A stretch of 64,000 nt of DNA from Spirochaetia bacterium. GTDB taxonomy: Bacteria; Spirochaetota; Spirochaetia; WTKD01; G963693115. The notes below the pieces were generated by a model. That model saw only the letters and a program-made list of their open reading frames with translations, ran no database searches and had not been told where the DNA came from. The position numbers and the translations under genes are program-made. Shown in pieces: positions 1 through 64,000 of the stretch; position 1 is the stretch's first letter, and each line of letters starts with the position of its first letter. The stretch lies in contig CBDDCA010000005.1 in the NCBI GenBank assembly GCA_965226055.1, forward strand, positions 576,001-640,000, given 5' to 3'.

Positions 1-2
1 CA

Positions 3-1043
3 CTTATTTTCATACTCTTTAGTGTTATATCCTGTGCAAGCACAAGTAATACCGCTTCCTCCTCCAGCGACACTGCACAAGATAGACCTCAAACAACCAC
101 AGGAACATTGCCTACAGTGTTCCTAAACCCAAACGAAACATACAATAATGCCCTATACCTTGTTGCTGTAGGGAGCGGAGATAGTTTAGAACAGGCACGA
201 CAATCTGCATTATCAACGCTTTTACAACAAATTGAAGTGAGCATTGATACTAGCTTTGAGACAAACGAAAGCTATCAAGAATCATCTGGTTCTGCAGACA
301 TCAGTACACAAATATTTGATTCCTCTAAAAGCTCAAGTGCAGGCACACTCATAGCGGTAGAGTATGGAGAAAGCCATCAAGACAATGTGGGAAGATTATA
401 TGCTATTGCATATATCAACAGACAGAAAGTAGCCAATATTTATCGTGATAGAATTGAAAAAAATGAAAAAGAAATAGAACAGTTATTACAAAATGCAGCG
501 ACAAAAGAAAAGCTAGATCAATATGCTCAATATCTAAAAGCACTAAATCTTTCTAAAAAAAATCAAGCACTCATACAGCAGCTAGAGGTCATTTCTCCTA
601 TATCAGCAACAACACAAAAAAACAGCCCTACTACCATCAATGGCTTGCTACGCTCTGCTGCACAATCTTTGCAATTTTCCATTGAAACAAACATAGACAA
701 TGATGTAGCTGACATTGATTTACAGAATAAACTGACTTCTGCAGTGTCTGAACTCTTGAGCAATTTGCAATTTCAAATTGTAACAAGTGGAGAAACATAT
801 AGAGCTACTGCTTCTGTAAATTGGAGTGAAGAAACAAACGATTACCCAACTATTTTTTGGAATATTAACTTTACTATATCTGAAGTGATAGATGCAGACA
901 ATGGAGTTACCATTATTAGTAAAAACAAAAGAGGACGATCAAAGGGTATAAATACGGATGCTGCACGCAGACTTGCTATTAACGATATTTCTACAGTACT
1001 CAATAAAACATTTATTGAATACATTAAAACTACTATACCTTAG
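3..1043 (+). CDS. LPP20-like lipoprotein, 5' partial
   Basis: The frame of ORF 108..1043 is open back to the window edge ([15 protein letters not shown]), giving a hydrophobic signal plus lipobox Cys. The 'VAVGSG...ARQSAL..L.QQI' segment resembles LPP20. Confidence 0.6.
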
Positions 1044-1663
1044 TTGCTATCAGTAGAGTTGGTATCTGCAAGTATTTGTGGTGGAGACCTCCCTTCTTCC
1101 ACAAAAATAAGTGCTAAAGAATTCATACAATAGCGAAGTCCCGTAGGCCTTGGACCATCTTCAAATACATGTCCTAAATGAGAACCACTTTTAGAATCTA
1201 TAACCTCAATACGGATAATACCAAAACGTTTATCCACCCGATACCGTACCGCATCATCATGAATTGGTCTTATAAAACTTGGCCAGCCAGTACCAGAATC
1301 AAACTTATCTTCTGAAGAAAAGAGTGGTTGTCCTGTTGCAGCAGAATAGTATGTGCCTTTTTTATAAAATTTATCATATTCACCACTAAAAGCTCTTTCT
1401 GTTCCTTCTTCTCGAAGAATACGAAATTGCTGAGGGCTGAGTATTTGCTTCCATTCTTCTTTGCTCATTTGAACAGGAAAAGTTGCTTCTTTGGAAACAA
1501 AAAGCTCCTCTTTTATCCAATCAAGTGCTTCGGGATATGCTCTCCGCTCCACACTTTTTATAGCTTGAGAAACTAATTCCTCTTTATTAGATGAAAAAAA
1601 ACTAGAAAACATAATAGCCGTCCCTATCAGTAAAAATATATATAAAAATTTTGAGAGTCTCAT
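1040..1663 (-). CDS. msrB: Peptide-methionine (R)-S-oxide reductase with N-terminal signal/TM segment
   Basis: Motifs [27 protein letters not shown] and RYCMNS. Start placed at ATG 1663 (MRLSK), 7 nt after a TATAAT box. Confidence 0.93.
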
Positions 1664-1701
1664 ACTATATATTATAATCATTTTGTGCTATATATCAATA
1701 T

Positions 1702-3714
1702 ATGATATCAAAAAATTTTGAATATGCTACAAAAGGACTTATCTGTTCTGCATCGGGGTGGAGAAAAAAATTTCTTCTTAGTAATAACTATTTACAAGAC
1801 TATGATGCTTTATTTTTTTATTATGCAATACAGAGCTTTATCTATCTGCAAGAAAAAGAACAAGCAAAGCTCATACACAATGCGAGCAATAGCAAAAATA
1901 CAACAGCACTTCAGTTTGCGGTTGCCCTTGATACCAGAGCAGCAAGTAAAGAGCTTGCCACCATAGCAATGTATGCTATACAACAGTATCAGTCAACAAC
2001 AATAAAGCAGCGTTCTGTGCGTCATAGCAGCAAGATGCTTGGCATAGTACCAATTCCTGCAGCACTTGCCTATACTAGCGTGCATGCAGATGCACTTATA
2101 TTTATAACAGCAAGCCATAATCCTAAAGAATACAGTGGCATAAAATTTTGTCAAGGGAATGGGCAAGTACTTGTACCAGAAAAAAATAAAAAATTGGTAT
2201 CTTTATGTATGAACACGACAAAAAAGGTATTGCATAACACCATAAGCAATGAACAAAAAGAGCTGTTATCTCTCATACGATCAAATTTAGTTACTACAGA
2301 GCATAAGAAAACATCTCATATTCTGTCAACTACTCCTGCAGACGCTACTAACAATACCATAGATATGCATACTATACATACTACGATAACAAAAGAATAT
2401 GCTACCATACTTGATAAAGCAGTACTCCGTAATAGCTCTCATCAGTCATATGAACATACTCAAAAACTTTTTATGCAAAAAATAAAAGCATACAAAAAGC
2501 ATTTACAAGTCCATCCTGCTCTGATATGGGATGTAAACGGGGGAGCTCGCTGTTGGAAAGGAGATACTACAATTTTTAAGCAATATGGAATACCAGTGCA
2601 GAGAATAAATACTAAACCAGGAGTATTTACCCATGAAATCGTCCCTGAAGGGACTGCTTTAGAACAGGCATCATACACTTTGCATGCTTATAATACAAAA
2701 AAAGCTACTTCTTCTATAAAAAATAAGAACATGTATTTATTTGCAATGATTAGCGACTGTGATGGAGATAGAGGAAATACTATACTGTATGATTTTGAAA
2801 AGCAATCATGCAAAACTTTATCAGCTCAAGAAATTTTTGCTCTTATTCTTACGATAGAGCTAGCATGGGAGCATTTTATTCAAAACAATAGTGCTTCTGA
2901 CACTACTTCTGATACTACAGCTCAAAAGAAACATGTACAGCAAACATTAGCAGTAGTGATAAATGATGCAAGTTCTGTAAGAATAGACACTATTGCACAA
3001 CAATACTCTGTTCCTGTATTTCGAAGTGAAGTGGGAGAAGCAAATATAGTATCACTTGCTTCAGAACTAAGAAAAAAGAATTTCACTATTCCATTGTCAG
3101 GAGAGGCTTCTAATGGAGGTATCATTATGCACCCTTCTTTTGTACGTGATCCTCTGCATACCAGCTTTAGTCTCTTAAAAGCAGTATTGTTTTTTGAAGA
3201 ATTATTTCCTCATCTTAGTGCTTCCAAAGTACCACATAAAACACAGCACATAAGCAATACTATAAACCCTCTTATACTTCTTGCTCGCTCTTTGCCGAAA
3301 GCGGCTAGTACTTCTACTGAGGATGCATTAGCAAAGCTCACTATTCCTATAATATCTATGTCGCAGGTATTTTACCGCATTATACATAACAGCAAACCGC
3401 TTATCAAAACTATCAGTACTCTTTTTAAGAATAAAGGCATAACACTTGATTCTCATGCTTTTATTGCCCATTCAGGAAAAAAACACACTGTTATACAGAC
3501 CGATACTCTTATAGAGAACAATACACTCAATGGTGGGCTTTCTCTCTATTTCTATGCACAGCAACACAGTCCTATAGCTATGCTGTGGTTACGAAAAAGT
3601 GCTACAGAACCAGTGGTACGTATTATTGCTGATGTTGTAGGAAACCATGCTTTCTCTCTGGAACGAGCATTATTAAAGCTATGGAGAACATACATAACCA
3701 CCATTCTTACATAA
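1702..3714 (+). CDS. Phosphoglucomutase/phosphomannomutase-family protein
   Basis: SASGWR, DTR, ITASHNP (catalytic Ser), DCDGDR metal loop, VGEAN, GEASNGG and RKSATEP motifs. Confidence 0.88.
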   Translation: MISKNFEYATKGLICSASGWRKKFLLSNNYLQDYDALFFYYAIQSFIYLQEKEQAKLIHNASNSKNTTALQFAVALDTRAASKELATIAMYAIQQYQSTTIKQRSVRHSSKMLGIVPIPAALAYTSVHADALIFITASHNPKEYSGIKFCQGNGQVLVPEKNKKLVSLCMNTTKKVLHNTISNEQKELLSLIRSNLVTTEHKKTSHILSTTPADATNNTIDMHTIHTTITKEYATILDKAVLRNSSHQSYEHTQKLFMQKIKAYKKHLQVHPALIWDVNGGARCWKGDTTIFKQYGIPVQRINTKPGVFTHEIVPEGTALEQASYTLHAYNTKKATSSIKNKNMYLFAMISDCDGDRGNTILYDFEKQSCKTLSAQEIFALILTIELAWEHFIQNNSASDTTSDTTAQKKHVQQTLAVVINDASSVRIDTIAQQYSVPVFRSEVGEANIVSLASELRKKNFTIPLSGEASNGGIIMHPSFVRDPLHTSFSLLKAVLFFEELFPHLSASKVPHKTQHISNTINPLILLARSLPKAASTSTEDALAKLTIPIISMSQVFYRIIHNSKPLIKTISTLFKNKGITLDSHAFIAHSGKKHTVIQTDTLIENNTLNGGLSLYFYAQQHSPIAMLWLRKSATEPVVRIIADVVGNHAFSLERALLKLWRTYITTILT

Positions 3715-3730
3715 ACAAACAAGGCTATTG

Positions 3731-5056
3731 CTAGGAGATTTGTGATAGAGCTTGCTTAAAATCATCAATAATATCGTCACTATGTTCAATGCCAACAGAT
3801 ACTCTGATAAGTTCGGGAGAAATGCCTGTTGCTTTCATTTCGTCTTGACTTAACTGATTGTGAGTAGTTGAGGCGGGATGTATGGCAAGTGTTTTTGCAT
3901 CGCCTACATTGGCAAGATGGCTTGCAAGCTGTAATGCTTCGACCATGCTTTTTCCTGCAGTTTCTCCTCCTTTTAATCCAAAAGCAAGCATGCTTCCAAA
4001 CAAGCCTTTTCGAAAATATTTCTTTGCACTTTCATATGAAGCATGAGATTGTAGTCCAGGATATGATACCCATGCTACCTTTTTATGTGTTTCTAAATAC
4101 TGTGCTAAGTGTAAGGCATTTTCACAATGTTTTTCAATTCGTAGCGATAGGGTTTCAAGCCCTAATAGCATGAGAAATGCATTAAATGGACTGAGTGAAG
4201 GGCCGTAGTGTTTTAGTGCTTCTCTGCGTAAAAAGCTAACAAGCACAGTATTCTTTCCTGTATGAGGCCCATACTCATCCCAAAATAGTATATCTTTATT
4301 CATAGGAGAGGGTTTTGAAAAATTAGGAAATTTATCGCTGTTCCAATTAAAATTACCAGCATCTATGACTATCCCTGCCAACGCAGTGCCATGCCCTCCT
4401 ATCCATTTTGTAGCAGAATGTACTACTACATTTGCTCCCCAATCAATAGGGCGACAAATATACCCGCCTCCACCAAAGGTATTGTCAATTACCAGAGGAA
4501 TACCATGCTTTGCTGATACTGTAGCAATGGCCTCTATATCTGGTATACTCAGATTAGGGTTACCAAGTGTTTCAATAAAGATACAACGAGTATTATCGTC
4601 TATATGTTTTTCATATTCTTCTGCTTGTGTTGAATCAACAAAACGTCCTTCTATGCCAAAACGTTTAAGGGAATATTTTAGCTGTATGGTTGTTCCACCA
4701 TACAAATGCGATGTAGATACAATATTATGCCCTACCCCCGCTATTGCGGTAAACGCAAGCATGAGAGCAGACATGCCAGTACTTGTTGCAATAGCATCAG
4801 TACCGCCTTCTAGCATTGCCATACGTTGTTCAAACACCTCAGTGGTAGGGTTTTTTTGTCGCGAATAGGTATAGCCTTCTTGTTTCTGCTCAAAAAGATT
4901 GGCTGCGTGTTCAGTGCTATCAAATACATATGATGTTGTCATATAAATAGGCACTGCACGGGCATTTCTATCCTTATGTGGAATAAGTCCTGCATGTAAC
5001 TGCTGAGTTTGAAAATGACATTTTGCTAAATGTTTCTTATTATCACGGTAAGACAT
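3731..5056 (-). CDS. metY: O-acetylhomoserine/O-acetylserine sulfhydrylase (Cys/Met metabolism PLP enzyme)
   Basis: AVPIYMTTSYVF, YSR..NPT, VHSATKWIGGHG (PLP Lys), LANVGDAKTL and IRVSVGIE motifs. Confidence 0.9.
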   Translation of the reverse strand: MSYRDNKKHLAKCHFQTQQLHAGLIPHKDRNARAVPIYMTTSYVFDSTEHAANLFEQKQEGYTYSRQKNPTTEVFEQRMAMLEGGTDAIATSTGMSALMLAFTAIAGVGHNIVSTSHLYGGTTIQLKYSLKRFGIEGRFVDSTQAEEYEKHIDDNTRCIFIETLGNPNLSIPDIEAIATVSAKHGIPLVIDNTFGGGGYICRPIDWGANVVVHSATKWIGGHGTALAGIVIDAGNFNWNSDKFPNFSKPSPMNKDILFWDEYGPHTGKNTVLVSFLRREALKHYGPSLSPFNAFLMLLGLETLSLRIEKHCENALHLAQYLETHKKVAWVSYPGLQSHASYESAKKYFRKGLFGSMLAFGLKGGETAGKSMVEALQLASHLANVGDAKTLAIHPASTTHNQLSQDEMKATGISPELIRVSVGIEHSDDIIDDFKQALSQIS

Positions 5057-5156
5057 ACCTATATATTACCATATGTTAATATAAAAAACAAGAAAATTAC
5101 AAAATGCCATTTTCTTCAATCAATATAGCATGCACTCTCTTTTTATATGTACTACC

Positions 5157-8100
5157 CTACGATGAGGGACATGCTACTTTATCAGATGTATCCCTTGGGT
5201 ACTGTGTTGTTTTCCCAAACATAGCTGAACCATCAAATATATCTTTTACTTTAACATTAATTTTACACAATTTCCATGATGATAAATCTTGATCAAAATT
5301 AATGGTATCTTCAAATATACCAGAAGCAAACCGAACATTCCCAACATTCCAATTTCCTATATCTTGATTAAAGGCTCTTGCGTCAAAAAACATAAGGGAC
5401 ATACTAGTTACTTCCTCAACATTCCAACTTCCTATGTCTTGATTAAAGGCTCTTGCTCCCCTAAACATACTATCCATAATTACTACTTTCCTTGTATCCC
5501 AATCTCCTATGTCTTGATTAAAAGCAGTTGCTTTTTTAAATACGCCCTCCATATTCGTTACATTACTGGTATTCCACCGTGTTACATCTCCATTAAAAGT
5601 ACTATCACTATCAAATAAACTTTGTATATTAGTAATGGCACTGGTGTCTATCATGTTGAGGTTGGGGCTAGGGTTACTATTCCCTCCTGTAGCTTGCCTT
5701 GTTTTTTCTTCACTGATAATAGTTTGCAGTGCTGATTTTGTCGTTGGTCTGTAATAGCTAGCTACTTGTCCTGCTAGTTTTACAAGTCCTGTCTCTACAT
5801 TGATAGTCGCAAGTGCTTTTTGTCCCGAGTATGCTCCCGCAGAAGTAATCGTACACTCCACTACCTCGTAGTTATACTCAGTTATAGCTGTATCATGTAT
5901 GTTTGATTTATTTGCTGTGCCTGTTATTGTTATTGTATTGGTATTTTTTGCAAATGTTACTGTTAGGCCTGTTTCTTCTTTGAGTGTGCTGTTATCGTTA
6001 TCTATTGTGCTTTCATCACAGGTAAAGGTAAGTCCACTAGGACTGATACTGGTAAGTACTCTCGTTGTATTTTGTGCGAGTGCTGTGCCTACTGTTGCTG
6101 ATACCTTTGTGGCATTTCCTATTGATACTGCTGGCGTACTGGCAGATACTGCTGTTGCTTCTGCTGATACCTTTGTCTTTTTGAGGCTGTTTACTGCTAC
6201 TGCGGTGATATAGTACTTTGTATTCAATCGTAGATTGCGTATTGTATAGCTTGTTGCTCCTGTTGGCACATCGTCTTTTTCTGCTCCTTCTTGTGCATCG
6301 CTTGCTGCTTTTGCCTGTGTTTTTACTGTTACTCCATCTATGTCTGTTTTTGAGGCTGCATAATACACTATATAGTCTATTTGATTATCTCTTAAATCAG
6401 TTCCTTCTGCTGTCGTTCCTTTTACGGTTGGGGCTGTTATGGTAAGTACTATGGTTACTCCTTGTGCAGTTGCTTGTATGGTAGGCTTTCCTGGTGATGC
6501 ATAGGCTTCTTTTGCGATAAACTCCTTGCGTAGTCCTGTTGCTTCTTTGTTGGTATCAGTGCTGTTTACTGCTTGCACTACTATTTCGTAGCTTGTGCCT
6601 ACTGTCAATCCTGTCAGAGTGCTGTTGGTTGTGCCTGCTGCTACTGCTGTGGAGCTTCCTGCTGCTGTTTTTATTTGTGCTACTGTCCTTGTTGTACTGC
6701 CATTTTTAGCTACTTTGTATACTTTGTACGATACTTGTGCTGTTGTTAGGGTAGCTCCTTTATTTGTTTTGTGACTTGCACTGAGGCTGGGAGCTGTCCA
6801 CGATAGCCTTGCACTTCCTCCTGTTACTCCCCCTACTTGTATGTTGCTTACTTCTGCGGGGGCAGTCGCCTGCGATGCTGTCGTTACGCTTGCCACTGTT
6901 GAGGATGCTACTTTCTTGCTAGGGTCTGTTTTTACTGCTACTTCTACCACAAAGTAATACTTTGTCGCTCCTTTTATTGCTACTACTGGTGCTGTGTCTG
7001 AAGACAAGCCTAAACTGGCAAGGGCTGGTACTGTGTACACTCCGCTACTTGCACTGCCTAGGTTTACTTTTCTGCCTGCAAGTACTTCTGCTACTGTAGG
7101 GTCAGTGTCTTTCTGTAAGCCATACACTGTGTATACTAGCTGATTACTTGCTGTTATGCTTGTGCCATCGTAGTCTTTTGCTCCTGTAAATGTGCTTAGC
7201 TCGGTAAGTACCAGCTTTATTGTTCCTGCTGTGTTTGTTGACTGTGATACTACCAACTTTCCTGTGAGTAATGACTGGCTGGGTGCTACTGCTTTGGAAG
7301 TATAGACTTCCTTTATTTCTGTTACATCGGTGTAAAAGCCTGCAGGAAAGAGCTTGTCGCTATTTGTTGCATCGTAATTGGGGGATGTCGTGTTTACTAT
7401 CCTTACTCCTATGTAGTAGTCTTTTGCTGTTTCTATGGGCGTTGCTCCTGCATTGCTTCCACTGGTGCTGTCTACTATTGCTATGGATATTGTGTCTTGA
7501 GTTGTTCCTGTTGCTTTTGTGTATTTTGCTACTCTTGTACTGCTTTTCTCTGTTGCCCATAAAGCCGATACGCTGGCAGGCTTTCCTGTAGTATCTTCTT
7601 TCTTGAGATATAGCACATAGTAGGCAAGGTCTGTCGCTTCAAGGGCATTGCCATTTGCCTTGCTCACTCCTGCTATTGCTGAGGCATTTACTTGTACTGT
7701 TATGACTTTTTTCCCTCTATTGCCTCCTGAAGTAGGCACTGCAAATACTACTGCATTACTGTTAGTGTAGGTGGTGCTTTTTGGGGTATTTGGTGGTGCA
7801 GTAAGTGTTGCTTTCTTTATTGTTGCTGATGCTCCTGTACTATACGAAGGGTTGAGGCTGTTTATCGCTTCTACTCCTGCGGTATAGTCTGCTCCTTTTG
7901 TTCCTATAAATGTTGCTTTTAATGGAGTGCTGTTTCCTGCTAGCTCCCGTGTTTGTACTCCTGCAAGGGCTTTTATTTCGTCTAGTGTCTTTGTGCTATG
8001 ATCTCCTGCTGCTATGTATACTTTGTATTGTATTTGTGCCTGTGTGAGTTTTGCTCCACTAGGTGCTTTGTTATCATTAGTAATAGTACCTGCACTAAAT

Positions 8101-10283
8101 GTATAGGCTGCTTTTGCAGTTGTTTGGGTTACTGACTCTACGGAGAGCTTTGCATCTTTTGCAGCGGGCGGTGCTGTCGAGGTGCTATCGTATACTGCTA
8201 CTGCATCAGCAAGTGCGGTTACGGGGCTTACTCTGTTATTTGCTATTTGCAGAAAATCAAAGCGATAATTCTTGGCATTTGCTTGGCTCTTGGGTACTTC
8301 TACGCCATCTGCTATCCCAAAGCTAATGGTGGTTGCTGTGTTTGTTATGCTTTTTTCTGCTATTAAGGTAGCTCCATCTTTCATACGCAAAGTATAGTAT
8401 CGTCCTATGCCTGGAGCTTGCTTAAAAGTTGCTTTTATCTGTATAGCTCCTGTTGTGTCTAGGGTAGGCTTGCTTTGAAAGAGATCTTCTGAGGGAGCTG
8501 TGAGTGAGTTGGGGGTTGTTATGTCTTTTGTTGCTTGGCTACTTTTGTTTTCTGAGTAATCAAGCGTGAGTATTGTTATGGTATATGTTTTTCCTTGCAC
8601 AAGTTCTTCTACAGAGAGTGATGTTGTGGGATAGGGTATTTTTTTTTCGCTCAGTACTGTAGTGCTTGTGTCTTTTTCTGCTATGCTCACGCTGTACTCT
8701 TTTATGTCTTTGTTGTTGGCTTTTGTTGCATCGGGGGCTGTCCATGTTATCTGTGTGCCTATCTTTGCTGCTGATACAAAAGGATAGCTTGCTTGTATGC
8801 TTGTTACTGCATCGGGGGCGGTGCTATCTGCTTCTGTGCTGACTGTGGCTGTTGCTTCTGTTCCTTTGTTGCCTGCACTGTCCATTGATACGACTGCCAC
8901 TGTATACTCGGTGGTTGCTTTGAGGCCTGGTATCTGCGTGTTGCGTACTGTTCTCTCTGTTATTGTCACTGTCTTTGCCGCGGTACTGCTGTCTTTTTCT
9001 GTTGCTGTTATAGTCACTCCTGCGTAGTCTCGTACATCGGGGGCTTGCCAGCCTACTACTAGGCTTGTTGCTCCTCCTGTGGCACTCACATTGCTTACAG
9101 GCTCTGTGCTTTTGTCGGTTGTTGCTTGTTCTTTTGATACTGCAGTGGAGTACTTTCCGTTTTTAAAAACATACACTTCTACTTTGTAGGTAAGCGTGCC
9201 ATAGAGTTTTGTGAGTGCTATGCCATCCTTTGCTACATACACAGTGGCGTACTCTCTGTTGTCTGCACTTGCTCCGCTGACATTTGTTGCACTTGTGTCT
9301 TTATCTATTGTCTCCTCTGCTACTACTGTATTTGTTGCGGTTGCTGTTACTCGTACTTGGAGGCTTTTTTCTGTACTTCCTGTTCCAAAATCAAAACTCC
9401 CCCACGTAATAAGCAGGCTTTCATCGGCTGGACTATTGCTTTTATCGTTTGCTGTTACTGTAAGGTCTGATGCGGAAAGTGGCGTTACTGTTTGTGAGAG
9501 TGCTGATGGCACTATGCCTCTGAGTGCTTGCTTTGCCGTACTTTTGTTACCATTGCTATCTTTGTACACTACCACTATATCATAGCTGATGCCGTCTATA
9601 GTGGGGACAGCAATGCTCACCTCTCCTTGTGTTACATCTTGTACTGATACTTCTGTCCTTACATTAGTAGTTCTTTCTATCACCTGTATTGTGGCTTCTG
9701 CTATGTCTGTCTTGCCTGACGAAAGCAGTGCTTTGTCCCATGTTAGCTTTATGCCATTTGTTGCTGATTCTACTGCTACCTGTGTAAAGGTGTCCTGTGG
9801 TGCAGTTTCATCGGTTAGTGTTGTCACAGAGCGGGTTGTTTTTGGTGATACTTCTGAGTCTGATTTTTGTGCTTCTATCTCTACAGTATAATCAGTGGTA
9901 GCATGCAAGCCTCTGAGGGTGTAGGGTCTGTTTTGTTGAAACAATGCACGATATTCTATTGCAGGAATACGCACTTCTATTGATTGTGCTGGTGTCGTTG
10001 ATGTAGCTTTTACGACTACATGCGTAGCATCGCTTGGAGCTTGCCAGCGTAACGAGAGTGTCCCATCGTTGCCTGCTGCTTGTATCTGCACATTGGACAC
10101 TGATGCGAGTGTCGGTGTTACTGAATTTCCCCCTCCGCCTGATGAGGAACTGCTACTCTCTGCACATCCTACGAGTACGAGGGTAGTTATTGCTAGCACT
10201 ACTAGTATAATTAGAGTTATACTATACTTACTTTGTAGCTTACCATTTATCTGATAGTTTAGTTTTTCATTACTTTTTTTCAT
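5157..10283 (-). CDS. Giant surface lipoprotein: Fn3/Ig-like domain stalk with a C-terminal BspA/DUF285 module
   Basis: Lipobox LVLVG-C and a Ser/Gly linker. Repeated Fn3 signatures (W.AP...Y....GL...T.Y...V.A). C-terminal 25-aa repeats (M..MF..A..FNQDIG.W). SD GGAG upstream. Confidence 0.8.
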   Translation of the reverse strand: MKKSNEKLNYQINGKLQSKYSITLIILVVLAITTLVLVGCAESSSSSSGGGGNSVTPTLASVSNVQIQAAGNDGTLSLRWQAPSDATHVVVKATSTTPAQSIEVRIPAIEYRALFQQNRPYTLRGLHATTDYTVEIEAQKSDSEVSPKTTRSVTTLTDETAPQDTFTQVAVESATNGIKLTWDKALLSSGKTDIAEATIQVIERTTNVRTEVSVQDVTQGEVSIAVPTIDGISYDIVVVYKDSNGNKSTAKQALRGIVPSALSQTVTPLSASDLTVTANDKSNSPADESLLITWGSFDFGTGSTEKSLQVRVTATATNTVVAEETIDKDTSATNVSGASADNREYATVYVAKDGIALTKLYGTLTYKVEVYVFKNGKYSTAVSKEQATTDKSTEPVSNVSATGGATSLVVGWQAPDVRDYAGVTITATEKDSSTAAKTVTITERTVRNTQIPGLKATTEYTVAVVSMDSAGNKGTEATATVSTEADSTAPDAVTSIQASYPFVSAAKIGTQITWTAPDATKANNKDIKEYSVSIAEKDTSTTVLSEKKIPYPTTSLSVEELVQGKTYTITILTLDYSENKSSQATKDITTPNSLTAPSEDLFQSKPTLDTTGAIQIKATFKQAPGIGRYYTLRMKDGATLIAEKSITNTATTISFGIADGVEVPKSQANAKNYRFDFLQIANNRVSPVTALADAVAVYDSTSTAPPAAKDAKLSVESVTQTTAKAAYTFSAGTITNDNKAPSGAKLTQAQIQYKVYIAAGDHSTKTLDEIKALAGVQTRELAGNSTPLKATFIGTKGADYTAGVEAINSLNPSYSTGASATIKKATLTAPPNTPKSTTYTNSNAVVFAVPTSGGNRGKKVITVQVNASAIAGVSKANGNALEATDLAYYVLYLKKEDTTGKPASVSALWATEKSSTRVAKYTKATGTTQDTISIAIVDSTSGSNAGATPIETAKDYYIGVRIVNTTSPNYDATNSDKLFPAGFYTDVTEIKEVYTSKAVAPSQSLLTGKLVVSQSTNTAGTIKLVLTELSTFTGAKDYDGTSITASNQLVYTVYGLQKDTDPTVAEVLAGRKVNLGSASSGVYTVPALASLGLSSDTAPVVAIKGATKYYFVVEVAVKTDPSKKVASSTVASVTTASQATAPAEVSNIQVGGVTGGSARLSWTAPSLSASHKTNKGATLTTAQVSYKVYKVAKNGSTTRTVAQIKTAAGSSTAVAAGTTNSTLTGLTVGTSYEIVVQAVNSTDTNKEATGLRKEFIAKEAYASPGKPTIQATAQGVTIVLTITAPTVKGTTAEGTDLRDNQIDYIVYYAASKTDIDGVTVKTQAKAASDAQEGAEKDDVPTGATSYTIRNLRLNTKYYITAVAVNSLKKTKVSAEATAVSASTPAVSIGNATKVSATVGTALAQNTTRVLTSISPSGLTFTCDESTIDNDNSTLKEETGLTVTFAKNTNTITITGTANKSNIHDTAITEYNYEVVECTITSAGAYSGQKALATINVETGLVKLAGQVASYYRPTTKSALQTIISEEKTRQATGGNSNPSPNLNMIDTSAITNIQSLFDSDSTFNGDVTRWNTSNVTNMEGVFKKATAFNQDIGDWDTRKVVIMDSMFRGARAFNQDIGSWNVEEVTSMSLMFFDARAFNQDIGNWNVGNVRFASGIFEDTINFDQDLSSWKLCKINVKVKDIFDGSAMFGKTTQYPRDTSDKVACPSS

Positions 10284-10388
10284 AATGTTCTCCTTATAAT
10301 TATCTATTTATTGTATAATTATTATTATACATTATACACAAATATCATTATAGCATAAATACTATTTTTTGTGTTATATCTAAAAATT

Positions 10389-10405
10389 AAAAAAAAAAAA
10401 AAAAA
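10389..10405. repeat. A17 homopolymer (poly-T on the coding strand) upstream of the giant lipoprotein gene
   Basis: Seen directly, about 105 nt upstream of the start at 10283. Confidence 0.85.
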
Positions 10406-10456
10406 TGCGATGAAATACACAAAAATACATAGTAAAAAGTGATAATAACGCTACAT

Positions 10457-11395
10457 TCAATACCAAAATTCTTTTACTATATTTCTAAATTTAAGATGTT
10501 GTTTGCTCGGTTTTTTAAATAATAACTTTACTGCAGATAAAAAATATCGTATATCAATACATATACACTTTAAGAAATTTATCAGCTTGTTACCTATTGA
10601 TTCTCGCATACATATTCCATACATTTCTAATTTATTTTTTTGAGAAAAAGAGACACGTTTACTATGGATTTTTCTTACCCTATAGTATGCACTTAGCTCT
10701 ATCTTATAATTATTTTTATACCCACGTAGTCCAAAATCAAATAACTGTACCCATGGATCTAGTATAGTACTATCTATTCCTCCGATACTTAAAAAATATT
10801 CACGGTTATAAATTCCTATAAAATCATGAGGAAACAAAGTATAAGGAAAATGAGGGTTAGTATTATTTTTTGCTATTTTGATTCCACCAAAAGTCAACTG
10901 AGGCGTATACACCGAAAAAATACGATGTGCAGTCTCATCCTCAAGAGCAGGTACTGTACAAAGAGAATAATTAAAAATATCTCGCTCTAATGCTCTCACT
11001 GACATACCGTAGGGATCAATATCAGTCCAAGAAATAAATATTTTATCACTCACACAAGAGGTAAATGTTTTATTTATCACATTAGCAATAGGGCTTGTAT
11101 CTTCTGCATATTCATCTTGCACTAAATGTAAAAATTGTATTGTAGGAAATTGATCGACTAAATTCTTATCAAACTGTGTTCCATCCGAATTTGCTACCAC
11201 AATATTTTTTGTGCCAAAGGACATATATGTTTGTATACTGGCACTTATATTTAAGTCTACATTTTTCACATCATGTAACAATAGGATATGAACCTGCATT
11301 GATTTAGCAGAGTTCTTTACCCCATCCTGTGCTATATAAAATACCGGATCTATAAAATTCCGTTTTTTAGGCATTGAATGTATAGTATTCATCAC
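10457..11395 (-). CDS. Glycosyltransferase family 2-like protein (divergent)
   Basis: 'IYNREYFLSIGGIDS....DFGLR' resembles the GT2 C-terminal motif. Overlaps the spiro-SPASM gene. Confidence 0.5.
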   Translation of the reverse strand: MMNTIHSMPKKRNFIDPVFYIAQDGVKNSAKSMQVHILLLHDVKNVDLNISASIQTYMSFGTKNIVVANSDGTQFDKNLVDQFPTIQFLHLVQDEYAEDTSPIANVINKTFTSCVSDKIFISWTDIDPYGMSVRALERDIFNYSLCTVPALEDETAHRIFSVYTPQLTFGGIKIAKNNTNPHFPYTLFPHDFIGIYNREYFLSIGGIDSTILDPWVQLFDFGLRGYKNNYKIELSAYYRVRKIHSKRVSFSQKNKLEMYGICMRESIGNKLINFLKCICIDIRYFLSAVKLLFKKPSKQHLKFRNIVKEFWY

Positions 11396-12935
11396 AATTT
11401 TTACATATCTCCTTATATTTTTCTTCTACTTGTTCACTAAAAAGTAATTCTCTTTTTTTCTGAATAGTACTTACACTATCAACAATAATATTTCCAAAAA
11501 CAGTTTCTTTATGTATATCTTGGGTACATAACTGCACATCCCCGTTTAATCTAATGAGCATATCACGCTCTAAATGACGACATGCAAACCTGTTATGAGG
11601 ACTTAAATCCACTACCTTTCTTTCTTCCAACACTCCACAATAACTATTGTATTTTTGTACCACTAATTGATACCCTTCTCGTTTACAAAACATATGTAAA
11701 GGAGCTATTTCTTCCTCATTTATATCCATTCGTGTAGCTTGTAAATAAATAGCATCTTTACTTGTCTTTTGTGAAAGAAACTGTAAAAATTCAAAGACTT
11801 TTGTGTTTGTTTTATCTTTATGAATTTGAGCGTACAACTGTTCATCTAAACTATCTATTTGTATTATCCATTGCAATTTTTTCACCCATGCTTCATTCCA
11901 CCATTGCTCTCCCATGTTCCAATCTCTTCCTTTTGTTTCCACATATACAGTATTGAACATTTCAGAAGCAAGAGATACTATGTTTCCAATCTCTGGATGC
12001 ACTGCCACTTCACCAGCATACCCTAAGGCAAGAGTGGCTTGTGGTGAATATTCCGATAACTTCTTTAGAATATCAACATATGATGCCATATCCATATATG
12101 ATACTGTATCACTATTTGTTTCCAAAAAAGGAGAATAGATACAGGCTTCATTATAATTACTTATCTGCATATAATAAAAACTTGAAGGTCCAATAAATAA
12201 CTCACTGTGCTGTTTGTATACATCTGGCAAATCATCAATAGTACGCATTCCAGATTCCCATAAACGTTTGGCTATAACATAGTTCCTTTTTGAGTTTGCA
12301 CTCAGTTCAAGACGATACAAACGCATATCTTCTGGAGCTAGTTCTGTTTGTATATCAAAGTCATGTATACGTTTCTCTAAAAGAGTAAAAAGACTATTTC
12401 TTTGTATGGGAGCATGCTGTAAAGATGAGTCCTGTGTGAGTATTTCATCCATAAGATATATGCCTTCCAGAGATATACATTCAGGACTCAGTCCTTTTGG
12501 ATATCCTTCTGTATATGTATAATGTGCCTTAAAATAATTATGAGCATCAAGGTTTTTTTTGAAAATAGCACTATCTTGAAATACATTATCTACACAAGTA
12601 ATACAAAAACTCGTATTATATTGCATATGTTGTAAAGATATATCCTCAGCCCTATGTTCATCAACAGCCGTGTTTTTGATACTGTTCTTTAATGCTCCCA
12701 ATAAAGCACTTAGTGTATTAGGAATGTGTACACTATTCACCCAATGTGGAAGAGATATGGGTTTTGATCCTTCAATGGCTATGATAGAACAGCTGCTAAT
12801 ACTACTTTCTGTGCTTGTATGTAACAAATCATGAAATAGATCTACCGTATGTGTGAAGGCACTACTCCCATCATTAAACATAGTATCAACATAATCAGCG
12901 TCTGTATGGAGTATTCCTACTAAATGTATACTCAT
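11367..12935 (-). CDS. Spiro-SPASM protein (radical-SAM-like domain plus SPASM domain)
   Basis: EGYPKGLSPE in the N-domain. C-terminal 'DLSP..R..C.HL.RDM.I...G.V.LC.QD' and 'C.NCDEYYTFN'. Confidence 0.85.
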   Translation of the reverse strand: MSIHLVGILHTDADYVDTMFNDGSSAFTHTVDLFHDLLHTSTESSISSCSIIAIEGSKPISLPHWVNSVHIPNTLSALLGALKNSIKNTAVDEHRAEDISLQHMQYNTSFCITCVDNVFQDSAIFKKNLDAHNYFKAHYTYTEGYPKGLSPECISLEGIYLMDEILTQDSSLQHAPIQRNSLFTLLEKRIHDFDIQTELAPEDMRLYRLELSANSKRNYVIAKRLWESGMRTIDDLPDVYKQHSELFIGPSSFYYMQISNYNEACIYSPFLETNSDTVSYMDMASYVDILKKLSEYSPQATLALGYAGEVAVHPEIGNIVSLASEMFNTVYVETKGRDWNMGEQWWNEAWVKKLQWIIQIDSLDEQLYAQIHKDKTNTKVFEFLQFLSQKTSKDAIYLQATRMDINEEEIAPLHMFCKREGYQLVVQKYNSYCGVLEERKVVDLSPHNRFACRHLERDMLIRLNGDVQLCTQDIHKETVFGNIIVDSVSTIQKKRELLFSEQVEEKYKEICKNCDEYYTFNA

Positions 12936-12995
12936 CTCATAGAATATCGGTATATATGGCTTGAATAATTACTGTAAAACAAATAAAGTAAGAAT

Positions 12996-14243
12996 ATGGC
13001 TGTACTGAGTGTAAGTGAATTAAGCGAACAAATACGCGAGGCTTTGATTACAAAATTTCCTCAAGCTATTTCAGTTGAAGGAGAAATAAGTAATTTTTCA
13101 GCATCACAAAACGGGCACTGGTATTTCACCTTAAAAGATGAAACAAGCCAAGTAGCAGTAGTAATGTTCAAAGGAAGTAATACATCAGCTTCTTTTTTTC
13201 CTGCAAATGGCATGCAAATACAAATACAAGGCTCTATTTCATTTTACAGTGGAAGAGGACAATGTCAGATAATTTGTACTCATATTCAAAAACAAGGGAT
13301 AGGAAGCATTCTTGCTATGCTAGAAAAAAGAAAAGCAAAACTCTATGCAGAAGGCATGTTTGAACAAAAACATAAAAAAAATATCCCTGCTTTTCCCACT
13401 TGCATAGGTATTTTAACAAGCAGCAAAGGAGCTGCGATACAAGATATTTATAGAACTTTTACATCTCATGGGATAGCTCCTAAAATTGTGTTTTTTCATA
13501 CTGCCGTTCAAGGAGACAGTGCAGCAGAGAGTATCATTCATCAACTACACAATGCAATGGCAAGTAAGCATATACTTGATGCACTTATCATTACTCGAGG
13601 AGGGGGTTCTACCGAAGATTTATTAGCATATTCTGATGAACAGTTAGTACGAAGCATATATGCTTGTCCAATACCAATAATCACTGCAATAGGACATGAA
13701 ATTGACACATCCCTTTGTGACTTGGTAGCCGATACTAGTGTTCCAACTCCAACGGCAAGCGCACACTTTATTGCCGAAAAAATGTTACACGCAAAAAACA
13801 CCGTACACAACAATAAAGAGTACATTACTCACTTTGCATTACAAAAATTACAATCCATTAAACAAATAATAAAAAATAGCACTATCACAAACGCTATGAG
13901 AGAATTTTCATTTCAAGTATCAAATGTGAGACAGCACTTAGATTTTACAAGCGATAAAATTCGTAGCACTATCACACAAAAAATTACTGCTATACAACAA
14001 AAAATACAATACAGTAAAGAATATTTTACAAAAACATCCCCTTCTGCTATCCTTAAAAAAGGATATACTCTCATACATAAGTATGATAATGCATTGCCAG
14101 TACGCACCAATGACAATACCTCACAGAAGGAAACAGCAACATTGGTTACAAGGGCAAAGACATTACAACAAGGCGATGCTATTACCATTACTTTTTACGA
14201 TGAAAAGAAATATGCAATAATAAAAAAACATACACATACATAA
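12996..14243 (+). CDS. xseA: Exodeoxyribonuclease VII large subunit
   Basis: VEGEISNF, GHWYFTLKD, RGGGSTEDL, AIGHEID and PTPTA motifs. Confidence 0.95.
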   Translation: MAVLSVSELSEQIREALITKFPQAISVEGEISNFSASQNGHWYFTLKDETSQVAVVMFKGSNTSASFFPANGMQIQIQGSISFYSGRGQCQIICTHIQKQGIGSILAMLEKRKAKLYAEGMFEQKHKKNIPAFPTCIGILTSSKGAAIQDIYRTFTSHGIAPKIVFFHTAVQGDSAAESIIHQLHNAMASKHILDALIITRGGGSTEDLLAYSDEQLVRSIYACPIPIITAIGHEIDTSLCDLVADTSVPTPTASAHFIAEKMLHAKNTVHNNKEYITHFALQKLQSIKQIIKNSTITNAMREFSFQVSNVRQHLDFTSDKIRSTITQKITAIQQKIQYSKEYFTKTSPSAILKKGYTLIHKYDNALPVRTNDNTSQKETATLVTRAKTLQQGDAITITFYDEKKYAIIKKHTHT

Positions 14244-14253
14244 GTGAACATAT

Positions 14254-14604
14254 ATGAGACAAAAAAAACAAACATTCCAAGAAAAACTAAAAACGCTTGA
14301 AACAATACAACAAGCAATACAAGACAATGAAGATGGAAATCTTGAAGCACTTGTAGAATTATACGAGAAAGGACTCACTCTTGCTACAGAACTAGAAAAA
14401 GAAATAGAAAAATATGAAAAAAAGATACTTGATATAGTCTCATCACAAGAAAATCAAGAAGAAGTAGATGAACATAGCTCTCAAAATGATACACAACACG
14501 CTATATCTCATACAAAAGTTCCCTCGCAAAAAACTTCAGCACAGAAAACAAAAGACAGTACTGGTAAAAACATCACATTGTTTGATGAACAATCAAAACA
14601 ATAA
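14254..14604 (+). CDS. xseB: Exodeoxyribonuclease VII small subunit with low-complexity C-terminal tail
   Basis: 'TFQEKL..LE.I......LE..V.LYEKG..L' pattern; directly follows xseA. Confidence 0.8.
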   Translation: MRQKKQTFQEKLKTLETIQQAIQDNEDGNLEALVELYEKGLTLATELEKEIEKYEKKILDIVSSQENQEEVDEHSSQNDTQHAISHTKVPSQKTSAQKTKDSTGKNITLFDEQSKQ

Positions 14605-14660
14605 ACATAGCTCCATAACAAAGCTATCTAGTCCCTATATTGATACTTATACTGATTCTT

Positions 14661-15086
14661 TTAATGGGGCAACAACAGTTTTGTTCCTGGATAAATTCCA
14701 AAAGACGGAAACAATCCCCTCTGTATCTCTATAGCGTACTTTGCTTTTCCTACTGACACAACAGTGTCCAGAGAGAAAGGCTTCATATGTTCTATATTTA
14801 TGACTGTTCCCGAAGCATCTATAAAAGCAACGGATAATGGGATGGAAGTATCTTTCATCCAAAAAGATAGCTCTTGTTCTTGTTGAAACATAAATAGCAT
14901 TCCTGCGTTCTCATCTAACTGCTTACGAAACATAAGCCCTTTTTGACGCTGTTCAGCTGTTTTTGCTATCTCTAATAGTAATGATTTTCCATTAGGCGTT
15001 TCTAATACAAATTCCGTAGCAGTTTCGTCCTTGCAGCCCCCAACAAAAATAATGAAAATACTAAAAAAAAGATAAAAAATCTTCAC
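14661..15086 (-). CDS. DUF192 domain (lipo)protein
   Basis: EIA.T...RQKGLMFR, GMLF.F, FWMKDT.IPLSVAFID motifs; signal ending VGG-C. Confidence 0.85.
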   Translation of the reverse strand: MKIFYLFFSIFIIFVGGCKDETATEFVLETPNGKSLLLEIAKTAEQRQKGLMFRKQLDENAGMLFMFQQEQELSFWMKDTSIPLSVAFIDASGTVINIEHMKPFSLDTVVSVGKAKYAIEIQRGLFPSFGIYPGTKLLLPH

Positions 15087-15753
15087 GATACTGTTCTCTC
15101 GCTTGTTGTTCTATAGTATTATATTGATCTTGTTGTGGACGAATAAAACTATTCATAATATACTTTACAGTTAAAGGTCTTTCAATAATAAGCATAGTAT
15201 TTTCATTATTCCATTGTGCCTTATTTGGAGTTATCACATTTGCATTACCATATTTTTTATCGTGTACCTCAAATAGAGAAAAATAATCAATAATATTGGT
15301 ATTCAAGGACATACTCAAAACCACAAGTCTATCATCATCATTAAACCGAAAAAATGCTTCCTGTATAAAACGATACCCTGTAGCATCATCTTTCACTCCA
15401 TCAGCTCGTATCACTTTTTGATCACTCTCAGGAACAACAAAAATTTCAGGTTCTTCAAGCACTACCAATAAAGGATCGTTTTGTAGTATCGCTACTACCT
15501 CATCAAATGTAAATCCCAATTCAACATTAAAAAACCCATTTGCAAGCGGAAGCAGAGAAGTATCATCTGTACTCAGTGTATCGTCAGTAGGCGAAGTATC
15601 ATTATATACACTCAGTGCATCATCAATACGCAAAACACTATCATTTGTACTCAGTGTATCATCAGCACTGTAAACAACAGAAGGATACACAATATTGAGA
15701 ATATACATCAATGATACAACGAGTATGCATTGCCTACTTAAAGAGTTGAACAT
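15061..15753 (-). CDS. Hypothetical exported protein
   Basis: Long ORF with a signal-like N-terminus and short DDTLST repeats; overlaps both neighbours. Confidence 0.6.
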   Translation of the reverse strand: MFNSLSRQCILVVSLMYILNIVYPSVVYSADDTLSTNDSVLRIDDALSVYNDTSPTDDTLSTDDTSLLPLANGFFNVELGFTFDEVVAILQNDPLLVVLEEPEIFVVPESDQKVIRADGVKDDATGYRFIQEAFFRFNDDDRLVVLSMSLNTNIIDYFSLFEVHDKKYGNANVITPNKAQWNNENTMLIIERPLTVKYIMNSFIRPQQDQYNTIEQQAREQYREDFLSFF

Positions 15754-16060
15754 AGGTTATATACCATACTAACGCAATATTGATACCAACGATCAATATA
15801 ATAAATTTTGACAACGGGGACAAAGTCTTTATCTTACCAAAAATTCCAGATGCTTCTTTTTGTTTAGGCTTTTGTTCACTATATCTAATGTGCTTTTTTA
15901 TTGGCCTAGAACATTTTGGACACCCATTCTCAAACGACTTAATAGCACCAATAAACCCACAAGCAGGACAACGCGTATTTGAAAAAGCTAAGCCACACTT
16001 AGGACACGAAGTTGTTCCTTTGTCCACAACAGTATTACAAAAATCGCAAATAAAATGCAT
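15734..16060 (-). CDS. Double zinc-ribbon membrane protein
   Basis: Four CxxC pairs and a C-terminal TM helix. Start at MHFIC after SD AGGAGG. Confidence 0.7.
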   Translation of the reverse strand: MHFICDFCNTVVDKGTTSCPKCGLAFSNTRCPACGFIGAIKSFENGCPKCSRPIKKHIRYSEQKPKQKEASGIFGKIKTLSPLSKFIILIVGINIALVWYITYVQLFK

Positions 16061-16073
16061 ATATCCTCCTTTG

Positions 16074-17039
16074 TTACCCAATAATTGAACTAGGATCAAT
16101 ATATCGATTATTTTGCCAAACACTAAAATAAAGAATTGCCTTTTTTAATGTCGGCATTACACCAAGATTTCCAATTTCTTGTCCTTCTGCTACAGTATCT
16201 CCTTGCTTAACATACAGCTGCTTTTGTCCACCATATAGATAGATCACCCCATCATTTCCTCTGATAACCACAACATTATTAAAAGAAGAATGTAATGCTG
16301 CGTACATTACTTTTCCACTCTTAAGTGCTCTCACACTTGTATTCTCACTTCCTTCTATTACTACTCCTGGCAGAGAACCTTTCGTTTCATACAAACGCCC
16401 AGAAACAGGCCAATCCTTTGATACCACCCTACTACTGTTCTCATTGGTATCAGCAACCATCGCCAATAGCTCAATAACATTGGGAGAATCTTCTTTCTGT
16501 GGAATAAAAGAAGTATAGGGATCGCTAGCCTCATTATCAAAGTCAATATCATCATTTGATACTATTGTTCTATCATTTCTTTCTAAACGATCTATAAGAT
16601 CATCATCTAAGGACTGTGTAGGAATTTTTATCTTTTGATCTATATGTAGCACCTCAGAGCGTAAATTATTGGCATTCTTTAAGGTCGAAATTTTGACATT
16701 AAAACGCTTTGAAATCTTAAATAGCGTATCTCCTTTTATAACAATATAGGTATAGTACGGCTCTTGTTTATTATCCTGCGTATACCTTACAGATGCAGTA
16801 CTATCATTTTTCTGAGGAATAAAAATAACAGTTCCTACCTGTATGGCTGTTATATCTGAAATGGTATTGTTATCAATAATATCTTGTAACGGTACTTCAT
16901 ACTCTTTTGAAATTTTATATAACGTATCGCCTTTTTGCACCGTGTGACGAATATCTGCATATGCTGTTTTATGAACAAATAACAAAGAATAACATACAAT
17001 AACTAATAGAATACAGGCCTTATATCTATAGAGTAGCAT
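16074..17039 (-). CDS. LysM-domain / M23-like peptidoglycan-binding protein
   Basis: Two LysM domains (HTVQKGDTLYKIS, VIKGDTLFKIS). The M23-like C-domain lacks the Zn-binding His residues. Confidence 0.85.
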   Translation of the reverse strand: MLLYRYKACILLVIVCYSLLFVHKTAYADIRHTVQKGDTLYKISKEYEVPLQDIIDNNTISDITAIQVGTVIFIPQKNDSTASVRYTQDNKQEPYYTYIVIKGDTLFKISKRFNVKISTLKNANNLRSEVLHIDQKIKIPTQSLDDDLIDRLERNDRTIVSNDDIDFDNEASDPYTSFIPQKEDSPNVIELLAMVADTNENSSRVVSKDWPVSGRLYETKGSLPGVVIEGSENTSVRALKSGKVMYAALHSSFNNVVVIRGNDGVIYLYGGQKQLYVKQGDTVAEGQEIGNLGVMPTLKKAILYFSVWQNNRYIDPSSIIG

Positions 17040-17140
17040 AGTTAATTTAAGTTCGACATATTTTATACTTTTCTTTATTCTAAAAATAAAAAGATAGCAA
17101 TGCTATATGAGTAAAAGAGTATATACAGTATATACAGTAT

Positions 17141-17542
17141 CTACATATAGATATTCTTTGTCTCAAAAAACATCTTATCTATTTCATAAAATTCCCGTAA
17201 CTCTTGTGTCATAAGGTGAACAATAAAATCCTTAAAATCAAGTAGCACCCACCCTCCTGTATTTGATAGCTGAGAACGATTGATACAATATTCAATGTAG
17301 GCATCTAACGATAGCTCCTGCAATAATTGAGGGAGCATCTGTATAATCCCTCTTCTTTGAATATCGGAAATAGTGGTAGCAATAATAACATAATCAGTGT
17401 AGGAAAAAATAGGAGTGACCTTATACACAGAAATATTTTGACAAAATTCATCTTCTAATTTTTTAGCAAGATCAATCATACTTTTTTCCATAGGACTATT
17501 TTCGCCCATATCTTCATCATTCTGAAATTGTTTTTCCATCAA
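17141..17542 (-). CDS. rsfS: Ribosome silencing factor
   Basis: TDYVIIAT, GWVLLDF...IVHLM...REFYEIDK motifs; conserved context. Start uncertain. Confidence 0.85.
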   Translation of the reverse strand: MMEKQFQNDEDMGENSPMEKSMIDLAKKLEDEFCQNISVYKVTPIFSYTDYVIIATTISDIQRRGIIQMLPQLLQELSLDAYIEYCINRSQLSNTGGWVLLDFKDFIVHLMTQELREFYEIDKMFFETKNIYM

Positions 17543-18752
17543 AATCTTCTCCTAAAATTAATGTTACTTCTGCCCCTATATCATCAAGAACTGCAATATC
17601 TGTTAATATTGACTCTACCCCTACTACTTTCGCCACTTTCTTTGCTTTTTGCTTGTTACCAGTACGATCAAGCACAACAGAATACTGTATATCATTACTA
17701 ATGGCATTTCCTACTCCTAATATAGAGAACATTGTGTCTTGCTCGTAGAGTTCTTGTGTTGCACCAGCTAAGCCATTGAGTACTGTCCCATTGAGGATAG
17801 TAAGACTAACAGCTTCATTTGAATTTGATCGTTTTTCTTGATTGATAAAATCTTGTAGCAAAGAAAAAACTGAAAATATACTATTTACGCTATTATCTAT
17901 AAAAAGAATAGAATAGTTTGTATCCCCTATAGTTACTGTATCTATGTCTCCTTGTAAAATCTGAAAATATATATTTTCTTCTTCAAAATTCTGTGCTAAC
18001 AAAAAAATGCTTTGTAAATTATCTACACTTACATTTGTATCAACCACAGAAGCTAATTTTTTCATAATCACTGTATTTTCTATACTCTCTTTCTGACTTT
18101 TTAGAGTTTCTATCAATGCCATAATAAACGACTGTCTGCGCGAAGAAAGTACATAATCATTTTTTGTTTGAATTAATGTTCGTCTTTCAATATCCGAAAG
18201 AAACAAAGATATATCTACCCCGTCAAGCAACATTGTTTTATCAATCACAGTGTACAGAGAAGAAGATTCTTCTCTTTCATTATCTGATCCTAAAGAAAGC
18301 AAATCCCCATTCACTGGAATTTGAATGCCTCCAATAATATCCACAAACCCTTCAAGCATAGAAGACGAAACAAAAAAGTACGATATATCCTCTATACGTG
18401 ATACAGTTTTTACTACTTCAATATACCTCTCATTTCCAAAAGTATGATGATAATACGACAGCGGAAATATTGTTTCTTTTTCACTATCAAACACTCCTAT
18501 ATTAGCAGGAATTTCCAAAATCCCCACCTTCTTTGTCTTGGGAGAGTACATTATAATGAAACTTATAACAGAATTTTGCTGATAACTATCTTTGAACTCA
18601 AAAGAAAACAAAAAACTCACTTGTTCTTCTCTTAAGATGGCTTGGCTGATTGTATCTGCCTTAAAATTCTGATAAATAGTATAGGCAATTACTATAAACA
18701 AAGACAGTATAATAATCCCTAGTATAATGGATAGTACCTTAAAATTTTTCAT
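17517..18752 (-). CDS. LCP (LytR-CpsA-Psr) family protein with LytR_C domain
   Basis: N-terminal TM, FVDIIGGI, RRQSFI, and ILNGTVLNGLA...GNA...VTLILGED. Confidence 0.8.
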   Translation of the reverse strand: MKNFKVLSIILGIIILSLFIVIAYTIYQNFKADTISQAILREEQVSFLFSFEFKDSYQQNSVISFIIMYSPKTKKVGILEIPANIGVFDSEKETIFPLSYYHHTFGNERYIEVVKTVSRIEDISYFFVSSSMLEGFVDIIGGIQIPVNGDLLSLGSDNEREESSSLYTVIDKTMLLDGVDISLFLSDIERRTLIQTKNDYVLSSRRQSFIMALIETLKSQKESIENTVIMKKLASVVDTNVSVDNLQSIFLLAQNFEEENIYFQILQGDIDTVTIGDTNYSILFIDNSVNSIFSVFSLLQDFINQEKRSNSNEAVSLTILNGTVLNGLAGATQELYEQDTMFSILGVGNAISNDIQYSVVLDRTGNKQKAKKVAKVVGVESILTDIAVLDDIGAEVTLILGEDFDGKTISE

Positions 18753-18894
18753 ATATCTTTTATGCTGTTACTTCATTATACAGATAAGTCATAAGTACAA
18801 CAATAGTACTTAATGGAGGTGGAAATTCCAAAACGACATGGCTCTTATCTCTAATTTTTTTATAACACTAATATTACTATCATACAGTACTTAC

Positions 18895-18941
18895 TCTTAC
18901 TTTTTTTTGCTCCTTTGTCGCATTTAATCCTTGAACTCGTG
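18895..18941 (-). mobile_element. Solo left end (about 47 bp) of the IS30 element found at 60415-61493
   Basis: tcttacttttttttgctcctttgtcgcatttaatccttgaactcgtg is the reverse complement of 60414-60459 with one extra T. Confidence 0.85.
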
Positions 18942-19137
18942 GATAATTATAGACCGATAGCAAACATGTATAAAGTGTTGTACAATTGGATAAAGGAGGC
19001 TGGTTTAGTCTAATTTTGCTTATCCATGCCAGCCTCTAAACTAAATATAAACAAATGAAAAGAAGAAGCTAAAATGATATGGAATAAAAGGCCAAGTAGA
19101 AAAACAGCATAAAAAAATAGCTAATAAAATAGAAAAA

Positions 19138-19524
19138 ATGAAAGCTAAAAAGAATACTGCTCAAATGATCGAATATACTAAGCTTATAATTTTAGATGAA
19201 ATGTCTCGCTGTTCTGGAGGGGTAAGTATAAACATTACAGTTCTTAATGGAGAATATGAAAAGTTAAAAAAATATTTTACTATGAGTATGAAAGAACTAA
19301 TGCATAAAGACAAATATTTTTATTGCACATCATATGACGAAATGGATAATATACCACATTATTCAGGACATCTAACACCATTAGGAAAAGAGTTTTTAGA
19401 GAGTCAACAATTTTCAAATAAGTTAAAAAATTCTTATCTTTTTAATTTATTCATTCAACTTATACTAATAATTTTCGGTAGTAGTATTAGCATTTTTATA
19501 GCTAAAATATTTAAATTGGGTTAG
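19138..19524 (+). CDS. Hypothetical protein with C-terminal TM helix
   Basis: 128-aa very AT-rich ORF; 'LTPLGKEFL' is a wHTH-like wing motif. Confidence 0.5.
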   Translation: MKAKKNTAQMIEYTKLIILDEMSRCSGGVSINITVLNGEYEKLKKYFTMSMKELMHKDKYFYCTSYDEMDNIPHYSGHLTPLGKEFLESQQFSNKLKNSYLFNLFIQLILIIFGSSISIFIAKIFKLG

Positions 19525-19646
19525 CACTGTATATAGATTCTAATTTAGAAATATTAGAATTATATAAATATCATATAATATTTACATAGTACATACATGA
19601 AAGAAAATAATATACTATCACTCATCATACGAGGAATGATAAGAGC

Positions 19647-20585
19647 ATGAAATCAAGCACTAGACAAAATGGAATATATTATACCTCTCTTTTTAATCCT
19701 TTTGATAATGCTATTTTCAAAGATTGGATAGATACCCATGCCATACAAAAAGAAACAATACTAGAACCTTTTGCAGGCAATAACTCAATTATACATATGT
19801 TGCAAGAAATAGGAATGGCGTCTCATTATACTTCTTACGACATATATCCACAATCGAAAGAGGTACAGAAACGAGATACTATACAATCATACCCAAAAGG
19901 ATACAAGGTATGCATAACAAATCCACCATGGCTGTATAAATCATCTGCCCAAAGAAGAAAGTTATACTATCCTGATACTCACTATGATAATATATACAAA
20001 CTATGTCTTTCACTTGCTTTAGATAACAACGAATATGTAGGAGCGTTAATTCCTGCCTCATTTATACAATCGCAGCTTTTCACCGATAGATTAGAAAAAC
20101 TCATATGTATCAATAGACTACTATTTGAAAACACAGAAAACCCTGTTTGCCTTGCTCTTTTTAGCAACAGAAAAACAAAAGACATTGAAATATACAGCGA
20201 TGATAGATATGTAGGAAAATATACTGAGCTAAAAAAATGTTTACCAAAAACTCACATTAGTACCTGTAATCTTACATTCAACGATCCCAATGGTAAATTA
20301 GGGCTGATTGCCATAGATAATAATAGAGAGCCTTCTATTAGATTTTGTCATGGAGAACAATTAAAAAAATATACCATATCTCACAGTTCAAGATCAATCA
20401 CACGTATACAAGGCATTGATGTTTCTGAACCCATGCTAAAAAAACTGAATGATTGTATTGATGATATAAGAAAAAAAACAGATGATATTTTTCTCACTGC
20501 TTTCAAAGGTTTAAGAAAAGATGGAAAATACAGACGAAGAATAGAATACTCTTTAGCAAGAGACATAATACAGTATGCACAATAA
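19647..20585 (+). CDS. Putative amino (N6-adenine) DNA methyltransferase, orphan
   Basis: GIYYT (motif X), ILEPFAG (SAM-binding motif I), ITNPPW (catalytic motif IV), DNIY and ALIP, in gamma-class order. Confidence 0.72.
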   Translation: MKSSTRQNGIYYTSLFNPFDNAIFKDWIDTHAIQKETILEPFAGNNSIIHMLQEIGMASHYTSYDIYPQSKEVQKRDTIQSYPKGYKVCITNPPWLYKSSAQRRKLYYPDTHYDNIYKLCLSLALDNNEYVGALIPASFIQSQLFTDRLEKLICINRLLFENTENPVCLALFSNRKTKDIEIYSDDRYVGKYTELKKCLPKTHISTCNLTFNDPNGKLGLIAIDNNREPSIRFCHGEQLKKYTISHSSRSITRIQGIDVSEPMLKKLNDCIDDIRKKTDDIFLTAFKGLRKDGKYRRRIEYSLARDIIQYAQ

Positions 20586-20605
20586 ATACCACTCAGCAAA
20601 AACAA

Positions 20606-21319
20606 CTACAAACCCTGTAATATATAATTAATAGTACAGTATGTATACATATCCCGTGTAGTAGGGTGCGTGGCATCATATTTTTCTGAAAGAAAGTCAA
20701 TAAGAACAATACACTGTTTTGCTACACTCAAAGCACTAAGAGTATGAAGAAACGACTCCTTCATCCCCCTATCTTTCGAAGTAGCATCAGCAATAAATAA
20801 TAGCAACAACAAATCGTTTGGCACTTTCCATCCTAATGTATGATGTGCAATAGCAAAATATATGTTCTGCACACATTCCTGCACAGTAGCATACGAATGT
20901 GCAGGAGTAATATACTGCTCTAAAGGATACTCTTGCTGTAATACTGTTACCGCTGCCTTTCCATGCAGAAAAAGAGGTTGCTCCTGCTCATACAACTCAA
21001 TAGCAAAGCCTGACTGTTCTGCCAACAATAGCATCTGCTCTCCACTATGCTCTCTACAAATATCATGAGCCATCCCTGCAATCCATGCATGTTCACATGT
21101 AACTGCAACTTCATCATGTGTCAACGCTAGCTCGACACTGCGAGTTGCCACACATACACTATGCTCCATACGCAAAGGCGTCACTGTCTTTTCCACTAAA
21201 GCATATAGCTTTGCATGCTTTCGTGTGTATCTTTGCACTCGCTCTTTTACATTGCTCCTTGTATCATCAGACAGTAAAGCACTATTTTTTGTAACACCAC
21301 TATCGACACACTGCTTCAT
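20606..21319 (-). CDS. yqeK: HD-domain Ap4A hydrolase YqeK
   Basis: R.EHS..VA, AGMAHDICRE, LHG, AIAHHT.G, LFIAD; follows nadD. Confidence 0.75.
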   Translation of the reverse strand: MKQCVDSGVTKNSALLSDDTRSNVKERVQRYTRKHAKLYALVEKTVTPLRMEHSVCVATRSVELALTHDEVAVTCEHAWIAGMAHDICREHSGEQMLLLAEQSGFAIELYEQEQPLFLHGKAAVTVLQQEYPLEQYITPAHSYATVQECVQNIYFAIAHHTLGWKVPNDLLLLLFIADATSKDRGMKESFLHTLSALSVAKQCIVLIDFLSEKYDATHPTTRDMYTYCTINYILQGL

Positions 21320-21371
21320 TATACCCCTTATGTATTATCTCTCTCTATGCTATGCTGACAACATATCCTTA

Positions 21372-22019
21372 TCAATACAGATTATGTTCTTGTATATAAC
21401 GATACACTGTTGCAGGCAGTAATTTCTTAAGCTCAGACACATGCTCTTTATCTTTTTTATGCAATACCGATCGAATATCAGACGAACTTAGATCACTTAT
21501 AGGAAAGTCTTCTAAAACATGTACAGCATTTTTTTTTATAGTAGGGGGAATATGAAGCTCATACTGTTTACGCGGAATAACTAACAGCGTAACCCACTCT
21601 AGCATTTCCTGTATATGTTTCCATTTATCCAACAAATTAAGAGTATCAGCACCAATAACCAAGTGTAAGGGAATAGCAGGATGATATGTATCTTTTATAT
21701 ACTTTATAGTAACATGGGTATATGAAATAGAATCTTCTGACCTAAGCTCAAAATCATCAATAAGTATGTACGGACAATTATTTACCGCAGTATGAATCAT
21801 AGCAATACGACTATCACTCTCTACTGACATCCTATGACTCTTAAAAGGATTCTGCTTTGTGGGAACAAGAACAACATACTCTACATTACAATGCGCATGT
21901 ACATAATGTGCAATAGCAAGATGGGTAGCATGAAACGGATCAAAGCTCCCTCCAAAAAGAGCTAGAGTACTATGAGCAACAGAGACTACTTGCTTTTTAT
22001 TATCTACTATTCTATACAT
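21372..22019 (-). CDS. nadD: Nicotinate-nucleotide adenylyltransferase
   Basis: LFGGSFDPFH..H, SYT..T, IGAD, LSSSDIR and YIQEHNLY motifs. Confidence 0.92.
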   Translation of the reverse strand: MYRIVDNKKQVVSVAHSTLALFGGSFDPFHATHLAIAHYVHAHCNVEYVVLVPTKQNPFKSHRMSVESDSRIAMIHTAVNNCPYILIDDFELRSEDSISYTHVTIKYIKDTYHPAIPLHLVIGADTLNLLDKWKHIQEMLEWVTLLVIPRKQYELHIPPTIKKNAVHVLEDFPISDLSSSDIRSVLHKKDKEHVSELKKLLPATVYRYIQEHNLY

Positions 22020-22031
22020 TACTACATTCCC

Positions 22032-23195
22032 TTATAGAGAAACATTCTCTACAGTATCTAAACGAAGAAGCTGTTCTTTTAGCTCTTCCATTCCCATAAA
22101 ATGAAGAGCCGATACTCCAAACAATCCATAAAACAAAGAGTTTGAAAATTGATGTACTGAAGATACAGAAGATATCTCCTTATCTGTGGGAGTCATCTCT
22201 TCTCCTTCCTGTTGTCGTATACACTGTTCAAGTTGATAAAGCACCCTTTGATAATCAAAAGAAGCGTTATCATCATGTACACAATCAATTTTATTACACA
22301 CTATTAAAAACGATTTAGTAGCAAAAGACGAGTCATAACACAACACCTCATGCTGTAATATCTTAAAATTACCATACAGCATTTCAACTGCATCCTGTAC
22401 TGTATCTTTACTTGCATCACTGACATTGCTGACAATTTTTTCATGCACAAGAGAAATATCAAGCACATAACAAATGGTAGTTGCTTTTCGTATATGTCGT
22501 AAAAAACTTGTACCTAAGCCATACCCTTTTGCTGCTCCTGATAAAATACCCGGAATATCCACAAGCACTGCTTCGGTATATGCATTACGCAAAGTACCTA
22601 AATTAGGGATAAGCGTAGTAAACGGATAGTTTGCAATTTTAGGATCAGCATTGGTTAACGATTTCAACAATGTTGACTTTCCGACATTTGGTTCTCCTAC
22701 AAAACAAACATCTGCAGAAAGCTCCAGCTCTGCTCGTACACGCAACTCACTTCCGTCCATTCCTGACTGTGCATACTTTGGAGCTTGTCGCACAGAGCTC
22801 TTAAAATGAACATTTCCTTTCCCGCCTTTCCCGCCTTTTAATATACAGTATTCTGTAACACTATTATCAAAGCGTAGCAATTCAGCACCCGATACTGTCT
22901 TGATAACCGTACCAAAAGGAACTTCAATAATTAAATCTTCCCCATCCGCTCCATGTTTTTTTCTTCCTTGTCCTGGATGCCCATTTTTTGCAACATACTG
23001 AGACTTAAAGCGCAGTTTTCTTAATGTTCGTTCATGAGGGGTAGAACAAAAAATAACATCGCCCCCTTTCCCGCCATCTCCACCATCAGGTCCCCCTTTT
23101 GGGACATACTTTTCCCTTCTAAAACTTGCAGCTCCTGCACCACCTTTGCCTGACTTGAGAACAATTTCAATAATATCAATAAAATGAGTACTCAC
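22032..23195 (-). CDS. obgE: GTPase ObgE/CgtA
   Basis: Gly-rich Obg fold (FRREKYVPKGGPDGGDGG), GEPNVGKST, YPFTT, DIPG and NKID. Confidence 0.96.
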   Translation of the reverse strand: MSTHFIDIIEIVLKSGKGGAGAASFRREKYVPKGGPDGGDGGKGGDVIFCSTPHERTLRKLRFKSQYVAKNGHPGQGRKKHGADGEDLIIEVPFGTVIKTVSGAELLRFDNSVTEYCILKGGKGGKGNVHFKSSVRQAPKYAQSGMDGSELRVRAELELSADVCFVGEPNVGKSTLLKSLTNADPKIANYPFTTLIPNLGTLRNAYTEAVLVDIPGILSGAAKGYGLGTSFLRHIRKATTICYVLDISLVHEKIVSNVSDASKDTVQDAVEMLYGNFKILQHEVLCYDSSFATKSFLIVCNKIDCVHDDNASFDYQRVLYQLEQCIRQQEGEEMTPTDKEISSVSSVHQFSNSLFYGLFGVSALHFMGMEELKEQLLRLDTVENVSL

Positions 23196-23256
23196 TAGGT
23201 ACTTTCTGCAAATGCCTTTCTACAAAAAACAGTATGCATATAGCTACAAAGAATAG

Positions 23257-23508
23257 CTATTGAGGCAACACCGAAACAATTTTTTTTCCCATTTTTGTTC
23301 CAAACTGTAACAATCCTTCACATTTAGCATAGAGAGTATCATCACGGCCTTTCCCTACATTTATACCAGGATGAAACCGAGTTCCTCTTTGACGGACAAT
23401 AATTTCACCACCAGCAATTATCTGTCCTCCAAAACGTTTTACTCCCAATCTTTTTGATACCGAATCGCGTCCATTTTTAGTACTTCCGCCACCTTTTTTA
23501 TGTGCCAT
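23257..23508 (-). CDS. rpmA: 50S ribosomal protein L27
   Basis: [23 protein letters not shown]; SD AAGGAG. Confidence 0.98.
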
Positions 23509-23565
23509 ATTTACTCCTTATATAATAACAAAACTATTTTTTAATATACATTTATATACATAGTA

Positions 23566-24057
23566 TTATACTACATCTATAGTACATTGTAACGCAGATG
23601 GAGTATTTTGTGCAATAAGCTGTATTCCCACTACAAAACTTTTCATAGCACCAAATACTTCAATATAATGATGAAGAGTATGTAACGATACAGAATGTAT
23701 CATAGCTTGATAATCAACTTTAAATTCAAAATTTCCCTCATGCTCTGCTTTTAAGGAGACTATATCTCGTATATTATGCCCCGCTACTGCAGACAACACT
23801 TTACACAGGATACTCACTGATGCACAGGCTGCTATCAATTCACGTTCCTCATTATTATGAGAGCGAGAAAGATGCTGCATAGCATGTCCCGATACCACAG
23901 CCGAAACAATCATTACAGGTTCTTGTTGTACTAACGATTGAACACAATATTTGTTTTCCTGTGTATCCTTATCATCCAACAATAACTGTGAAACTCTATG
24001 ATAAAAATCATTAAAAAACGAAGTAGATTGAAGTACAGAAATACCTACCTGTATCAT
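23566..24057 (-). CDS. prp: Ribosomal-processing cysteine protease Prp (YsxB/DUF464)-like
   Basis: Lies between rplU and rpmA; SGHA and ACASVS catalytic His/Cys motifs. Confidence 0.65.
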   Translation of the reverse strand: MIQVGISVLQSTSFFNDFYHRVSQLLLDDKDTQENKYCVQSLVQQEPVMIVSAVVSGHAMQHLSRSHNNEERELIAACASVSILCKVLSAVAGHNIRDIVSLKAEHEGNFEFKVDYQAMIHSVSLHTLHHYIEVFGAMKSFVVGIQLIAQNTPSALQCTIDVV

Positions 24058-24172
24058 AATAACGAGACTACAGTAACTGTTGTGCTATAAATGTGTACTA
24101 TAAATAATTTTTGTATTGTAATTTTATATCACTAACAATACATGTGTATTTCTCCAAAAGAAATACACACAT

Positions 24173-24481
24173 TTATGCACTAATTTCTGTAACTTTTAAG
24201 AGAGTATTGGGAACTCTAAATCCCCATGATTTTTTATATTGCTTGCGTCTCTTATAAATGCGAGCAAATTGTTTTTTTCCTCTATTTTGAGCAAAAATTT
24301 CAACTTTCACTTTTGCATCAACATATGGAGTTCCAATTTTAACTTCATTATCCTTGTTATACATCAATACCGAAGAGTACTCCAATGTATCACCAACATT
24401 CCCTTTTATAGACGGTGCCTTCACTATACTATCAGGTTCTACCCGTAACTGAGAACCAGAAATTTCAACTATTGCAAACAT
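24173..24481 (-). CDS. rplU: 50S ribosomal protein L21
   Basis: MFAIVEISGSQ, IGTPYV, KRRKQYKK.WG.R. Confidence 0.95.
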   Translation of the reverse strand: MFAIVEISGSQLRVEPDSIVKAPSIKGNVGDTLEYSSVLMYNKDNEVKIGTPYVDAKVKVEIFAQNRGKKQFARIYKRRKQYKKSWGFRVPNTLLKVTEISA

Positions 24482-24635
24482 AATATCATCCTTGTAAAGA
24501 AAACTGTACTTATATTCTAACTTATATCTTCCCTTTAATATATCTTATTATAAGAAAGATACAATAGTCAAGTGTACAGTACTATTTTCTTCCATTAACA
24601 GTATTTTCACTTTATCTATATCTCTTAAAAGATAT

Positions 24636-24668
24636 AAAAAGCCTATAAACATAGTTTCATTTATAGGC
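24636..24668 (-). terminator. Probable intrinsic terminator
   Basis: Stem gcctataaa/tttataggc followed by a T-run on the minus strand, downstream of ORF 24739..25083. Confidence 0.55.
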
Positions 24669-24689
24669 CTTCCTCCCCCCCCACATAAT

Positions 24690-24722
24690 AAAATACAGGA
24701 AAAATACAGGGAAAATACAGTA
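24690..24722. repeat. 3 x 11-bp tandem repeat (AAAATACAG-GA/GG/TA)
   Basis: aaaatacagga aaaatacaggg aaaatacagta, next to a C8 run. Confidence 0.7.
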
Positions 24723-24738
24723 AAATCAATACCTAGTA

Positions 24739-25083
24739 CTAATTATTGTATTTAATAGCAGTTCCTGTTACTACATATCTTTTTTGAAAGAAAATATACC
24801 AAAAATATGATGTATATCTTTCAGAAACAGCAACATTAATAATGTCATCAGCATTATATTGTTCTTTTAGCGTATCAAGAACATCCAGATCATCTCCCCA
24901 AGAAAATACTCCTAATACTATATTGCTTGAAAATTCTCTTTCAACCTCAGCAAGTACAGTATAATCACTTTTCACAGGATTAGATGTTCCTGGCTGGTAA
25001 TTATTTATTGAAGCACAAGAAAAAAGCAATAATGTAAACAATATTCCAAACGTGCTTACAAATACAGTAGTTATTTTGTTCAT
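24739..25083 (-). CDS. Small lipoprotein (TRL-like/DUF6567-like)
   Basis: Lipobox LLFS-C; 'ADDIINVAV...VTGTAIKY'; strong SD AAGGAG. Confidence 0.65.
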   Translation of the reverse strand: MNKITTVFVSTFGILFTLLLFSCASINNYQPGTSNPVKSDYTVLAEVEREFSSNIVLGVFSWGDDLDVLDTLKEQYNADDIINVAVSERYTSYFWYIFFQKRYVVTGTAIKYNN

Positions 25084-25103
25084 AATAGACTCCTTTTTAT
25101 TCT

Positions 25104-25132
25104 ATTATGGTAGAAACTTACTTTATTGTCAA
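25104..25132 (-). promoter_or_regulatory. Sigma70 promoter TTGACA-17-CATAAT
   Basis: Near-consensus boxes upstream of ORF 24739..25083. Confidence 0.7.
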
Positions 25133-25234
25133 TAAAACTCCAGTTTTTTTATTTTTCTAGTTCTGTTCGGTTAGTAATTAGAATTTCCACTCCCTTTAAT
25201 ACCAGCTTATGCATATTATAGTATAATAAATGTA

Positions 25235-26413
25235 ATGAAAAAATTCTCTATTCCTTTTTCCCCCCCTTCTATTGGGAGGAAAGAGATTGCTGCAGTACAG
25301 AGAGTCATGAAAAATAATTGGCTCACAAGTGGTCCAGAAACAATCGCATTTGAACAAGAATTTGCTACATACATTAGAAATCATCCTGCCGAAACGAACA
25401 AAGCACCACTCCAAGCAAGAGCTGTCATAAACTGTACTGCAGGACTACACTTAGCCTTAATGGCATTACGCGTCCCTCAATCAAAAAAAGTACTTGTTAG
25501 CCCCTATACATTTGTGTCAAGCATCTCTGTTATTCTTATAAGTGGGCTAGAATTTGATTTTTATGATATAGGCAAGACTAGTCTCTATCCTGACATTAAC
25601 GATTTTAAGAAAAAAGCAGAACAATCATACTATGCTGCAGTAATATTTATTCAAATTACAGGATTTGTTACCGAACACTATCAAGAGCTTATTGATATTG
25701 CACGATTTTATAAACTAGCTATTATTGAAGATGCCGCTCATTCTTTTCCTGCCTATAACCAACATGGCTTTCTGGGAACAATGGGAGATATTGGTGTATA
25801 TTCTTTTTATGCAAATAAAACTATTACAACAGGAGAAGGAGGTATGATTGTAAGCAGAGACACAGAACTCATAAACACTATAACATTGCTTCGTAATAAT
25901 GGTATCAATAAGAATCCATGGTACAGAAACAAGAACAATGTAGCATTGTATGATGTTGAAGCGTTAGGATATAAATACAACCTCACAGATATGCAATCAG
26001 CAATCGGAAGAGTACAACTAAAAAAAGCAAAAAAATTACAAAAAAAACGTTTGCTACTAGCCCAAGAATATATACGATTACTAAAAAATAAATCATATAT
26101 CACATTACCAGAGACCTCTTCACAGCCATATGCACATTCTTGGCATATTTTCTGTATACAGTTTGTACACCCTAGTATCACCCGCGATAGCTTTGTACAA
26201 CAACTTTCTAATTATGGCATTCAAACCTCTATTCACTACCGACCTATACACATGATGAGCTATTACAAAAAAAGATATTCTTTTCATGACACAGATTTTC
26301 CTAATGCACTTTCCCGTTTTGCCTCTACACTGAGTTTACCTTTATTTACGGATATGAAGCTAAAAGATGTACAAAAAGTATGTGAAATAATAGAAAAAAT
26401 AGTAGAAAAATAA
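25235..26413 (+). CDS. DegT/DnrJ/EryC1/StrS sugar aminotransferase
   Basis: WLTSGP, NCTAGLHLAL, IIEDAAH, SFYANKTITTGEGGM (PLP Lys), GYKYNL, LSLPLF. Confidence 0.93.
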   Translation: MKKFSIPFSPPSIGRKEIAAVQRVMKNNWLTSGPETIAFEQEFATYIRNHPAETNKAPLQARAVINCTAGLHLALMALRVPQSKKVLVSPYTFVSSISVILISGLEFDFYDIGKTSLYPDINDFKKKAEQSYYAAVIFIQITGFVTEHYQELIDIARFYKLAIIEDAAHSFPAYNQHGFLGTMGDIGVYSFYANKTITTGEGGMIVSRDTELINTITLLRNNGINKNPWYRNKNNVALYDVEALGYKYNLTDMQSAIGRVQLKKAKKLQKKRLLLAQEYIRLLKNKSYITLPETSSQPYAHSWHIFCIQFVHPSITRDSFVQQLSNYGIQTSIHYRPIHMMSYYKKRYSFHDTDFPNALSRFASTLSLPLFTDMKLKDVQKVCEIIEKIVEK

Positions 26414-26418
26414 GTATT

Positions 26419-28137
26419 GTGATTGAAATTCCCTGCCTACAAGAAAGTGAGCAGACAATTTACCTTGCTATTCCTTTAGCTTTGAACACCTCTACAACGA
26501 CAATCAATGAATATCATCAACAGAAAATACAGGTACGTTCAAGTGACTGTCTTATCATTTCTCATAACGAAATGCCTACCACAAAATTTCAATACTATAA
26601 TACTGCTATCCCTCTGTTATATAATGATAGCGAAACTGTTTCTACAACAACGAAAAATAAGCAACATATACCACAGCAGAGCAATAATACACTCATTCCC
26701 TTTACTTCACTCCTCGTAGGACCATCTTATACATGTCACGCATTGATGCAAAATTATTTTCAGTGGGCAATACTGCAACCCTATGTATTTAGCTCTCCTG
26801 CTATCACAAAGATGCACAACAAAAAACATACATACACGCATACAAAACAGAATACTACAAAAAACAAAAATAACACTAGCAAAGTATGGAGAGCAACCTC
26901 TATTCCAAAAATATGGGCACAAGCCACCCTCTCTCATGTAAAAACAACATGTATGCTAGGAGATGCACTGCAAAATGAATTAAGAAACATATTCAGTTAT
27001 CCTATCACGGTCACTCCTGTATCACCATCAAATCATAGTACTCATAATGAAATGCTCGCATGGCTTTTTACTATCTATGCCGTTACCATTGCACGCAAAA
27101 TTTTTAGAACAGTATTATGTGATTCAAGCACTATTGAACATCAGTTTCAGATATGGCAGCTACAGAAAAAAAATGCATTTCATCCATTAAACAAAATTAT
27201 ACATTTTCAAAAAAAAGCCAGTATGTCATATAGCTCGTTATCTCTAAAACAACATACAATAGACAGCTCACTCACACCTACGACAAAAGACAAAATAATA
27301 GCATCTCAAATCAACACAGAACAACAAGTACTCAACACATCAGAGTACCATAAGAGAAAAGTCATATATAATACTATCCAACATCCAGCATACAAAAAGT
27401 ACATAGGGTTCTCTTCTCAACATATTACTACATCACTTACAATAGCACAAAAATATTTTCATCCACATCAAACCATTATAAGTATAGAAAAAACTGATAC
27501 AAACATAACTATCTCAGTCCCTGTATTACCTTGCATACAAACTCAGGCAGATATAAAAAGCCTTGTTGCCCATATCTTCAAGTACACAACAGACACAATA
27601 ATACTTCATACAATACCACTTACTACTAAAGTAAACCCGCTCTACTTACATCTCCACGACTACGATATTATAACTGCCCTTGTATTTCTTATCTGCCAAA
27701 AACTAACAAAAAGCACAAAAGCAACAACAAACCTTACATTACAAGATACTATAAAACTTGCACTCAACAACTCCATTGCCATATGTATAGAGTTAGATAC
27801 CTCACTCTATAGTAAAAAAATAAATATATCTTCAGTCTATGCTGCAATACATACAGGATATGTAATACATGAAAAAAAATTTTTAGGATTAATAGAATAC
27901 AACATAATTGATGCTCTCTATTCTTTACTAGGAGTATCAAGCCTATTTAATAGAGAAAAACTACACTGGCATATAAAATTACTCCATAACAAAGAAAATG
28001 CTAACATATTCAAAATGCATACATCCACCGCTTCATTACCGTACAATTTTCATGCCTTAATACAACAAGCACTAGAAGATGCATTCGAAAAAAATAGTAC
28101 AGTAGCCCTCCGTTTTCCTACATTGGAGCATATATGA
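26419..28137 (+). CDS. Hypothetical; possibly a degenerate xanthine dehydrogenase/CoxL-like large subunit
   Basis: 572-aa ORF coupled to CoxS- and CoxM-like neighbours; C-terminal 'A.QQALE......RFP'. Assignment rests mainly on context. Confidence 0.4.
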   Translation: MIEIPCLQESEQTIYLAIPLALNTSTTTINEYHQQKIQVRSSDCLIISHNEMPTTKFQYYNTAIPLLYNDSETVSTTTKNKQHIPQQSNNTLIPFTSLLVGPSYTCHALMQNYFQWAILQPYVFSSPAITKMHNKKHTYTHTKQNTTKNKNNTSKVWRATSIPKIWAQATLSHVKTTCMLGDALQNELRNIFSYPITVTPVSPSNHSTHNEMLAWLFTIYAVTIARKIFRTVLCDSSTIEHQFQIWQLQKKNAFHPLNKIIHFQKKASMSYSSLSLKQHTIDSSLTPTTKDKIIASQINTEQQVLNTSEYHKRKVIYNTIQHPAYKKYIGFSSQHITTSLTIAQKYFHPHQTIISIEKTDTNITISVPVLPCIQTQADIKSLVAHIFKYTTDTIILHTIPLTTKVNPLYLHLHDYDIITALVFLICQKLTKSTKATTNLTLQDTIKLALNNSIAICIELDTSLYSKKINISSVYAAIHTGYVIHEKKFLGLIEYNIIDALYSLLGVSSLFNREKLHWHIKLLHNKENANIFKMHTSTASLPYNFHALIQQALEDAFEKNSTVALRFPTLEHI

Positions 28138-28670
28138 GCATCACAATAACATTACACATAAACAATATGGAACGCACTATTACTCTGGAAGAAGATATTC
28201 CTCTCGCTGTACTTCTTGCACGACTTATTCCACAACATTACCAACACATAGACACGCCATTATATCCACTTCCTTTATGGGTATTACTAAATTCACAAAA
28301 TATGATTCCAGCAAACAATATCTCAGCATCACGGTTACATCATAAAAGCATTGTCACTTTTCCTTTTGCTTATAACTATAGAGCATTTCGGTATCTCACA
28401 AACATACTATGTACACACGGTATTATTATCAATACTGATACCATAGCCCTATGTACATTTACTCTGTACATATGGTTTGTACAAAAAATCAACAATCCAT
28501 TAGAAAGAGCGTTTACCCTCACACAGTTATATCCTCACCTATTTAAGCAACCACATAGTTTTGCCCATGCTTTTAGACAAATAATAAAAGATAATATATT
28601 GGAATATCCTAATGTATCATCTCCTCATTTTGCACCTACAATAAAGGGAACATACAAAGAATATGAATAA
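28134..28670 (+). CDS. Degenerate CoxS-like (2Fe-2S subunit) protein
   Basis: 'ITLHIN...TI......LAVLLARL' and 'VLLN........SA.RL...SIVT' follow the CoxS pattern, but the Cys ligands are absent. Confidence 0.5.
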   Translation: MSITITLHINNMERTITLEEDIPLAVLLARLIPQHYQHIDTPLYPLPLWVLLNSQNMIPANNISASRLHHKSIVTFPFAYNYRAFRYLTNILCTHGIIINTDTIALCTFTLYIWFVQKINNPLERAFTLTQLYPHLFKQPHSFAHAFRQIIKDNILEYPNVSSPHFAPTIKGTYKEYE

Positions 28671-29484
28671 ACAACATTCTACAATACTATCAATAAAAAA
28701 TATTCATCGCCTTAAATATACTCTTAAAACATTAAAGTATGTAGTCCCTCTCTCGCAATATCCCAGTAACTACTTTAATGCCGAAAAACAAAGCGTATCT
28801 TTTGTTTCTCTCGAAAAAATAAAAGAATTTTATTCGGTAGTAGTATCACATGTTTCTCTTATTTTTGGATTACATACCAGTATACAAAAAATTATCAATA
28901 TTCATTCTCACTATCCATTACCGTACATTATCATTGACAGTATCAAAAAATTTATCCCCTACGAATCATTTCAATCTGTTCGCCTACTTGACATCATCAG
29001 CACTAATCAGCAGCATGTTCTATTACGCCTTGTTCTTTCTCTACTGAAAACAAAAGTCCTTATAGTAAAACACAATACACAGTATTGGATGAATTTTGAA
29101 GAATACATGAAAAATGAAATACATTCATACCAATCTATTCCTTTAAGTCTACGCTTTAATTTAGACATTCATACTCATCATGTTATAACAGTGAGAGATA
29201 TACAAAGCTATAGGGACCCTTCTTTTGCAATCATAGGGATAGTCCAGCTTAATGCCGAAAAAAATAAAATCATTGATGTCTCTGTATACATATACAAAAA
29301 CAAAGAATACTATGATATTTCTCAACAGCTCACTGCATTTAAGCAACGCTCTTATCCACTTAATGTATACGAGCTTCATAGCTCTGCAATGAAACAAACA
29401 CTTTCTCTTCCTTTCTTAAGCAAAATAGAGCATGGATATTTCTTAGAAAGTTTGATCATGCTCTTACATCCTAATATTGTATAA
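28663..29484 (+). CDS. Degenerate CoxM-like (FAD subunit) protein
   Basis: 'VSLEKIKEF', 'IFGLHTSIQKI' and 'LPYII.DSI' parallel CoxM motifs; the AGGT/GGN Gly motifs are missing. Confidence 0.45.
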   Translation: MNKQHSTILSIKNIHRLKYTLKTLKYVVPLSQYPSNYFNAEKQSVSFVSLEKIKEFYSVVVSHVSLIFGLHTSIQKIINIHSHYPLPYIIIDSIKKFIPYESFQSVRLLDIISTNQQHVLLRLVLSLLKTKVLIVKHNTQYWMNFEEYMKNEIHSYQSIPLSLRFNLDIHTHHVITVRDIQSYRDPSFAIIGIVQLNAEKNKIIDVSVYIYKNKEYYDISQQLTAFKQRSYPLNVYELHSSAMKQTLSLPFLSKIEHGYFLESLIMLLHPNIV

Positions 29485-29503
29485 ATGTATGTACTGTTAG
29501 AGT

Positions 29504-29532
29504 TTGACAATTTTAGCATCTTTAACTATAGT
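29504..29532 (+). promoter_or_regulatory. Sigma70 promoter TTGACA-17-TATAGT
   Basis: Near-consensus boxes, 8 nt before ATG 29541. Confidence 0.7.
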
Positions 29533-29540
29533 AAAAATAC

Positions 29541-29972
29541 ATGTATAAGAAAAAAATTTTCTTTATAGTTACTATACCATATGTTTTGCTCATACTCATC
29601 AGCATACTAGGATGTGCCTCTCAAGAAAAAGAAAAAATAAGAAATACAGAATCAACAAGTATTCAGCTTCTTCTTACAAGAAACCTCATGTTTTATCAAA
29701 ATTACAACGCTGCAATAGAAATGTTTACCTATATTAGAGATGAAAACCCTGACAACATTGCTCTTAAAGTAGAAACAGAATATGAAATAGCGTTCTGTTA
29801 TTGGAAAAAAAGAGATTTACAACAATCACAACAAAAATTTGAAGAACTTATTGCTTTTTATGATACAAATGATTTTGAAGAAGAAATTCCTACGTGGCCA
29901 TACTTTCTTAGTAAAAAAATTCTTGCAGACAAAATTCTCCCTGAAATAGACAACACTACCTCATCTCAATAA
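29541..29972 (+). CDS. TPR-like lipoprotein
   Basis: Lipobox ILG-C; helical 'YEIAFCYWKK...S...FEELI' TPR pattern. Confidence 0.6.
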   Translation: MYKKKIFFIVTIPYVLLILISILGCASQEKEKIRNTESTSIQLLLTRNLMFYQNYNAAIEMFTYIRDENPDNIALKVETEYEIAFCYWKKRDLQQSQQKFEELIAFYDTNDFEEEIPTWPYFLSKKILADKILPEIDNTTSSQ

Positions 29973-32900
29973 CATTATCACTCGTATGTTCTTGCATACC
30001 ATCCATCTTTCTCTGCACTAACACATCAAATAACTCATCCTCTTCCTTTTTCTGTGTCACTGGAACTAATTCGGCATTACGCAAATAATATATATAACAA
30101 CATATATGTGTGTTCTCTACTGCAGGAAACATTTTTTTTGCAGCAAGTTCATAAGAAGAAAGCTGTAAAAAATGACTCTCAGGATACCGATATGAATCAA
30201 CCTTAAAATCCACTACATATACTTTTTCTTTATCATATACAAGAAAATCAATAATACCGTTTAACCATACACCGTGTTTTTTATTCCATAACAAAAACGG
30301 ACTTTCAGTTTTCCTTATTGCGTCACTTGAAAATCCCCTATAAAAAGATGATGCTACAAACTTATACATAAGCTCTTTTGCCGTGTCAATAAATAGCTTT
30401 TGTTCATCATCGCGTAGGGTAGCAAGTACACGAGCAAGTTTGCGATTAGCCTGTTCGGGCTTTATGTGTCTTTCTGAGATATACTCGCTTATCAGGGCAT
30501 GACAGTACACACCAAAATCAGAGTATATCTTGTATTTCTTCAGTATTGCTTCACATGGTAAATCTGGAAGATGAAAACTTTTATCATAATCTTGTTGCTT
30601 TGTATAATAGGGAGATTTTGATGTTACAAACTCAATAACTCTCGTCTTCTCTGTAGACACCTCACTTTCTTGCAACGCAGTATCAATGCTCTTTTTCGTG
30701 CTTGTTGTGTGAACATACTGATTACTCAGAAGCTCCTTTGCTTGTACTTCTATTTCAGACAACATACTATTATTGACCAACATATGTATACTATCAAAAG
30801 AACGATTATCGGCATGATCAGAACCATGAGCATGGGTATGAGAGCTACTAGTAAATGGTAATGTAGTAAGCACAGTCTGTAAATAGTCAAGAAATGTACT
30901 GTGTTTTACTGTACCTTCATCAAAAAAAGATGGCTTTGCATATGCTCCACTGAGAAACAAACGCTCTTTTGCACGTGTCATAGCAACATACAATATACGC
31001 AATGGCTCGCCAGCTTGTCTATCCTCATCAAAGAGGAGAAAAGCAGTATTCATAATATCATTATCGTTCTGAGAAGTATCGTTAGTACGCAAAAGCTTAT
31101 GCGTACTAACGATACTCTTCTTATGTTCACTTGAGGACACATTCGAAGAAGATGATACAGAAGAAAGCGTTTGAGGTAAGCGCATAACCACCTGCTGTGC
31201 ATGAATGTTCACCTTATGCTTTGAAGGAGGAAAAATCTTGCTTCCCAATCCCATAACAAATACCACAGGAAACTCTAATCCTTTTGAAGCATGAATAGTC
31301 ATGATTTGCACCCCCGAACCTTGTGTACTCACATCACTGATAGGAGTAGTATGGGAAGAAATGCCATTATATACATCTAAGTTATTTCGTAGCATAGTAT
31401 GAGTATGTACTATCCCTCCTCCTTCCTGCTGTTGCTGTAAAAAAGAACGCAACACATAATAGGTATCAAGAAAACTATGATAGTTTGGATATGCTAATAT
31501 TGTGTACCTATATCCACACCGTAACCAAAAATCATCTAATATATCAACTGCCACCCCATCCTTTAACAATGTCTTAGCTTCATTATATCGCTCATGTAAA
31601 ACATGCACATGCTGTATTGCTTGGGCATACTGCAAATCTTTCTGTAACTCCTGTGGTATTGTAAAAATATCATTGTTCTCTAACAACAGAGATAGCACCA
31701 CAGAATCAGATATATTAGCAAGAGGACTTCGCAACACCGCTGCATATGCGCTTCTATCTTCAGGGTATAACAATAAGCTAAACCACGCATAAAAATCAAA
31801 CCCTATATCCATACGAAGCCCCATACCAGCTTCATTGATACTATAAGGAATACTGAGTATAGTAAAATATTTTAACAAATAAGGAAACATATTTTTGTTT
31901 TTACTCAACACCGCAATATCCTCATATGCGTATTTTTTCTCTTTCCATAACGATTGTATATTTCGAGCAATATCGTATGCTTCTAGCTCTTTAGAAGAAA
32001 GTGTATAAGATGCTTCCTCTTCTTCTCGATACAATGTCAATACTACAGGATACTCCTCAGGCACTATAGTTTCACTGTGACTCTCTGAGTGAGCATCCTG
32101 TGATACCATAGAAGCAAGCTGTGTTTGATACTGCACTGAACTAGGATTAAAGATCCTTTGTAGTTGTAGATCTTTATTATTGAACAAAACATCAAATACC
32201 ACATTAAAAAAATGAATGAGCAGATGACTACTTCGATGATTATGACGTAAATACAATGTTTCTTGCATTTCACTGTTCATAGCAGTAAAACTTTGTACCT
32301 CTGCTCCCCTAAAAGAATAAATGGACTGTTGAGGATCTCCCACAAAATAAAACTTTTGTTCTTCAAGAAACAACTCATCCTTTTGAGTACGTATTGACCG
32401 TGTTTTCTCTGAATCTTGTTTAGAAAGATTATATAAAAATGACTTTTGTTGAAAATTATTATCTTGAGCTTCGTCCACAATAATAAAACGATACGAAGAA
32501 GCAAACCATTGTTGTACATCAGGATAATTGTCCAATACTGTACTTGCAAGGTTGGCAATATCAGAAAATGAAAATAGTAAATTTTGTTTTCTATATACAA
32601 TCCAGTCCTGTGCTAACTGCTGTATCACCGTATACAACAATGTATATACATGTGGCACATGCCCCTCATGTTTAAGAAGATCCTCTATACGCTTCGATTC
32701 AAATATCAGCTCCTTACATGCCTTAAACATATCCTTTTCTTTTGCTGATACCAGCTTACCAAAATTTCCTCTAAAGTCTATGTTACCTAACTGTTCCACA
32801 ACAAACGGTGCATCTACCTCCGACCATTCTTTCTGCGATACAGCCTCATATATTGAGAAGAAAGCATTCGCTCTCTTCTTCACTGACTCAGCATCATCTT

Positions 32901-33663
32901 CTTCTATCACTCTCTTAAAAACATCGTTAAGATAAGAAATTTTTTCTATAATGTCTGCATGAAAACTATGCAACATATGTTGCACTCTGTTCTTGCATTG
33001 CTCAAAAATAGCATTGATATCAAAAAACTTCTCTCTATGTTCTGCATTAAGATTTTGCAAAGCAGGAAATATATAATCAGAAATAACCTCATCAATATCC
33101 ATTATAGATACAATCTCAATAATAGCCTCACTGTTCTTTTTTTGTTTGAAAATCCATCGAAACACAAAATCTCGTAACTCTTTGTTATAATGAGCACTAT
33201 AATGAATTCCTCCCATATATCCTAATCTGTTTGCTGCAATATTAGCAATACGTAAACAAAAAGAATCAATAGTTGAAATCTGAGCATCTATATAATGCGA
33301 TAATTGCTCTTCAAGAAAATCTACATCTTCTTTTGAAAGAGCAACTCCTATATGAGAACGAGTCTCTATAGCTTGTAGTATTTGCTTTCGAATACGAGCA
33401 TGCATCTCAGCACTTGCCTTTATAGTAAATGTAAGAACTAATATCTGCGACAATGGAACTTTTTTTGAAAGCATAAGATATACCACACGCATAGCCAACA
33501 CTGTTGTTTTTCCACTTCCTGCACCAGCTACCACTACCGCATTGTCCACCACCCTAGCGGCTTTTTTTTGTTCCTCTGTAAGCTGTAGTGTTTTCTTTTG
33601 TGTAGCTACACTATCTTTACTACTTTGCATATCACTTTGCATTGCAACACTATGATAACACAT
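29956..33663 (-). CDS. addA: AddA/RecB-like UvrD helicase-nuclease
   Basis: AGAGSGKT, DEAQD, GDPQQSIYSFRGA, MTIHASKGLEF, LYVAMTRAK; C-terminal GIID...VDFK...QL..Y nuclease motif. Start uncertain. Confidence 0.88.
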   Translation of the reverse strand: MCYHSVAMQSDMQSSKDSVATQKKTLQLTEEQKKAARVVDNAVVVAGAGSGKTTVLAMRVVYLMLSKKVPLSQILVLTFTIKASAEMHARIRKQILQAIETRSHIGVALSKEDVDFLEEQLSHYIDAQISTIDSFCLRIANIAANRLGYMGGIHYSAHYNKELRDFVFRWIFKQKKNSEAIIEIVSIMDIDEVISDYIFPALQNLNAEHREKFFDINAIFEQCKNRVQHMLHSFHADIIEKISYLNDVFKRVIEEDDAESVKKRANAFFSIYEAVSQKEWSEVDAPFVVEQLGNIDFRGNFGKLVSAKEKDMFKACKELIFESKRIEDLLKHEGHVPHVYTLLYTVIQQLAQDWIVYRKQNLLFSFSDIANLASTVLDNYPDVQQWFASSYRFIIVDEAQDNNFQQKSFLYNLSKQDSEKTRSIRTQKDELFLEEQKFYFVGDPQQSIYSFRGAEVQSFTAMNSEMQETLYLRHNHRSSHLLIHFFNVVFDVLFNNKDLQLQRIFNPSSVQYQTQLASMVSQDAHSESHSETIVPEEYPVVLTLYREEEEASYTLSSKELEAYDIARNIQSLWKEKKYAYEDIAVLSKNKNMFPYLLKYFTILSIPYSINEAGMGLRMDIGFDFYAWFSLLLYPEDRSAYAAVLRSPLANISDSVVLSLLLENNDIFTIPQELQKDLQYAQAIQHVHVLHERYNEAKTLLKDGVAVDILDDFWLRCGYRYTILAYPNYHSFLDTYYVLRSFLQQQQEGGGIVHTHTMLRNNLDVYNGISSHTTPISDVSTQGSGVQIMTIHASKGLEFPVVFVMGLGSKIFPPSKHKVNIHAQQVVMRLPQTLSSVSSSSNVSSSEHKKSIVSTHKLLRTNDTSQNDNDIMNTAFLLFDEDRQAGEPLRILYVAMTRAKERLFLSGAYAKPSFFDEGTVKHSTFLDYLQTVLTTLPFTSSSHTHAHGSDHADNRSFDSIHMLVNNSMLSEIEVQAKELLSNQYVHTTSTKKSIDTALQESEVSTEKTRVIEFVTSKSPYYTKQQDYDKSFHLPDLPCEAILKKYKIYSDFGVYCHALISEYISERHIKPEQANRKLARVLATLRDDEQKLFIDTAKELMYKFVASSFYRGFSSDAIRKTESPFLLWNKKHGVWLNGIIDFLVYDKEKVYVVDFKVDSYRYPESHFLQLSSYELAAKKMFPAVENTHICCYIYYLRNAELVPVTQKKEEDELFDVLVQRKMDGMQEHTSDNVIEMR

Positions 33664-33664
33664 A

Positions 33665-36600
33665 TCAATCTCTATTCCTATATATAAAACATTGTTCTCG
33701 TAAAATTAAAGACACAATAAAATTTTCTACTATACTCTCTTTCTTATTTTTCACATCAGTATCTGTGTCTACAAACAAACGAGAAAAATCCAACTGATAC
33801 ACAGAAGACAAAGCATGCAATAAATTCTCTTCTATAGTAGAAAGAAACATATGTATCTTCTCCGTACGCTTTCGCATAGCTGTTTGTGTACGAGGAGATG
33901 GCATATATTCTGAAACATCTCCTTTTCCAATATCACTATTATATTTTTGTAGCGTTTGCTCTATATAATCAAGCATGTGCAGAGAACTACTTTCATGTAA
34001 TGCTTGAGGCACAGGAAACACTGTATTATACAGAGACATATCTTTGTAGCTATCGGCAATATAATACAATGCTCCTTTTACATATCCCACCATTCCATCA
34101 GCAGTAGAAGTCCCCCCCTCTTTCCCTTGAGCAGTAGCATCATTGTCTTCTTTTATACTTGACATCTGATAAAACAAAAAATGAGTATGCTTACTTACAA
34201 GTACATGATAGGCCCACAGCTGTGTAAAATAACGTTCAAGCATTTGAGCATTGGTACTTTTACGCAGTTTATAATCAAAAAAACTATAGTACTCCTCTCC
34301 TTGATGAGAAAAACATAGATCAGGTTTGCCTTGTAATACAAAAGGAGGAAATTGTATATCATTACACATAATTTCAGAAAGATCAAAATCAATAGACTCT
34401 TCAATGATATGTATTGATGATTTCTGAGTATAGAGAGCATACAACAACACTGACATAAAACGATAGAGTAACACTTCATCAAAGGCATGCTCTATTGACT
34501 GTTGCATAAAGAAATACAATGATTCGTTCACTAAGCGTTGCATAAACAAAGCCTTGCCTTCTGCAACAATATCAGGCACCAACGATAAAAGTACATCAAG
34601 CTGTGACTGAGAATCAATAGCTCCAGAATCTCCCATCGTCTGTATATGCTTTGCTACCATTGATGCCATATGTGCAAATGTCTCATGAATAAGCGAACTA
34701 AAAAGCATTCTCTCAGAATACAAAAAAATATTTTGTGCAAACAACTCTCGTATCTGAAAAACATTGTTCAACATATACACCATTGGATTTTCAAGAACAA
34801 GCGATAAATTGCTAGGATGTATATGTGAATGAAGCATACTTTTTTTATGAACATTCTTATGCGTAAGATTTCTTTGATATTTTTCTCGCACCTTTTTGTC
34901 AACAGCATGGGTAAAGAAAGAAGCATTTTTTGTAGCACTCTGAATATGTTGTTGATACTCCAATCCTTGTTTTTGTACGGACGATATTGTACAAAAAGAT
35001 GTTTCTGTTTCTGCAATAGCTCCCTGTCTCTCCTTATTATTGTGTGTATGTATAGAACTACACAGCTTTTCCCAGTACTGTTGTTCTTTTTGAAAAGTAT
35101 CCACAACAAACGCAGGCTCTATATTGTTCCAAAATGCAGGATCAGGCTGTACTCCGTCTGGACTCTGTGCAGAAAAGCTAAACGCAACAGTATCAGAACA
35201 ATAATCAAGACTAGACTGTATATACTGATTTCGTTTCTCATAGCGCTGTTGTAACGCATCACTCATATAGCGCTTACTTAGCATCTCATGAAAGAATGTA
35301 GGCTTTGAAAGCACTCTAGCAAATGCGTTCTGATTACACCCAATATAGTATTGATACGCATATTCACAATACAGAGAATGAGGAAACACACACAAAGCAA
35401 CAGAAGATTGTGTATGACTATCACTATCATGTCTCCTATACTGAGTAAGGTGGGCACGTAACACATGAAATGGAGATTTTGCAATCTCTTTCTCAAAATT
35501 ATCATATGTTTGTTCCATATGCTTACTGAGAACAACATAATCATCCAGTGTTTCATATAACTGCTTTAGCCACACAATACCCTCTAATGCATCCTGACAC
35601 ATATATGTATCAATGAGAACATGCACACTCTCTCTCAATTCTACAAAACTGCTTGCCTGTACAATAGTACGAAACATATGTTGAATACTAAAAAAATACT
35701 CGTATATAGTAAGGGTATGTACTGCTCTTTGCTCTTTCCTATGTTCCATAGCCTCCAATTCATCTGTATTTTCATCTATATTATTTGTATAGCCATGTGT
35801 ATGCTGTTCATTATCTTCATTCAGATGATCATTTTTCTTAACTTCACGAGCAAGCACTTTTTTCCATAACGATAAATCATTACTATCGTTTGGGATTTTT
35901 TCATATCCAAGTTGAACAATACGAACATGCATAGCTCGTTGTTTCCATGGGATACGTGGATCCATAAACAAATTTTGCAATGTATGTACAGTACATCCTT
36001 TGGAATACAGTTGCCACATATGTTCTAACAAAGGAAAATGTTGCACCATATGTATATCCTGTAAAACGATACCATATTGCTTTGCAGTACTATATATATC
36101 TTCTATTATTGTTGGATTATTATCACACAATGTTATTGCAATAGAATGTGGCTCAACAGAAGTAAGTTTTTCTTGAATACTTTTACAAACATAGTGGAGT
36201 TCCTGTCTTGTATACATAAATTTCTTTATTGTTTTTTGAGAATATGCTGATACACTCATAGTTTGCATGTACTCCATGTAGTCAGAAAAACTACATTGTG
36301 TATAAGGAGCATCATTACTCTTATGTTCTGTATAAGCAGATGCCATAGTATCGTTTTGTTTTCTATTTGATATATCCTGAAAAAAACACATACTATTCAT
36401 CACTTCATTTTGATATAAATACAAAAAACGAGATTGTTGTTCATTGCTCAGCAACTGTGGAAACAAAAACACAAACATATCATCAATACAGATATGTTGT
36501 TTTACGAGCAATGTAGGCAACACTAATGTATCTATACAGTTACTCTTGGTAAGTATCTGTACATACGATGCGTAAAACACCTCTATACAATGCACAAAAA

Positions 36601-37024
36601 AATCATTATCGCTACAAGTGTGTAGTATAAGGTGATATGCTTGTAATAAAGCCTCAAACTTCAACACATAGTTTTGTGAAAATTCCTCTAAAGAAATACT
36701 ATTATTAGCACTATCAATCTGTTCAAGTCTAAAAAGCATATTCTGTACCTCTTTTTGTTGAAGCACCATACTTAAGAGTATATGTCGTTCCTTACGAGAC
36801 AGAGAATACATCAATTCACATTGTTGTATATCAAGAGAAGAAAGATATTTGCGAGACAGAAAATCAAATACCGATGAACTATTCATACAGTATTCTAAAG
36901 ATACAATATCTACATGCTCACTTAACTGACGACACCAAAAATTTCGCAATTCCTCTGTTGGAAAAACAATATATCGCTTATGGTAAATAGAATCAATAAG
37001 ATATTGAAGTATGTTACTATGCAC
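33665..37024 (-). CDS. AddB-like PD-(D/E)XK nuclease subunit (divergent)
   Basis: Adjacent to addA; C-terminal GKPD...FDYK...QLWAY. Confidence 0.7.
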   Translation of the reverse strand: MHSNILQYLIDSIYHKRYIVFPTEELRNFWCRQLSEHVDIVSLEYCMNSSSVFDFLSRKYLSSLDIQQCELMYSLSRKERHILLSMVLQQKEVQNMLFRLEQIDSANNSISLEEFSQNYVLKFEALLQAYHLILHTCSDNDFFVHCIEVFYASYVQILTKSNCIDTLVLPTLLVKQHICIDDMFVFLFPQLLSNEQQSRFLYLYQNEVMNSMCFFQDISNRKQNDTMASAYTEHKSNDAPYTQCSFSDYMEYMQTMSVSAYSQKTIKKFMYTRQELHYVCKSIQEKLTSVEPHSIAITLCDNNPTIIEDIYSTAKQYGIVLQDIHMVQHFPLLEHMWQLYSKGCTVHTLQNLFMDPRIPWKQRAMHVRIVQLGYEKIPNDSNDLSLWKKVLAREVKKNDHLNEDNEQHTHGYTNNIDENTDELEAMEHRKEQRAVHTLTIYEYFFSIQHMFRTIVQASSFVELRESVHVLIDTYMCQDALEGIVWLKQLYETLDDYVVLSKHMEQTYDNFEKEIAKSPFHVLRAHLTQYRRHDSDSHTQSSVALCVFPHSLYCEYAYQYYIGCNQNAFARVLSKPTFFHEMLSKRYMSDALQQRYEKRNQYIQSSLDYCSDTVAFSFSAQSPDGVQPDPAFWNNIEPAFVVDTFQKEQQYWEKLCSSIHTHNNKERQGAIAETETSFCTISSVQKQGLEYQQHIQSATKNASFFTHAVDKKVREKYQRNLTHKNVHKKSMLHSHIHPSNLSLVLENPMVYMLNNVFQIRELFAQNIFLYSERMLFSSLIHETFAHMASMVAKHIQTMGDSGAIDSQSQLDVLLSLVPDIVAEGKALFMQRLVNESLYFFMQQSIEHAFDEVLLYRFMSVLLYALYTQKSSIHIIEESIDFDLSEIMCNDIQFPPFVLQGKPDLCFSHQGEEYYSFFDYKLRKSTNAQMLERYFTQLWAYHVLVSKHTHFLFYQMSSIKEDNDATAQGKEGGTSTADGMVGYVKGALYYIADSYKDMSLYNTVFPVPQALHESSSLHMLDYIEQTLQKYNSDIGKGDVSEYMPSPRTQTAMRKRTEKIHMFLSTIEENLLHALSSVYQLDFSRLFVDTDTDVKNKKESIVENFIVSLILREQCFIYRNRD

Positions 37025-37093
37025 TATCTAAAGTATACACTAATACTCTCTTTCCTACATAGTGCATAGCATTACATACATTATATTCTTTCT

Positions 37094-40060
37094 TTAATAC
37101 CAACTTGGCAGCGAGGTAACACCAGAACCTTGAAACATATTATCTTTGTTTATATTGTTTCCTACATTCCAATTTTCAAGATTCTTATCAAAGTTTTTTG
37201 CATGCGAAAACATCCAACTCATATTCGTAACATTACTCACATTCCAGCCTGATATATCACTATTAAATACAGAGGCTTTCAAAAACATATTTTTCATATC
37301 CGTAACATTTCCCACACTCCAATTCGATATATCGCCATTAAATACAGAAGCTCTATAAAACATACTACCCATATCTATAACATTTCCCACATTCCATTTT
37401 GATATATCTCCATTAAATACAGAAGCTCCATAAAACATACTACTCATATCGGTAACTTTACTTACATTCCATTTTGATATATCTCCATTAAACGCCTCTG
37501 CAGAGATAAACATATCACTCATATCCCTAACATTACTCACGTCCCACTCTGATATATCGCCATTAAATACAGAAGCTCCATAAAACATACTACTCATATC
37601 TATAACATTACTCACATCCCAGCCTGATATATCGCCATTAAAATTCCTTTTATGTGCAAATAAATCACTCATATCCTTTATAGCACTTGTATCTATTTCG
37701 TTTAGGTTTGCAGTATTTCCTTCTTTCTTTAATACTGTTTCAATAGCTTCCTTTAATGTATCTTTATTATATGGAATGTATCGTATATCATATGCTACTG
37801 ATATTTTAGTAGCCCAACTTGGCAATGAAGTTACCCCAGAATATGAAAACATCTTATATTGATCTACATTTCCTTCTATATTCCATCTTTCAAGTTCTTG
37901 ATTAAACTTTTTTGCTCTATAAAACATCCAACTCATATCCGTAACACTTCCCACATCCCAGCCTGATACATCTCTATTAAACACTTTTACACTCGCAAAC
38001 ATCCAACCCATATCCCTAACATTACTCACATTCCATCCTGATATATCACTATTAAATGCATCTGCATAGTGAAACATACCTCTCATATTCGTAACACTAC
38101 TCACATTCCAATCTGATATATCTCCATTAAACGCCTCTGCAAAACCAAACATTCCACTCATACCCCTAACATTTCCTACATTCCATCCTGATAGATCTTG
38201 ATTAAACTTTTTTGCTTTAAAGAACATACTACCCATACTGGTAACATTTCTCACATCCCAGCCCGATATATCTTGATTAAACCCTATTGCATGTGCAAAC
38301 ATACCATTCATATTTGTAACATTTCTCACATTCCACTTTGATATATCTCCATTAAACTTTGAAGCATAAAACATCTTACTCATATCTTTTACATTGCTTA
38401 CATCCCACTCTGATATATTGCCATTAAAATCACTTATATTTGCAAATAAATCACTCATATCCTTTATAGCACTTGTATCTATATTATTGAGATTTGCTTT
38501 TCTTCCTTGCTTCCGTATTTCTACTGCAATGACTTTATATAACTCAGACTTGTTTTGCGGACTGTGAGCATACGCCCCTGATGTTGTAGTAGCCGTAGTA
38601 GCCCAACTTGGCAGTGAACTTACTCCAGACCCTTGAAACATCTTATATTTGTTTACATTGTCTCCCACATTCCATCTTTCAAGATTCTTATCAAAAACCT
38701 TTGCATTATAAAACATCCTGTTCATATCTTTTACTTTACTTACATTCCAACCCGATATATCACTATTAAACGCATAGGCATACTCAAACATACTCCCCAT
38801 ATTTTCAACATTGCTTACATTCCATTTTGATATGTCTCCATTAAAATCTCCTGCTTGAGCAAACATTTTATCCATATTTGTAACATTGCTTACATCCCAC
38901 TCTGATATATCTCCATTAAAATCATTTATATTTACAAATAAATCACTCATATCCTTTATAGCACTTGTATCTATATTATTAAGATTTGCTTTTCTTCCTT
39001 GCTTCCATATTTCTACTGCAATGACTTTATATAACTCATCTTTGTTTTGCGGACTGTGAGCATACGCCCCTGATGTTGTAGTAGCCGTAGTAGCCCAACT
39101 TGGCAGTGGACTTACTCCAGACCCCTGAAACATCTTATATTTGTTTACATTGTCTCTCAAATTCCATCTTTCAAGATTTTTATCAAAAACCTTTGCATTA
39201 TAAAACATCCTGTTCATATCTTTTACTTTACTTACATCCCAGCCCGATATATCTCCATTAAATGTATCTGAATCATAAAACATACCACTCATATCCCTAA
39301 CATTTCCAACATCCCAGCTTGATATATCACCAGTAAACCCCGATCTATAGTAAGTTTCACTCCCAAACATCCAGCTCATATCTATAACATTACGCACATC
39401 CCACTTTGATATATCACTATTAAATACCGATGCTCCATAAAACATACCGTTCATATAAATGACTTTACTCACATCCCATCCCGATATATCTTGATTAAAT
39501 GCTGCTGAAAACTTAAACATGAAAGATATATTTTTTACATTCCCCACTTTCCATTTCGATATATCTTGGTTAAAACTTATGGCAGAATCAAACATCCTGC
39601 TCATATCCGTTACTTTACTTACATCCCATTTCGATATATCACTATTAAATGCATAGGCATACTCAAACATACGAGACATATTTGTAACCTTGCTTACATT
39701 CCATTTTGATATGTCTCCATTAAAATTTCCCGCTTGAGCAAACATTTTATACATATTTGTAACATTGCTTACATCCCACTCTGATATATCTCCGTTAAAA
39801 CTTCTTTTACTTGCAAATAAACCACTCATATCAGTGATAGCACTTGTATCTATATTATTAAGATTTGCTTTATTTCCTTTTATTCCTATTTCTACATCTA
39901 TAACTTTTTTTAAGTCAATCTTAGTTTTTGGACGATAACTAATATTCTTATTATACAATGACAATAACTCATCACAATTCATGAGAGACAGTAAAACTAC
40001 TATCATACATACAAAAAAGAAGGCTTTCTTTGTATGTTGAAAACTAAAAAATGAACGCAT
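37094..40060 (-). CDS. BspA/DUF285 repeat lipoprotein, 4 modules
   Basis: Lipobox LMN-C and 25-aa repeats W(D/N)VS.V..M..MF..A..FN.DIS. Start at ATG 40060 after SD AAGGAG. Confidence 0.88.
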   Translation of the reverse strand: MRSFFSFQHTKKAFFFVCMIVVLLSLMNCDELLSLYNKNISYRPKTKIDLKKVIDVEIGIKGNKANLNNIDTSAITDMSGLFASKRSFNGDISEWDVSNVTNMYKMFAQAGNFNGDISKWNVSKVTNMSRMFEYAYAFNSDISKWDVSKVTDMSRMFDSAISFNQDISKWKVGNVKNISFMFKFSAAFNQDISGWDVSKVIYMNGMFYGASVFNSDISKWDVRNVIDMSWMFGSETYYRSGFTGDISSWDVGNVRDMSGMFYDSDTFNGDISGWDVSKVKDMNRMFYNAKVFDKNLERWNLRDNVNKYKMFQGSGVSPLPSWATTATTTSGAYAHSPQNKDELYKVIAVEIWKQGRKANLNNIDTSAIKDMSDLFVNINDFNGDISEWDVSNVTNMDKMFAQAGDFNGDISKWNVSNVENMGSMFEYAYAFNSDISGWNVSKVKDMNRMFYNAKVFDKNLERWNVGDNVNKYKMFQGSGVSSLPSWATTATTTSGAYAHSPQNKSELYKVIAVEIRKQGRKANLNNIDTSAIKDMSDLFANISDFNGNISEWDVSNVKDMSKMFYASKFNGDISKWNVRNVTNMNGMFAHAIGFNQDISGWDVRNVTSMGSMFFKAKKFNQDLSGWNVGNVRGMSGMFGFAEAFNGDISDWNVSSVTNMRGMFHYADAFNSDISGWNVSNVRDMGWMFASVKVFNRDVSGWDVGSVTDMSWMFYRAKKFNQELERWNIEGNVDQYKMFSYSGVTSLPSWATKISVAYDIRYIPYNKDTLKEAIETVLKKEGNTANLNEIDTSAIKDMSDLFAHKRNFNGDISGWDVSNVIDMSSMFYGASVFNGDISEWDVSNVRDMSDMFISAEAFNGDISKWNVSKVTDMSSMFYGASVFNGDISKWNVGNVIDMGSMFYRASVFNGDISNWSVGNVTDMKNMFLKASVFNSDISGWNVSNVTNMSWMFSHAKNFDKNLENWNVGNNINKDNMFQGSGVTSLPSWY

Positions 40061-40131
40061 AGTATTCTCCTTTATTTTCATATGAAAATATTCAATTACA
40101 TTATATCATAAAACATATATAACAACAATAC

Positions 40132-43100
40132 CTAATTTGCCCAACTTGGTGGTGATGTTACCCCAGATTTTGTAAATATACCCGATTTCTCTACACTCGA
40201 TCCGACATTCCAACGTGATAAATCTCTATTAAATGCAGATGCTAAATAAAACATAGCACTCATATCCGTAACATTGCTCACATCCCATCCCGATATATCT
40301 TGATTAAACGCAGAAGTAGTAAAAAACATCCCTGAAGTATCTGTAACTGCAGTTACTGTCCATGATCTTATATTGCCATTAAATGCTGTGTGGGCAAACA
40401 TATAGGACATATTCTTAACCTTACTCACATCCCAATCAGGTAAGTTTTGATTAAAAACACTCGCGTTATTAAACATACTACTCATAATAGTAACCTTCCC
40501 TACTTTCCATTTGGATATATTTTGATTAAACACCGATGCTTCATTAAACATTTGTTCCATATTTTCAACATTACTCACATTCCATCCCGATATATCTTGA
40601 TTAAACTTTGCTGCAGCATTAAACATTGCTTTCATATTTGTAACTTTGCTTACATCCCATTTCGATATATCTCCATTAAATGCACTAGCATTATTAAACA
40701 TATAAGACATATTAGTAACATTACGTACATTCCATTTTGATATATCCCCGTTAAAAGTTGTTTTTCCTGCAAACACAACATGCATATTAGTTATGGCACT
40801 TGTATCTATATTATTGAGATTTGCAGCATTCCCTTGCTTCTTTATTTCTACTGCAATAGCATTCTGTAACTCATTTTTTGTTGTTGGACTGTGAACATAT
40901 GTTACTGATGATGCAGTAGCCCAACTTGGTGGTGAACTTACTCCAGAATCTTGAAACATCTTCCCTCTGTCTACACTCTGGTGTACATTCCAGCTTGATA
41001 AATCTTGATTAAATTTTGATGCAGAATAAAACATTTTATTCATATCTGTCACTTTGCTTATGTCCCATCCCGATATATCTTGATTAAATTTTGATGCTGC
41101 ATTAAACATACTTCTCATAATAGTAACCTTCCCTACTTTCCATTTCGATATATCACTATTAAACACCGATGCATTATAAAACATCATGTTCATACTCGTA
41201 ACATTACTCACATCCCACTCCGATAGATCTTGATTAAACACTGTCGCATACTTAAACATAAAGGACATATTTTTTACTTTTCCTACTTTCCATTCGGATA
41301 TATCTTGGTTAAAGCTCGTGGCAGCATCAAACATAACACTCATATCTGTTACTTTACTCACATCCCAGTCCGATATGTCACTATTAAATGCCCATGCTTG
41401 CTCAAACATTCTTTCCATAGTCGTAACTTTGCTTACATCCCACTTTGATATATTCCCATTAAAAGTCTTGTTCCTTGCAAATAAATTACTCATATCGGTG
41501 ATAGCACTTGTATCTATATTATTTAAGTTTGCTTTATTCCCTTGCTTCTTTATTTCTGCTGCTATAGCTTTCTCTAACTCAGCTTTTGTTTTTGGACTGT
41601 GGTCGTATGATACTGATGATGCAGTAGCCCAACTTGGCGGTGAAGCCACTCCAGAGTCCTTAAACATATCTTCTCTATCCACACTCGGATGTACATTCCA
41701 GCTTGATAGATCTTGATTAAATTTTGCTGCAGAATCAAACATACTTCTCATAATAGTAACCTTCCCTACTTTCCATTTCGATATATCACTATTAAACACC
41801 CGTGCATTATAAAACATCATGTTCATATTGGTAACATTACTCACATCCCAGTCTGATAGATCTTGATTAAACACTGTCGCATACTTAAACATAAAGGACA
41901 TATTTTTTACTTTTCCTACTTTCCATTCGGATATATCTTGGTTAAAGCTCGTGGCAGCATCAAACATAACACTCATATCTGTTACTTTACTTACATCCCA
42001 CTCCGATATATCACTATTAAATGCATGTGCTTGCTCAAACATGCTCCCCATATTTTCAACATTGCTTACTTTCCACTTCGATACATCCCCACTAAATGCG
42101 TTTGCATGAGCAAATATACCAGACATATTTGTAACCCTGCCTACATTCCATTTAGATACATCCCCATTAAAAGTCTTGTTCCCTGCAAATAAACGACTCA
42201 TATCGGTAATAGCACTTGTATCTATATTATTTAAGTTTGCTTTATTCCCTTGCTTCTTTATTTCTGCTGCTATAGCTTTCTCTAACTCAGCTTTTGTTTT
42301 TGGACTGTGGTCGTATGATACTGATGATGCAGTAGCCCAACTTGGCGGTGAAGCCACTCCAGAGTCCTTAAACATATCTTCTCTTTTCACACTCGGATGT
42401 ACATTCCAGCTTGATAGATCTTGATTAAATTTTGCTGCAGAATCAAATATATTGTCCATATCTGTTACTTTATCAATTTTCCAATTAGATATATCCCTAT
42501 TAAACACAGATGCATGATAAAACATCATTTTCATATTTGTAACACTACTCACATCCCAGCCCGATATATCTCCATTAAATACAGTTGCATACTTAAACAT
42601 AAAGGACATATTTTTTACTTTTCCTACTTTCCATTTTGATATATCTTGGTTAAAGCTCGTGGCAGCATCAAACATAACACTCATATTTGTTACTTTACTC
42701 ACATCCCAATCCGATATATCACTATTAAATGCATGTGCTTGCTCAAACATACTCTCCATATTTTCAACATTGCTTACTTTCCACTTCGATAGATCCCCAC
42801 TAAATGCGTTTGCATGAGCAAATATACCAGACATATTTGTAACCTTGCTTACATCCCACTTAGATACATCCCCATTAAAAGTCTTGTTCCCTGCAAATAA
42901 ACGACTCATATCGGTAATAGCACTTGTATCTATATTATTTAAGTTTGCTTTATTTCCTTGCTTTTTTATTTCTGATTCTATAGTTTTTAACAAATCAGCT
43001 TTTGTTTTTGGACTATAGCTAATACCTTTACTTATTAATGACAATGCCTCATCACAATTTACGAGAGACAATATCATTATCATCACACTAATAAAAAAGA

Positions 43101-43140
43101 AAGCCTTTTTTATACCTTGAACATTAAAAAAAGAATACAT
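40132..43140 (-). CDS. BspA/DUF285 repeat lipoprotein, 4 modules
   Basis: Lipobox LVN-C; modules joined by SGV.SPPSWATASSV.Y.HSP linkers. Confidence 0.88.
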   Translation of the reverse strand: MYSFFNVQGIKKAFFFISVMIMILSLVNCDEALSLISKGISYSPKTKADLLKTIESEIKKQGNKANLNNIDTSAITDMSRLFAGNKTFNGDVSKWDVSKVTNMSGIFAHANAFSGDLSKWKVSNVENMESMFEQAHAFNSDISDWDVSKVTNMSVMFDAATSFNQDISKWKVGKVKNMSFMFKYATVFNGDISGWDVSSVTNMKMMFYHASVFNRDISNWKIDKVTDMDNIFDSAAKFNQDLSSWNVHPSVKREDMFKDSGVASPPSWATASSVSYDHSPKTKAELEKAIAAEIKKQGNKANLNNIDTSAITDMSRLFAGNKTFNGDVSKWNVGRVTNMSGIFAHANAFSGDVSKWKVSNVENMGSMFEQAHAFNSDISEWDVSKVTDMSVMFDAATSFNQDISEWKVGKVKNMSFMFKYATVFNQDLSDWDVSNVTNMNMMFYNARVFNSDISKWKVGKVTIMRSMFDSAAKFNQDLSSWNVHPSVDREDMFKDSGVASPPSWATASSVSYDHSPKTKAELEKAIAAEIKKQGNKANLNNIDTSAITDMSNLFARNKTFNGNISKWDVSKVTTMERMFEQAWAFNSDISDWDVSKVTDMSVMFDAATSFNQDISEWKVGKVKNMSFMFKYATVFNQDLSEWDVSNVTSMNMMFYNASVFNSDISKWKVGKVTIMRSMFNAASKFNQDISGWDISKVTDMNKMFYSASKFNQDLSSWNVHQSVDRGKMFQDSGVSSPPSWATASSVTYVHSPTTKNELQNAIAVEIKKQGNAANLNNIDTSAITNMHVVFAGKTTFNGDISKWNVRNVTNMSYMFNNASAFNGDISKWDVSKVTNMKAMFNAAAKFNQDISGWNVSNVENMEQMFNEASVFNQNISKWKVGKVTIMSSMFNNASVFNQNLPDWDVSKVKNMSYMFAHTAFNGNIRSWTVTAVTDTSGMFFTTSAFNQDISGWDVSNVTDMSAMFYLASAFNRDLSRWNVGSSVEKSGIFTKSGVTSPPSWAN

Positions 43141-43319
43141 AGCATACCCCTTATAATTATATTTATTGTTACTATAATAAATAATAGTACTACACCAATA
43201 TCAGATTATACATAAAAATAAAAAAAATGCAAGTATATTTCTCAAATTTAAGCATTAAATACAATAAAGAAGCAAAAAGGAACAAGAACACATAAACGTA
43301 TTACTTCTTGAATACATAC
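43141..43319. repeat. Conserved intergenic repeat, copy 1 (promoter TTGCAT-16-TATAAT at 43205-43232, minus strand)
   Basis: Shares ctcaaatttaagcattaaatacaataaagaagc and flanks with 45093-45285 and 46276-46466. Confidence 0.8.
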
Positions 43320-45092
43320 CTAATTTGCCCAGCTTGGCGGTGATGTTACTCCAGAGCCTTTAAACATATTACGTTTGTTTACACTGCTCCCAACATTCCA
43401 GCGTGATAAATCTTGAGTAAACTTTGTTGCCAACGAAAACATTGCTCTCATATTTGTTACTTTGCCAATGTTCCACCTTGATATATTTTGATTAAATACA
43501 GCTGCTTCAGCAAACATAGCTTCCATATTGGTCACTTTGCTTACATCCCAGCCTGATATATCTTGATTAAACGCAGAAGTGGTAAAAAACATCCCTGACA
43601 TATCAGTAACTGCACTTACTTTCCATGTCGATATATTGCCATTAAACGCTGTATGGGCAAACATATAGGACATACTCGTTACTTTACTCACATCCCACGC
43701 AGATAAATTTTGATTAAAAACACTTGCATTATTAAACATACTTCTCATATTTTTAACCTTCCTTACTTTCCACTTTGATATATTTTGATTAAACACAGAT
43801 GCTTCATTAAACATTTGTTCCATATTCTCAACATTACTCACATTCCATCCCGATATATCTTGATTAAACTTTGATGTACCATTAAACATCCTTTCCATAT
43901 TCGTAACTTTGCTTACATCCCAGCCCGATATATCTCCATTAAATGCATTCGCATAATTAAACATATAAGACATATCGGTAACATTACTCACATTCCATTT
44001 TGATATATCTCCATTAAAAGTCCTTTTAACTGCAAATAAAGTACTCATATTAGTGATAGCACTTGTATTTATATTATTTAAGTTTGCCTCATTTCCTTGC
44101 TTCTTTATTTCTGCTGCTACTGCTTTCTCTAACTCAGCTTTTGTTGTTGGACTGTGGTCGTATGATACTGATGATGCAGTAGCCCAACTTGGCGGTGAAG
44201 TCACTCCAGAATCTCTAAACATATTTTTTCTGTCTACACTCGAATGTACATTCCAGCTTGATAGATCTTGATTAAATTTTGCTGCAGAATCAAACATACT
44301 ACTCATATTTATTACTTTGCTAATTTTCCAACCAGATATATCTTTATTAAACACAGATGCCTTATAAAACATATTATACATTTTGGTAACATTATCCACC
44401 TTCCACCGTGATATATCACTATTAAATTTAGCGGCTGCATAAAACATACCTGCCATATTTGTTACTTTACTCACATCCCAGTCCGATAGATCTTGGTTAA
44501 ACACTATCGCATACTTAAACATAAAGGACATATTTTTTACTTTTCCTACTTTCCATTTCGATATATCTTGGTTAAAACTCCTTGCCACATCAAACATAAT
44601 ACTCATATTTGTCACTTTACTCACATCCCATTCCGATATATCACTATTAAATGCATGTGCTTGCTCAAACATACTCCCCATATTTTCAACATTGCTTACA
44701 TCCCACTTTGATAGATCCCCCTTAAATGCGTTCGCATTATAAAACATACGCTCCATATTTGTAACCTTGCCTACATTCCACTTTGATACATCCCCATTAA
44801 AAGTCTTTTTATTTGCAAACAAACTACTCATATCAGTGACAGCACTTGTATTTATATTATTGAGATTTGCTGTGTCTCCTTGCTTCTTTATTTCTGCTTC
44901 TACAGCTTTCTCTAACTCAGCTTTTGTTGTTGGACTGTAATCTATTTGTGGGTTATTATCAGGATTTGTTGGTAAGGACTCATCATTTGTTGACAATGCC
45001 TCACCACAATTTACGAAAGACAATATTATTATCATCACACTAATAAAAAAGAAAGCCTTTTTTATACCTTGAACATTAAAAAAAGAATACAT
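43320..45092 (-). CDS. BspA/DUF285 repeat lipoprotein, 2 modules
   Basis: Lipobox FVN-C; same repeat consensus. Confidence 0.88.
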   Translation of the reverse strand: MYSFFNVQGIKKAFFFISVMIIILSFVNCGEALSTNDESLPTNPDNNPQIDYSPTTKAELEKAVEAEIKKQGDTANLNNINTSAVTDMSSLFANKKTFNGDVSKWNVGKVTNMERMFYNANAFKGDLSKWDVSNVENMGSMFEQAHAFNSDISEWDVSKVTNMSIMFDVARSFNQDISKWKVGKVKNMSFMFKYAIVFNQDLSDWDVSKVTNMAGMFYAAAKFNSDISRWKVDNVTKMYNMFYKASVFNKDISGWKISKVINMSSMFDSAAKFNQDLSSWNVHSSVDRKNMFRDSGVTSPPSWATASSVSYDHSPTTKAELEKAVAAEIKKQGNEANLNNINTSAITNMSTLFAVKRTFNGDISKWNVSNVTDMSYMFNYANAFNGDISGWDVSKVTNMERMFNGTSKFNQDISGWNVSNVENMEQMFNEASVFNQNISKWKVRKVKNMRSMFNNASVFNQNLSAWDVSKVTSMSYMFAHTAFNGNISTWKVSAVTDMSGMFFTTSAFNQDISGWDVSKVTNMEAMFAEAAVFNQNISRWNIGKVTNMRAMFSLATKFTQDLSRWNVGSSVNKRNMFKGSGVTSPPSWAN

Positions 45093-45156
45093 AGCATACT
45101 CCTTATAGTTATATTTATTATTACTATATAAACATATAGTACTATACCAATATCAG

Positions 45157-45187
45157 ATTATACCAAAAAAAAAAAAAAAAAAAGCAA
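45157..45187 (-). promoter_or_regulatory. Sigma70 promoter TTGCTT-19-TATAAT with a T19 tract (intergenic repeat copy 2)
   Basis: Minus strand reads TTGC-T19-GG-TATAAT; A19 at 45165-45183 on the plus strand. Confidence 0.75.
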
Positions 45188-45285
45188 GTGTATTTACGAA
45201 TTCAAGCTCAAATTTAAGCATTAAATACAATAAAGAAGCAAAAAGGAGCAAGAACACATAAACGCATTGATTCTTGAATATATAC

Positions 45286-46275
45286 CTAATTTGCCCAACT
45301 TGGCGGTGATGTTACTCCCGATTTTTCGAACATCCTTCCTTTTTCTACCCCTGATTTAACATTCCAACGTGTTAAATCTTGAGTAAATTTTGTTGCCGAC
45401 AAAAACATTGCTCTCATATTTGTTACTTTGCCAATGTTCCACCTTGATATATTTTGATTAAATACAGCTGCTTCAGCAAACATAGCTTCCATATTGGTCA
45501 CTTTGCTTACATCCCAGCCTGATATATCTTGATTAAACGCAGAAGTAGTAAAAAACATCCCTGACATATCAGTAACTGCACTTACTTTCCATGTCGATAT
45601 ATTGCCATTAAACGCTGTATGGGCAAACATATAGGACATACCCGTTACTTTACTCACATCCCACGCAGATAAATTTTGATTAAAAACACTTGCATTATTA
45701 AACATACTCTTCATATTTTTAACCTTCCCTACTTTCCACTTTGATATATTTTGATTAAACACAGATGCTTCATTAAACATTTGTTGCATATTCTCAACAT
45801 TACTCACATTCCATCCCGATATATCTTGATTAAACTTTGATGTACCATTAAACATTCTTTCCATATTCGTAACTTTGCTTACATCCCAGCCCGATATATC
45901 TCCATTAAATGCATTCGCATAATTAAACATATAAGACATATCGGTAACATTACTCACATTCCATTTTGATATATCTCCATTAAAAGTCCTTTTAACTGCA
46001 AATAAAGTACTCATATTAGTGATAGCACTTGTATCTATATTATTTAAGTTTGCCTCATTTCCTTGCTTCTTTATTTCTGCTTCTACTGCTTTCTCTAAAT
46101 CAGCTTTTGTTTTTGGATTGTAATCTATTTGTGTATTGTTATCAGGATTTTTTGGCGAGGACTCATCATTTGTTGACAACGACTCATCACAATTTACGAA
46201 AGACAATATTATTATCATCACACTAATAAAAAAGAAAGCCTTTTTTATACCTTGAATATTAAAAAAAGAATACAT
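45286..46275 (-). CDS. BspA/DUF285 repeat lipoprotein, 1 module
   Basis: Lipobox FVN-C; the module is nearly identical to the second module of 43320..45092. Confidence 0.88.
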   Translation of the reverse strand: MYSFFNIQGIKKAFFFISVMIIILSFVNCDESLSTNDESSPKNPDNNTQIDYNPKTKADLEKAVEAEIKKQGNEANLNNIDTSAITNMSTLFAVKRTFNGDISKWNVSNVTDMSYMFNYANAFNGDISGWDVSKVTNMERMFNGTSKFNQDISGWNVSNVENMQQMFNEASVFNQNISKWKVGKVKNMKSMFNNASVFNQNLSAWDVSKVTGMSYMFAHTAFNGNISTWKVSAVTDMSGMFFTTSAFNQDISGWDVSKVTNMEAMFAEAAVFNQNISRWNIGKVTNMRAMFLSATKFTQDLTRWNVKSGVEKGRMFEKSGVTSPPSWAN

Positions 46276-46340
46276 AGTATACTCCTTATAGTTATATTTA
46301 TAAGTACTATATAAACATATAGTACTTATACCAATATCAA

Positions 46341-46369
46341 ATTGTACATAGAAATAAAAAAAAATGCAA
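46341..46369 (-). promoter_or_regulatory. Sigma70 promoter TTGCAT-17-TACAAT (intergenic repeat copy 3)
   Basis: Paralogous to the promoters at 43205 and 45157; contains a T9 run. Confidence 0.7.
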
Positions 46370-46466
46370 GTATATTCACGAGTTTAAGCTCAAATTTAAG
46401 CATTAAATACAATAAAGAAGCGAAAAGAAACAAGAATACATAAAAGAATGATTCTTGAATACATAC

Positions 46467-47336
46467 CTAATTTGCCCAACTTGGCGGTGAAGTCACTCCA
46501 GAATTCTTAAATATATTTGCTTTCTTTACACTGCTTCCAACATTCCATGCTGCAAGATTTTGATTAAATTTTGTCGCAGCATTAAACATGCTACTCATAT
46601 CTGTTACTTTGCTCACGTTCCATCCCGATATATTGCTATTAAATACAGATGCTGTATCAAACATACTTATCATAATAGTCACCTTATCCACCTTCCATTT
46701 CGATATATCACTATTAAATACATGTGCATTATAAAACATCATATTCATATTGGTAACATTACTCACATCCCACTTTGATAGATCTTGATTAAACATTGTC
46801 GTATACTTAAACATAAAGGACATATCTTGTACATTTCCTACTTTCCATTTGGATATATCTTGGTTAAAACTTGTAGCAGCATCAAACATAACACCCATAT
46901 CTGTTACTTTACTTACATCCCAGTCCGATATATCACTATTAAATGCCCATGCTTGCTCAAACATTCTTTCCATAGTCGTAACTTTGCTTACATCCCACTT
47001 TGATAGATCTCCATTAAATTTTTCCGCCCGCATAAACATGCTTGACATATTTGTAACATTACTCACATTCCACAATGATACATCTCCATTAAAATCTTTT
47101 TTATTTGCAAACAGATCACTCATATCGGTGATGCCACTCGTATCTATACTATTTAGGTTTGCTGTGTTCCCTTGCTTCGTTATTTCTTCTTCTATAGCTT
47201 TCACTAGATCGGCTTTTGTTTGTGGGCTATGCCCCTCCAGTACTTCATTACAATTTACAAGAGACAATACAATGACTATCACACTAATAAAAAAGAAAGC
47301 CTTTTTTATACCTTGAACATTAAAAAAATGGTGCAT
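46467..47336 (-). CDS. BspA/DUF285 repeat lipoprotein, 1 module
   Basis: Lipobox LVN-C; repeats shared with 40132..43140. Confidence 0.88.
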   Translation of the reverse strand: MHHFFNVQGIKKAFFFISVIVIVLSLVNCNEVLEGHSPQTKADLVKAIEEEITKQGNTANLNSIDTSGITDMSDLFANKKDFNGDVSLWNVSNVTNMSSMFMRAEKFNGDLSKWDVSKVTTMERMFEQAWAFNSDISDWDVSKVTDMGVMFDAATSFNQDISKWKVGNVQDMSFMFKYTTMFNQDLSKWDVSNVTNMNMMFYNAHVFNSDISKWKVDKVTIMISMFDTASVFNSNISGWNVSKVTDMSSMFNAATKFNQNLAAWNVGSSVKKANIFKNSGVTSPPSWAN

Positions 47337-47408
47337 AATATACTCCTTTATTTTTTTATAAAATACCGTTTCTATTATACTACAAAAGACAATAATAGCA
47401 GTACCCCA

Positions 47409-48212
47409 TTAACCCCAACTTGGCGGTGATATTACTCCAGACTCTTGAAACATATCCTTTTTATATACACTTACTCCTATATTCCATTTTTCGAGGTTTT
47501 GATTAAATGCTCCTGCAGACTCAAACATATATCCCATATTTATCACTTTACTCACATCCCAACCCGATATATCTTGATTAAACACAACAGCAGACTCAAA
47601 CATACCATTCATCTCAGTAACATTACTTACATCCCAGCCTGATATATCTTGATTAAACTTCATAGCAGTGCTAAACATACCATTCATCTTAGTAACATTA
47701 CTCACATCCCAGCCCGATATGTCACTATTAAAGGCTACTGCTAAAAAAAACATTCCTGTCATATCTGTTACTTTGCTCACGTCCCAGCCCGATATATCAC
47801 TATTAAATACAGATGCTTCAGCAAACATATTTCTCATATTCGTAACATTACTCACATCCCAGCCTGATACATCTCCATTAAACACAGATGCTCCAGTAAA
47901 CATACTACTCATATCTGTTACATTACTCACATCCCAACCCGATATATCTCCATTAAAATCCCCCTTCTCTGCAAACAAATTACTCATATCGGTGATAGCA
48001 CTCGTATTTATGCTATTTAAGTTTGCTTCATTCCCTTGCTTCTTTATTTCTGCTTCAATAACCTTTACTAACTCAGCTTTCGTCTGTGGACTAAAATCAG
48101 TATGTTTTGACACTGCCTCATTGGACACACAATTTATAAAAAGTAATGAAATCATTATCATACAAATAAAAAAGAAAGCTCTTTGCTTCCCTTGAATAAA
48201 AAAATAATACAT
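47409..48212 (-). CDS. BspA/DUF285 repeat lipoprotein, 1 module
   Basis: Start at ATG 48212 (MYYFF) after SD AAGGAG; lipobox FIN-C. Confidence 0.85.
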   Translation of the reverse strand: MYYFFIQGKQRAFFFICMIMISLLFINCVSNEAVSKHTDFSPQTKAELVKVIEAEIKKQGNEANLNSINTSAITDMSNLFAEKGDFNGDISGWDVSNVTDMSSMFTGASVFNGDVSGWDVSNVTNMRNMFAEASVFNSDISGWDVSKVTDMTGMFFLAVAFNSDISGWDVSNVTKMNGMFSTAMKFNQDISGWDVSNVTEMNGMFESAVVFNQDISGWDVSKVINMGYMFESAGAFNQNLEKWNIGVSVYKKDMFQESGVISPPSWG

Positions 48213-48357
48213 AGTATTCTCCTTAATGTTTAATACATAGAATATCGTCCTATTCTGAAGCCACTTAACACTATTTCCTACTGAAAATACATATACACTA
48301 TTGCCTATAGACTGTACTATAGTATATGACAATACACACTCCGTTTATTTTTGCTTA

Positions 48358-50013
48358 TCATTTTTTACTAAAGAGCATATCTGCCATAGCTTTAGCAGAG
48401 CAGGTCCGACTTGAGTAGGCACATATATAACATTTTGCGTTATGATACTGCATAAGCTCATATGCACTACGTAATCCTATAATCATAAGACTATCGTTAT
48501 AGTGTGCTACTAACTTTTGCACTAACGCTTGTTGTTCTTCCTTTGCAAAGTCTTCTCCCGGTAAGGGATAATCTTCGGTTACCGCAATAATAATATCGTA
48601 TGATACCATCTCATTGGAACGATGTACATTCTCATACGCATCCTCATACGATAGCACAGTGCTATGCGGACGATACTGTAAGAATGTTTCTGAAAATGTA
48701 TCAAACGCACTTTTTCTTTGATTAGGACCAATACCTCGCACATTTACACTATTACCATAACTCGTAAGAGGAGTACAGTTAAGCACAGCAATAGATCTCT
48801 CTTGCATATTATCTTGTAATACCGATACCAAAGCATTCTCATCTCGTATGATACGCACAGAAGAACGCGCAATACGTAACTCTTCTTTTTTATGAAGTGC
48901 AAACTGTTCTCCTTGTATATTACTTGTATCATATACTTTTGCTTTTTTTTCTTCTCTTGCCTGATGTAATTGCATTCGTTTCTGTATAACCCGACATACT
49001 TTTTCTTTTAATACATCTTTCGCTATTTTTCCATCTTTCACTGCTTTTACAATACTCTCTATAGCTTGTATCTGTCTTTCTAAATAAGCATCATCATGAT
49101 CATAATGTTCTTCCGAAAGCATGATAAGATTAGCTCCCGCTAAAAACGCTTGCAATGAGGCTTGATGAGGCTCATAATATTTTCGTATGGCTCCCATATT
49201 CATACTGTCTGTAATAACAAGTCCCTTAAAGTTCATTTTTTTACGCAACAAATCACTCAGTATTTTCTCCGATAAGGTAGCAGGAACATCTGCATCTAAC
49301 TGAGGAAAAAGCATATGAGCAGTCATTATCATATCAACTCCAGCATCAATAGCAGCTTGAAAAGGAAGTAATTCTTGTTGTAACAGTGTTTCCAGAGACT
49401 TATCTACCGTTGGTATATCCCTATGAGTATCAACATAGGTATCTCCATGACCGGGAAAATGCTTTGCGGTACTCAGGACACCCTGTGTATTGATAGCTTT
49501 TACTGCTGTAGCTACATGCTTTGCTACTACTATTGCTTTTTCTCCAAAAGAGCGTGTTCCTATAATAGGATTACGTGGATTAAGGTTAATGTCTGCACAA
49601 GGACCAAGAATGGCCTGATACCCAACCGCCCCCATCTCTTTTGCAAAGATACCATACATCATGGCAGTATGCTCTGTATTTTCTGTAAGGCCGAGTGCTA
49701 AATTTCCTGGACCTATAGTAGCTTCAGGAATAAGCGTTCCCCATGCACCCTCTTGATCAACACCAAGAATAAGAGGTAAGCGTATCTTTGTTTTTGCCAC
49801 TAACACATCTAAAGCCTGTGTCAGCTGTATTGCCTCAGCAAATGTTTCTGCGTTATCTTGACTAATATAACATCCAGCAACACCATATGTTTCAATAATC
49901 TCTGCTAATGTATGAGAATTTTTTCCTGGAAAGGCAAGTATAAATAACTGTCCTACCTGTTCTTCAATACTTAGTGTATCAAATAGACTTGCTACTTCTG
50001 TTTGTGTACTCAT
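48358..50013 (-). CDS. GH3 beta-N-acetylhexosaminidase (NagZ-like, two-domain)
   Basis: GVDQEG, RSFG, KHFPGHGDT.VDTH, IMTAH and ITDSMNMGA. Start taken at MSTQT. Confidence 0.87.
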   Translation of the reverse strand: MSTQTEVASLFDTLSIEEQVGQLFILAFPGKNSHTLAEIIETYGVAGCYISQDNAETFAEAIQLTQALDVLVAKTKIRLPLILGVDQEGAWGTLIPEATIGPGNLALGLTENTEHTAMMYGIFAKEMGAVGYQAILGPCADINLNPRNPIIGTRSFGEKAIVVAKHVATAVKAINTQGVLSTAKHFPGHGDTYVDTHRDIPTVDKSLETLLQQELLPFQAAIDAGVDMIMTAHMLFPQLDADVPATLSEKILSDLLRKKMNFKGLVITDSMNMGAIRKYYEPHQASLQAFLAGANLIMLSEEHYDHDDAYLERQIQAIESIVKAVKDGKIAKDVLKEKVCRVIQKRMQLHQAREEKKAKVYDTSNIQGEQFALHKKEELRIARSSVRIIRDENALVSVLQDNMQERSIAVLNCTPLTSYGNSVNVRGIGPNQRKSAFDTFSETFLQYRPHSTVLSYEDAYENVHRSNEMVSYDIIIAVTEDYPLPGEDFAKEEQQALVQKLVAHYNDSLMIIGLRSAYELMQYHNAKCYICAYSSRTCSAKAMADMLFSKK

Positions 50014-50014
50014 G

Positions 50015-50989
50015 TTACCCCTTCTTTTCACTTTTCATCATAAAAATAACTGATGCAATAATAATAGAACCTCGCAATATAAGCTGATGATCAACAGATA
50101 GATCCATAAGTATCAATCCATTGTTTATCATTCCCATAATAAAAGCACCAATGACCGAGCCAAAAATACGCCCTTTTCCACCAAATAAACTTGTTCCTCC
50201 TATGATAACTGCAGCGATAACAATGAGAAGATCATTTTCTCCCAGAGTATAACGAGCTCCTTGCAAACGCCCTATATACAAAATTCCCGCAAAAGACGCT
50301 AAGGCAGCATTCAATACAAGCACAGTCATTTTAATATATTGTATATTTATACCAGAATACCGTGCCGCTGTCAGATTCCCCCCCGTTGCTAACACCTGTC
50401 GTCCAAAGACAGTCCTATGCAAAAGAAATACGCCTGATGCTGTTATCACTATCATCCATAGAAACAACACAGGAATACCAAATATATCTCCTGACCCAAA
50501 GAGATACACAAACACTTCATTATCTACTGGAATTGAACGAAGCTGTGTTATCCAACGAGCAATACCGAGAATAATACTAGAAGTACCTAAAGTTACAAGA
50601 AAACTAGGAATACCCACATATCCTACTAACACTCCATTCAAGATACCAGCAAGAATACCAATACACAACCCTGCCATAATCGATAAAAATACACTCCCAC
50701 TCCACCGCAACACCAAAGCTGCAGTAACCGCAGATAACGCTACTATCGACCCAAAAGAAAGATCTATTTCTGCAGCCGAAAGCACAAAGGTCATCCCTAC
50801 TGCCATGATCGATATCATAGCCACCTGACGTGCTATGTTCATAAGATTGCCAACACTAAGAAACCCTCTATTAAAAAGTGTGAGAGAAAAAAACAAAAAT
50901 ATAATAGCAAACACCATATAAATAATATACTGGCTCATGTCAATACGACTATGCAATGATTTTTGTCTTGATGTAGTATGCATATTCAC
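50015..50989 (-). CDS. Sugar ABC transporter permease (RbsC-like)
   Basis: EIDLSFGS, IPSFLVTLG, ATGGN..AA..SGI and IAAVIIGGTSL.GG.G. Confidence 0.92.
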   Translation of the reverse strand: MNMHTTSRQKSLHSRIDMSQYIIYMVFAIIFLFFSLTLFNRGFLSVGNLMNIARQVAMISIMAVGMTFVLSAAEIDLSFGSIVALSAVTAALVLRWSGSVFLSIMAGLCIGILAGILNGVLVGYVGIPSFLVTLGTSSIILGIARWITQLRSIPVDNEVFVYLFGSGDIFGIPVLFLWMIVITASGVFLLHRTVFGRQVLATGGNLTAARYSGINIQYIKMTVLVLNAALASFAGILYIGRLQGARYTLGENDLLIVIAAVIIGGTSLFGGKGRIFGSVIGAFIMGMINNGLILMDLSVDHQLILRGSIIIASVIFMMKSEKKG

Positions 50990-51025
50990 TCGTAGTAATC
51001 TCCTTCCTCTATTATTGTATCTGTA

Positions 51026-52525
51026 TTATTGTACTTGAACAAGTAAATCAGATTCATGTAAAGAATCGTTACTAAGTTCTTTTGCAATAGTTCCTTTTTT
51101 TACTATATATGTTCTATCACAAAAATGTATAATTTCACTAAACTCCGAAGAAATAAAAAATACAATATTCCCTTTCTGAGCATAGTCTTTAATAATGTTC
51201 ATAATCTCTCTCTTTGCATGAATATCCACTCCAAATGTAGGATCGTCAAGCAAAAGTATTTTTGGAGCAACAGTAAGACATTTTCCTATTACCACTTTTT
51301 GTTGATTTCCTCCCGACAACAACCGCACTAACTGCCTTCTTCCTGTTGTTTTTATTTGCAAAGAAGAAATCATAGAATCAGCTATTTTTGCCCTTTTTTC
51401 CATATCAAGCATTCCTTGAACAGAAGATTTTTCTAAACTTGCTAAAGACATATTTTCTTCTATATCAAAATCCATCACTAAGCCCTGTGTTCTTCTTTCT
51501 TCTGGCACTAATATGATACCTTGTTTAATTGCATGCCTAGGAGTTTGCACTGATACTTTGCTTCCATGTATCCGTATATCCCCTGAAATTATAGGATCAA
51601 GTCCATACATAAGCTCAAATAATTCTGTACGTCCACTCCCCAACAAGCCTGCTATTCCAATAATTTCACCAGCATATGCTTTTAAGCTCATAGGACCTAC
51701 TTTTTTACTCAATACAGACTCAAGTTCTATATACGGATGTTCTTCTTGAACATTTTTTGACACAGATTTTGATACTGTTACTACCGATTCTTGTTCTCCT
51801 AACATATCTTTGACAATAGACTCCATAGTAGAATGCTCTGTAGCGGTAGTAGAAATGACCTTTCCATCTCTTAGTACGGTAACGCTGTCACATAATTGCA
51901 TGACATCTTCTAAGTAATGAGTAATATAAATAATAGCATGTCCTTGTACACGCAATCGTTCTATAGTTTCAAATAACCTTTTAATTTCAAAATCACTAAG
52001 AGAGGCTGTTGGTTCATCAAACACTATAATGTTCGGATTTCCTGCAATAGCCTTTGCAATTTCTACAAGCTGAGATTCTCCAGCACTGAGATCACTTACA
52101 TAGCTATCCAAAGATAAAGAAGAAATACCTACTTGCTCAAGTAATTCTTTTGCAACCTTTCTTGCTTTTTTGTCTTGTAATATTCCCCATAACTTGTAGG
52201 GATGATAGGACAGAAATATATTTTGTAATACAGTAAGACTAGGCACCAAGCTCAAATCTTGATACACCATAGCAACTTTTTCTTGAGATACAGTCTTACT
52301 TGCCCCTAGTGTTATTGGCTCTCCGTCAATAATGATACTTCCACTATCAGGAGTGTACACTCCAGTGAGAGCCTTCATAAAAGAAGATTTCCCTGCCCCA
52401 TTCTTTCCTACTATTGCATGTATTTCATTATGCTTAAGAAAAAATGAAGCATGGGATAATACAGTTACCGCACTGAAACTAATAGTTATATCTTTTAGTT
52501 CCAATGCATAAGGATTGTGCTTCAT
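51026..52525 (-). CDS. Sugar ABC transporter ATP-binding protein (RbsA-like, two NBDs)
   Basis: GKNGAGKS, DEPT, LSGGNQQKV and LDDPT.GVD. Confidence 0.93.
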   Translation of the reverse strand: MKHNPYALELKDITISFSAVTVLSHASFFLKHNEIHAIVGKNGAGKSSFMKALTGVYTPDSGSIIIDGEPITLGASKTVSQEKVAMVYQDLSLVPSLTVLQNIFLSYHPYKLWGILQDKKARKVAKELLEQVGISSLSLDSYVSDLSAGESQLVEIAKAIAGNPNIIVFDEPTASLSDFEIKRLFETIERLRVQGHAIIYITHYLEDVMQLCDSVTVLRDGKVISTTATEHSTMESIVKDMLGEQESVVTVSKSVSKNVQEEHPYIELESVLSKKVGPMSLKAYAGEIIGIAGLLGSGRTELFELMYGLDPIISGDIRIHGSKVSVQTPRHAIKQGIILVPEERRTQGLVMDFDIEENMSLASLEKSSVQGMLDMEKRAKIADSMISSLQIKTTGRRQLVRLLSGGNQQKVVIGKCLTVAPKILLLDDPTFGVDIHAKREIMNIIKDYAQKGNIVFFISSEFSEIIHFCDRTYIVKKGTIAKELSNDSLHESDLLVQVQ

Positions 52526-52554
52526 AAAATAGCAGTACCCTACTCTTGCTTTAA

Positions 52555-53670
52555 CTAATTGTTTTCAAGTGCATTTTTTACTTCTACTGGCAACTCTCTG
52601 CGTAATGATTCTTTCCATCCAGCTTCTAAATTATCTCTTGTTATCTTAATTGCAGGCACCGTAATAAATGGTGGAGGAGTGTTTCCTAACACTTGTAACA
52701 CAGCAGCGTTCGTAAGTGTTACTCCCAACTCATATGGAAGATCAGCAACAAAGCCACTCATATTTCCTCCCTTTGCCATATCCAACGCAGTGGTAGCACC
52801 AATATCCATAGTAAACACTTTAATATTCTTCTTATTATTAGCACGCACTGCAGCAAGAACATCTTCTGCTATATTATTCCATGGCACATAAATAGCATCA
52901 ATATCAGGATACCGTGTAATCATGGCAGACGCAATTACCTCACCGTCCGCAGGATTTGCTATCCCTTTTTCTGAAACTATCTCAATATTAGGAGAATTTT
53001 GTAACAGTACTGTTTTTACAGCACTGTCTCGTTGATTAGTCACATAATATGCTGCATCATGATACATAAACCCAACTTTTCCCGAACCAGAAAGCTGAGT
53101 GTCAATAAGCTCAGCAATAGATTTTCCCATATTAAAAAGATCATCAGTCACTATAGCAGCATAATCTTTGCCATGAACAAAGCCTTCGGGCAAATTACTC
53201 AATAAAGATATTACTACTCCTTGCTCTATTGCTGGACGTAAAGCTGCAGCTCCTGACACAGGATCTAGCACAAGCGTAATAATAATATCAGGATTGAGCG
53301 TAAGAGCATTCTCAATATCAGTCTTCTGTTTATTAGCATCAAACTCAGCATCAGTAACAAGTACAATCTCAGCCCCTATTTTTTCTGCAGTATCTGTTAC
53401 TCCCGCAATAACCGAATTAGTAAAATCTGCACTTGCATGTGTGAGCAATGCTATTTTTAGGTTTCGTGAACGTGCCATTTCAATATCACTTTCACTTAAC
53501 TGCACTTCCTTATAATCAGTAGGGGCATTACCTGCAGGACCAGTTGTCTGCATGACCAATGCTTTCTCTATCACTTCGGCTTTTTTGGTTTTTTGTTCCT
53601 CTTGTCCTCCACTAAACAACAGTGCAGAACTTATGCTTATTACAACAAAAACACATAACAATTTTTTCAT
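52555..53670 (-). CDS. Sugar ABC transporter substrate-binding protein
   Basis: Signal ending LFSGGQEE; periplasmic binding protein type I pattern; first gene of the operon. Confidence 0.88.
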   Translation of the reverse strand: MKKLLCVFVVISISSALLFSGGQEEQKTKKAEVIEKALVMQTTGPAGNAPTDYKEVQLSESDIEMARSRNLKIALLTHASADFTNSVIAGVTDTAEKIGAEIVLVTDAEFDANKQKTDIENALTLNPDIIITLVLDPVSGAAALRPAIEQGVVISLLSNLPEGFVHGKDYAAIVTDDLFNMGKSIAELIDTQLSGSGKVGFMYHDAAYYVTNQRDSAVKTVLLQNSPNIEIVSEKGIANPADGEVIASAMITRYPDIDAIYVPWNNIAEDVLAAVRANNKKNIKVFTMDIGATTALDMAKGGNMSGFVADLPYELGVTLTNAAVLQVLGNTPPPFITVPAIKITRDNLEAGWKESLRRELPVEVKNALENN

Positions 53671-53832
53671 ACTATACCTTCCTTTTATCTATATATTTGG
53701 ATACCATAATATTTTTTATATTTGATACCATATTTAGATACTATATTTTATTCTACTTTCATTGTACATCAACAGAATAAAAAATGTCAAAAATACTTAC
53801 TCTCTATAATGGAACTTTATAAGAAAGTGTGC

Positions 53833-54879
53833 TTAAAATGGTGTCTGATACCCCGCATAATCTTGTACATATTGCAAAATATATGTCCCACTTTCATCCT
53901 GCGGATTTTGATGATCCACAAGTAATGCTACTACTCCTTTTGCTCCACGTAAATGTGCCCCTGCTAACAAACCCGATACAGTAATTGTTACCGAATTAGA
54001 ACGTCCTCCTGGAGGAGGGCTTACTGGTGGCGTAAGACCATTCCATGTAACAGTGCTACCAAGATACTCTGAAAGATTTTTTCCTCTTGCTTTTAAGCCA
54101 CTTACAATCCCCTCGTACTTATTTTCAAAATGATCTTTGATAATGTATATTTGTTTATTGGGATCCTTAAAATCTGCCACAGAGTATATACCATTCTTCC
54201 CTAAAAACAAGCTATCCTTAAACTGAACAGTATCAGTTACTACTGTAGGAGTAGACACTAAATGAGGATCATCAGTAAAGAAATGAGTAACTCCATTTTC
54301 CCAATAATGATTTGGTACATCGACATAATGCGATGGATAATAGACTCCATCTACAAGATACTGATCGTACTTATAATACCCTAACGCAACAAGATCAGAT
54401 TCCTGAAATTGAAACCCAACAAAGCCCAAGTAATTAATAACTGAAGCCTGAATTTTTTTCCAATCGGGATTAGGATCTGAAGGACTATATAGATCGGCAA
54501 TGCCTATTATACGAAAATAGGTTTCTACTGTTAGATTATGAAGTTGAATAGGATCTCCTGTTGAAGGATCACGAACAACTCTTCCTGGATACAATACCAA
54601 AGGATACGAACCTGCAACAGGCTTGTTCCAATTTTCATTATACCACTGTTGTTTTGCTGGATCTATCGAAGATTCAAATTTCCAAACATCATTGATAAAA
54701 TCATCGTATGTCTTTTGTTGCACTAAAACAGTATTACTCGCAGTTTGCCCAAGAGTATCTGTATCGGTAGTGAAAGAATGCTGTACAGCATCTTGATCAC
54801 AAGCGATAACTATCAAAAAAAATAGCAGTAACATATAAAATGTACTTCTTCTCTCTATCATAAAAACCTCCAAATTCAT
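53833..54879 (-). CDS. Lipoprotein with putative lysozyme-like/transglycosylase domain
   Basis: Lipobox VIA-C; motifs FESS, NYLGFVGFQF.E..L..LGYY, ITVSGLLAGAHL.G..GV and DESGT...Y. Confidence 0.55.
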   Translation of the reverse strand: MNLEVFMIERRSTFYMLLLFFLIVIACDQDAVQHSFTTDTDTLGQTASNTVLVQQKTYDDFINDVWKFESSIDPAKQQWYNENWNKPVAGSYPLVLYPGRVVRDPSTGDPIQLHNLTVETYFRIIGIADLYSPSDPNPDWKKIQASVINYLGFVGFQFQESDLVALGYYKYDQYLVDGVYYPSHYVDVPNHYWENGVTHFFTDDPHLVSTPTVVTDTVQFKDSLFLGKNGIYSVADFKDPNKQIYIIKDHFENKYEGIVSGLKARGKNLSEYLGSTVTWNGLTPPVSPPPGGRSNSVTITVSGLLAGAHLRGAKGVVALLVDHQNPQDESGTYILQYVQDYAGYQTPF

Positions 54880-54943
54880 AAGATTATTCTTTCTTACACA
54901 CTCACTAATAGCATTTTCTATGAGTGTTCATTATATATTTCTC

Positions 54944-55261
54944 TTACCAAGACACTCCACAGCCTGATCCATTCATACCGCCTATTCCCATCATACTGCC
55001 CATTATGCTCCCCATAAAGAACATTTGAAGAACAAAAGAACTTGCTATTACAATAGCCATCACTATGAGAGCTGCTTTTGCATAATTAGCTTTGATAGTA
55101 TGTGTTCCTCCCCCAAATCCCCATACAAATAGCATGACAATATTTACAATAGGTATAACAGAAATCAGTACAGTTACTACCCATTCCTTTACACTCATAA
55201 CATAACCATTGTTAGTGCTATCACTCATATCATTATTATTACTTATAGTATTATCACTCAT
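54944..55261 (-). CDS. Small conserved-type membrane protein
   Basis: 'SVKEWVVT.LI..IPIVNIVMLFVW.FG.....ANYAKA' with 2-3 TM segments; SD AAGGAG. Confidence 0.7.
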   Translation of the reverse strand: MSDNTISNNNDMSDSTNNGYVMSVKEWVVTVLISVIPIVNIVMLFVWGFGGGTHTIKANYAKAALIVMAIVIASSFVLQMFFMGSIMGSMMGIGGMNGSGCGVSW

Positions 55262-55467
55262 TTTTTTACTCCTTACATGTGAATTATACCATAATAATAA
55301 AAAAAAGTGGGAGAATAATTAAAAAAAATGAGGATATTTCTAAAAATATATATGAAAGTATATACAATGAACATATATATATATCATAATAAAAAAAGAA
55401 TAATACTGACTTTTATACCTGTGCTTAGGATAGATTTGATTTACATTGCAATATAGATAAAGCAATA

Positions 55468-58424
<2,957 letters not shown>

Positions 58425-58698
58425 TATTGATTTATCAATATTACTCATGCTTTTTGTATCCTAAGAAAAATTTGTATGTAATATACACACAAATTACACA
58501 ATTTTTGTAAAATTGCCAGTATTATCCTTCTCTTATATGATTAAGAAACAGCATACAATAGTATTATTTTTCTGAAAATTAACAAGAATTATAATTTCTA
58601 TTTTCCTATGCCGTAATATATATTTTTACACAAAAATACATTTTTGTCAAGTGAATTTTGGTGATTTTCAATTATTTCTTAAAATTATAGAAATTTTC

Positions 58699-60351
58699 TC
58701 AATTTTCTATCAATTTCTCATATTTTTGCACTACTTTTTGTATAAATTTTGGTATGCGAGCGTGAGCCTCAGGCACAATAGTAGCGTTTACTTGTATCAA
58801 AGGGCTTACCATAGTATCATAAAATTCTTGTTCATTCTGCTGGGGATTGAGAGCTCGTAACGCTGAAATTGCTGCTCCTACTGCTGCACCACTGTCATTG
58901 ACTACTATCACTTCCTTATTGAACAATGCTGCTACACGTTTACTTATTTCTAATGATTGTGTAGCTCCTCCTGTAATATATAATTGTTTTGAGTTAGATA
59001 TAATATCTTTTGTATAATATGCCATAATTGCAAGCGTGGTGTCTATAATGGCAGGATATGTGCTTATGGTATCTTGTAATTGCATGTCTCTGTCAAGCTC
59101 TACGTCAAACTCCCTATCAAACTCCCTGCCAAACGATGGTGATGGCGGAAACGATTCTTCAAATAACTGCCAGTGCATACAATATGCTCCGATAGGAGTT
59201 TGATATAATATCTTTTCATACTCTTGTAACGACAAAGCAGGATTTTCTGCTCTTACTTTATCCCACAATAATGCCCCATTTGTGCGACAACAGAAGAGAA
59301 ATGGTCTTCCTATGCCATCATACATCTTGTTAAGAGATAGCATAGCTTTGTTCTGCACTGTTGCAGACGACATACATACAAAACTTGTTCCTAAACTTAA
59401 TAGATTACTTGGAATTACTACTTTGCTTTGTGGGTTGTCTCCACTGCCTATGGTAACTTTACAGTCTGGATGAAATGCATATTTCTGTACAAAATAAGGG
59501 GCTATGGTGCCTGCAATAGATAGTGGCGATTGGAGAGAACCTATTTTATTGAGTAAGTCCTGTGTAAGATGAGTGTGAGGCTGTATTTCTTTTTCGTTGC
59601 CAAGATTATAACATACTGCTTCTACTAATGATGATGACCATTGTTTATGCTGATAATCCATAAGGGACATACCGCTGCCATTTCCCCAATCGATAGGAAC
59701 ATGTGCGTTAGCACTCAGTACTCCAGAAATAAAATTACTGAGAAGCTGTATTGCATATGTATTCTGATATGCTTGCCAGTGCTGTTTTGCTATATAGCGA
59801 ATAATAGCACCTGTAAATCGAGCAGGACTGTTTGAGCCAGAAAGAGCCATCATTGTTTGTGCATCGCCTACATAGTCCCGTATTTCATCGGCTTCTGTAC
59901 AAGACACAGAGGTCATCCAAATAGGAGCATGTGGATAGCTAAAGCTCTCCCTAAATATATCAGATAATGTATGTTGTTGATGAGACGAGGGCTGTAATAA
60001 TTGCGAAAATGCCTGTTGCACAGATTTTCCTAGATACACATGCCCATGCTGTTGTGCAGATACTGCAATAGAAGCAATATCTTGCATACGTGCCTGATAT
60101 GTTTGCATTGTCCTGTGTATCTCTGCTAGTACAGTATCCAATGCATCTAAAAACAAAAGTGGGGGCTGTTCTACTAACCCTAGCACAGTATCAGGAAGCG
60201 CTTTTGTTTGTGAGTCTAATGGGTACTGTGAGAAATGTTCATGAGAGGTATAGGAAAGAGAGCATTCTTGTACTATCACTTTCTCTCTAAAATCAAGAAC
60301 AACTGCAGTAATACTTTGTGTGCTTATGTCTATCCCTAACGTGTATTTCAT
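58699..60351 (-). CDS. FGGY carbohydrate kinase, xylulokinase-like
   Basis: LGIDISTQS, SAQQHG.VY, RFTG, GDNP, LSLGTS and TGGA. Confidence 0.82.
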   Translation of the reverse strand: MKYTLGIDISTQSITAVVLDFREKVIVQECSLSYTSHEHFSQYPLDSQTKALPDTVLGLVEQPPLLFLDALDTVLAEIHRTMQTYQARMQDIASIAVSAQQHGHVYLGKSVQQAFSQLLQPSSHQQHTLSDIFRESFSYPHAPIWMTSVSCTEADEIRDYVGDAQTMMALSGSNSPARFTGAIIRYIAKQHWQAYQNTYAIQLLSNFISGVLSANAHVPIDWGNGSGMSLMDYQHKQWSSSLVEAVCYNLGNEKEIQPHTHLTQDLLNKIGSLQSPLSIAGTIAPYFVQKYAFHPDCKVTIGSGDNPQSKVVIPSNLLSLGTSFVCMSSATVQNKAMLSLNKMYDGIGRPFLFCCRTNGALLWDKVRAENPALSLQEYEKILYQTPIGAYCMHWQLFEESFPPSPSFGREFDREFDVELDRDMQLQDTISTYPAIIDTTLAIMAYYTKDIISNSKQLYITGGATQSLEISKRVAALFNKEVIVVNDSGAAVGAAISALRALNPQQNEQEFYDTMVSPLIQVNATIVPEAHARIPKFIQKVVQKYEKLIEN

Positions 60352-60414
60352 GATAGCTTTCTATATATTATATAGTATATACATATTATTTTTATCCTCC
60401 TTGATAACTTCCAC

Positions 60415-61493
60415 ACGAGTTCAAGGATTAAATGCGACAAAGGAGCAAAAAAAGTAAGAAAAAATAAAAAAAGGAGACACTCTATAATTGTATAAACGAA
60501 ACAAATTAGGAGGTCTCCTTTATGAGTATACCAAAAAACTCATTTCGTCATCTGACAGACAAAGATCGTACTATTATCGCTACGCTCCGTCATGCAAAGT
60601 ACAGTATCAATGCTATAGCCAAACGCCTCAGTGTCCATCGCAGCACTGTCTATCGTGAAATACAACGCAATGGAGGCAAACATGTCTATAATGAAGTCAT
60701 TGCTCACAGACAGGCAAGAAAACGATGGGATAAGAGCCATAAAAAACTCTCTATTCCTTCTCATACTATTCGTACCTATATCGTTTTTCACCTTATATTC
60801 GATGGCTGGTCGCCTGAACAAATAGCAGGAAGGCTCAGTATTGATATGCCTCAGTATACTATCAGTCATGAGACAATATATCACTTTATTTATCGTTTTG
60901 CTCCTCATTTGACACAGTATCTGCGAAAACAGCACCAAACACGCAAAAAAAGAAGAGTATCTCGTTCTTTTTCTGTTTCTCGTATCCCTCATCGTGTCTC
61001 AGTACACGAACGAGGCGATGTTTCTAATGAATATGGCCACTGGGAAGTAGATCTTGTTGGCTCTTCTTCAAAAGCTACTGTGCTTGCTTTAGTGGAAAAA
61101 CATACCCGTTATGTTCTTTTTCATAAGATACCTGACAAAACTGCTCATACCGTACAGTATGGCATGCTCTTTGCTCTAAGGAACATACCACGCCATTTAT
61201 GTAACAGTTTCACTTATGATAATGGGAGTGAATTTATGCTCCATACTGAAATAAATACACGCCTGAATGCTCGTTCTTATTTTTGTACTCCTTACTGTGC
61301 TTGGGAAAAAGGATTAGTCGAACATTCTATTGGATTATTACGTCAGTACTTTCCTAAGAAGACTTTGTTTCATAGAGTCAAGCAAAGTGATATACTACAA
61401 GTACAAACGCTTATCAATCATAGACCACGAAAATGTCTTCATTTTTTGACCCCTGCTGAAGCCTTTTCTGTCGCATTTAGTCCTTGAATCCGC
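60415..61493 (+). mobile_element. IS30-family insertion sequence (about 1079 bp)
   Basis: Imperfect 25-bp terminal IRs (ACGAGTTCAAGGATTAAATGCGACA / TGTCGCATTTAGTCCTTGAATCCGC) and a 2-bp direct repeat AC. Confidence 0.88.
60522..61487 (+). CDS. IS30-family transposase
   Basis: HTH (IAKRL..HRSTVYREI.RN), WSPEQIAGR, ISHETIY, and DDE motifs GHWEVD / TYDNGSEF / WEKGLVE. Confidence 0.95.
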   Translation: MSIPKNSFRHLTDKDRTIIATLRHAKYSINAIAKRLSVHRSTVYREIQRNGGKHVYNEVIAHRQARKRWDKSHKKLSIPSHTIRTYIVFHLIFDGWSPEQIAGRLSIDMPQYTISHETIYHFIYRFAPHLTQYLRKQHQTRKKRRVSRSFSVSRIPHRVSVHERGDVSNEYGHWEVDLVGSSSKATVLALVEKHTRYVLFHKIPDKTAHTVQYGMLFALRNIPRHLCNSFTYDNGSEFMLHTEINTRLNARSYFCTPYCAWEKGLVEHSIGLLRQYFPKKTLFHRVKQSDILQVQTLINHRPRKCLHFLTPAEAFSVAFSP

Positions 61494-61521
61494 ACCATAC
61501 AAAAGTGAGGATATAGTTGTA

Positions 61522-62103
61522 TTATGCATTTGTTAAACAAACATTTACACAACGATCAATCCATTTTCTTTTTTGTTTTCGTTTTAGATTATGAGTATCA
61601 TATAATACAAGAGACTGTACATCACTAACATTACAATACAAAAGTAATCTTTTCTGTAATAATGTTACACTATCTGCTACTTTATTGCTTTTCTGATGTT
61701 CATCGGTACTCATAACCACTATTACAGTAAGCTGTGACAGTAACCCTCTTTTCTCTTTCGGCTCAAACTCCTTTCCTGCATATTCAAAAGCAATGCCTGG
61801 CGCAAACACACGCTGCAACCATCCAACCAATAGTGCAGGAGGAAACCCAAACCAGTCAGGAAAAAACAACATAAGAGTTGAAGCAGAACGTAAGATTTGC
61901 TGATGTCTTACTGTCGCTCCATCAAATGTCATTCTACGATGAATTTCCTGTTGAGAGATAAGAGGATTATATTGTATTTCATCAAGGTATATATATGTTA
62001 CTGGCTTTGAATGTCTCTGCAGTACATCATAGCATAATTGGGCAACATGTACTGTTAGACTATCAGGGTTAGGATTTGCACTTACCAATATGGTGTACTT
62101 CAT
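61522..62103 (-). CDS. Flavodoxin-fold NAD(P)H-dependent oxidoreductase
   Basis: ANPNPDS, FP.WFG.PP.LL.GW.QRVF..G.AF. Confidence 0.8.
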   Translation of the reverse strand: MKYTILVSANPNPDSLTVHVAQLCYDVLQRHSKPVTYIYLDEIQYNPLISQQEIHRRMTFDGATVRHQQILRSASTLMLFFPDWFGFPPALLVGWLQRVFAPGIAFEYAGKEFEPKEKRGLLSQLTVIVVMSTDEHQKSNKVADSVTLLQKRLLLYCNVSDVQSLVLYDTHNLKRKQKRKWIDRCVNVCLTNA

Positions 62104-62125
62104 ACTTCATTATACTCTACCCCCT

Positions 62126-62160
62126 AAAAAAGAGAGCAGAAATACTCCTGCTCTCTTTTT
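62126..62160. terminator. Bidirectional intrinsic terminator
   Basis: aaaaaagagagcag-loop-ctgctctcttttt. Confidence 0.75.
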
Positions 62161-62168
62161 GTGTGCTT

Positions 62169-63998
62169 TTAGTTGGGAAATGTCCAAACATCATCGATGT
62201 CTTTAAAATTCTCTATCTCTCCCCCTAGTAAAAAGATTTTGTTCTTGAATACCTCAGCAGCATAGCTGTCAATTTCTTTATGGTTTATGGTAGCACTGTG
62301 TACTTTCCACACTTCTCCATCAGCACTACTCCATACATCACTCGTATTAGTACCCCCAACCACCCACATCTTATTATCAAATACTACAGTATCAAATTCG
62401 GAACCAGACCTCCAAATTGAACTTGTAGTATGCCTTTTCCATACAATCCCATCATCACTACTCCATATGTTATTAGTACTAAAATCTGTCTTGTCTCCTC
62501 CTCCTATAGCCCATATCTTACTCTTAAACACTACAACACCATAAGGATAACCAGAATATTCCCATAATTTAGTATCATCACTAGTAGAATCACTTATACT
62601 ATGCTCTTCCCATACATTCCCATCAGCACTGCTCCATACATCACTGTAGTTACCAGTCTCAGGATCTGCAGCTCCTCCTATAATCCAGATCTTATTCTGA
62701 AATTCCACAGCTGTTAAGCCACGTTCATCCCAAATAGTATTTGTTCCATTTTTGTTACTCGTGGTGTGCTTTTTCCATACTTCTCCATCAGCACTGCTCC
62801 ACACATCATTTAGTGGTCCATAAGGTTTTTGTTTAACCCCTCCCATAACCCATATCCTACTGTTAAACACTACAGAAGCATGTTCCCTACGTCTACTCCA
62901 AATAGTACTTGTTTTATCTTCGTTACTCGTGGTATGCTTTTTCCATACCTGCCCATCAGCACTACTCCATACATCATTAAGAAAATTACCATTACTATCT
63001 CCTCCCAATACCCATATTCTATTCTTAAACACTACAGAACCATGAAATCTACGTTTACTCCAAATATCCTTCTCTTTGGGATCCTCATTGCTGGTAACCA
63101 GTTGCTTCCATGTGTACAAATCATATATATCATCTATCGTATATTCTCCTGTTATTTGATTAGTACTATTTCCATTTCTACTTGCTACTCCTAATACTGT
63201 TCCTGCTGGAAACTCTGCTTTCCATGTCTCGTCTTGTGCCAAGTCACTTTTAGTGAGCGTAATCTGTATCTTCTTCTCATCGGTACTATCCACTGCTATC
63301 GTCCTATCGGAAGTTCCTAAGGGACTAAAACTTCCTCCTTTTGCTTTTTTAGATACCACTATACTATCTGGGGCTATGAGCTCTACCTCTACAGGAAACG
63401 ATACTTCTAATACCTTTTTCTTTGCTACCTTCAGTTTCGTTCCTGCATTCAACACAGGGCCATCTCCTATCGTTATGTCCTTATTTGTCGGGGTTATTGC
63501 CTCATTTCCTTCTTTCCCAGAGAGCAAGGCTCCCTCTTCAAATGCTAAGCGATACTTCTCTTTATTCTGTGGGGTTGGCACTGTTATTTTTAGCACTTTC
63601 TCATCATTCGTATCTTTTGCTATATTACTCCCCGATACTGCCACATCGGTATACGAACTTCCTCCTACTGCCTGCTTCTTCACTTTTATCTTGCTCTTAT
63701 CTAAAAATGCTATATTCTTATCAAAGCTCACTATTATCACTGTTCCTACTCGATACGGATCTTTACTTGTATCTAATACTGCTCCTCCTGCTATCACTAT
63801 ATCCTTGTCGGTCGGTGCTATTGTTCTATTTCCTTCATTTCCAGAGGATACCGCTCCTGCTTCAAACTCTAAGCGATAGGTGTCATTCTTCTTTGGGGTT
63901 GGTACTGTTATTTTTAGCACTTTCTCATTGTTCGTATCTTTTACTATACTATTATCTGGTACTGCTGTATCATCCAGTTCTGTAAATGTGCCTCCTGA
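62169..63998 (-). CDS. Large surface protein: tandem Ig-like domains plus Kelch-like beta-propeller, 5' partial
   Basis: Frame is open to the window end. Repeated 'KDTN.EKVLKITVPTP....YRL.FE.GA' domains and about six 'VF..(R/K)IW..GG....DVWSSADG..W' blades. Confidence 0.75.
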   Translation of the reverse strand, partial: SGGTFTELDDTAVPDNSIVKDTNNEKVLKITVPTPKKNDTYRLEFEAGAVSSGNEGNRTIAPTDKDIVIAGGAVLDTSKDPYRVGTVIIVSFDKNIAFLDKSKIKVKKQAVGGSSYTDVAVSGSNIAKDTNDEKVLKITVPTPQNKEKYRLAFEEGALLSGKEGNEAITPTNKDITIGDGPVLNAGTKLKVAKKKVLEVSFPVEVELIAPDSIVVSKKAKGGSFSPLGTSDRTIAVDSTDEKKIQITLTKSDLAQDETWKAEFPAGTVLGVASRNGNSTNQITGEYTIDDIYDLYTWKQLVTSNEDPKEKDIWSKRRFHGSVVFKNRIWVLGGDSNGNFLNDVWSSADGQVWKKHTTSNEDKTSTIWSRRREHASVVFNSRIWVMGGVKQKPYGPLNDVWSSADGEVWKKHTTSNKNGTNTIWDERGLTAVEFQNKIWIIGGAADPETGNYSDVWSSADGNVWEEHSISDSTSDDTKLWEYSGYPYGVVVFKSKIWAIGGGDKTDFSTNNIWSSDDGIVWKRHTTSSIWRSGSEFDTVVFDNKMWVVGGTNTSDVWSSADGEVWKVHSATINHKEIDSYAAEVFKNKIFLLGGEIENFKDIDDVWTFPN

Positions 63999-64000
63999 TG

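What the first reader, a model, noticed from the sequence alone, without database searches (positions are those of the whole stretch)
37094..48212. Six-gene BspA/DUF285 lipoprotein array built from shuffled, capped repeat modules: candidate combinatorial surface-binder or antigenic-variation system
Seen: six tandem, co-oriented genes with related signal peptides encode 13 modules (4+4+2+1+1+1). Each module is an N-cap (P.TK..L...I..EI.KQG..ANLN.IDTS), several 25-aa repeats, and a C-cap (WNV...V.K..MF..SGV...PSW). The framework is fixed and variation concentrates in the x positions of M-x-x-M-F-x-x-A-x-x-F-N. An ordered block (E(Q/Y)A(H/W/Y)A, D(A/S/V)A.S, K(Y/F)..., Y..ASV) recurs in four genes. 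A second block (NEASV, NNASV, AHTA, FTTSA) recurs in three. Gene 43320 is A+B, 45286 is B only, 46467 is A only, and 40132 is A+A+A+B. Inference: a recombining library of solenoid binders, loosely analogous to VLR/LRR repertoires. DUF285 expansions are known; this organisation may not be described.
Basis: partly seen in the sequence, partly recalled or inferred. Interest (0 to 1): 0.8.

Follow-up and report, generated by a model that had tools for sequence, protein, structure and literature searches.

The report
Tandem PARCEL (DUF285) surface lipoprotein genes
Six neighbouring genes of a spirochaete encode surface lipoproteins built from capped blocks of a known 25-residue repeat (PARCEL/DUF285), and they evolve by ordinary unequal recombination between copies rather than by a special shuffling system.

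Summary
Six co-oriented minus-strand genes (37094-48212) encode 13 capped modules (4+4+2+1+1+1) of 25-residue repeats, with variation concentrated at the x positions of M-x-x-M-F-x-x-A-x-x-F.

The family is already known: DUF285 (PF03382), the PARCEL repeat (TIGR02167), described in Mycoplasma lipoproteins in 2010. One module folds confidently as an LRR-like solenoid (pLDDT 96.6).

"Shuffled" is not supported. Repeat order is strictly collinear (0 inversions in 517 ordered comparisons). Modules differ only by whole-repeat gains and losses.

Recombination is real. A syntenic relative (about 95% identical flanks) lacks one gene and one module and differs in repeat number in 3 of 10 module pairs. 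Paralogous modules within a genome are more alike than positional orthologues. Mosaic tracts and permutation tests agree.

This looks like ordinary unequal crossover and gene conversion. All six genes are complete expression units, with no silent cassettes. The variable positions are not under clear positive selection (omega 0.64 overall, 0.12 in two of four comparisons).

New here: a T19 homopolymer lies just upstream of the -10-like box of gene 43320. The tract length differs among paralogues and the relative, so it is a candidate phase-variation switch.

Verdict: a new member of a known kind, of modest interest.

The parts
47409..48212 (-). g6: single-module PARCEL/DUF285 lipoprotein (267 aa from ATG 48212; 6 repeats)
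   Evidence: ORF and translation. Start set by alignment of the ribosome-binding site and ATG. DUF285 E 8e-71. Orthologue of 267 aa in L001.
46467..47336 (-). g5: single A-type module (289 aa; 7 repeats)
   Evidence: TIGR02167 PARCEL repeat E 1.6e-34. AlphaFold2 model of the mature protein has pLDDT 96.6. Orthologue in L001 is 93% identical over the tblastn match (94% in the protein alignment).
45286..46275 (-). g4: single B-type module (329 aa; 8 repeats) with a long Asn/Asp/Pro-rich leader
   Evidence: About 700 bp (46100-45401) differ at only 11 positions from the second module of g3.
43320..45092 (-). g3: two-module A+B gene (590 aa). It is mosaic and absent from the relative L001
   Evidence: Best-hit painting shows a g4-like leader, a first part most like L001's four-module gene, a g2-like middle, two unique repeats, and a B module 97-100% identical to g4. 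There is no counterpart in L001.
40132..43140 (-). g2: four-module gene A-A-A-B (1002 aa)
   Evidence: The L001 orthologue has the same length and architecture. Its dS of 0.288 compares with 0.10-0.125 in flanking genes. Paralogous modules are homogenised within each genome.
37094..40060 (-). g1: four-module gene (988 aa from ATG 40060). Its second module is a chimera that is absent from L001
   Evidence: A 492-bp period x2.2 lies at 38253-39337. The N-cap of module 2 groups with module 3 and its C part with module 1. The L001 orthologue has 650 aa and 3 modules.
45093..45285 (-). Intergenic region upstream of g3, with a -10-like TATAAT preceded by TGG and a T19 homopolymer (45165-45183)
   Evidence: Sequence and homopolymer scan. 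In 200 shuffles the longest A/T run averaged 10.1 and never exceeded 14. Alignment with the paralogous intergenic regions shows the tract as the main length-variable site.
46276..46466 (-). Intergenic region upstream of g4: TTGCAT-17-TACAAT, T9 tract
43141..43319 (-). Intergenic region upstream of g2: TTGCAT-16-TATAAT, interrupted T tract (T8-A-T5). The orthologous site in L001 has an uninterrupted T15
43039..46121 (-). Direct duplication offset by about 1.97 kb: 46121-44991 matches 44155-43039 (93.9% over 1133 bp). Each copy holds a B module, an intergenic region and the next gene's signal peptide
   Evidence: Self-blastn and detailed alignment.

Best explanation
This is a chromosomal tandem family of six PARCEL-repeat (DUF285) surface lipoproteins in an uncultured member of the class Spirochaetia.

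Structure and likely function:
- Each module is a self-contained LRR-like solenoid: an N-terminal capping helix, 3-8 turns of 25 residues and a C-cap.
- In three genes, two to four modules are joined by 11-14-residue Ala/Thr/Ser linkers.
- The most likely role is ligand binding or adhesion at the cell surface (inferred, not shown).
- The hypervariable arc (repeat positions 10-18) would stack from turn to turn into one stripe along the solenoid. Repeated A modules would add valency rather than new specificity.

Evolution:
- The family changes by homologous recombination between its own 75-bp repeats, modules and 180-190-bp intergenic regions.
- In-register unequal crossover adds or removes whole repeats, modules and genes.
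- Gene conversion both makes mosaics and homogenises neighbouring modules.
- This recombination is shown on an evolutionary time scale only.

Expression:
- Three promoter-like intergenic regions carry a poly-T tract just upstream of the -10 box. Its length differs among copies (9, 19, 8+5; 15 in the relative).
- Expression of some units may therefore switch by slipped-strand mispairing (inferred).
For: Family:
- Pfam DUF285 E-values run from 8e-71 to 0.
- NCBIfam TIGR02167 'PARCEL repeat-containing surface protein' scores 1.6e-34 to 8.2e-124 for the 3 of 6 array genes scanned.

Lipoprotein:
- All six have a K/R n-region, a hydrophobic core and [LFI]-[VMI]-N-C. This was read by eye.

Fold:
- pLDDT 96.6 and pTM 0.91, with a cap helix and a strict 25-residue period.
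- Against the PDB the matches listed are LRR proteins.
- Predicted DUF285 proteins of giant viruses and jumbo phages match at TM up to 0.83.

Binding-head use:
- The 1708-aa lipoprotein at 5157-10283 carries one capped module at the end of a fibronectin-III stalk.

Collinearity:
- 0 inversions in 517 ordered comparisons.

Recombination:
- A 1.97-kb offset duplication.
- g4 and the second module of g3 differ at 11 sites in 700 columns, then at 22 in about 100. The longest identical run is 178 nt, reached in 0 of 10000 permutations.
- The g3 mosaic.
- Modules 1 and 2 of the four-module gene are 91.7% (window) and 93.0% (L001) identical within a genome, against 85.5% and 88.3% for positional orthologues. 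Flanks are about 95% identical.
- In the four-gamete permutation tests, 0 of 2000 permutations reached the observed value for 4 of 5 sets; p = 0.015 for the fifth.
- AU tests give p 0.0009-0.04, for groups named after seeing the trees.

Differences from the relative:
- One gene and one module are present only in the window.
- Repeat number differs in 3 of 10 positional module pairs.

Poly-T tracts:
-.
- The only two homopolymers of 15 or more in the 64 kb both lie 5' of PARCEL genes.
Against: - No binding, surface exposure or expression was tested.
- The lipobox has Asn at -1, which is not canonical. That spirochaetes tolerate this is recalled, not tested, and no signal-peptide predictor was run.
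That the variable residues share one face is deduced from the solenoid's periodicity, not measured.
- The -35-like hexamer TTGCAT matches TTGACA at only 3 of 6 positions, and the promoter scan did not list these sites.
- g3 has a TGG-TATAAT extended -10-like box, which could make tract length irrelevant.
- Only one relative was available, so rates and within-population variation are unknown.
- The permutation test is a simplified PHI, and repeat alignments can be ambiguous.
- PARCEL's name-giving dyad symmetry was not evident: self-blastn gave 1 weak inverted hit.
Confidence: 0.65

Rival explanations
1. One reading: a dedicated combinatorial or antigenic-variation system. The six genes would serve as a recombining library, and frequent exchange of modules would produce new binders or new antigens within a population, in the manner of VLR assembly or vls/tprK cassette systems.
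For: - Mosaic gene g3.
- Chimeric second module of g1.
- Significant recombination signal.
- The array differs from a relative whose flanks are about 95% identical.
- Omega at the variable positions is three times that of the framework (0.64 against 0.21).
- Variable poly-T tracts lie before three genes.
Against: - All six genes are complete, each with its own ribosome-binding site, ATG and signal peptide. There is no expression site with silent donors.
- No reverse transcriptase or deaminase was found in the window. The only recombinase-type gene is an IS30-like transposase 12 kb away.
- Repeat order is never permuted.
- 7 of 10 positional module pairs keep their repeat number, and most modules pair as orthologues across the two genomes.
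- Omega at variable positions is 0.12 for g5 and for g1 module 1. It is below 1 in all 15 A-type paralogue pairs (range 0.07-0.97).
- The single omega above 1 among the four orthologue comparisons (g6, 2.2) traces to an intra-module conversion in L001.
- Conversion mostly homogenises.
Confidence: 0.12
2. Simple whole-gene or whole-module duplication followed by point divergence, with no exchange between copies.
For: - Repeat order is collinear.
- Many modules pair as orthologues between the two genomes.
Against: - Paralogues within a genome are closer than positional orthologues. AU tests reject positional orthology of the C parts (p 0.0009 and 0.0019).
- A 700-column tract with 11 differences is flanked by a burst of differences.
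- dS of g2 against its orthologue is 0.288, compared with 0.10-0.125 in flanks.
- The permutation tests are significant.
Confidence: 0.03
3. The mosaics and the extra gene or module are assembly artefacts of a repetitive region.
For: - Near-identical 700-bp tracts and 75-bp periodicity are the kind of sequence that short-read assemblers collapse or chimerise.
- The sequencing method of the window is unknown.
Against: - All six ORFs are intact and in register.
- g3 contains two repeats that match nothing else better than 76-80%.
- An independent assembly (L001, a complete 2.36-Mb chromosome record) has the same architecture for four genes, including the 1002-aa four-module gene.
- Indels relative to L001 are whole repeats or modules.
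Confidence: 0.05
4. The proteins are surface or periplasmic structural or coat components, or decoys, and not specific binders. The variable positions would then be merely unconstrained solvent-exposed sites.
For: - Omega at variable positions is below 1 overall.
- In Mycoplasma LppQ and LppC the dominant B-cell epitopes lie outside the repeat tracts (PMC2996958, section 7).
- No ligand is known for any member in the texts read.
Against: - The variable residues of homologous repeats are conserved between genomes (omega 0.12 in two comparisons) and among A modules. That argues for constraint, not neutrality.
- A capped module sits at the tip of a fibronectin-III stalk.
- The same fold occurs in phage proteins of 900-1300 aa. 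Both of these suit a binding head.
Confidence: 0.15

Closest known systems
PARCEL-repeat lipoproteins of the Mycoplasma mycoides cluster (LppQ, LppC, MCAP_0720/0721), Roske et al. 2010, PMC2996958
   Same: - The same 25-residue repeat, recognised by DUF285 and TIGR02167.
- Conserved hydrophobic positions with variable hydrophilic ones.
- Lipoprotein targeting and variable repeat number.
- Adjacent in-paralogues.
- Homopolymer or dinucleotide contingency tracts 5' of some genes (sections 6 and 7 read).
   Different: - The host here is a spirochaete. The paper's main text has 0 mentions of 'spirochet' or 'Treponema'; its supplements were not examined.
- The genes here are built from several capped modules in one polypeptide.
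- The DNA dyad symmetry stressed in the paper was not evident by blastn.
- No mobile element adjoins the array.
drp (DUF285-related protein) loci of Mycoplasma agalactiae, Nouvel et al. 2010, PMC2824730
   Same: - DUF285 lipoprotein genes lie in the regions that vary most between two strains.
[quoted passage not shown]
- Poly-A length changes inactivate some copies (passages read).
   Different: - The drp genes are scattered, include pseudogenes and are often next to IS elements.
- Here there is one compact array of six intact genes.
- The homopolymer lies in the promoter-like region, not in the coding sequence.
Lamprey and hagfish variable lymphocyte receptors (VLR)
   Same: Capped LRR-type solenoids with variable residues. 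A hagfish VLR (2o6q) is among the weak fold matches (E 7.4e-3, TM 0.35).
   Different: - From memory: VLRs are assembled somatically from silent cassettes into one incomplete germline gene with the help of cytidine deaminases, and their variable residues lie on the concave beta-sheet.
- Here every gene is complete and no such enzyme is nearby.
- The variable arc follows the conserved W-x-V-x-x-V segment instead of lying within it.
BspA / TpLRR (Pfam LRR_5) surface proteins such as Tannerella BspA and Treponema LrrA; Listeria internalins (names recalled)
   Same: - Bacterial surface solenoid proteins in multigene families, used for adhesion.
- NCBI names DUF285 proteins 'BspA family leucine-rich repeat surface protein'.
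- LRR_5 structures 4gt6 and 4fs7 and internalin A appear among the weak fold hits.
   Different: - A different repeat family. The six array proteins scored no LRR_5 hit at E <= 0.01.
- Fold matches are weak (TM 0.38 or less).
- The repeat consensus is not LxxLxLxxN.

Membership tests
PARCEL repeat / DUF285 (PF03382, TIGR02167) | Match to the family HMMs above the curated cut-offs | tested here: met
   PF03382 scores 235.8-1045.1 bits against a cut-off of 25 for all six genes. TIGR02167 scores 117-402 bits against a cut-off of 30 for the 3 array genes scanned.
PARCEL repeat / DUF285 (PF03382, TIGR02167) | Tandem 25-residue units with periodic conserved hydrophobic residues and variable hydrophilic positions | tested here: met
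   80 of 85 units are 25 aa long. Entropy is 0-0.7 bits at the hydrophobic positions and 2.2-3.7 bits at positions 10, 11, 14, 15, 17 and 18.
PARCEL repeat / DUF285 (PF03382, TIGR02167) | Dyad symmetry (palindromy) of the coding DNA | tested here: inconclusive
   Self-blastn on the opposite strand gave 1 weak hit of 39 nt. The original paper used MEME palindrome motifs, which were not run here.
PARCEL repeat / DUF285 (PF03382, TIGR02167) | Membrane targeting as a lipoprotein (true of many members, not all) | tested here: inconclusive
   All six have a signal-peptide-like N-terminus ending in [LFI]-[VMI]-N-C. This was read by eye, no predictor was available, and Asn at -1 is non-canonical.
Mbov_0838 family PARCEL lipoprotein (NF045896) | Score above the curated cut-off of 500 bits over the full 433-position model | tested here: not met
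   g5 scores 204 bits and g4 221 bits, both below 500. g1 reaches 594.8 bits only by summing 9 partial stretches that fall within about model positions 240-380. Only the repeat part is shared.
Canonical leucine-rich repeat proteins | LxxLxLxxN-type repeat and close fold match to solved LRR structures | tested here: inconclusive
   The matches listed are LRR proteins, but none has E <= 0.001 (best 1.2e-3) and TM is 0.38 or less. There is no PDB sequence match at E <= 0.01. The consensus W-x-V-x-x-V-x-x-M-x-x-M-F differs from LxxLxLxxN.
Cassette-based antigenic variation (VLR, vls, tprK, pilE/pilS type) | One expression site plus silent, promoterless, start-less donor cassettes | tested here: not met
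   All six genes have AAGGAG, an ATG, a signal peptide and an intact frame.
Diversity-generating retroelement target | A nearby reverse transcriptase and a template repeat paired with a variable repeat | tested here: not met
   No reverse transcriptase domain was found in the 37 window ORFs scanned. Differences between copies were not examined for restriction to adenine-templated sites.
Simple-sequence contingency locus (phase variation by slipped-strand mispairing) | A long homopolymer in the promoter or 5' coding region of a surface-protein gene | tested here: met
   A T19 tract lies at 45165-45183, directly upstream of TGG-TATAAT and 72 nt before the g3 ATG. It exceeds the longest A/T run in all 200 shuffles (maximum 14).
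Simple-sequence contingency locus (phase variation by slipped-strand mispairing) | Tract length varies between related sequences | tested here: met
   Homologous tracts are T9 (g4), T19 (g3), T8-A-T5 (g2) and T15 (L001 orthologue of g2).
Simple-sequence contingency locus (phase variation by slipped-strand mispairing) | Tract length varies within a population and switches expression | not testable with these tools
   No reads and no expression data were available.

The most novel reading that the evidence does not exclude
The array would be a spirochaetal contingency system with two layers.

- Poly-T tracts in three homologous promoter regions would switch separate transcription units (g4; g3; g2 with g1) on and off.
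- Ongoing in-register conversion and unequal crossover among collinear modules would re-assort variable stripes and valency.

A population would then carry many surface-binder states. This would be the first such PARCEL system shown outside the Mollicutes, and the first with concatenated capped solenoid modules as the unit of exchange.
Probability: 0.2. Interest if true: 0.55.

Novelty: new member of a known kind. Interest (0 to 1): 0.3.

Why it matters
- PARCEL/DUF285 proteins are very numerous. Two searches here each found about 7000-8000 relatives. They are annotated only as 'BspA family surface protein', and no solved structure matched by sequence or closely by fold.
- This locus offers a clean natural experiment. 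Two genomes with about 95% identical flanks show which units change: whole repeats, whole capped modules, and a 1.97-kb gene unit. They also show that the 'variable' residues of a given repeat are conserved.
- That points to fixed specificities with adjustable valency, not to an arms-race library.
- It also extends the link between PARCEL lipoprotein genes and homopolymer tracts from mycoplasmas to a spirochaete.
- None of this changes the current understanding of the family, so the importance is modest.

Tried and rejected
1. Two-module structure of g3, to see whether modules stack or hang as beads. This stays open.
2. Mapping variable residues on coordinates. The model's coordinates are not exposed to scripts, so the 'one face' statement is a deduction.
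3. Close relatives in the protein collection. A search with the signal peptide and N-cap region of g5 gave no hit at E <= 1e-5, with 14 candidates scored. The whole-protein searches list no hit above 58% identity among the 240 shown, ranked by score. There are therefore no strain-level data.
4. The single genome-contig scan gave one syntenic relative (L001). The other four loci are not arrays of this type.
5. An Rfam scan of the array at E <= 1 gave 0 hits. tRNA scan of the window: 0 genes.
6. Recent horizontal transfer rejected on composition. GC3 is 0.27-0.30 in the array and 0.22-0.30 in flanking genes.
7. Positive selection. Omega is not above 1 overall. In the paralogue script the A-type pairs gave omega 0.07-0.97 at variable positions in 15 of 15 pairs. 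One of the two B pairs printed gave 1.33 on 10 non-synonymous and 2 synonymous changes. The script then stopped on a division by zero, so the third B pair and the within-module comparison were not obtained.
8. My strict cap patterns found few caps in other proteins (2 N-cap-like and 7 C-cap-like of 120). They also missed some of the window's own caps. The claim that caps are widespread therefore rests on reading 8 printed proteins and 3 multi-module ones.
9. Wise et al. 2006 on M. capricolum contingency genes is not held. It is cited only through PMC2996958.
10. Literature on DUF285 in spirochaetes. Searches for 'DUF285' with 'spirochaet' and with 'spirochet' each gave one paper, and by title neither is about this.

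Full report
WHAT IS THERE

The window carries six co-oriented minus-strand ORFs between 37094 and 48332. I call them g1 to g6, from low to high coordinates.

Aligning their 5' regions shows the same AAGGAG ribosome-binding site 7 nt before a homologous ATG in all six.

Each product begins with a lysine- or arginine-containing stretch, a hydrophobic core and [LFI]-[VMI]-N-C. That reads as a lipoprotein signal peptide. No predictor was available, and that spirochaetes tolerate Asn before the Cys is recalled, not tested.

Splitting the proteins at the conserved Trp gives 13 modules, 4+4+2+1+1+1. Each module consists of:
- a 51-residue N-cap (P.TK..L... to DTS, plus a partial repeat);
- 3 to 8 full repeats;
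- a 24-residue C-cap ending in PSW.

80 of the 85 full repeats are exactly 25 residues long.

Modules within one protein are joined by 11-14-residue Ala/Thr/Ser-rich linkers. ATASSVSYDHS occurs three times and ATTATTTSGAYAHS twice.

Entropy per repeat position is near zero at W1, V3, V6, M9, M12, F13, A16 and F19. It is 2.2-3.7 bits at positions 10, 11, 14, 15, 17 and 18.

WHAT FAMILY

All six genes match Pfam DUF285 (PF03382) with E-values from 8e-71 to 0. The three I scanned against NCBIfam match TIGR02167, 'PARCEL repeat-containing surface protein'.

PARCEL was defined by Roske et al. 2010 (PMC2996958; I read sections 6, 7 and part 1 of 8, plus term searches). That paper already describes:
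- a 25-residue tandem repeat with conserved hydrophobic and highly variable hydrophilic positions;
- variable repeat number;
- expressed surface lipoproteins in the Mycoplasma mycoides cluster (LppQ, LppC, and MCAP_0720/0721 as adjacent in-paralogues);
- homopolymeric or dinucleotide contingency tracts 5' of some of these genes;
- the proposal of 'intra-genomic shuffling' and 'reservoirs of sequence variants'.

Nouvel et al. [quoted passage not shown] A 2023 preprint on M. feriruminatoris (passages) notes a conserved 16-residue motif upstream of the first repeat, which amounts to an N-cap.

The family is very large. Two searches returned 6804 and 7835 relatives, most of them unnamed or called 'BspA family leucine-rich repeat surface protein'.

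STRUCTURE

AlphaFold2 was run on the mature single-module protein g5 with a 43-row alignment. It gave pLDDT 96.6 and pTM 0.91, one cap helix (model residues 13-27), and then a regular structure with one backbone bridge every 25 residues.

- No PDB chain matches by sequence at E <= 0.01.
- By fold, the PDB matches listed are LRR proteins: designed LRRs, LINGO-1, Nogo receptor, a hagfish VLR, Leptospira LIC10831, internalin A and the LRR_5 proteins 4gt6 and 4fs7. None has E <= 0.001 (best 1.2e-3), and TM is 0.38 or less.
- Predicted structures of DUF285 proteins from giant viruses and jumbo phages match well: 62 hits at E <= 0.001, TM up to 0.83, rmsd 0.6-2.1 A.

The module is therefore an LRR-like solenoid whose close relatives have no solved structure.

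That the six hypervariable positions form one stripe is a deduction: they occupy a contiguous 9-residue arc of each 25-residue turn and must stack from turn to turn. This arc follows the conserved W-x-V-x-x-V segment rather than lying within it. From memory, that differs from VLRs, where the variable residues sit on the beta-sheet face.

ARE THE MODULES SHUFFLED?

No. I clustered all 144 repeat units of the window and of the relative L001 at 80% nucleotide identity and wrote each module as a string of cluster labels:
- A-type modules read (P/a/d)-B-C-Q-R-(S/T...);
- B-type modules read U-V-W-X-Y-Z-(...).

Over 69 module pairs that share at least two single-copy labels, 517 ordered label pairs showed 0 inversions. 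Modules differ by whole-repeat gains and losses and by which repeat sits at the two ends. For example, the second module of g1 is A-B-H against A-B-C-D-E-F-G-H in the first.

DOES THE ARRAY RECOMBINE?

Yes, on an evolutionary scale.

(a) Offset duplication. Self-blastn finds 46121-44991 matching 44155-43039 at 93.9% over 1133 bp. Each copy comprises a B module, the intergenic region and the next gene's signal peptide, so the duplication unit of about 1.97 kb is offset from gene borders.

(b) A sharp tract boundary. Within that alignment, g4 and the second module of g3 differ at 11 sites in 700 columns (46100-45401), then at 22 sites in the next 100 or so, over the C-cap. The longest identical run is 178 nt, which was reached in 0 of 10000 permutations of the differences.

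(c) g3 is a mosaic:
- its leader is g4-like (0.90-0.98 in 90-nt windows);
- its first N-cap and repeats are closest to L001's four-module gene (0.91-0.93);
- the middle is closest to g2 (0.91-0.96);
- two repeats are unique (0.76-0.80 to anything else);
- the B module is 97-100% g4-like.

(d) The second module of g1 is a chimera. Its N-cap groups with module 3 (support 93/94) and its C part with module 1 (96/96). AU tests give p 0.04 and 0.017, but the groups were named after seeing the trees. Tandem Repeats Finder sees the matching 492-bp period at 38253-39337.

(e) Concerted evolution.
- Modules 1 and 2 of the four-module gene are 91.7% identical in the window and 93.0% in L001.
- Positional orthologues are only 85.5% and 88.3% identical, while flanking genes are about 95%.
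- In L001 the two modules are 98.7-100% identical over nt 301-600.
- AU tests reject positional orthology of the C parts (p 0.0009 and 0.0019).
- dS between g2 and its orthologue is 0.288, against 0.10-0.125 for six flanking genes.

(f) Permutation test. I used a simplified PHI test: four-gamete incompatibility of binary informative sites within 100 nt, against permuted site order. For four of five alignments (A-type window, A-type both genomes, B-type, all window modules) 0 of 2000 permutations reached the observed value. The g1 set gave p = 0.015. Repeat alignments can be ambiguous, so I treat this as supporting evidence only.

THE RELATIVE

It lies in OZ244590.1, a 2.36-Mb chromosome record titled 'MAG: Spirochaetia bacterium'.

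Nucleotide identity to the window:
- 95.4% over 8908 bp on the sugar-transporter/GH3 side, including g6 and g5;
- 94.4% over 3873 bp on the AddB-like side;
- only about 89% across the middle of the array.

L001 has five genes of 267, 288, 304, 1002 and 650 aa. Compared with it:
- g3 has no counterpart;
- the second module of g1 has no counterpart;
- 3 of 10 positional module pairs differ in repeat number (8/7, 7/5, 6/1), while 7 are equal.

Most modules still pair as orthologues in trees of the N-cap and of the C part. The architecture is therefore inherited and then edited.

In L001, repeats 4 and 5 of the g6 orthologue are 72/75 nt identical, against 63/75 in the window. That is an intra-module conversion.

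SELECTION

Nei-Gojobori counts between window and L001 orthologues give omega 0.64 at the six hypervariable positions (264 codons), 0.21 at framework positions and 0.21 in caps and linkers.

By gene, omega at the hypervariable positions is:
- 2.2 for g6 (11.3 non-synonymous against 1.7 synonymous changes), largely explained by the conversion just described;
- 0.79 for g2, which is affected by conversions;
- 0.12 for g5;
- 0.12 for g1 module 1.

Among homologous repeats of A-type paralogues, omega at these positions was below 1 in all 15 pairs (range 0.07-0.97). One of the two B pairs printed gave 1.33 on small counts. The script then failed, so the rest is missing.

The 'variable' residues are thus variable between repeats, but largely conserved for a given repeat. 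That fits fixed specificities better than an arms race.

EXPRESSION SIGNALS

Intergenic distances are 145 nt (before g6), 72, 191, 193, 179 and 71 nt (to the corrected g1 start). The three long intergenic regions are homologous to each other and to the one before L001's four-module gene, with 89% mean column identity.

The four regions read as follows:
- g4: TTGCAT-17-TACAAT;
- g3: TTGC, then T19, then GG-TATAAT;
- g2: TTGCAT-16-TATAAT;
- L001: TTGCAT-17-TATAAT, with an uninterrupted T15.

The T tract is the main length-variable site in this alignment.

In the 64-kb window only two homopolymers reach 15 nt: the T19 before g3, and a T17 (10389-10405) about 105 nt upstream of another PARCEL lipoprotein gene (5157-10283). 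In 200 shuffles the longest A/T run averaged 10.1 and never exceeded 14.

This is the classic layout of a slipped-strand contingency locus, and the same association was reported for mycoplasmal PARCEL genes (PMC2996958, section 7). There are caveats:
- the -35-like hexamer matches the consensus at only 3 of 6 positions;
- the consensus scan did not list these sites;
- g3 has an extended -10-like TGG-TATAAT, which could lessen any dependence on spacing;
- nothing was measured.

No Rfam family matches in the array at E <= 1.

CONTEXT

The surrounding genes are housekeeping:
- an AddA-like helicase-nuclease and a 1119-aa partner downstream;
- a GH3 glycosidase and a sugar ABC transporter upstream;
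- a lone 23S rRNA gene.

No reverse transcriptase was found. The only recombinase-type gene is an IS30-like transposase at 60522-61487, about 12 kb from the array.

GC3 of the array genes (0.27-0.30) lies within the range of flanking genes (0.22-0.30). There is no compositional sign of recent transfer.

IS THE ARCHITECTURE UNUSUAL?

Caps are not special to this locus. Of 8 unrelated family members whose ends I printed, at least two show the same N-cap (for example ...P-E-T-K-x-E-L... followed by D-T-S-K-I-T-D-M-S) and at least two a C-cap ending P-S-W.

Three database proteins that I inspected concatenate capped modules just as g1-g3 do. I had picked them by a crude pattern from 120. P0227 has three modules. 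P0183 has many. P0200, from a Campylobacter, has at least five behind an N-terminal region that its source names as a DarT-family protein.

In the window itself, the 1708-aa lipoprotein carries one capped module at the far end of a fibronectin-III-rich stalk. That is how adhesin heads are usually mounted.

I found no paper linking DUF285 with spirochaetes. Two searches gave one paper each, and by title neither is about this. In the parts of the PARCEL paper that I read there was no description of concatenated capped modules or of concerted evolution within an array. Its supplements were not examined.

VERDICT

The finding is real and well observed, but it belongs to a known family with known behaviour.

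The best explanation is a tandem family of PARCEL surface lipoproteins. The capped solenoid modules are probable binding units. The family is edited by ordinary in-register unequal crossover and gene conversion, and possibly switched by poly-T tracts.

A programmed combinatorial library is not supported: the genes are complete, the repeat order is collinear, conversion homogenises, and there is no clear positive selection.

What remains open:
- whether the proteins are surface exposed and what they bind;
- whether tract length or array structure varies within a population;
- how adjacent modules sit relative to one another (the two-module fold could not be obtained).

Noticed in passing
window 5157-10283 (-), with 10389-10405: A 1708-aa predicted lipoprotein (lipobox LVGC) has a Thr/Ala/Ser-rich fibronectin-III stalk (GC 44%) and a single capped PARCEL module (N-cap, 4 repeats, C-cap) at its C-terminal end. 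A T17 homopolymer lies about 105 nt upstream of its start. This is the only other homopolymer of 15 nt or more in the window.
   Followed up: partly
window 55467-58423 (-); L001 1-1977: A 23S rRNA gene stands alone: no 16S, 5S or tRNA gene is found in the window. Synteny with L001 ends at window 55345, just before it. At that position L001 instead has an IS1595-family transposase (L001 1150-1809).
   Followed up: partly
window 60522-61487 (+): An IS30-like transposase (HTH_38 plus an rve integrase core) lies about 2 kb from the 23S rRNA gene and 12 kb from the array.
   Followed up: no
window 46849-47316, 47668-48195, 41318-41716 (+): Long antisense ORFs run through the PARCEL genes. They translate to a periodic VTLLTSQPD(I/M)S(L/P)L... 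pattern. They are probably a by-product of the repeat's codon make-up. The DNA dyad symmetry described for PARCELs was not evident by blastn (1 weak inverted hit).
   Followed up: partly
window 29956-37024 (-): An AddA-like helicase-nuclease (UvrD and PD-(D/E)XK domains) and a 1119-aa partner with no Pfam or NCBIfam match lie directly downstream of the array. The partner may be a divergent AddB. They are conserved in L001 at 94% nucleotide identity.
   Followed up: no
protein P0200 (Campylobacter sp.): A 1200-aa partial database protein joins an N-terminal region, which its source names as a DarT ADP-ribosyltransferase family protein, to at least five concatenated capped PARCEL modules. This is an unexpected pairing of a toxin-like domain with this repeat.
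   Followed up: no
L001 9127-9930: In the relative's g6 orthologue, repeats 4 and 5 encode identical peptides and are 72/75 nt identical, against 63/75 in the window. This recent intra-module conversion inflates the apparent dN/dS at variable positions.
   Followed up: yes
window 62169-63920 (-): A 583-aa Kelch-repeat protein lies at the edge of the window. Kelch beta-propellers are uncommon in bacteria.
   Followed up: no
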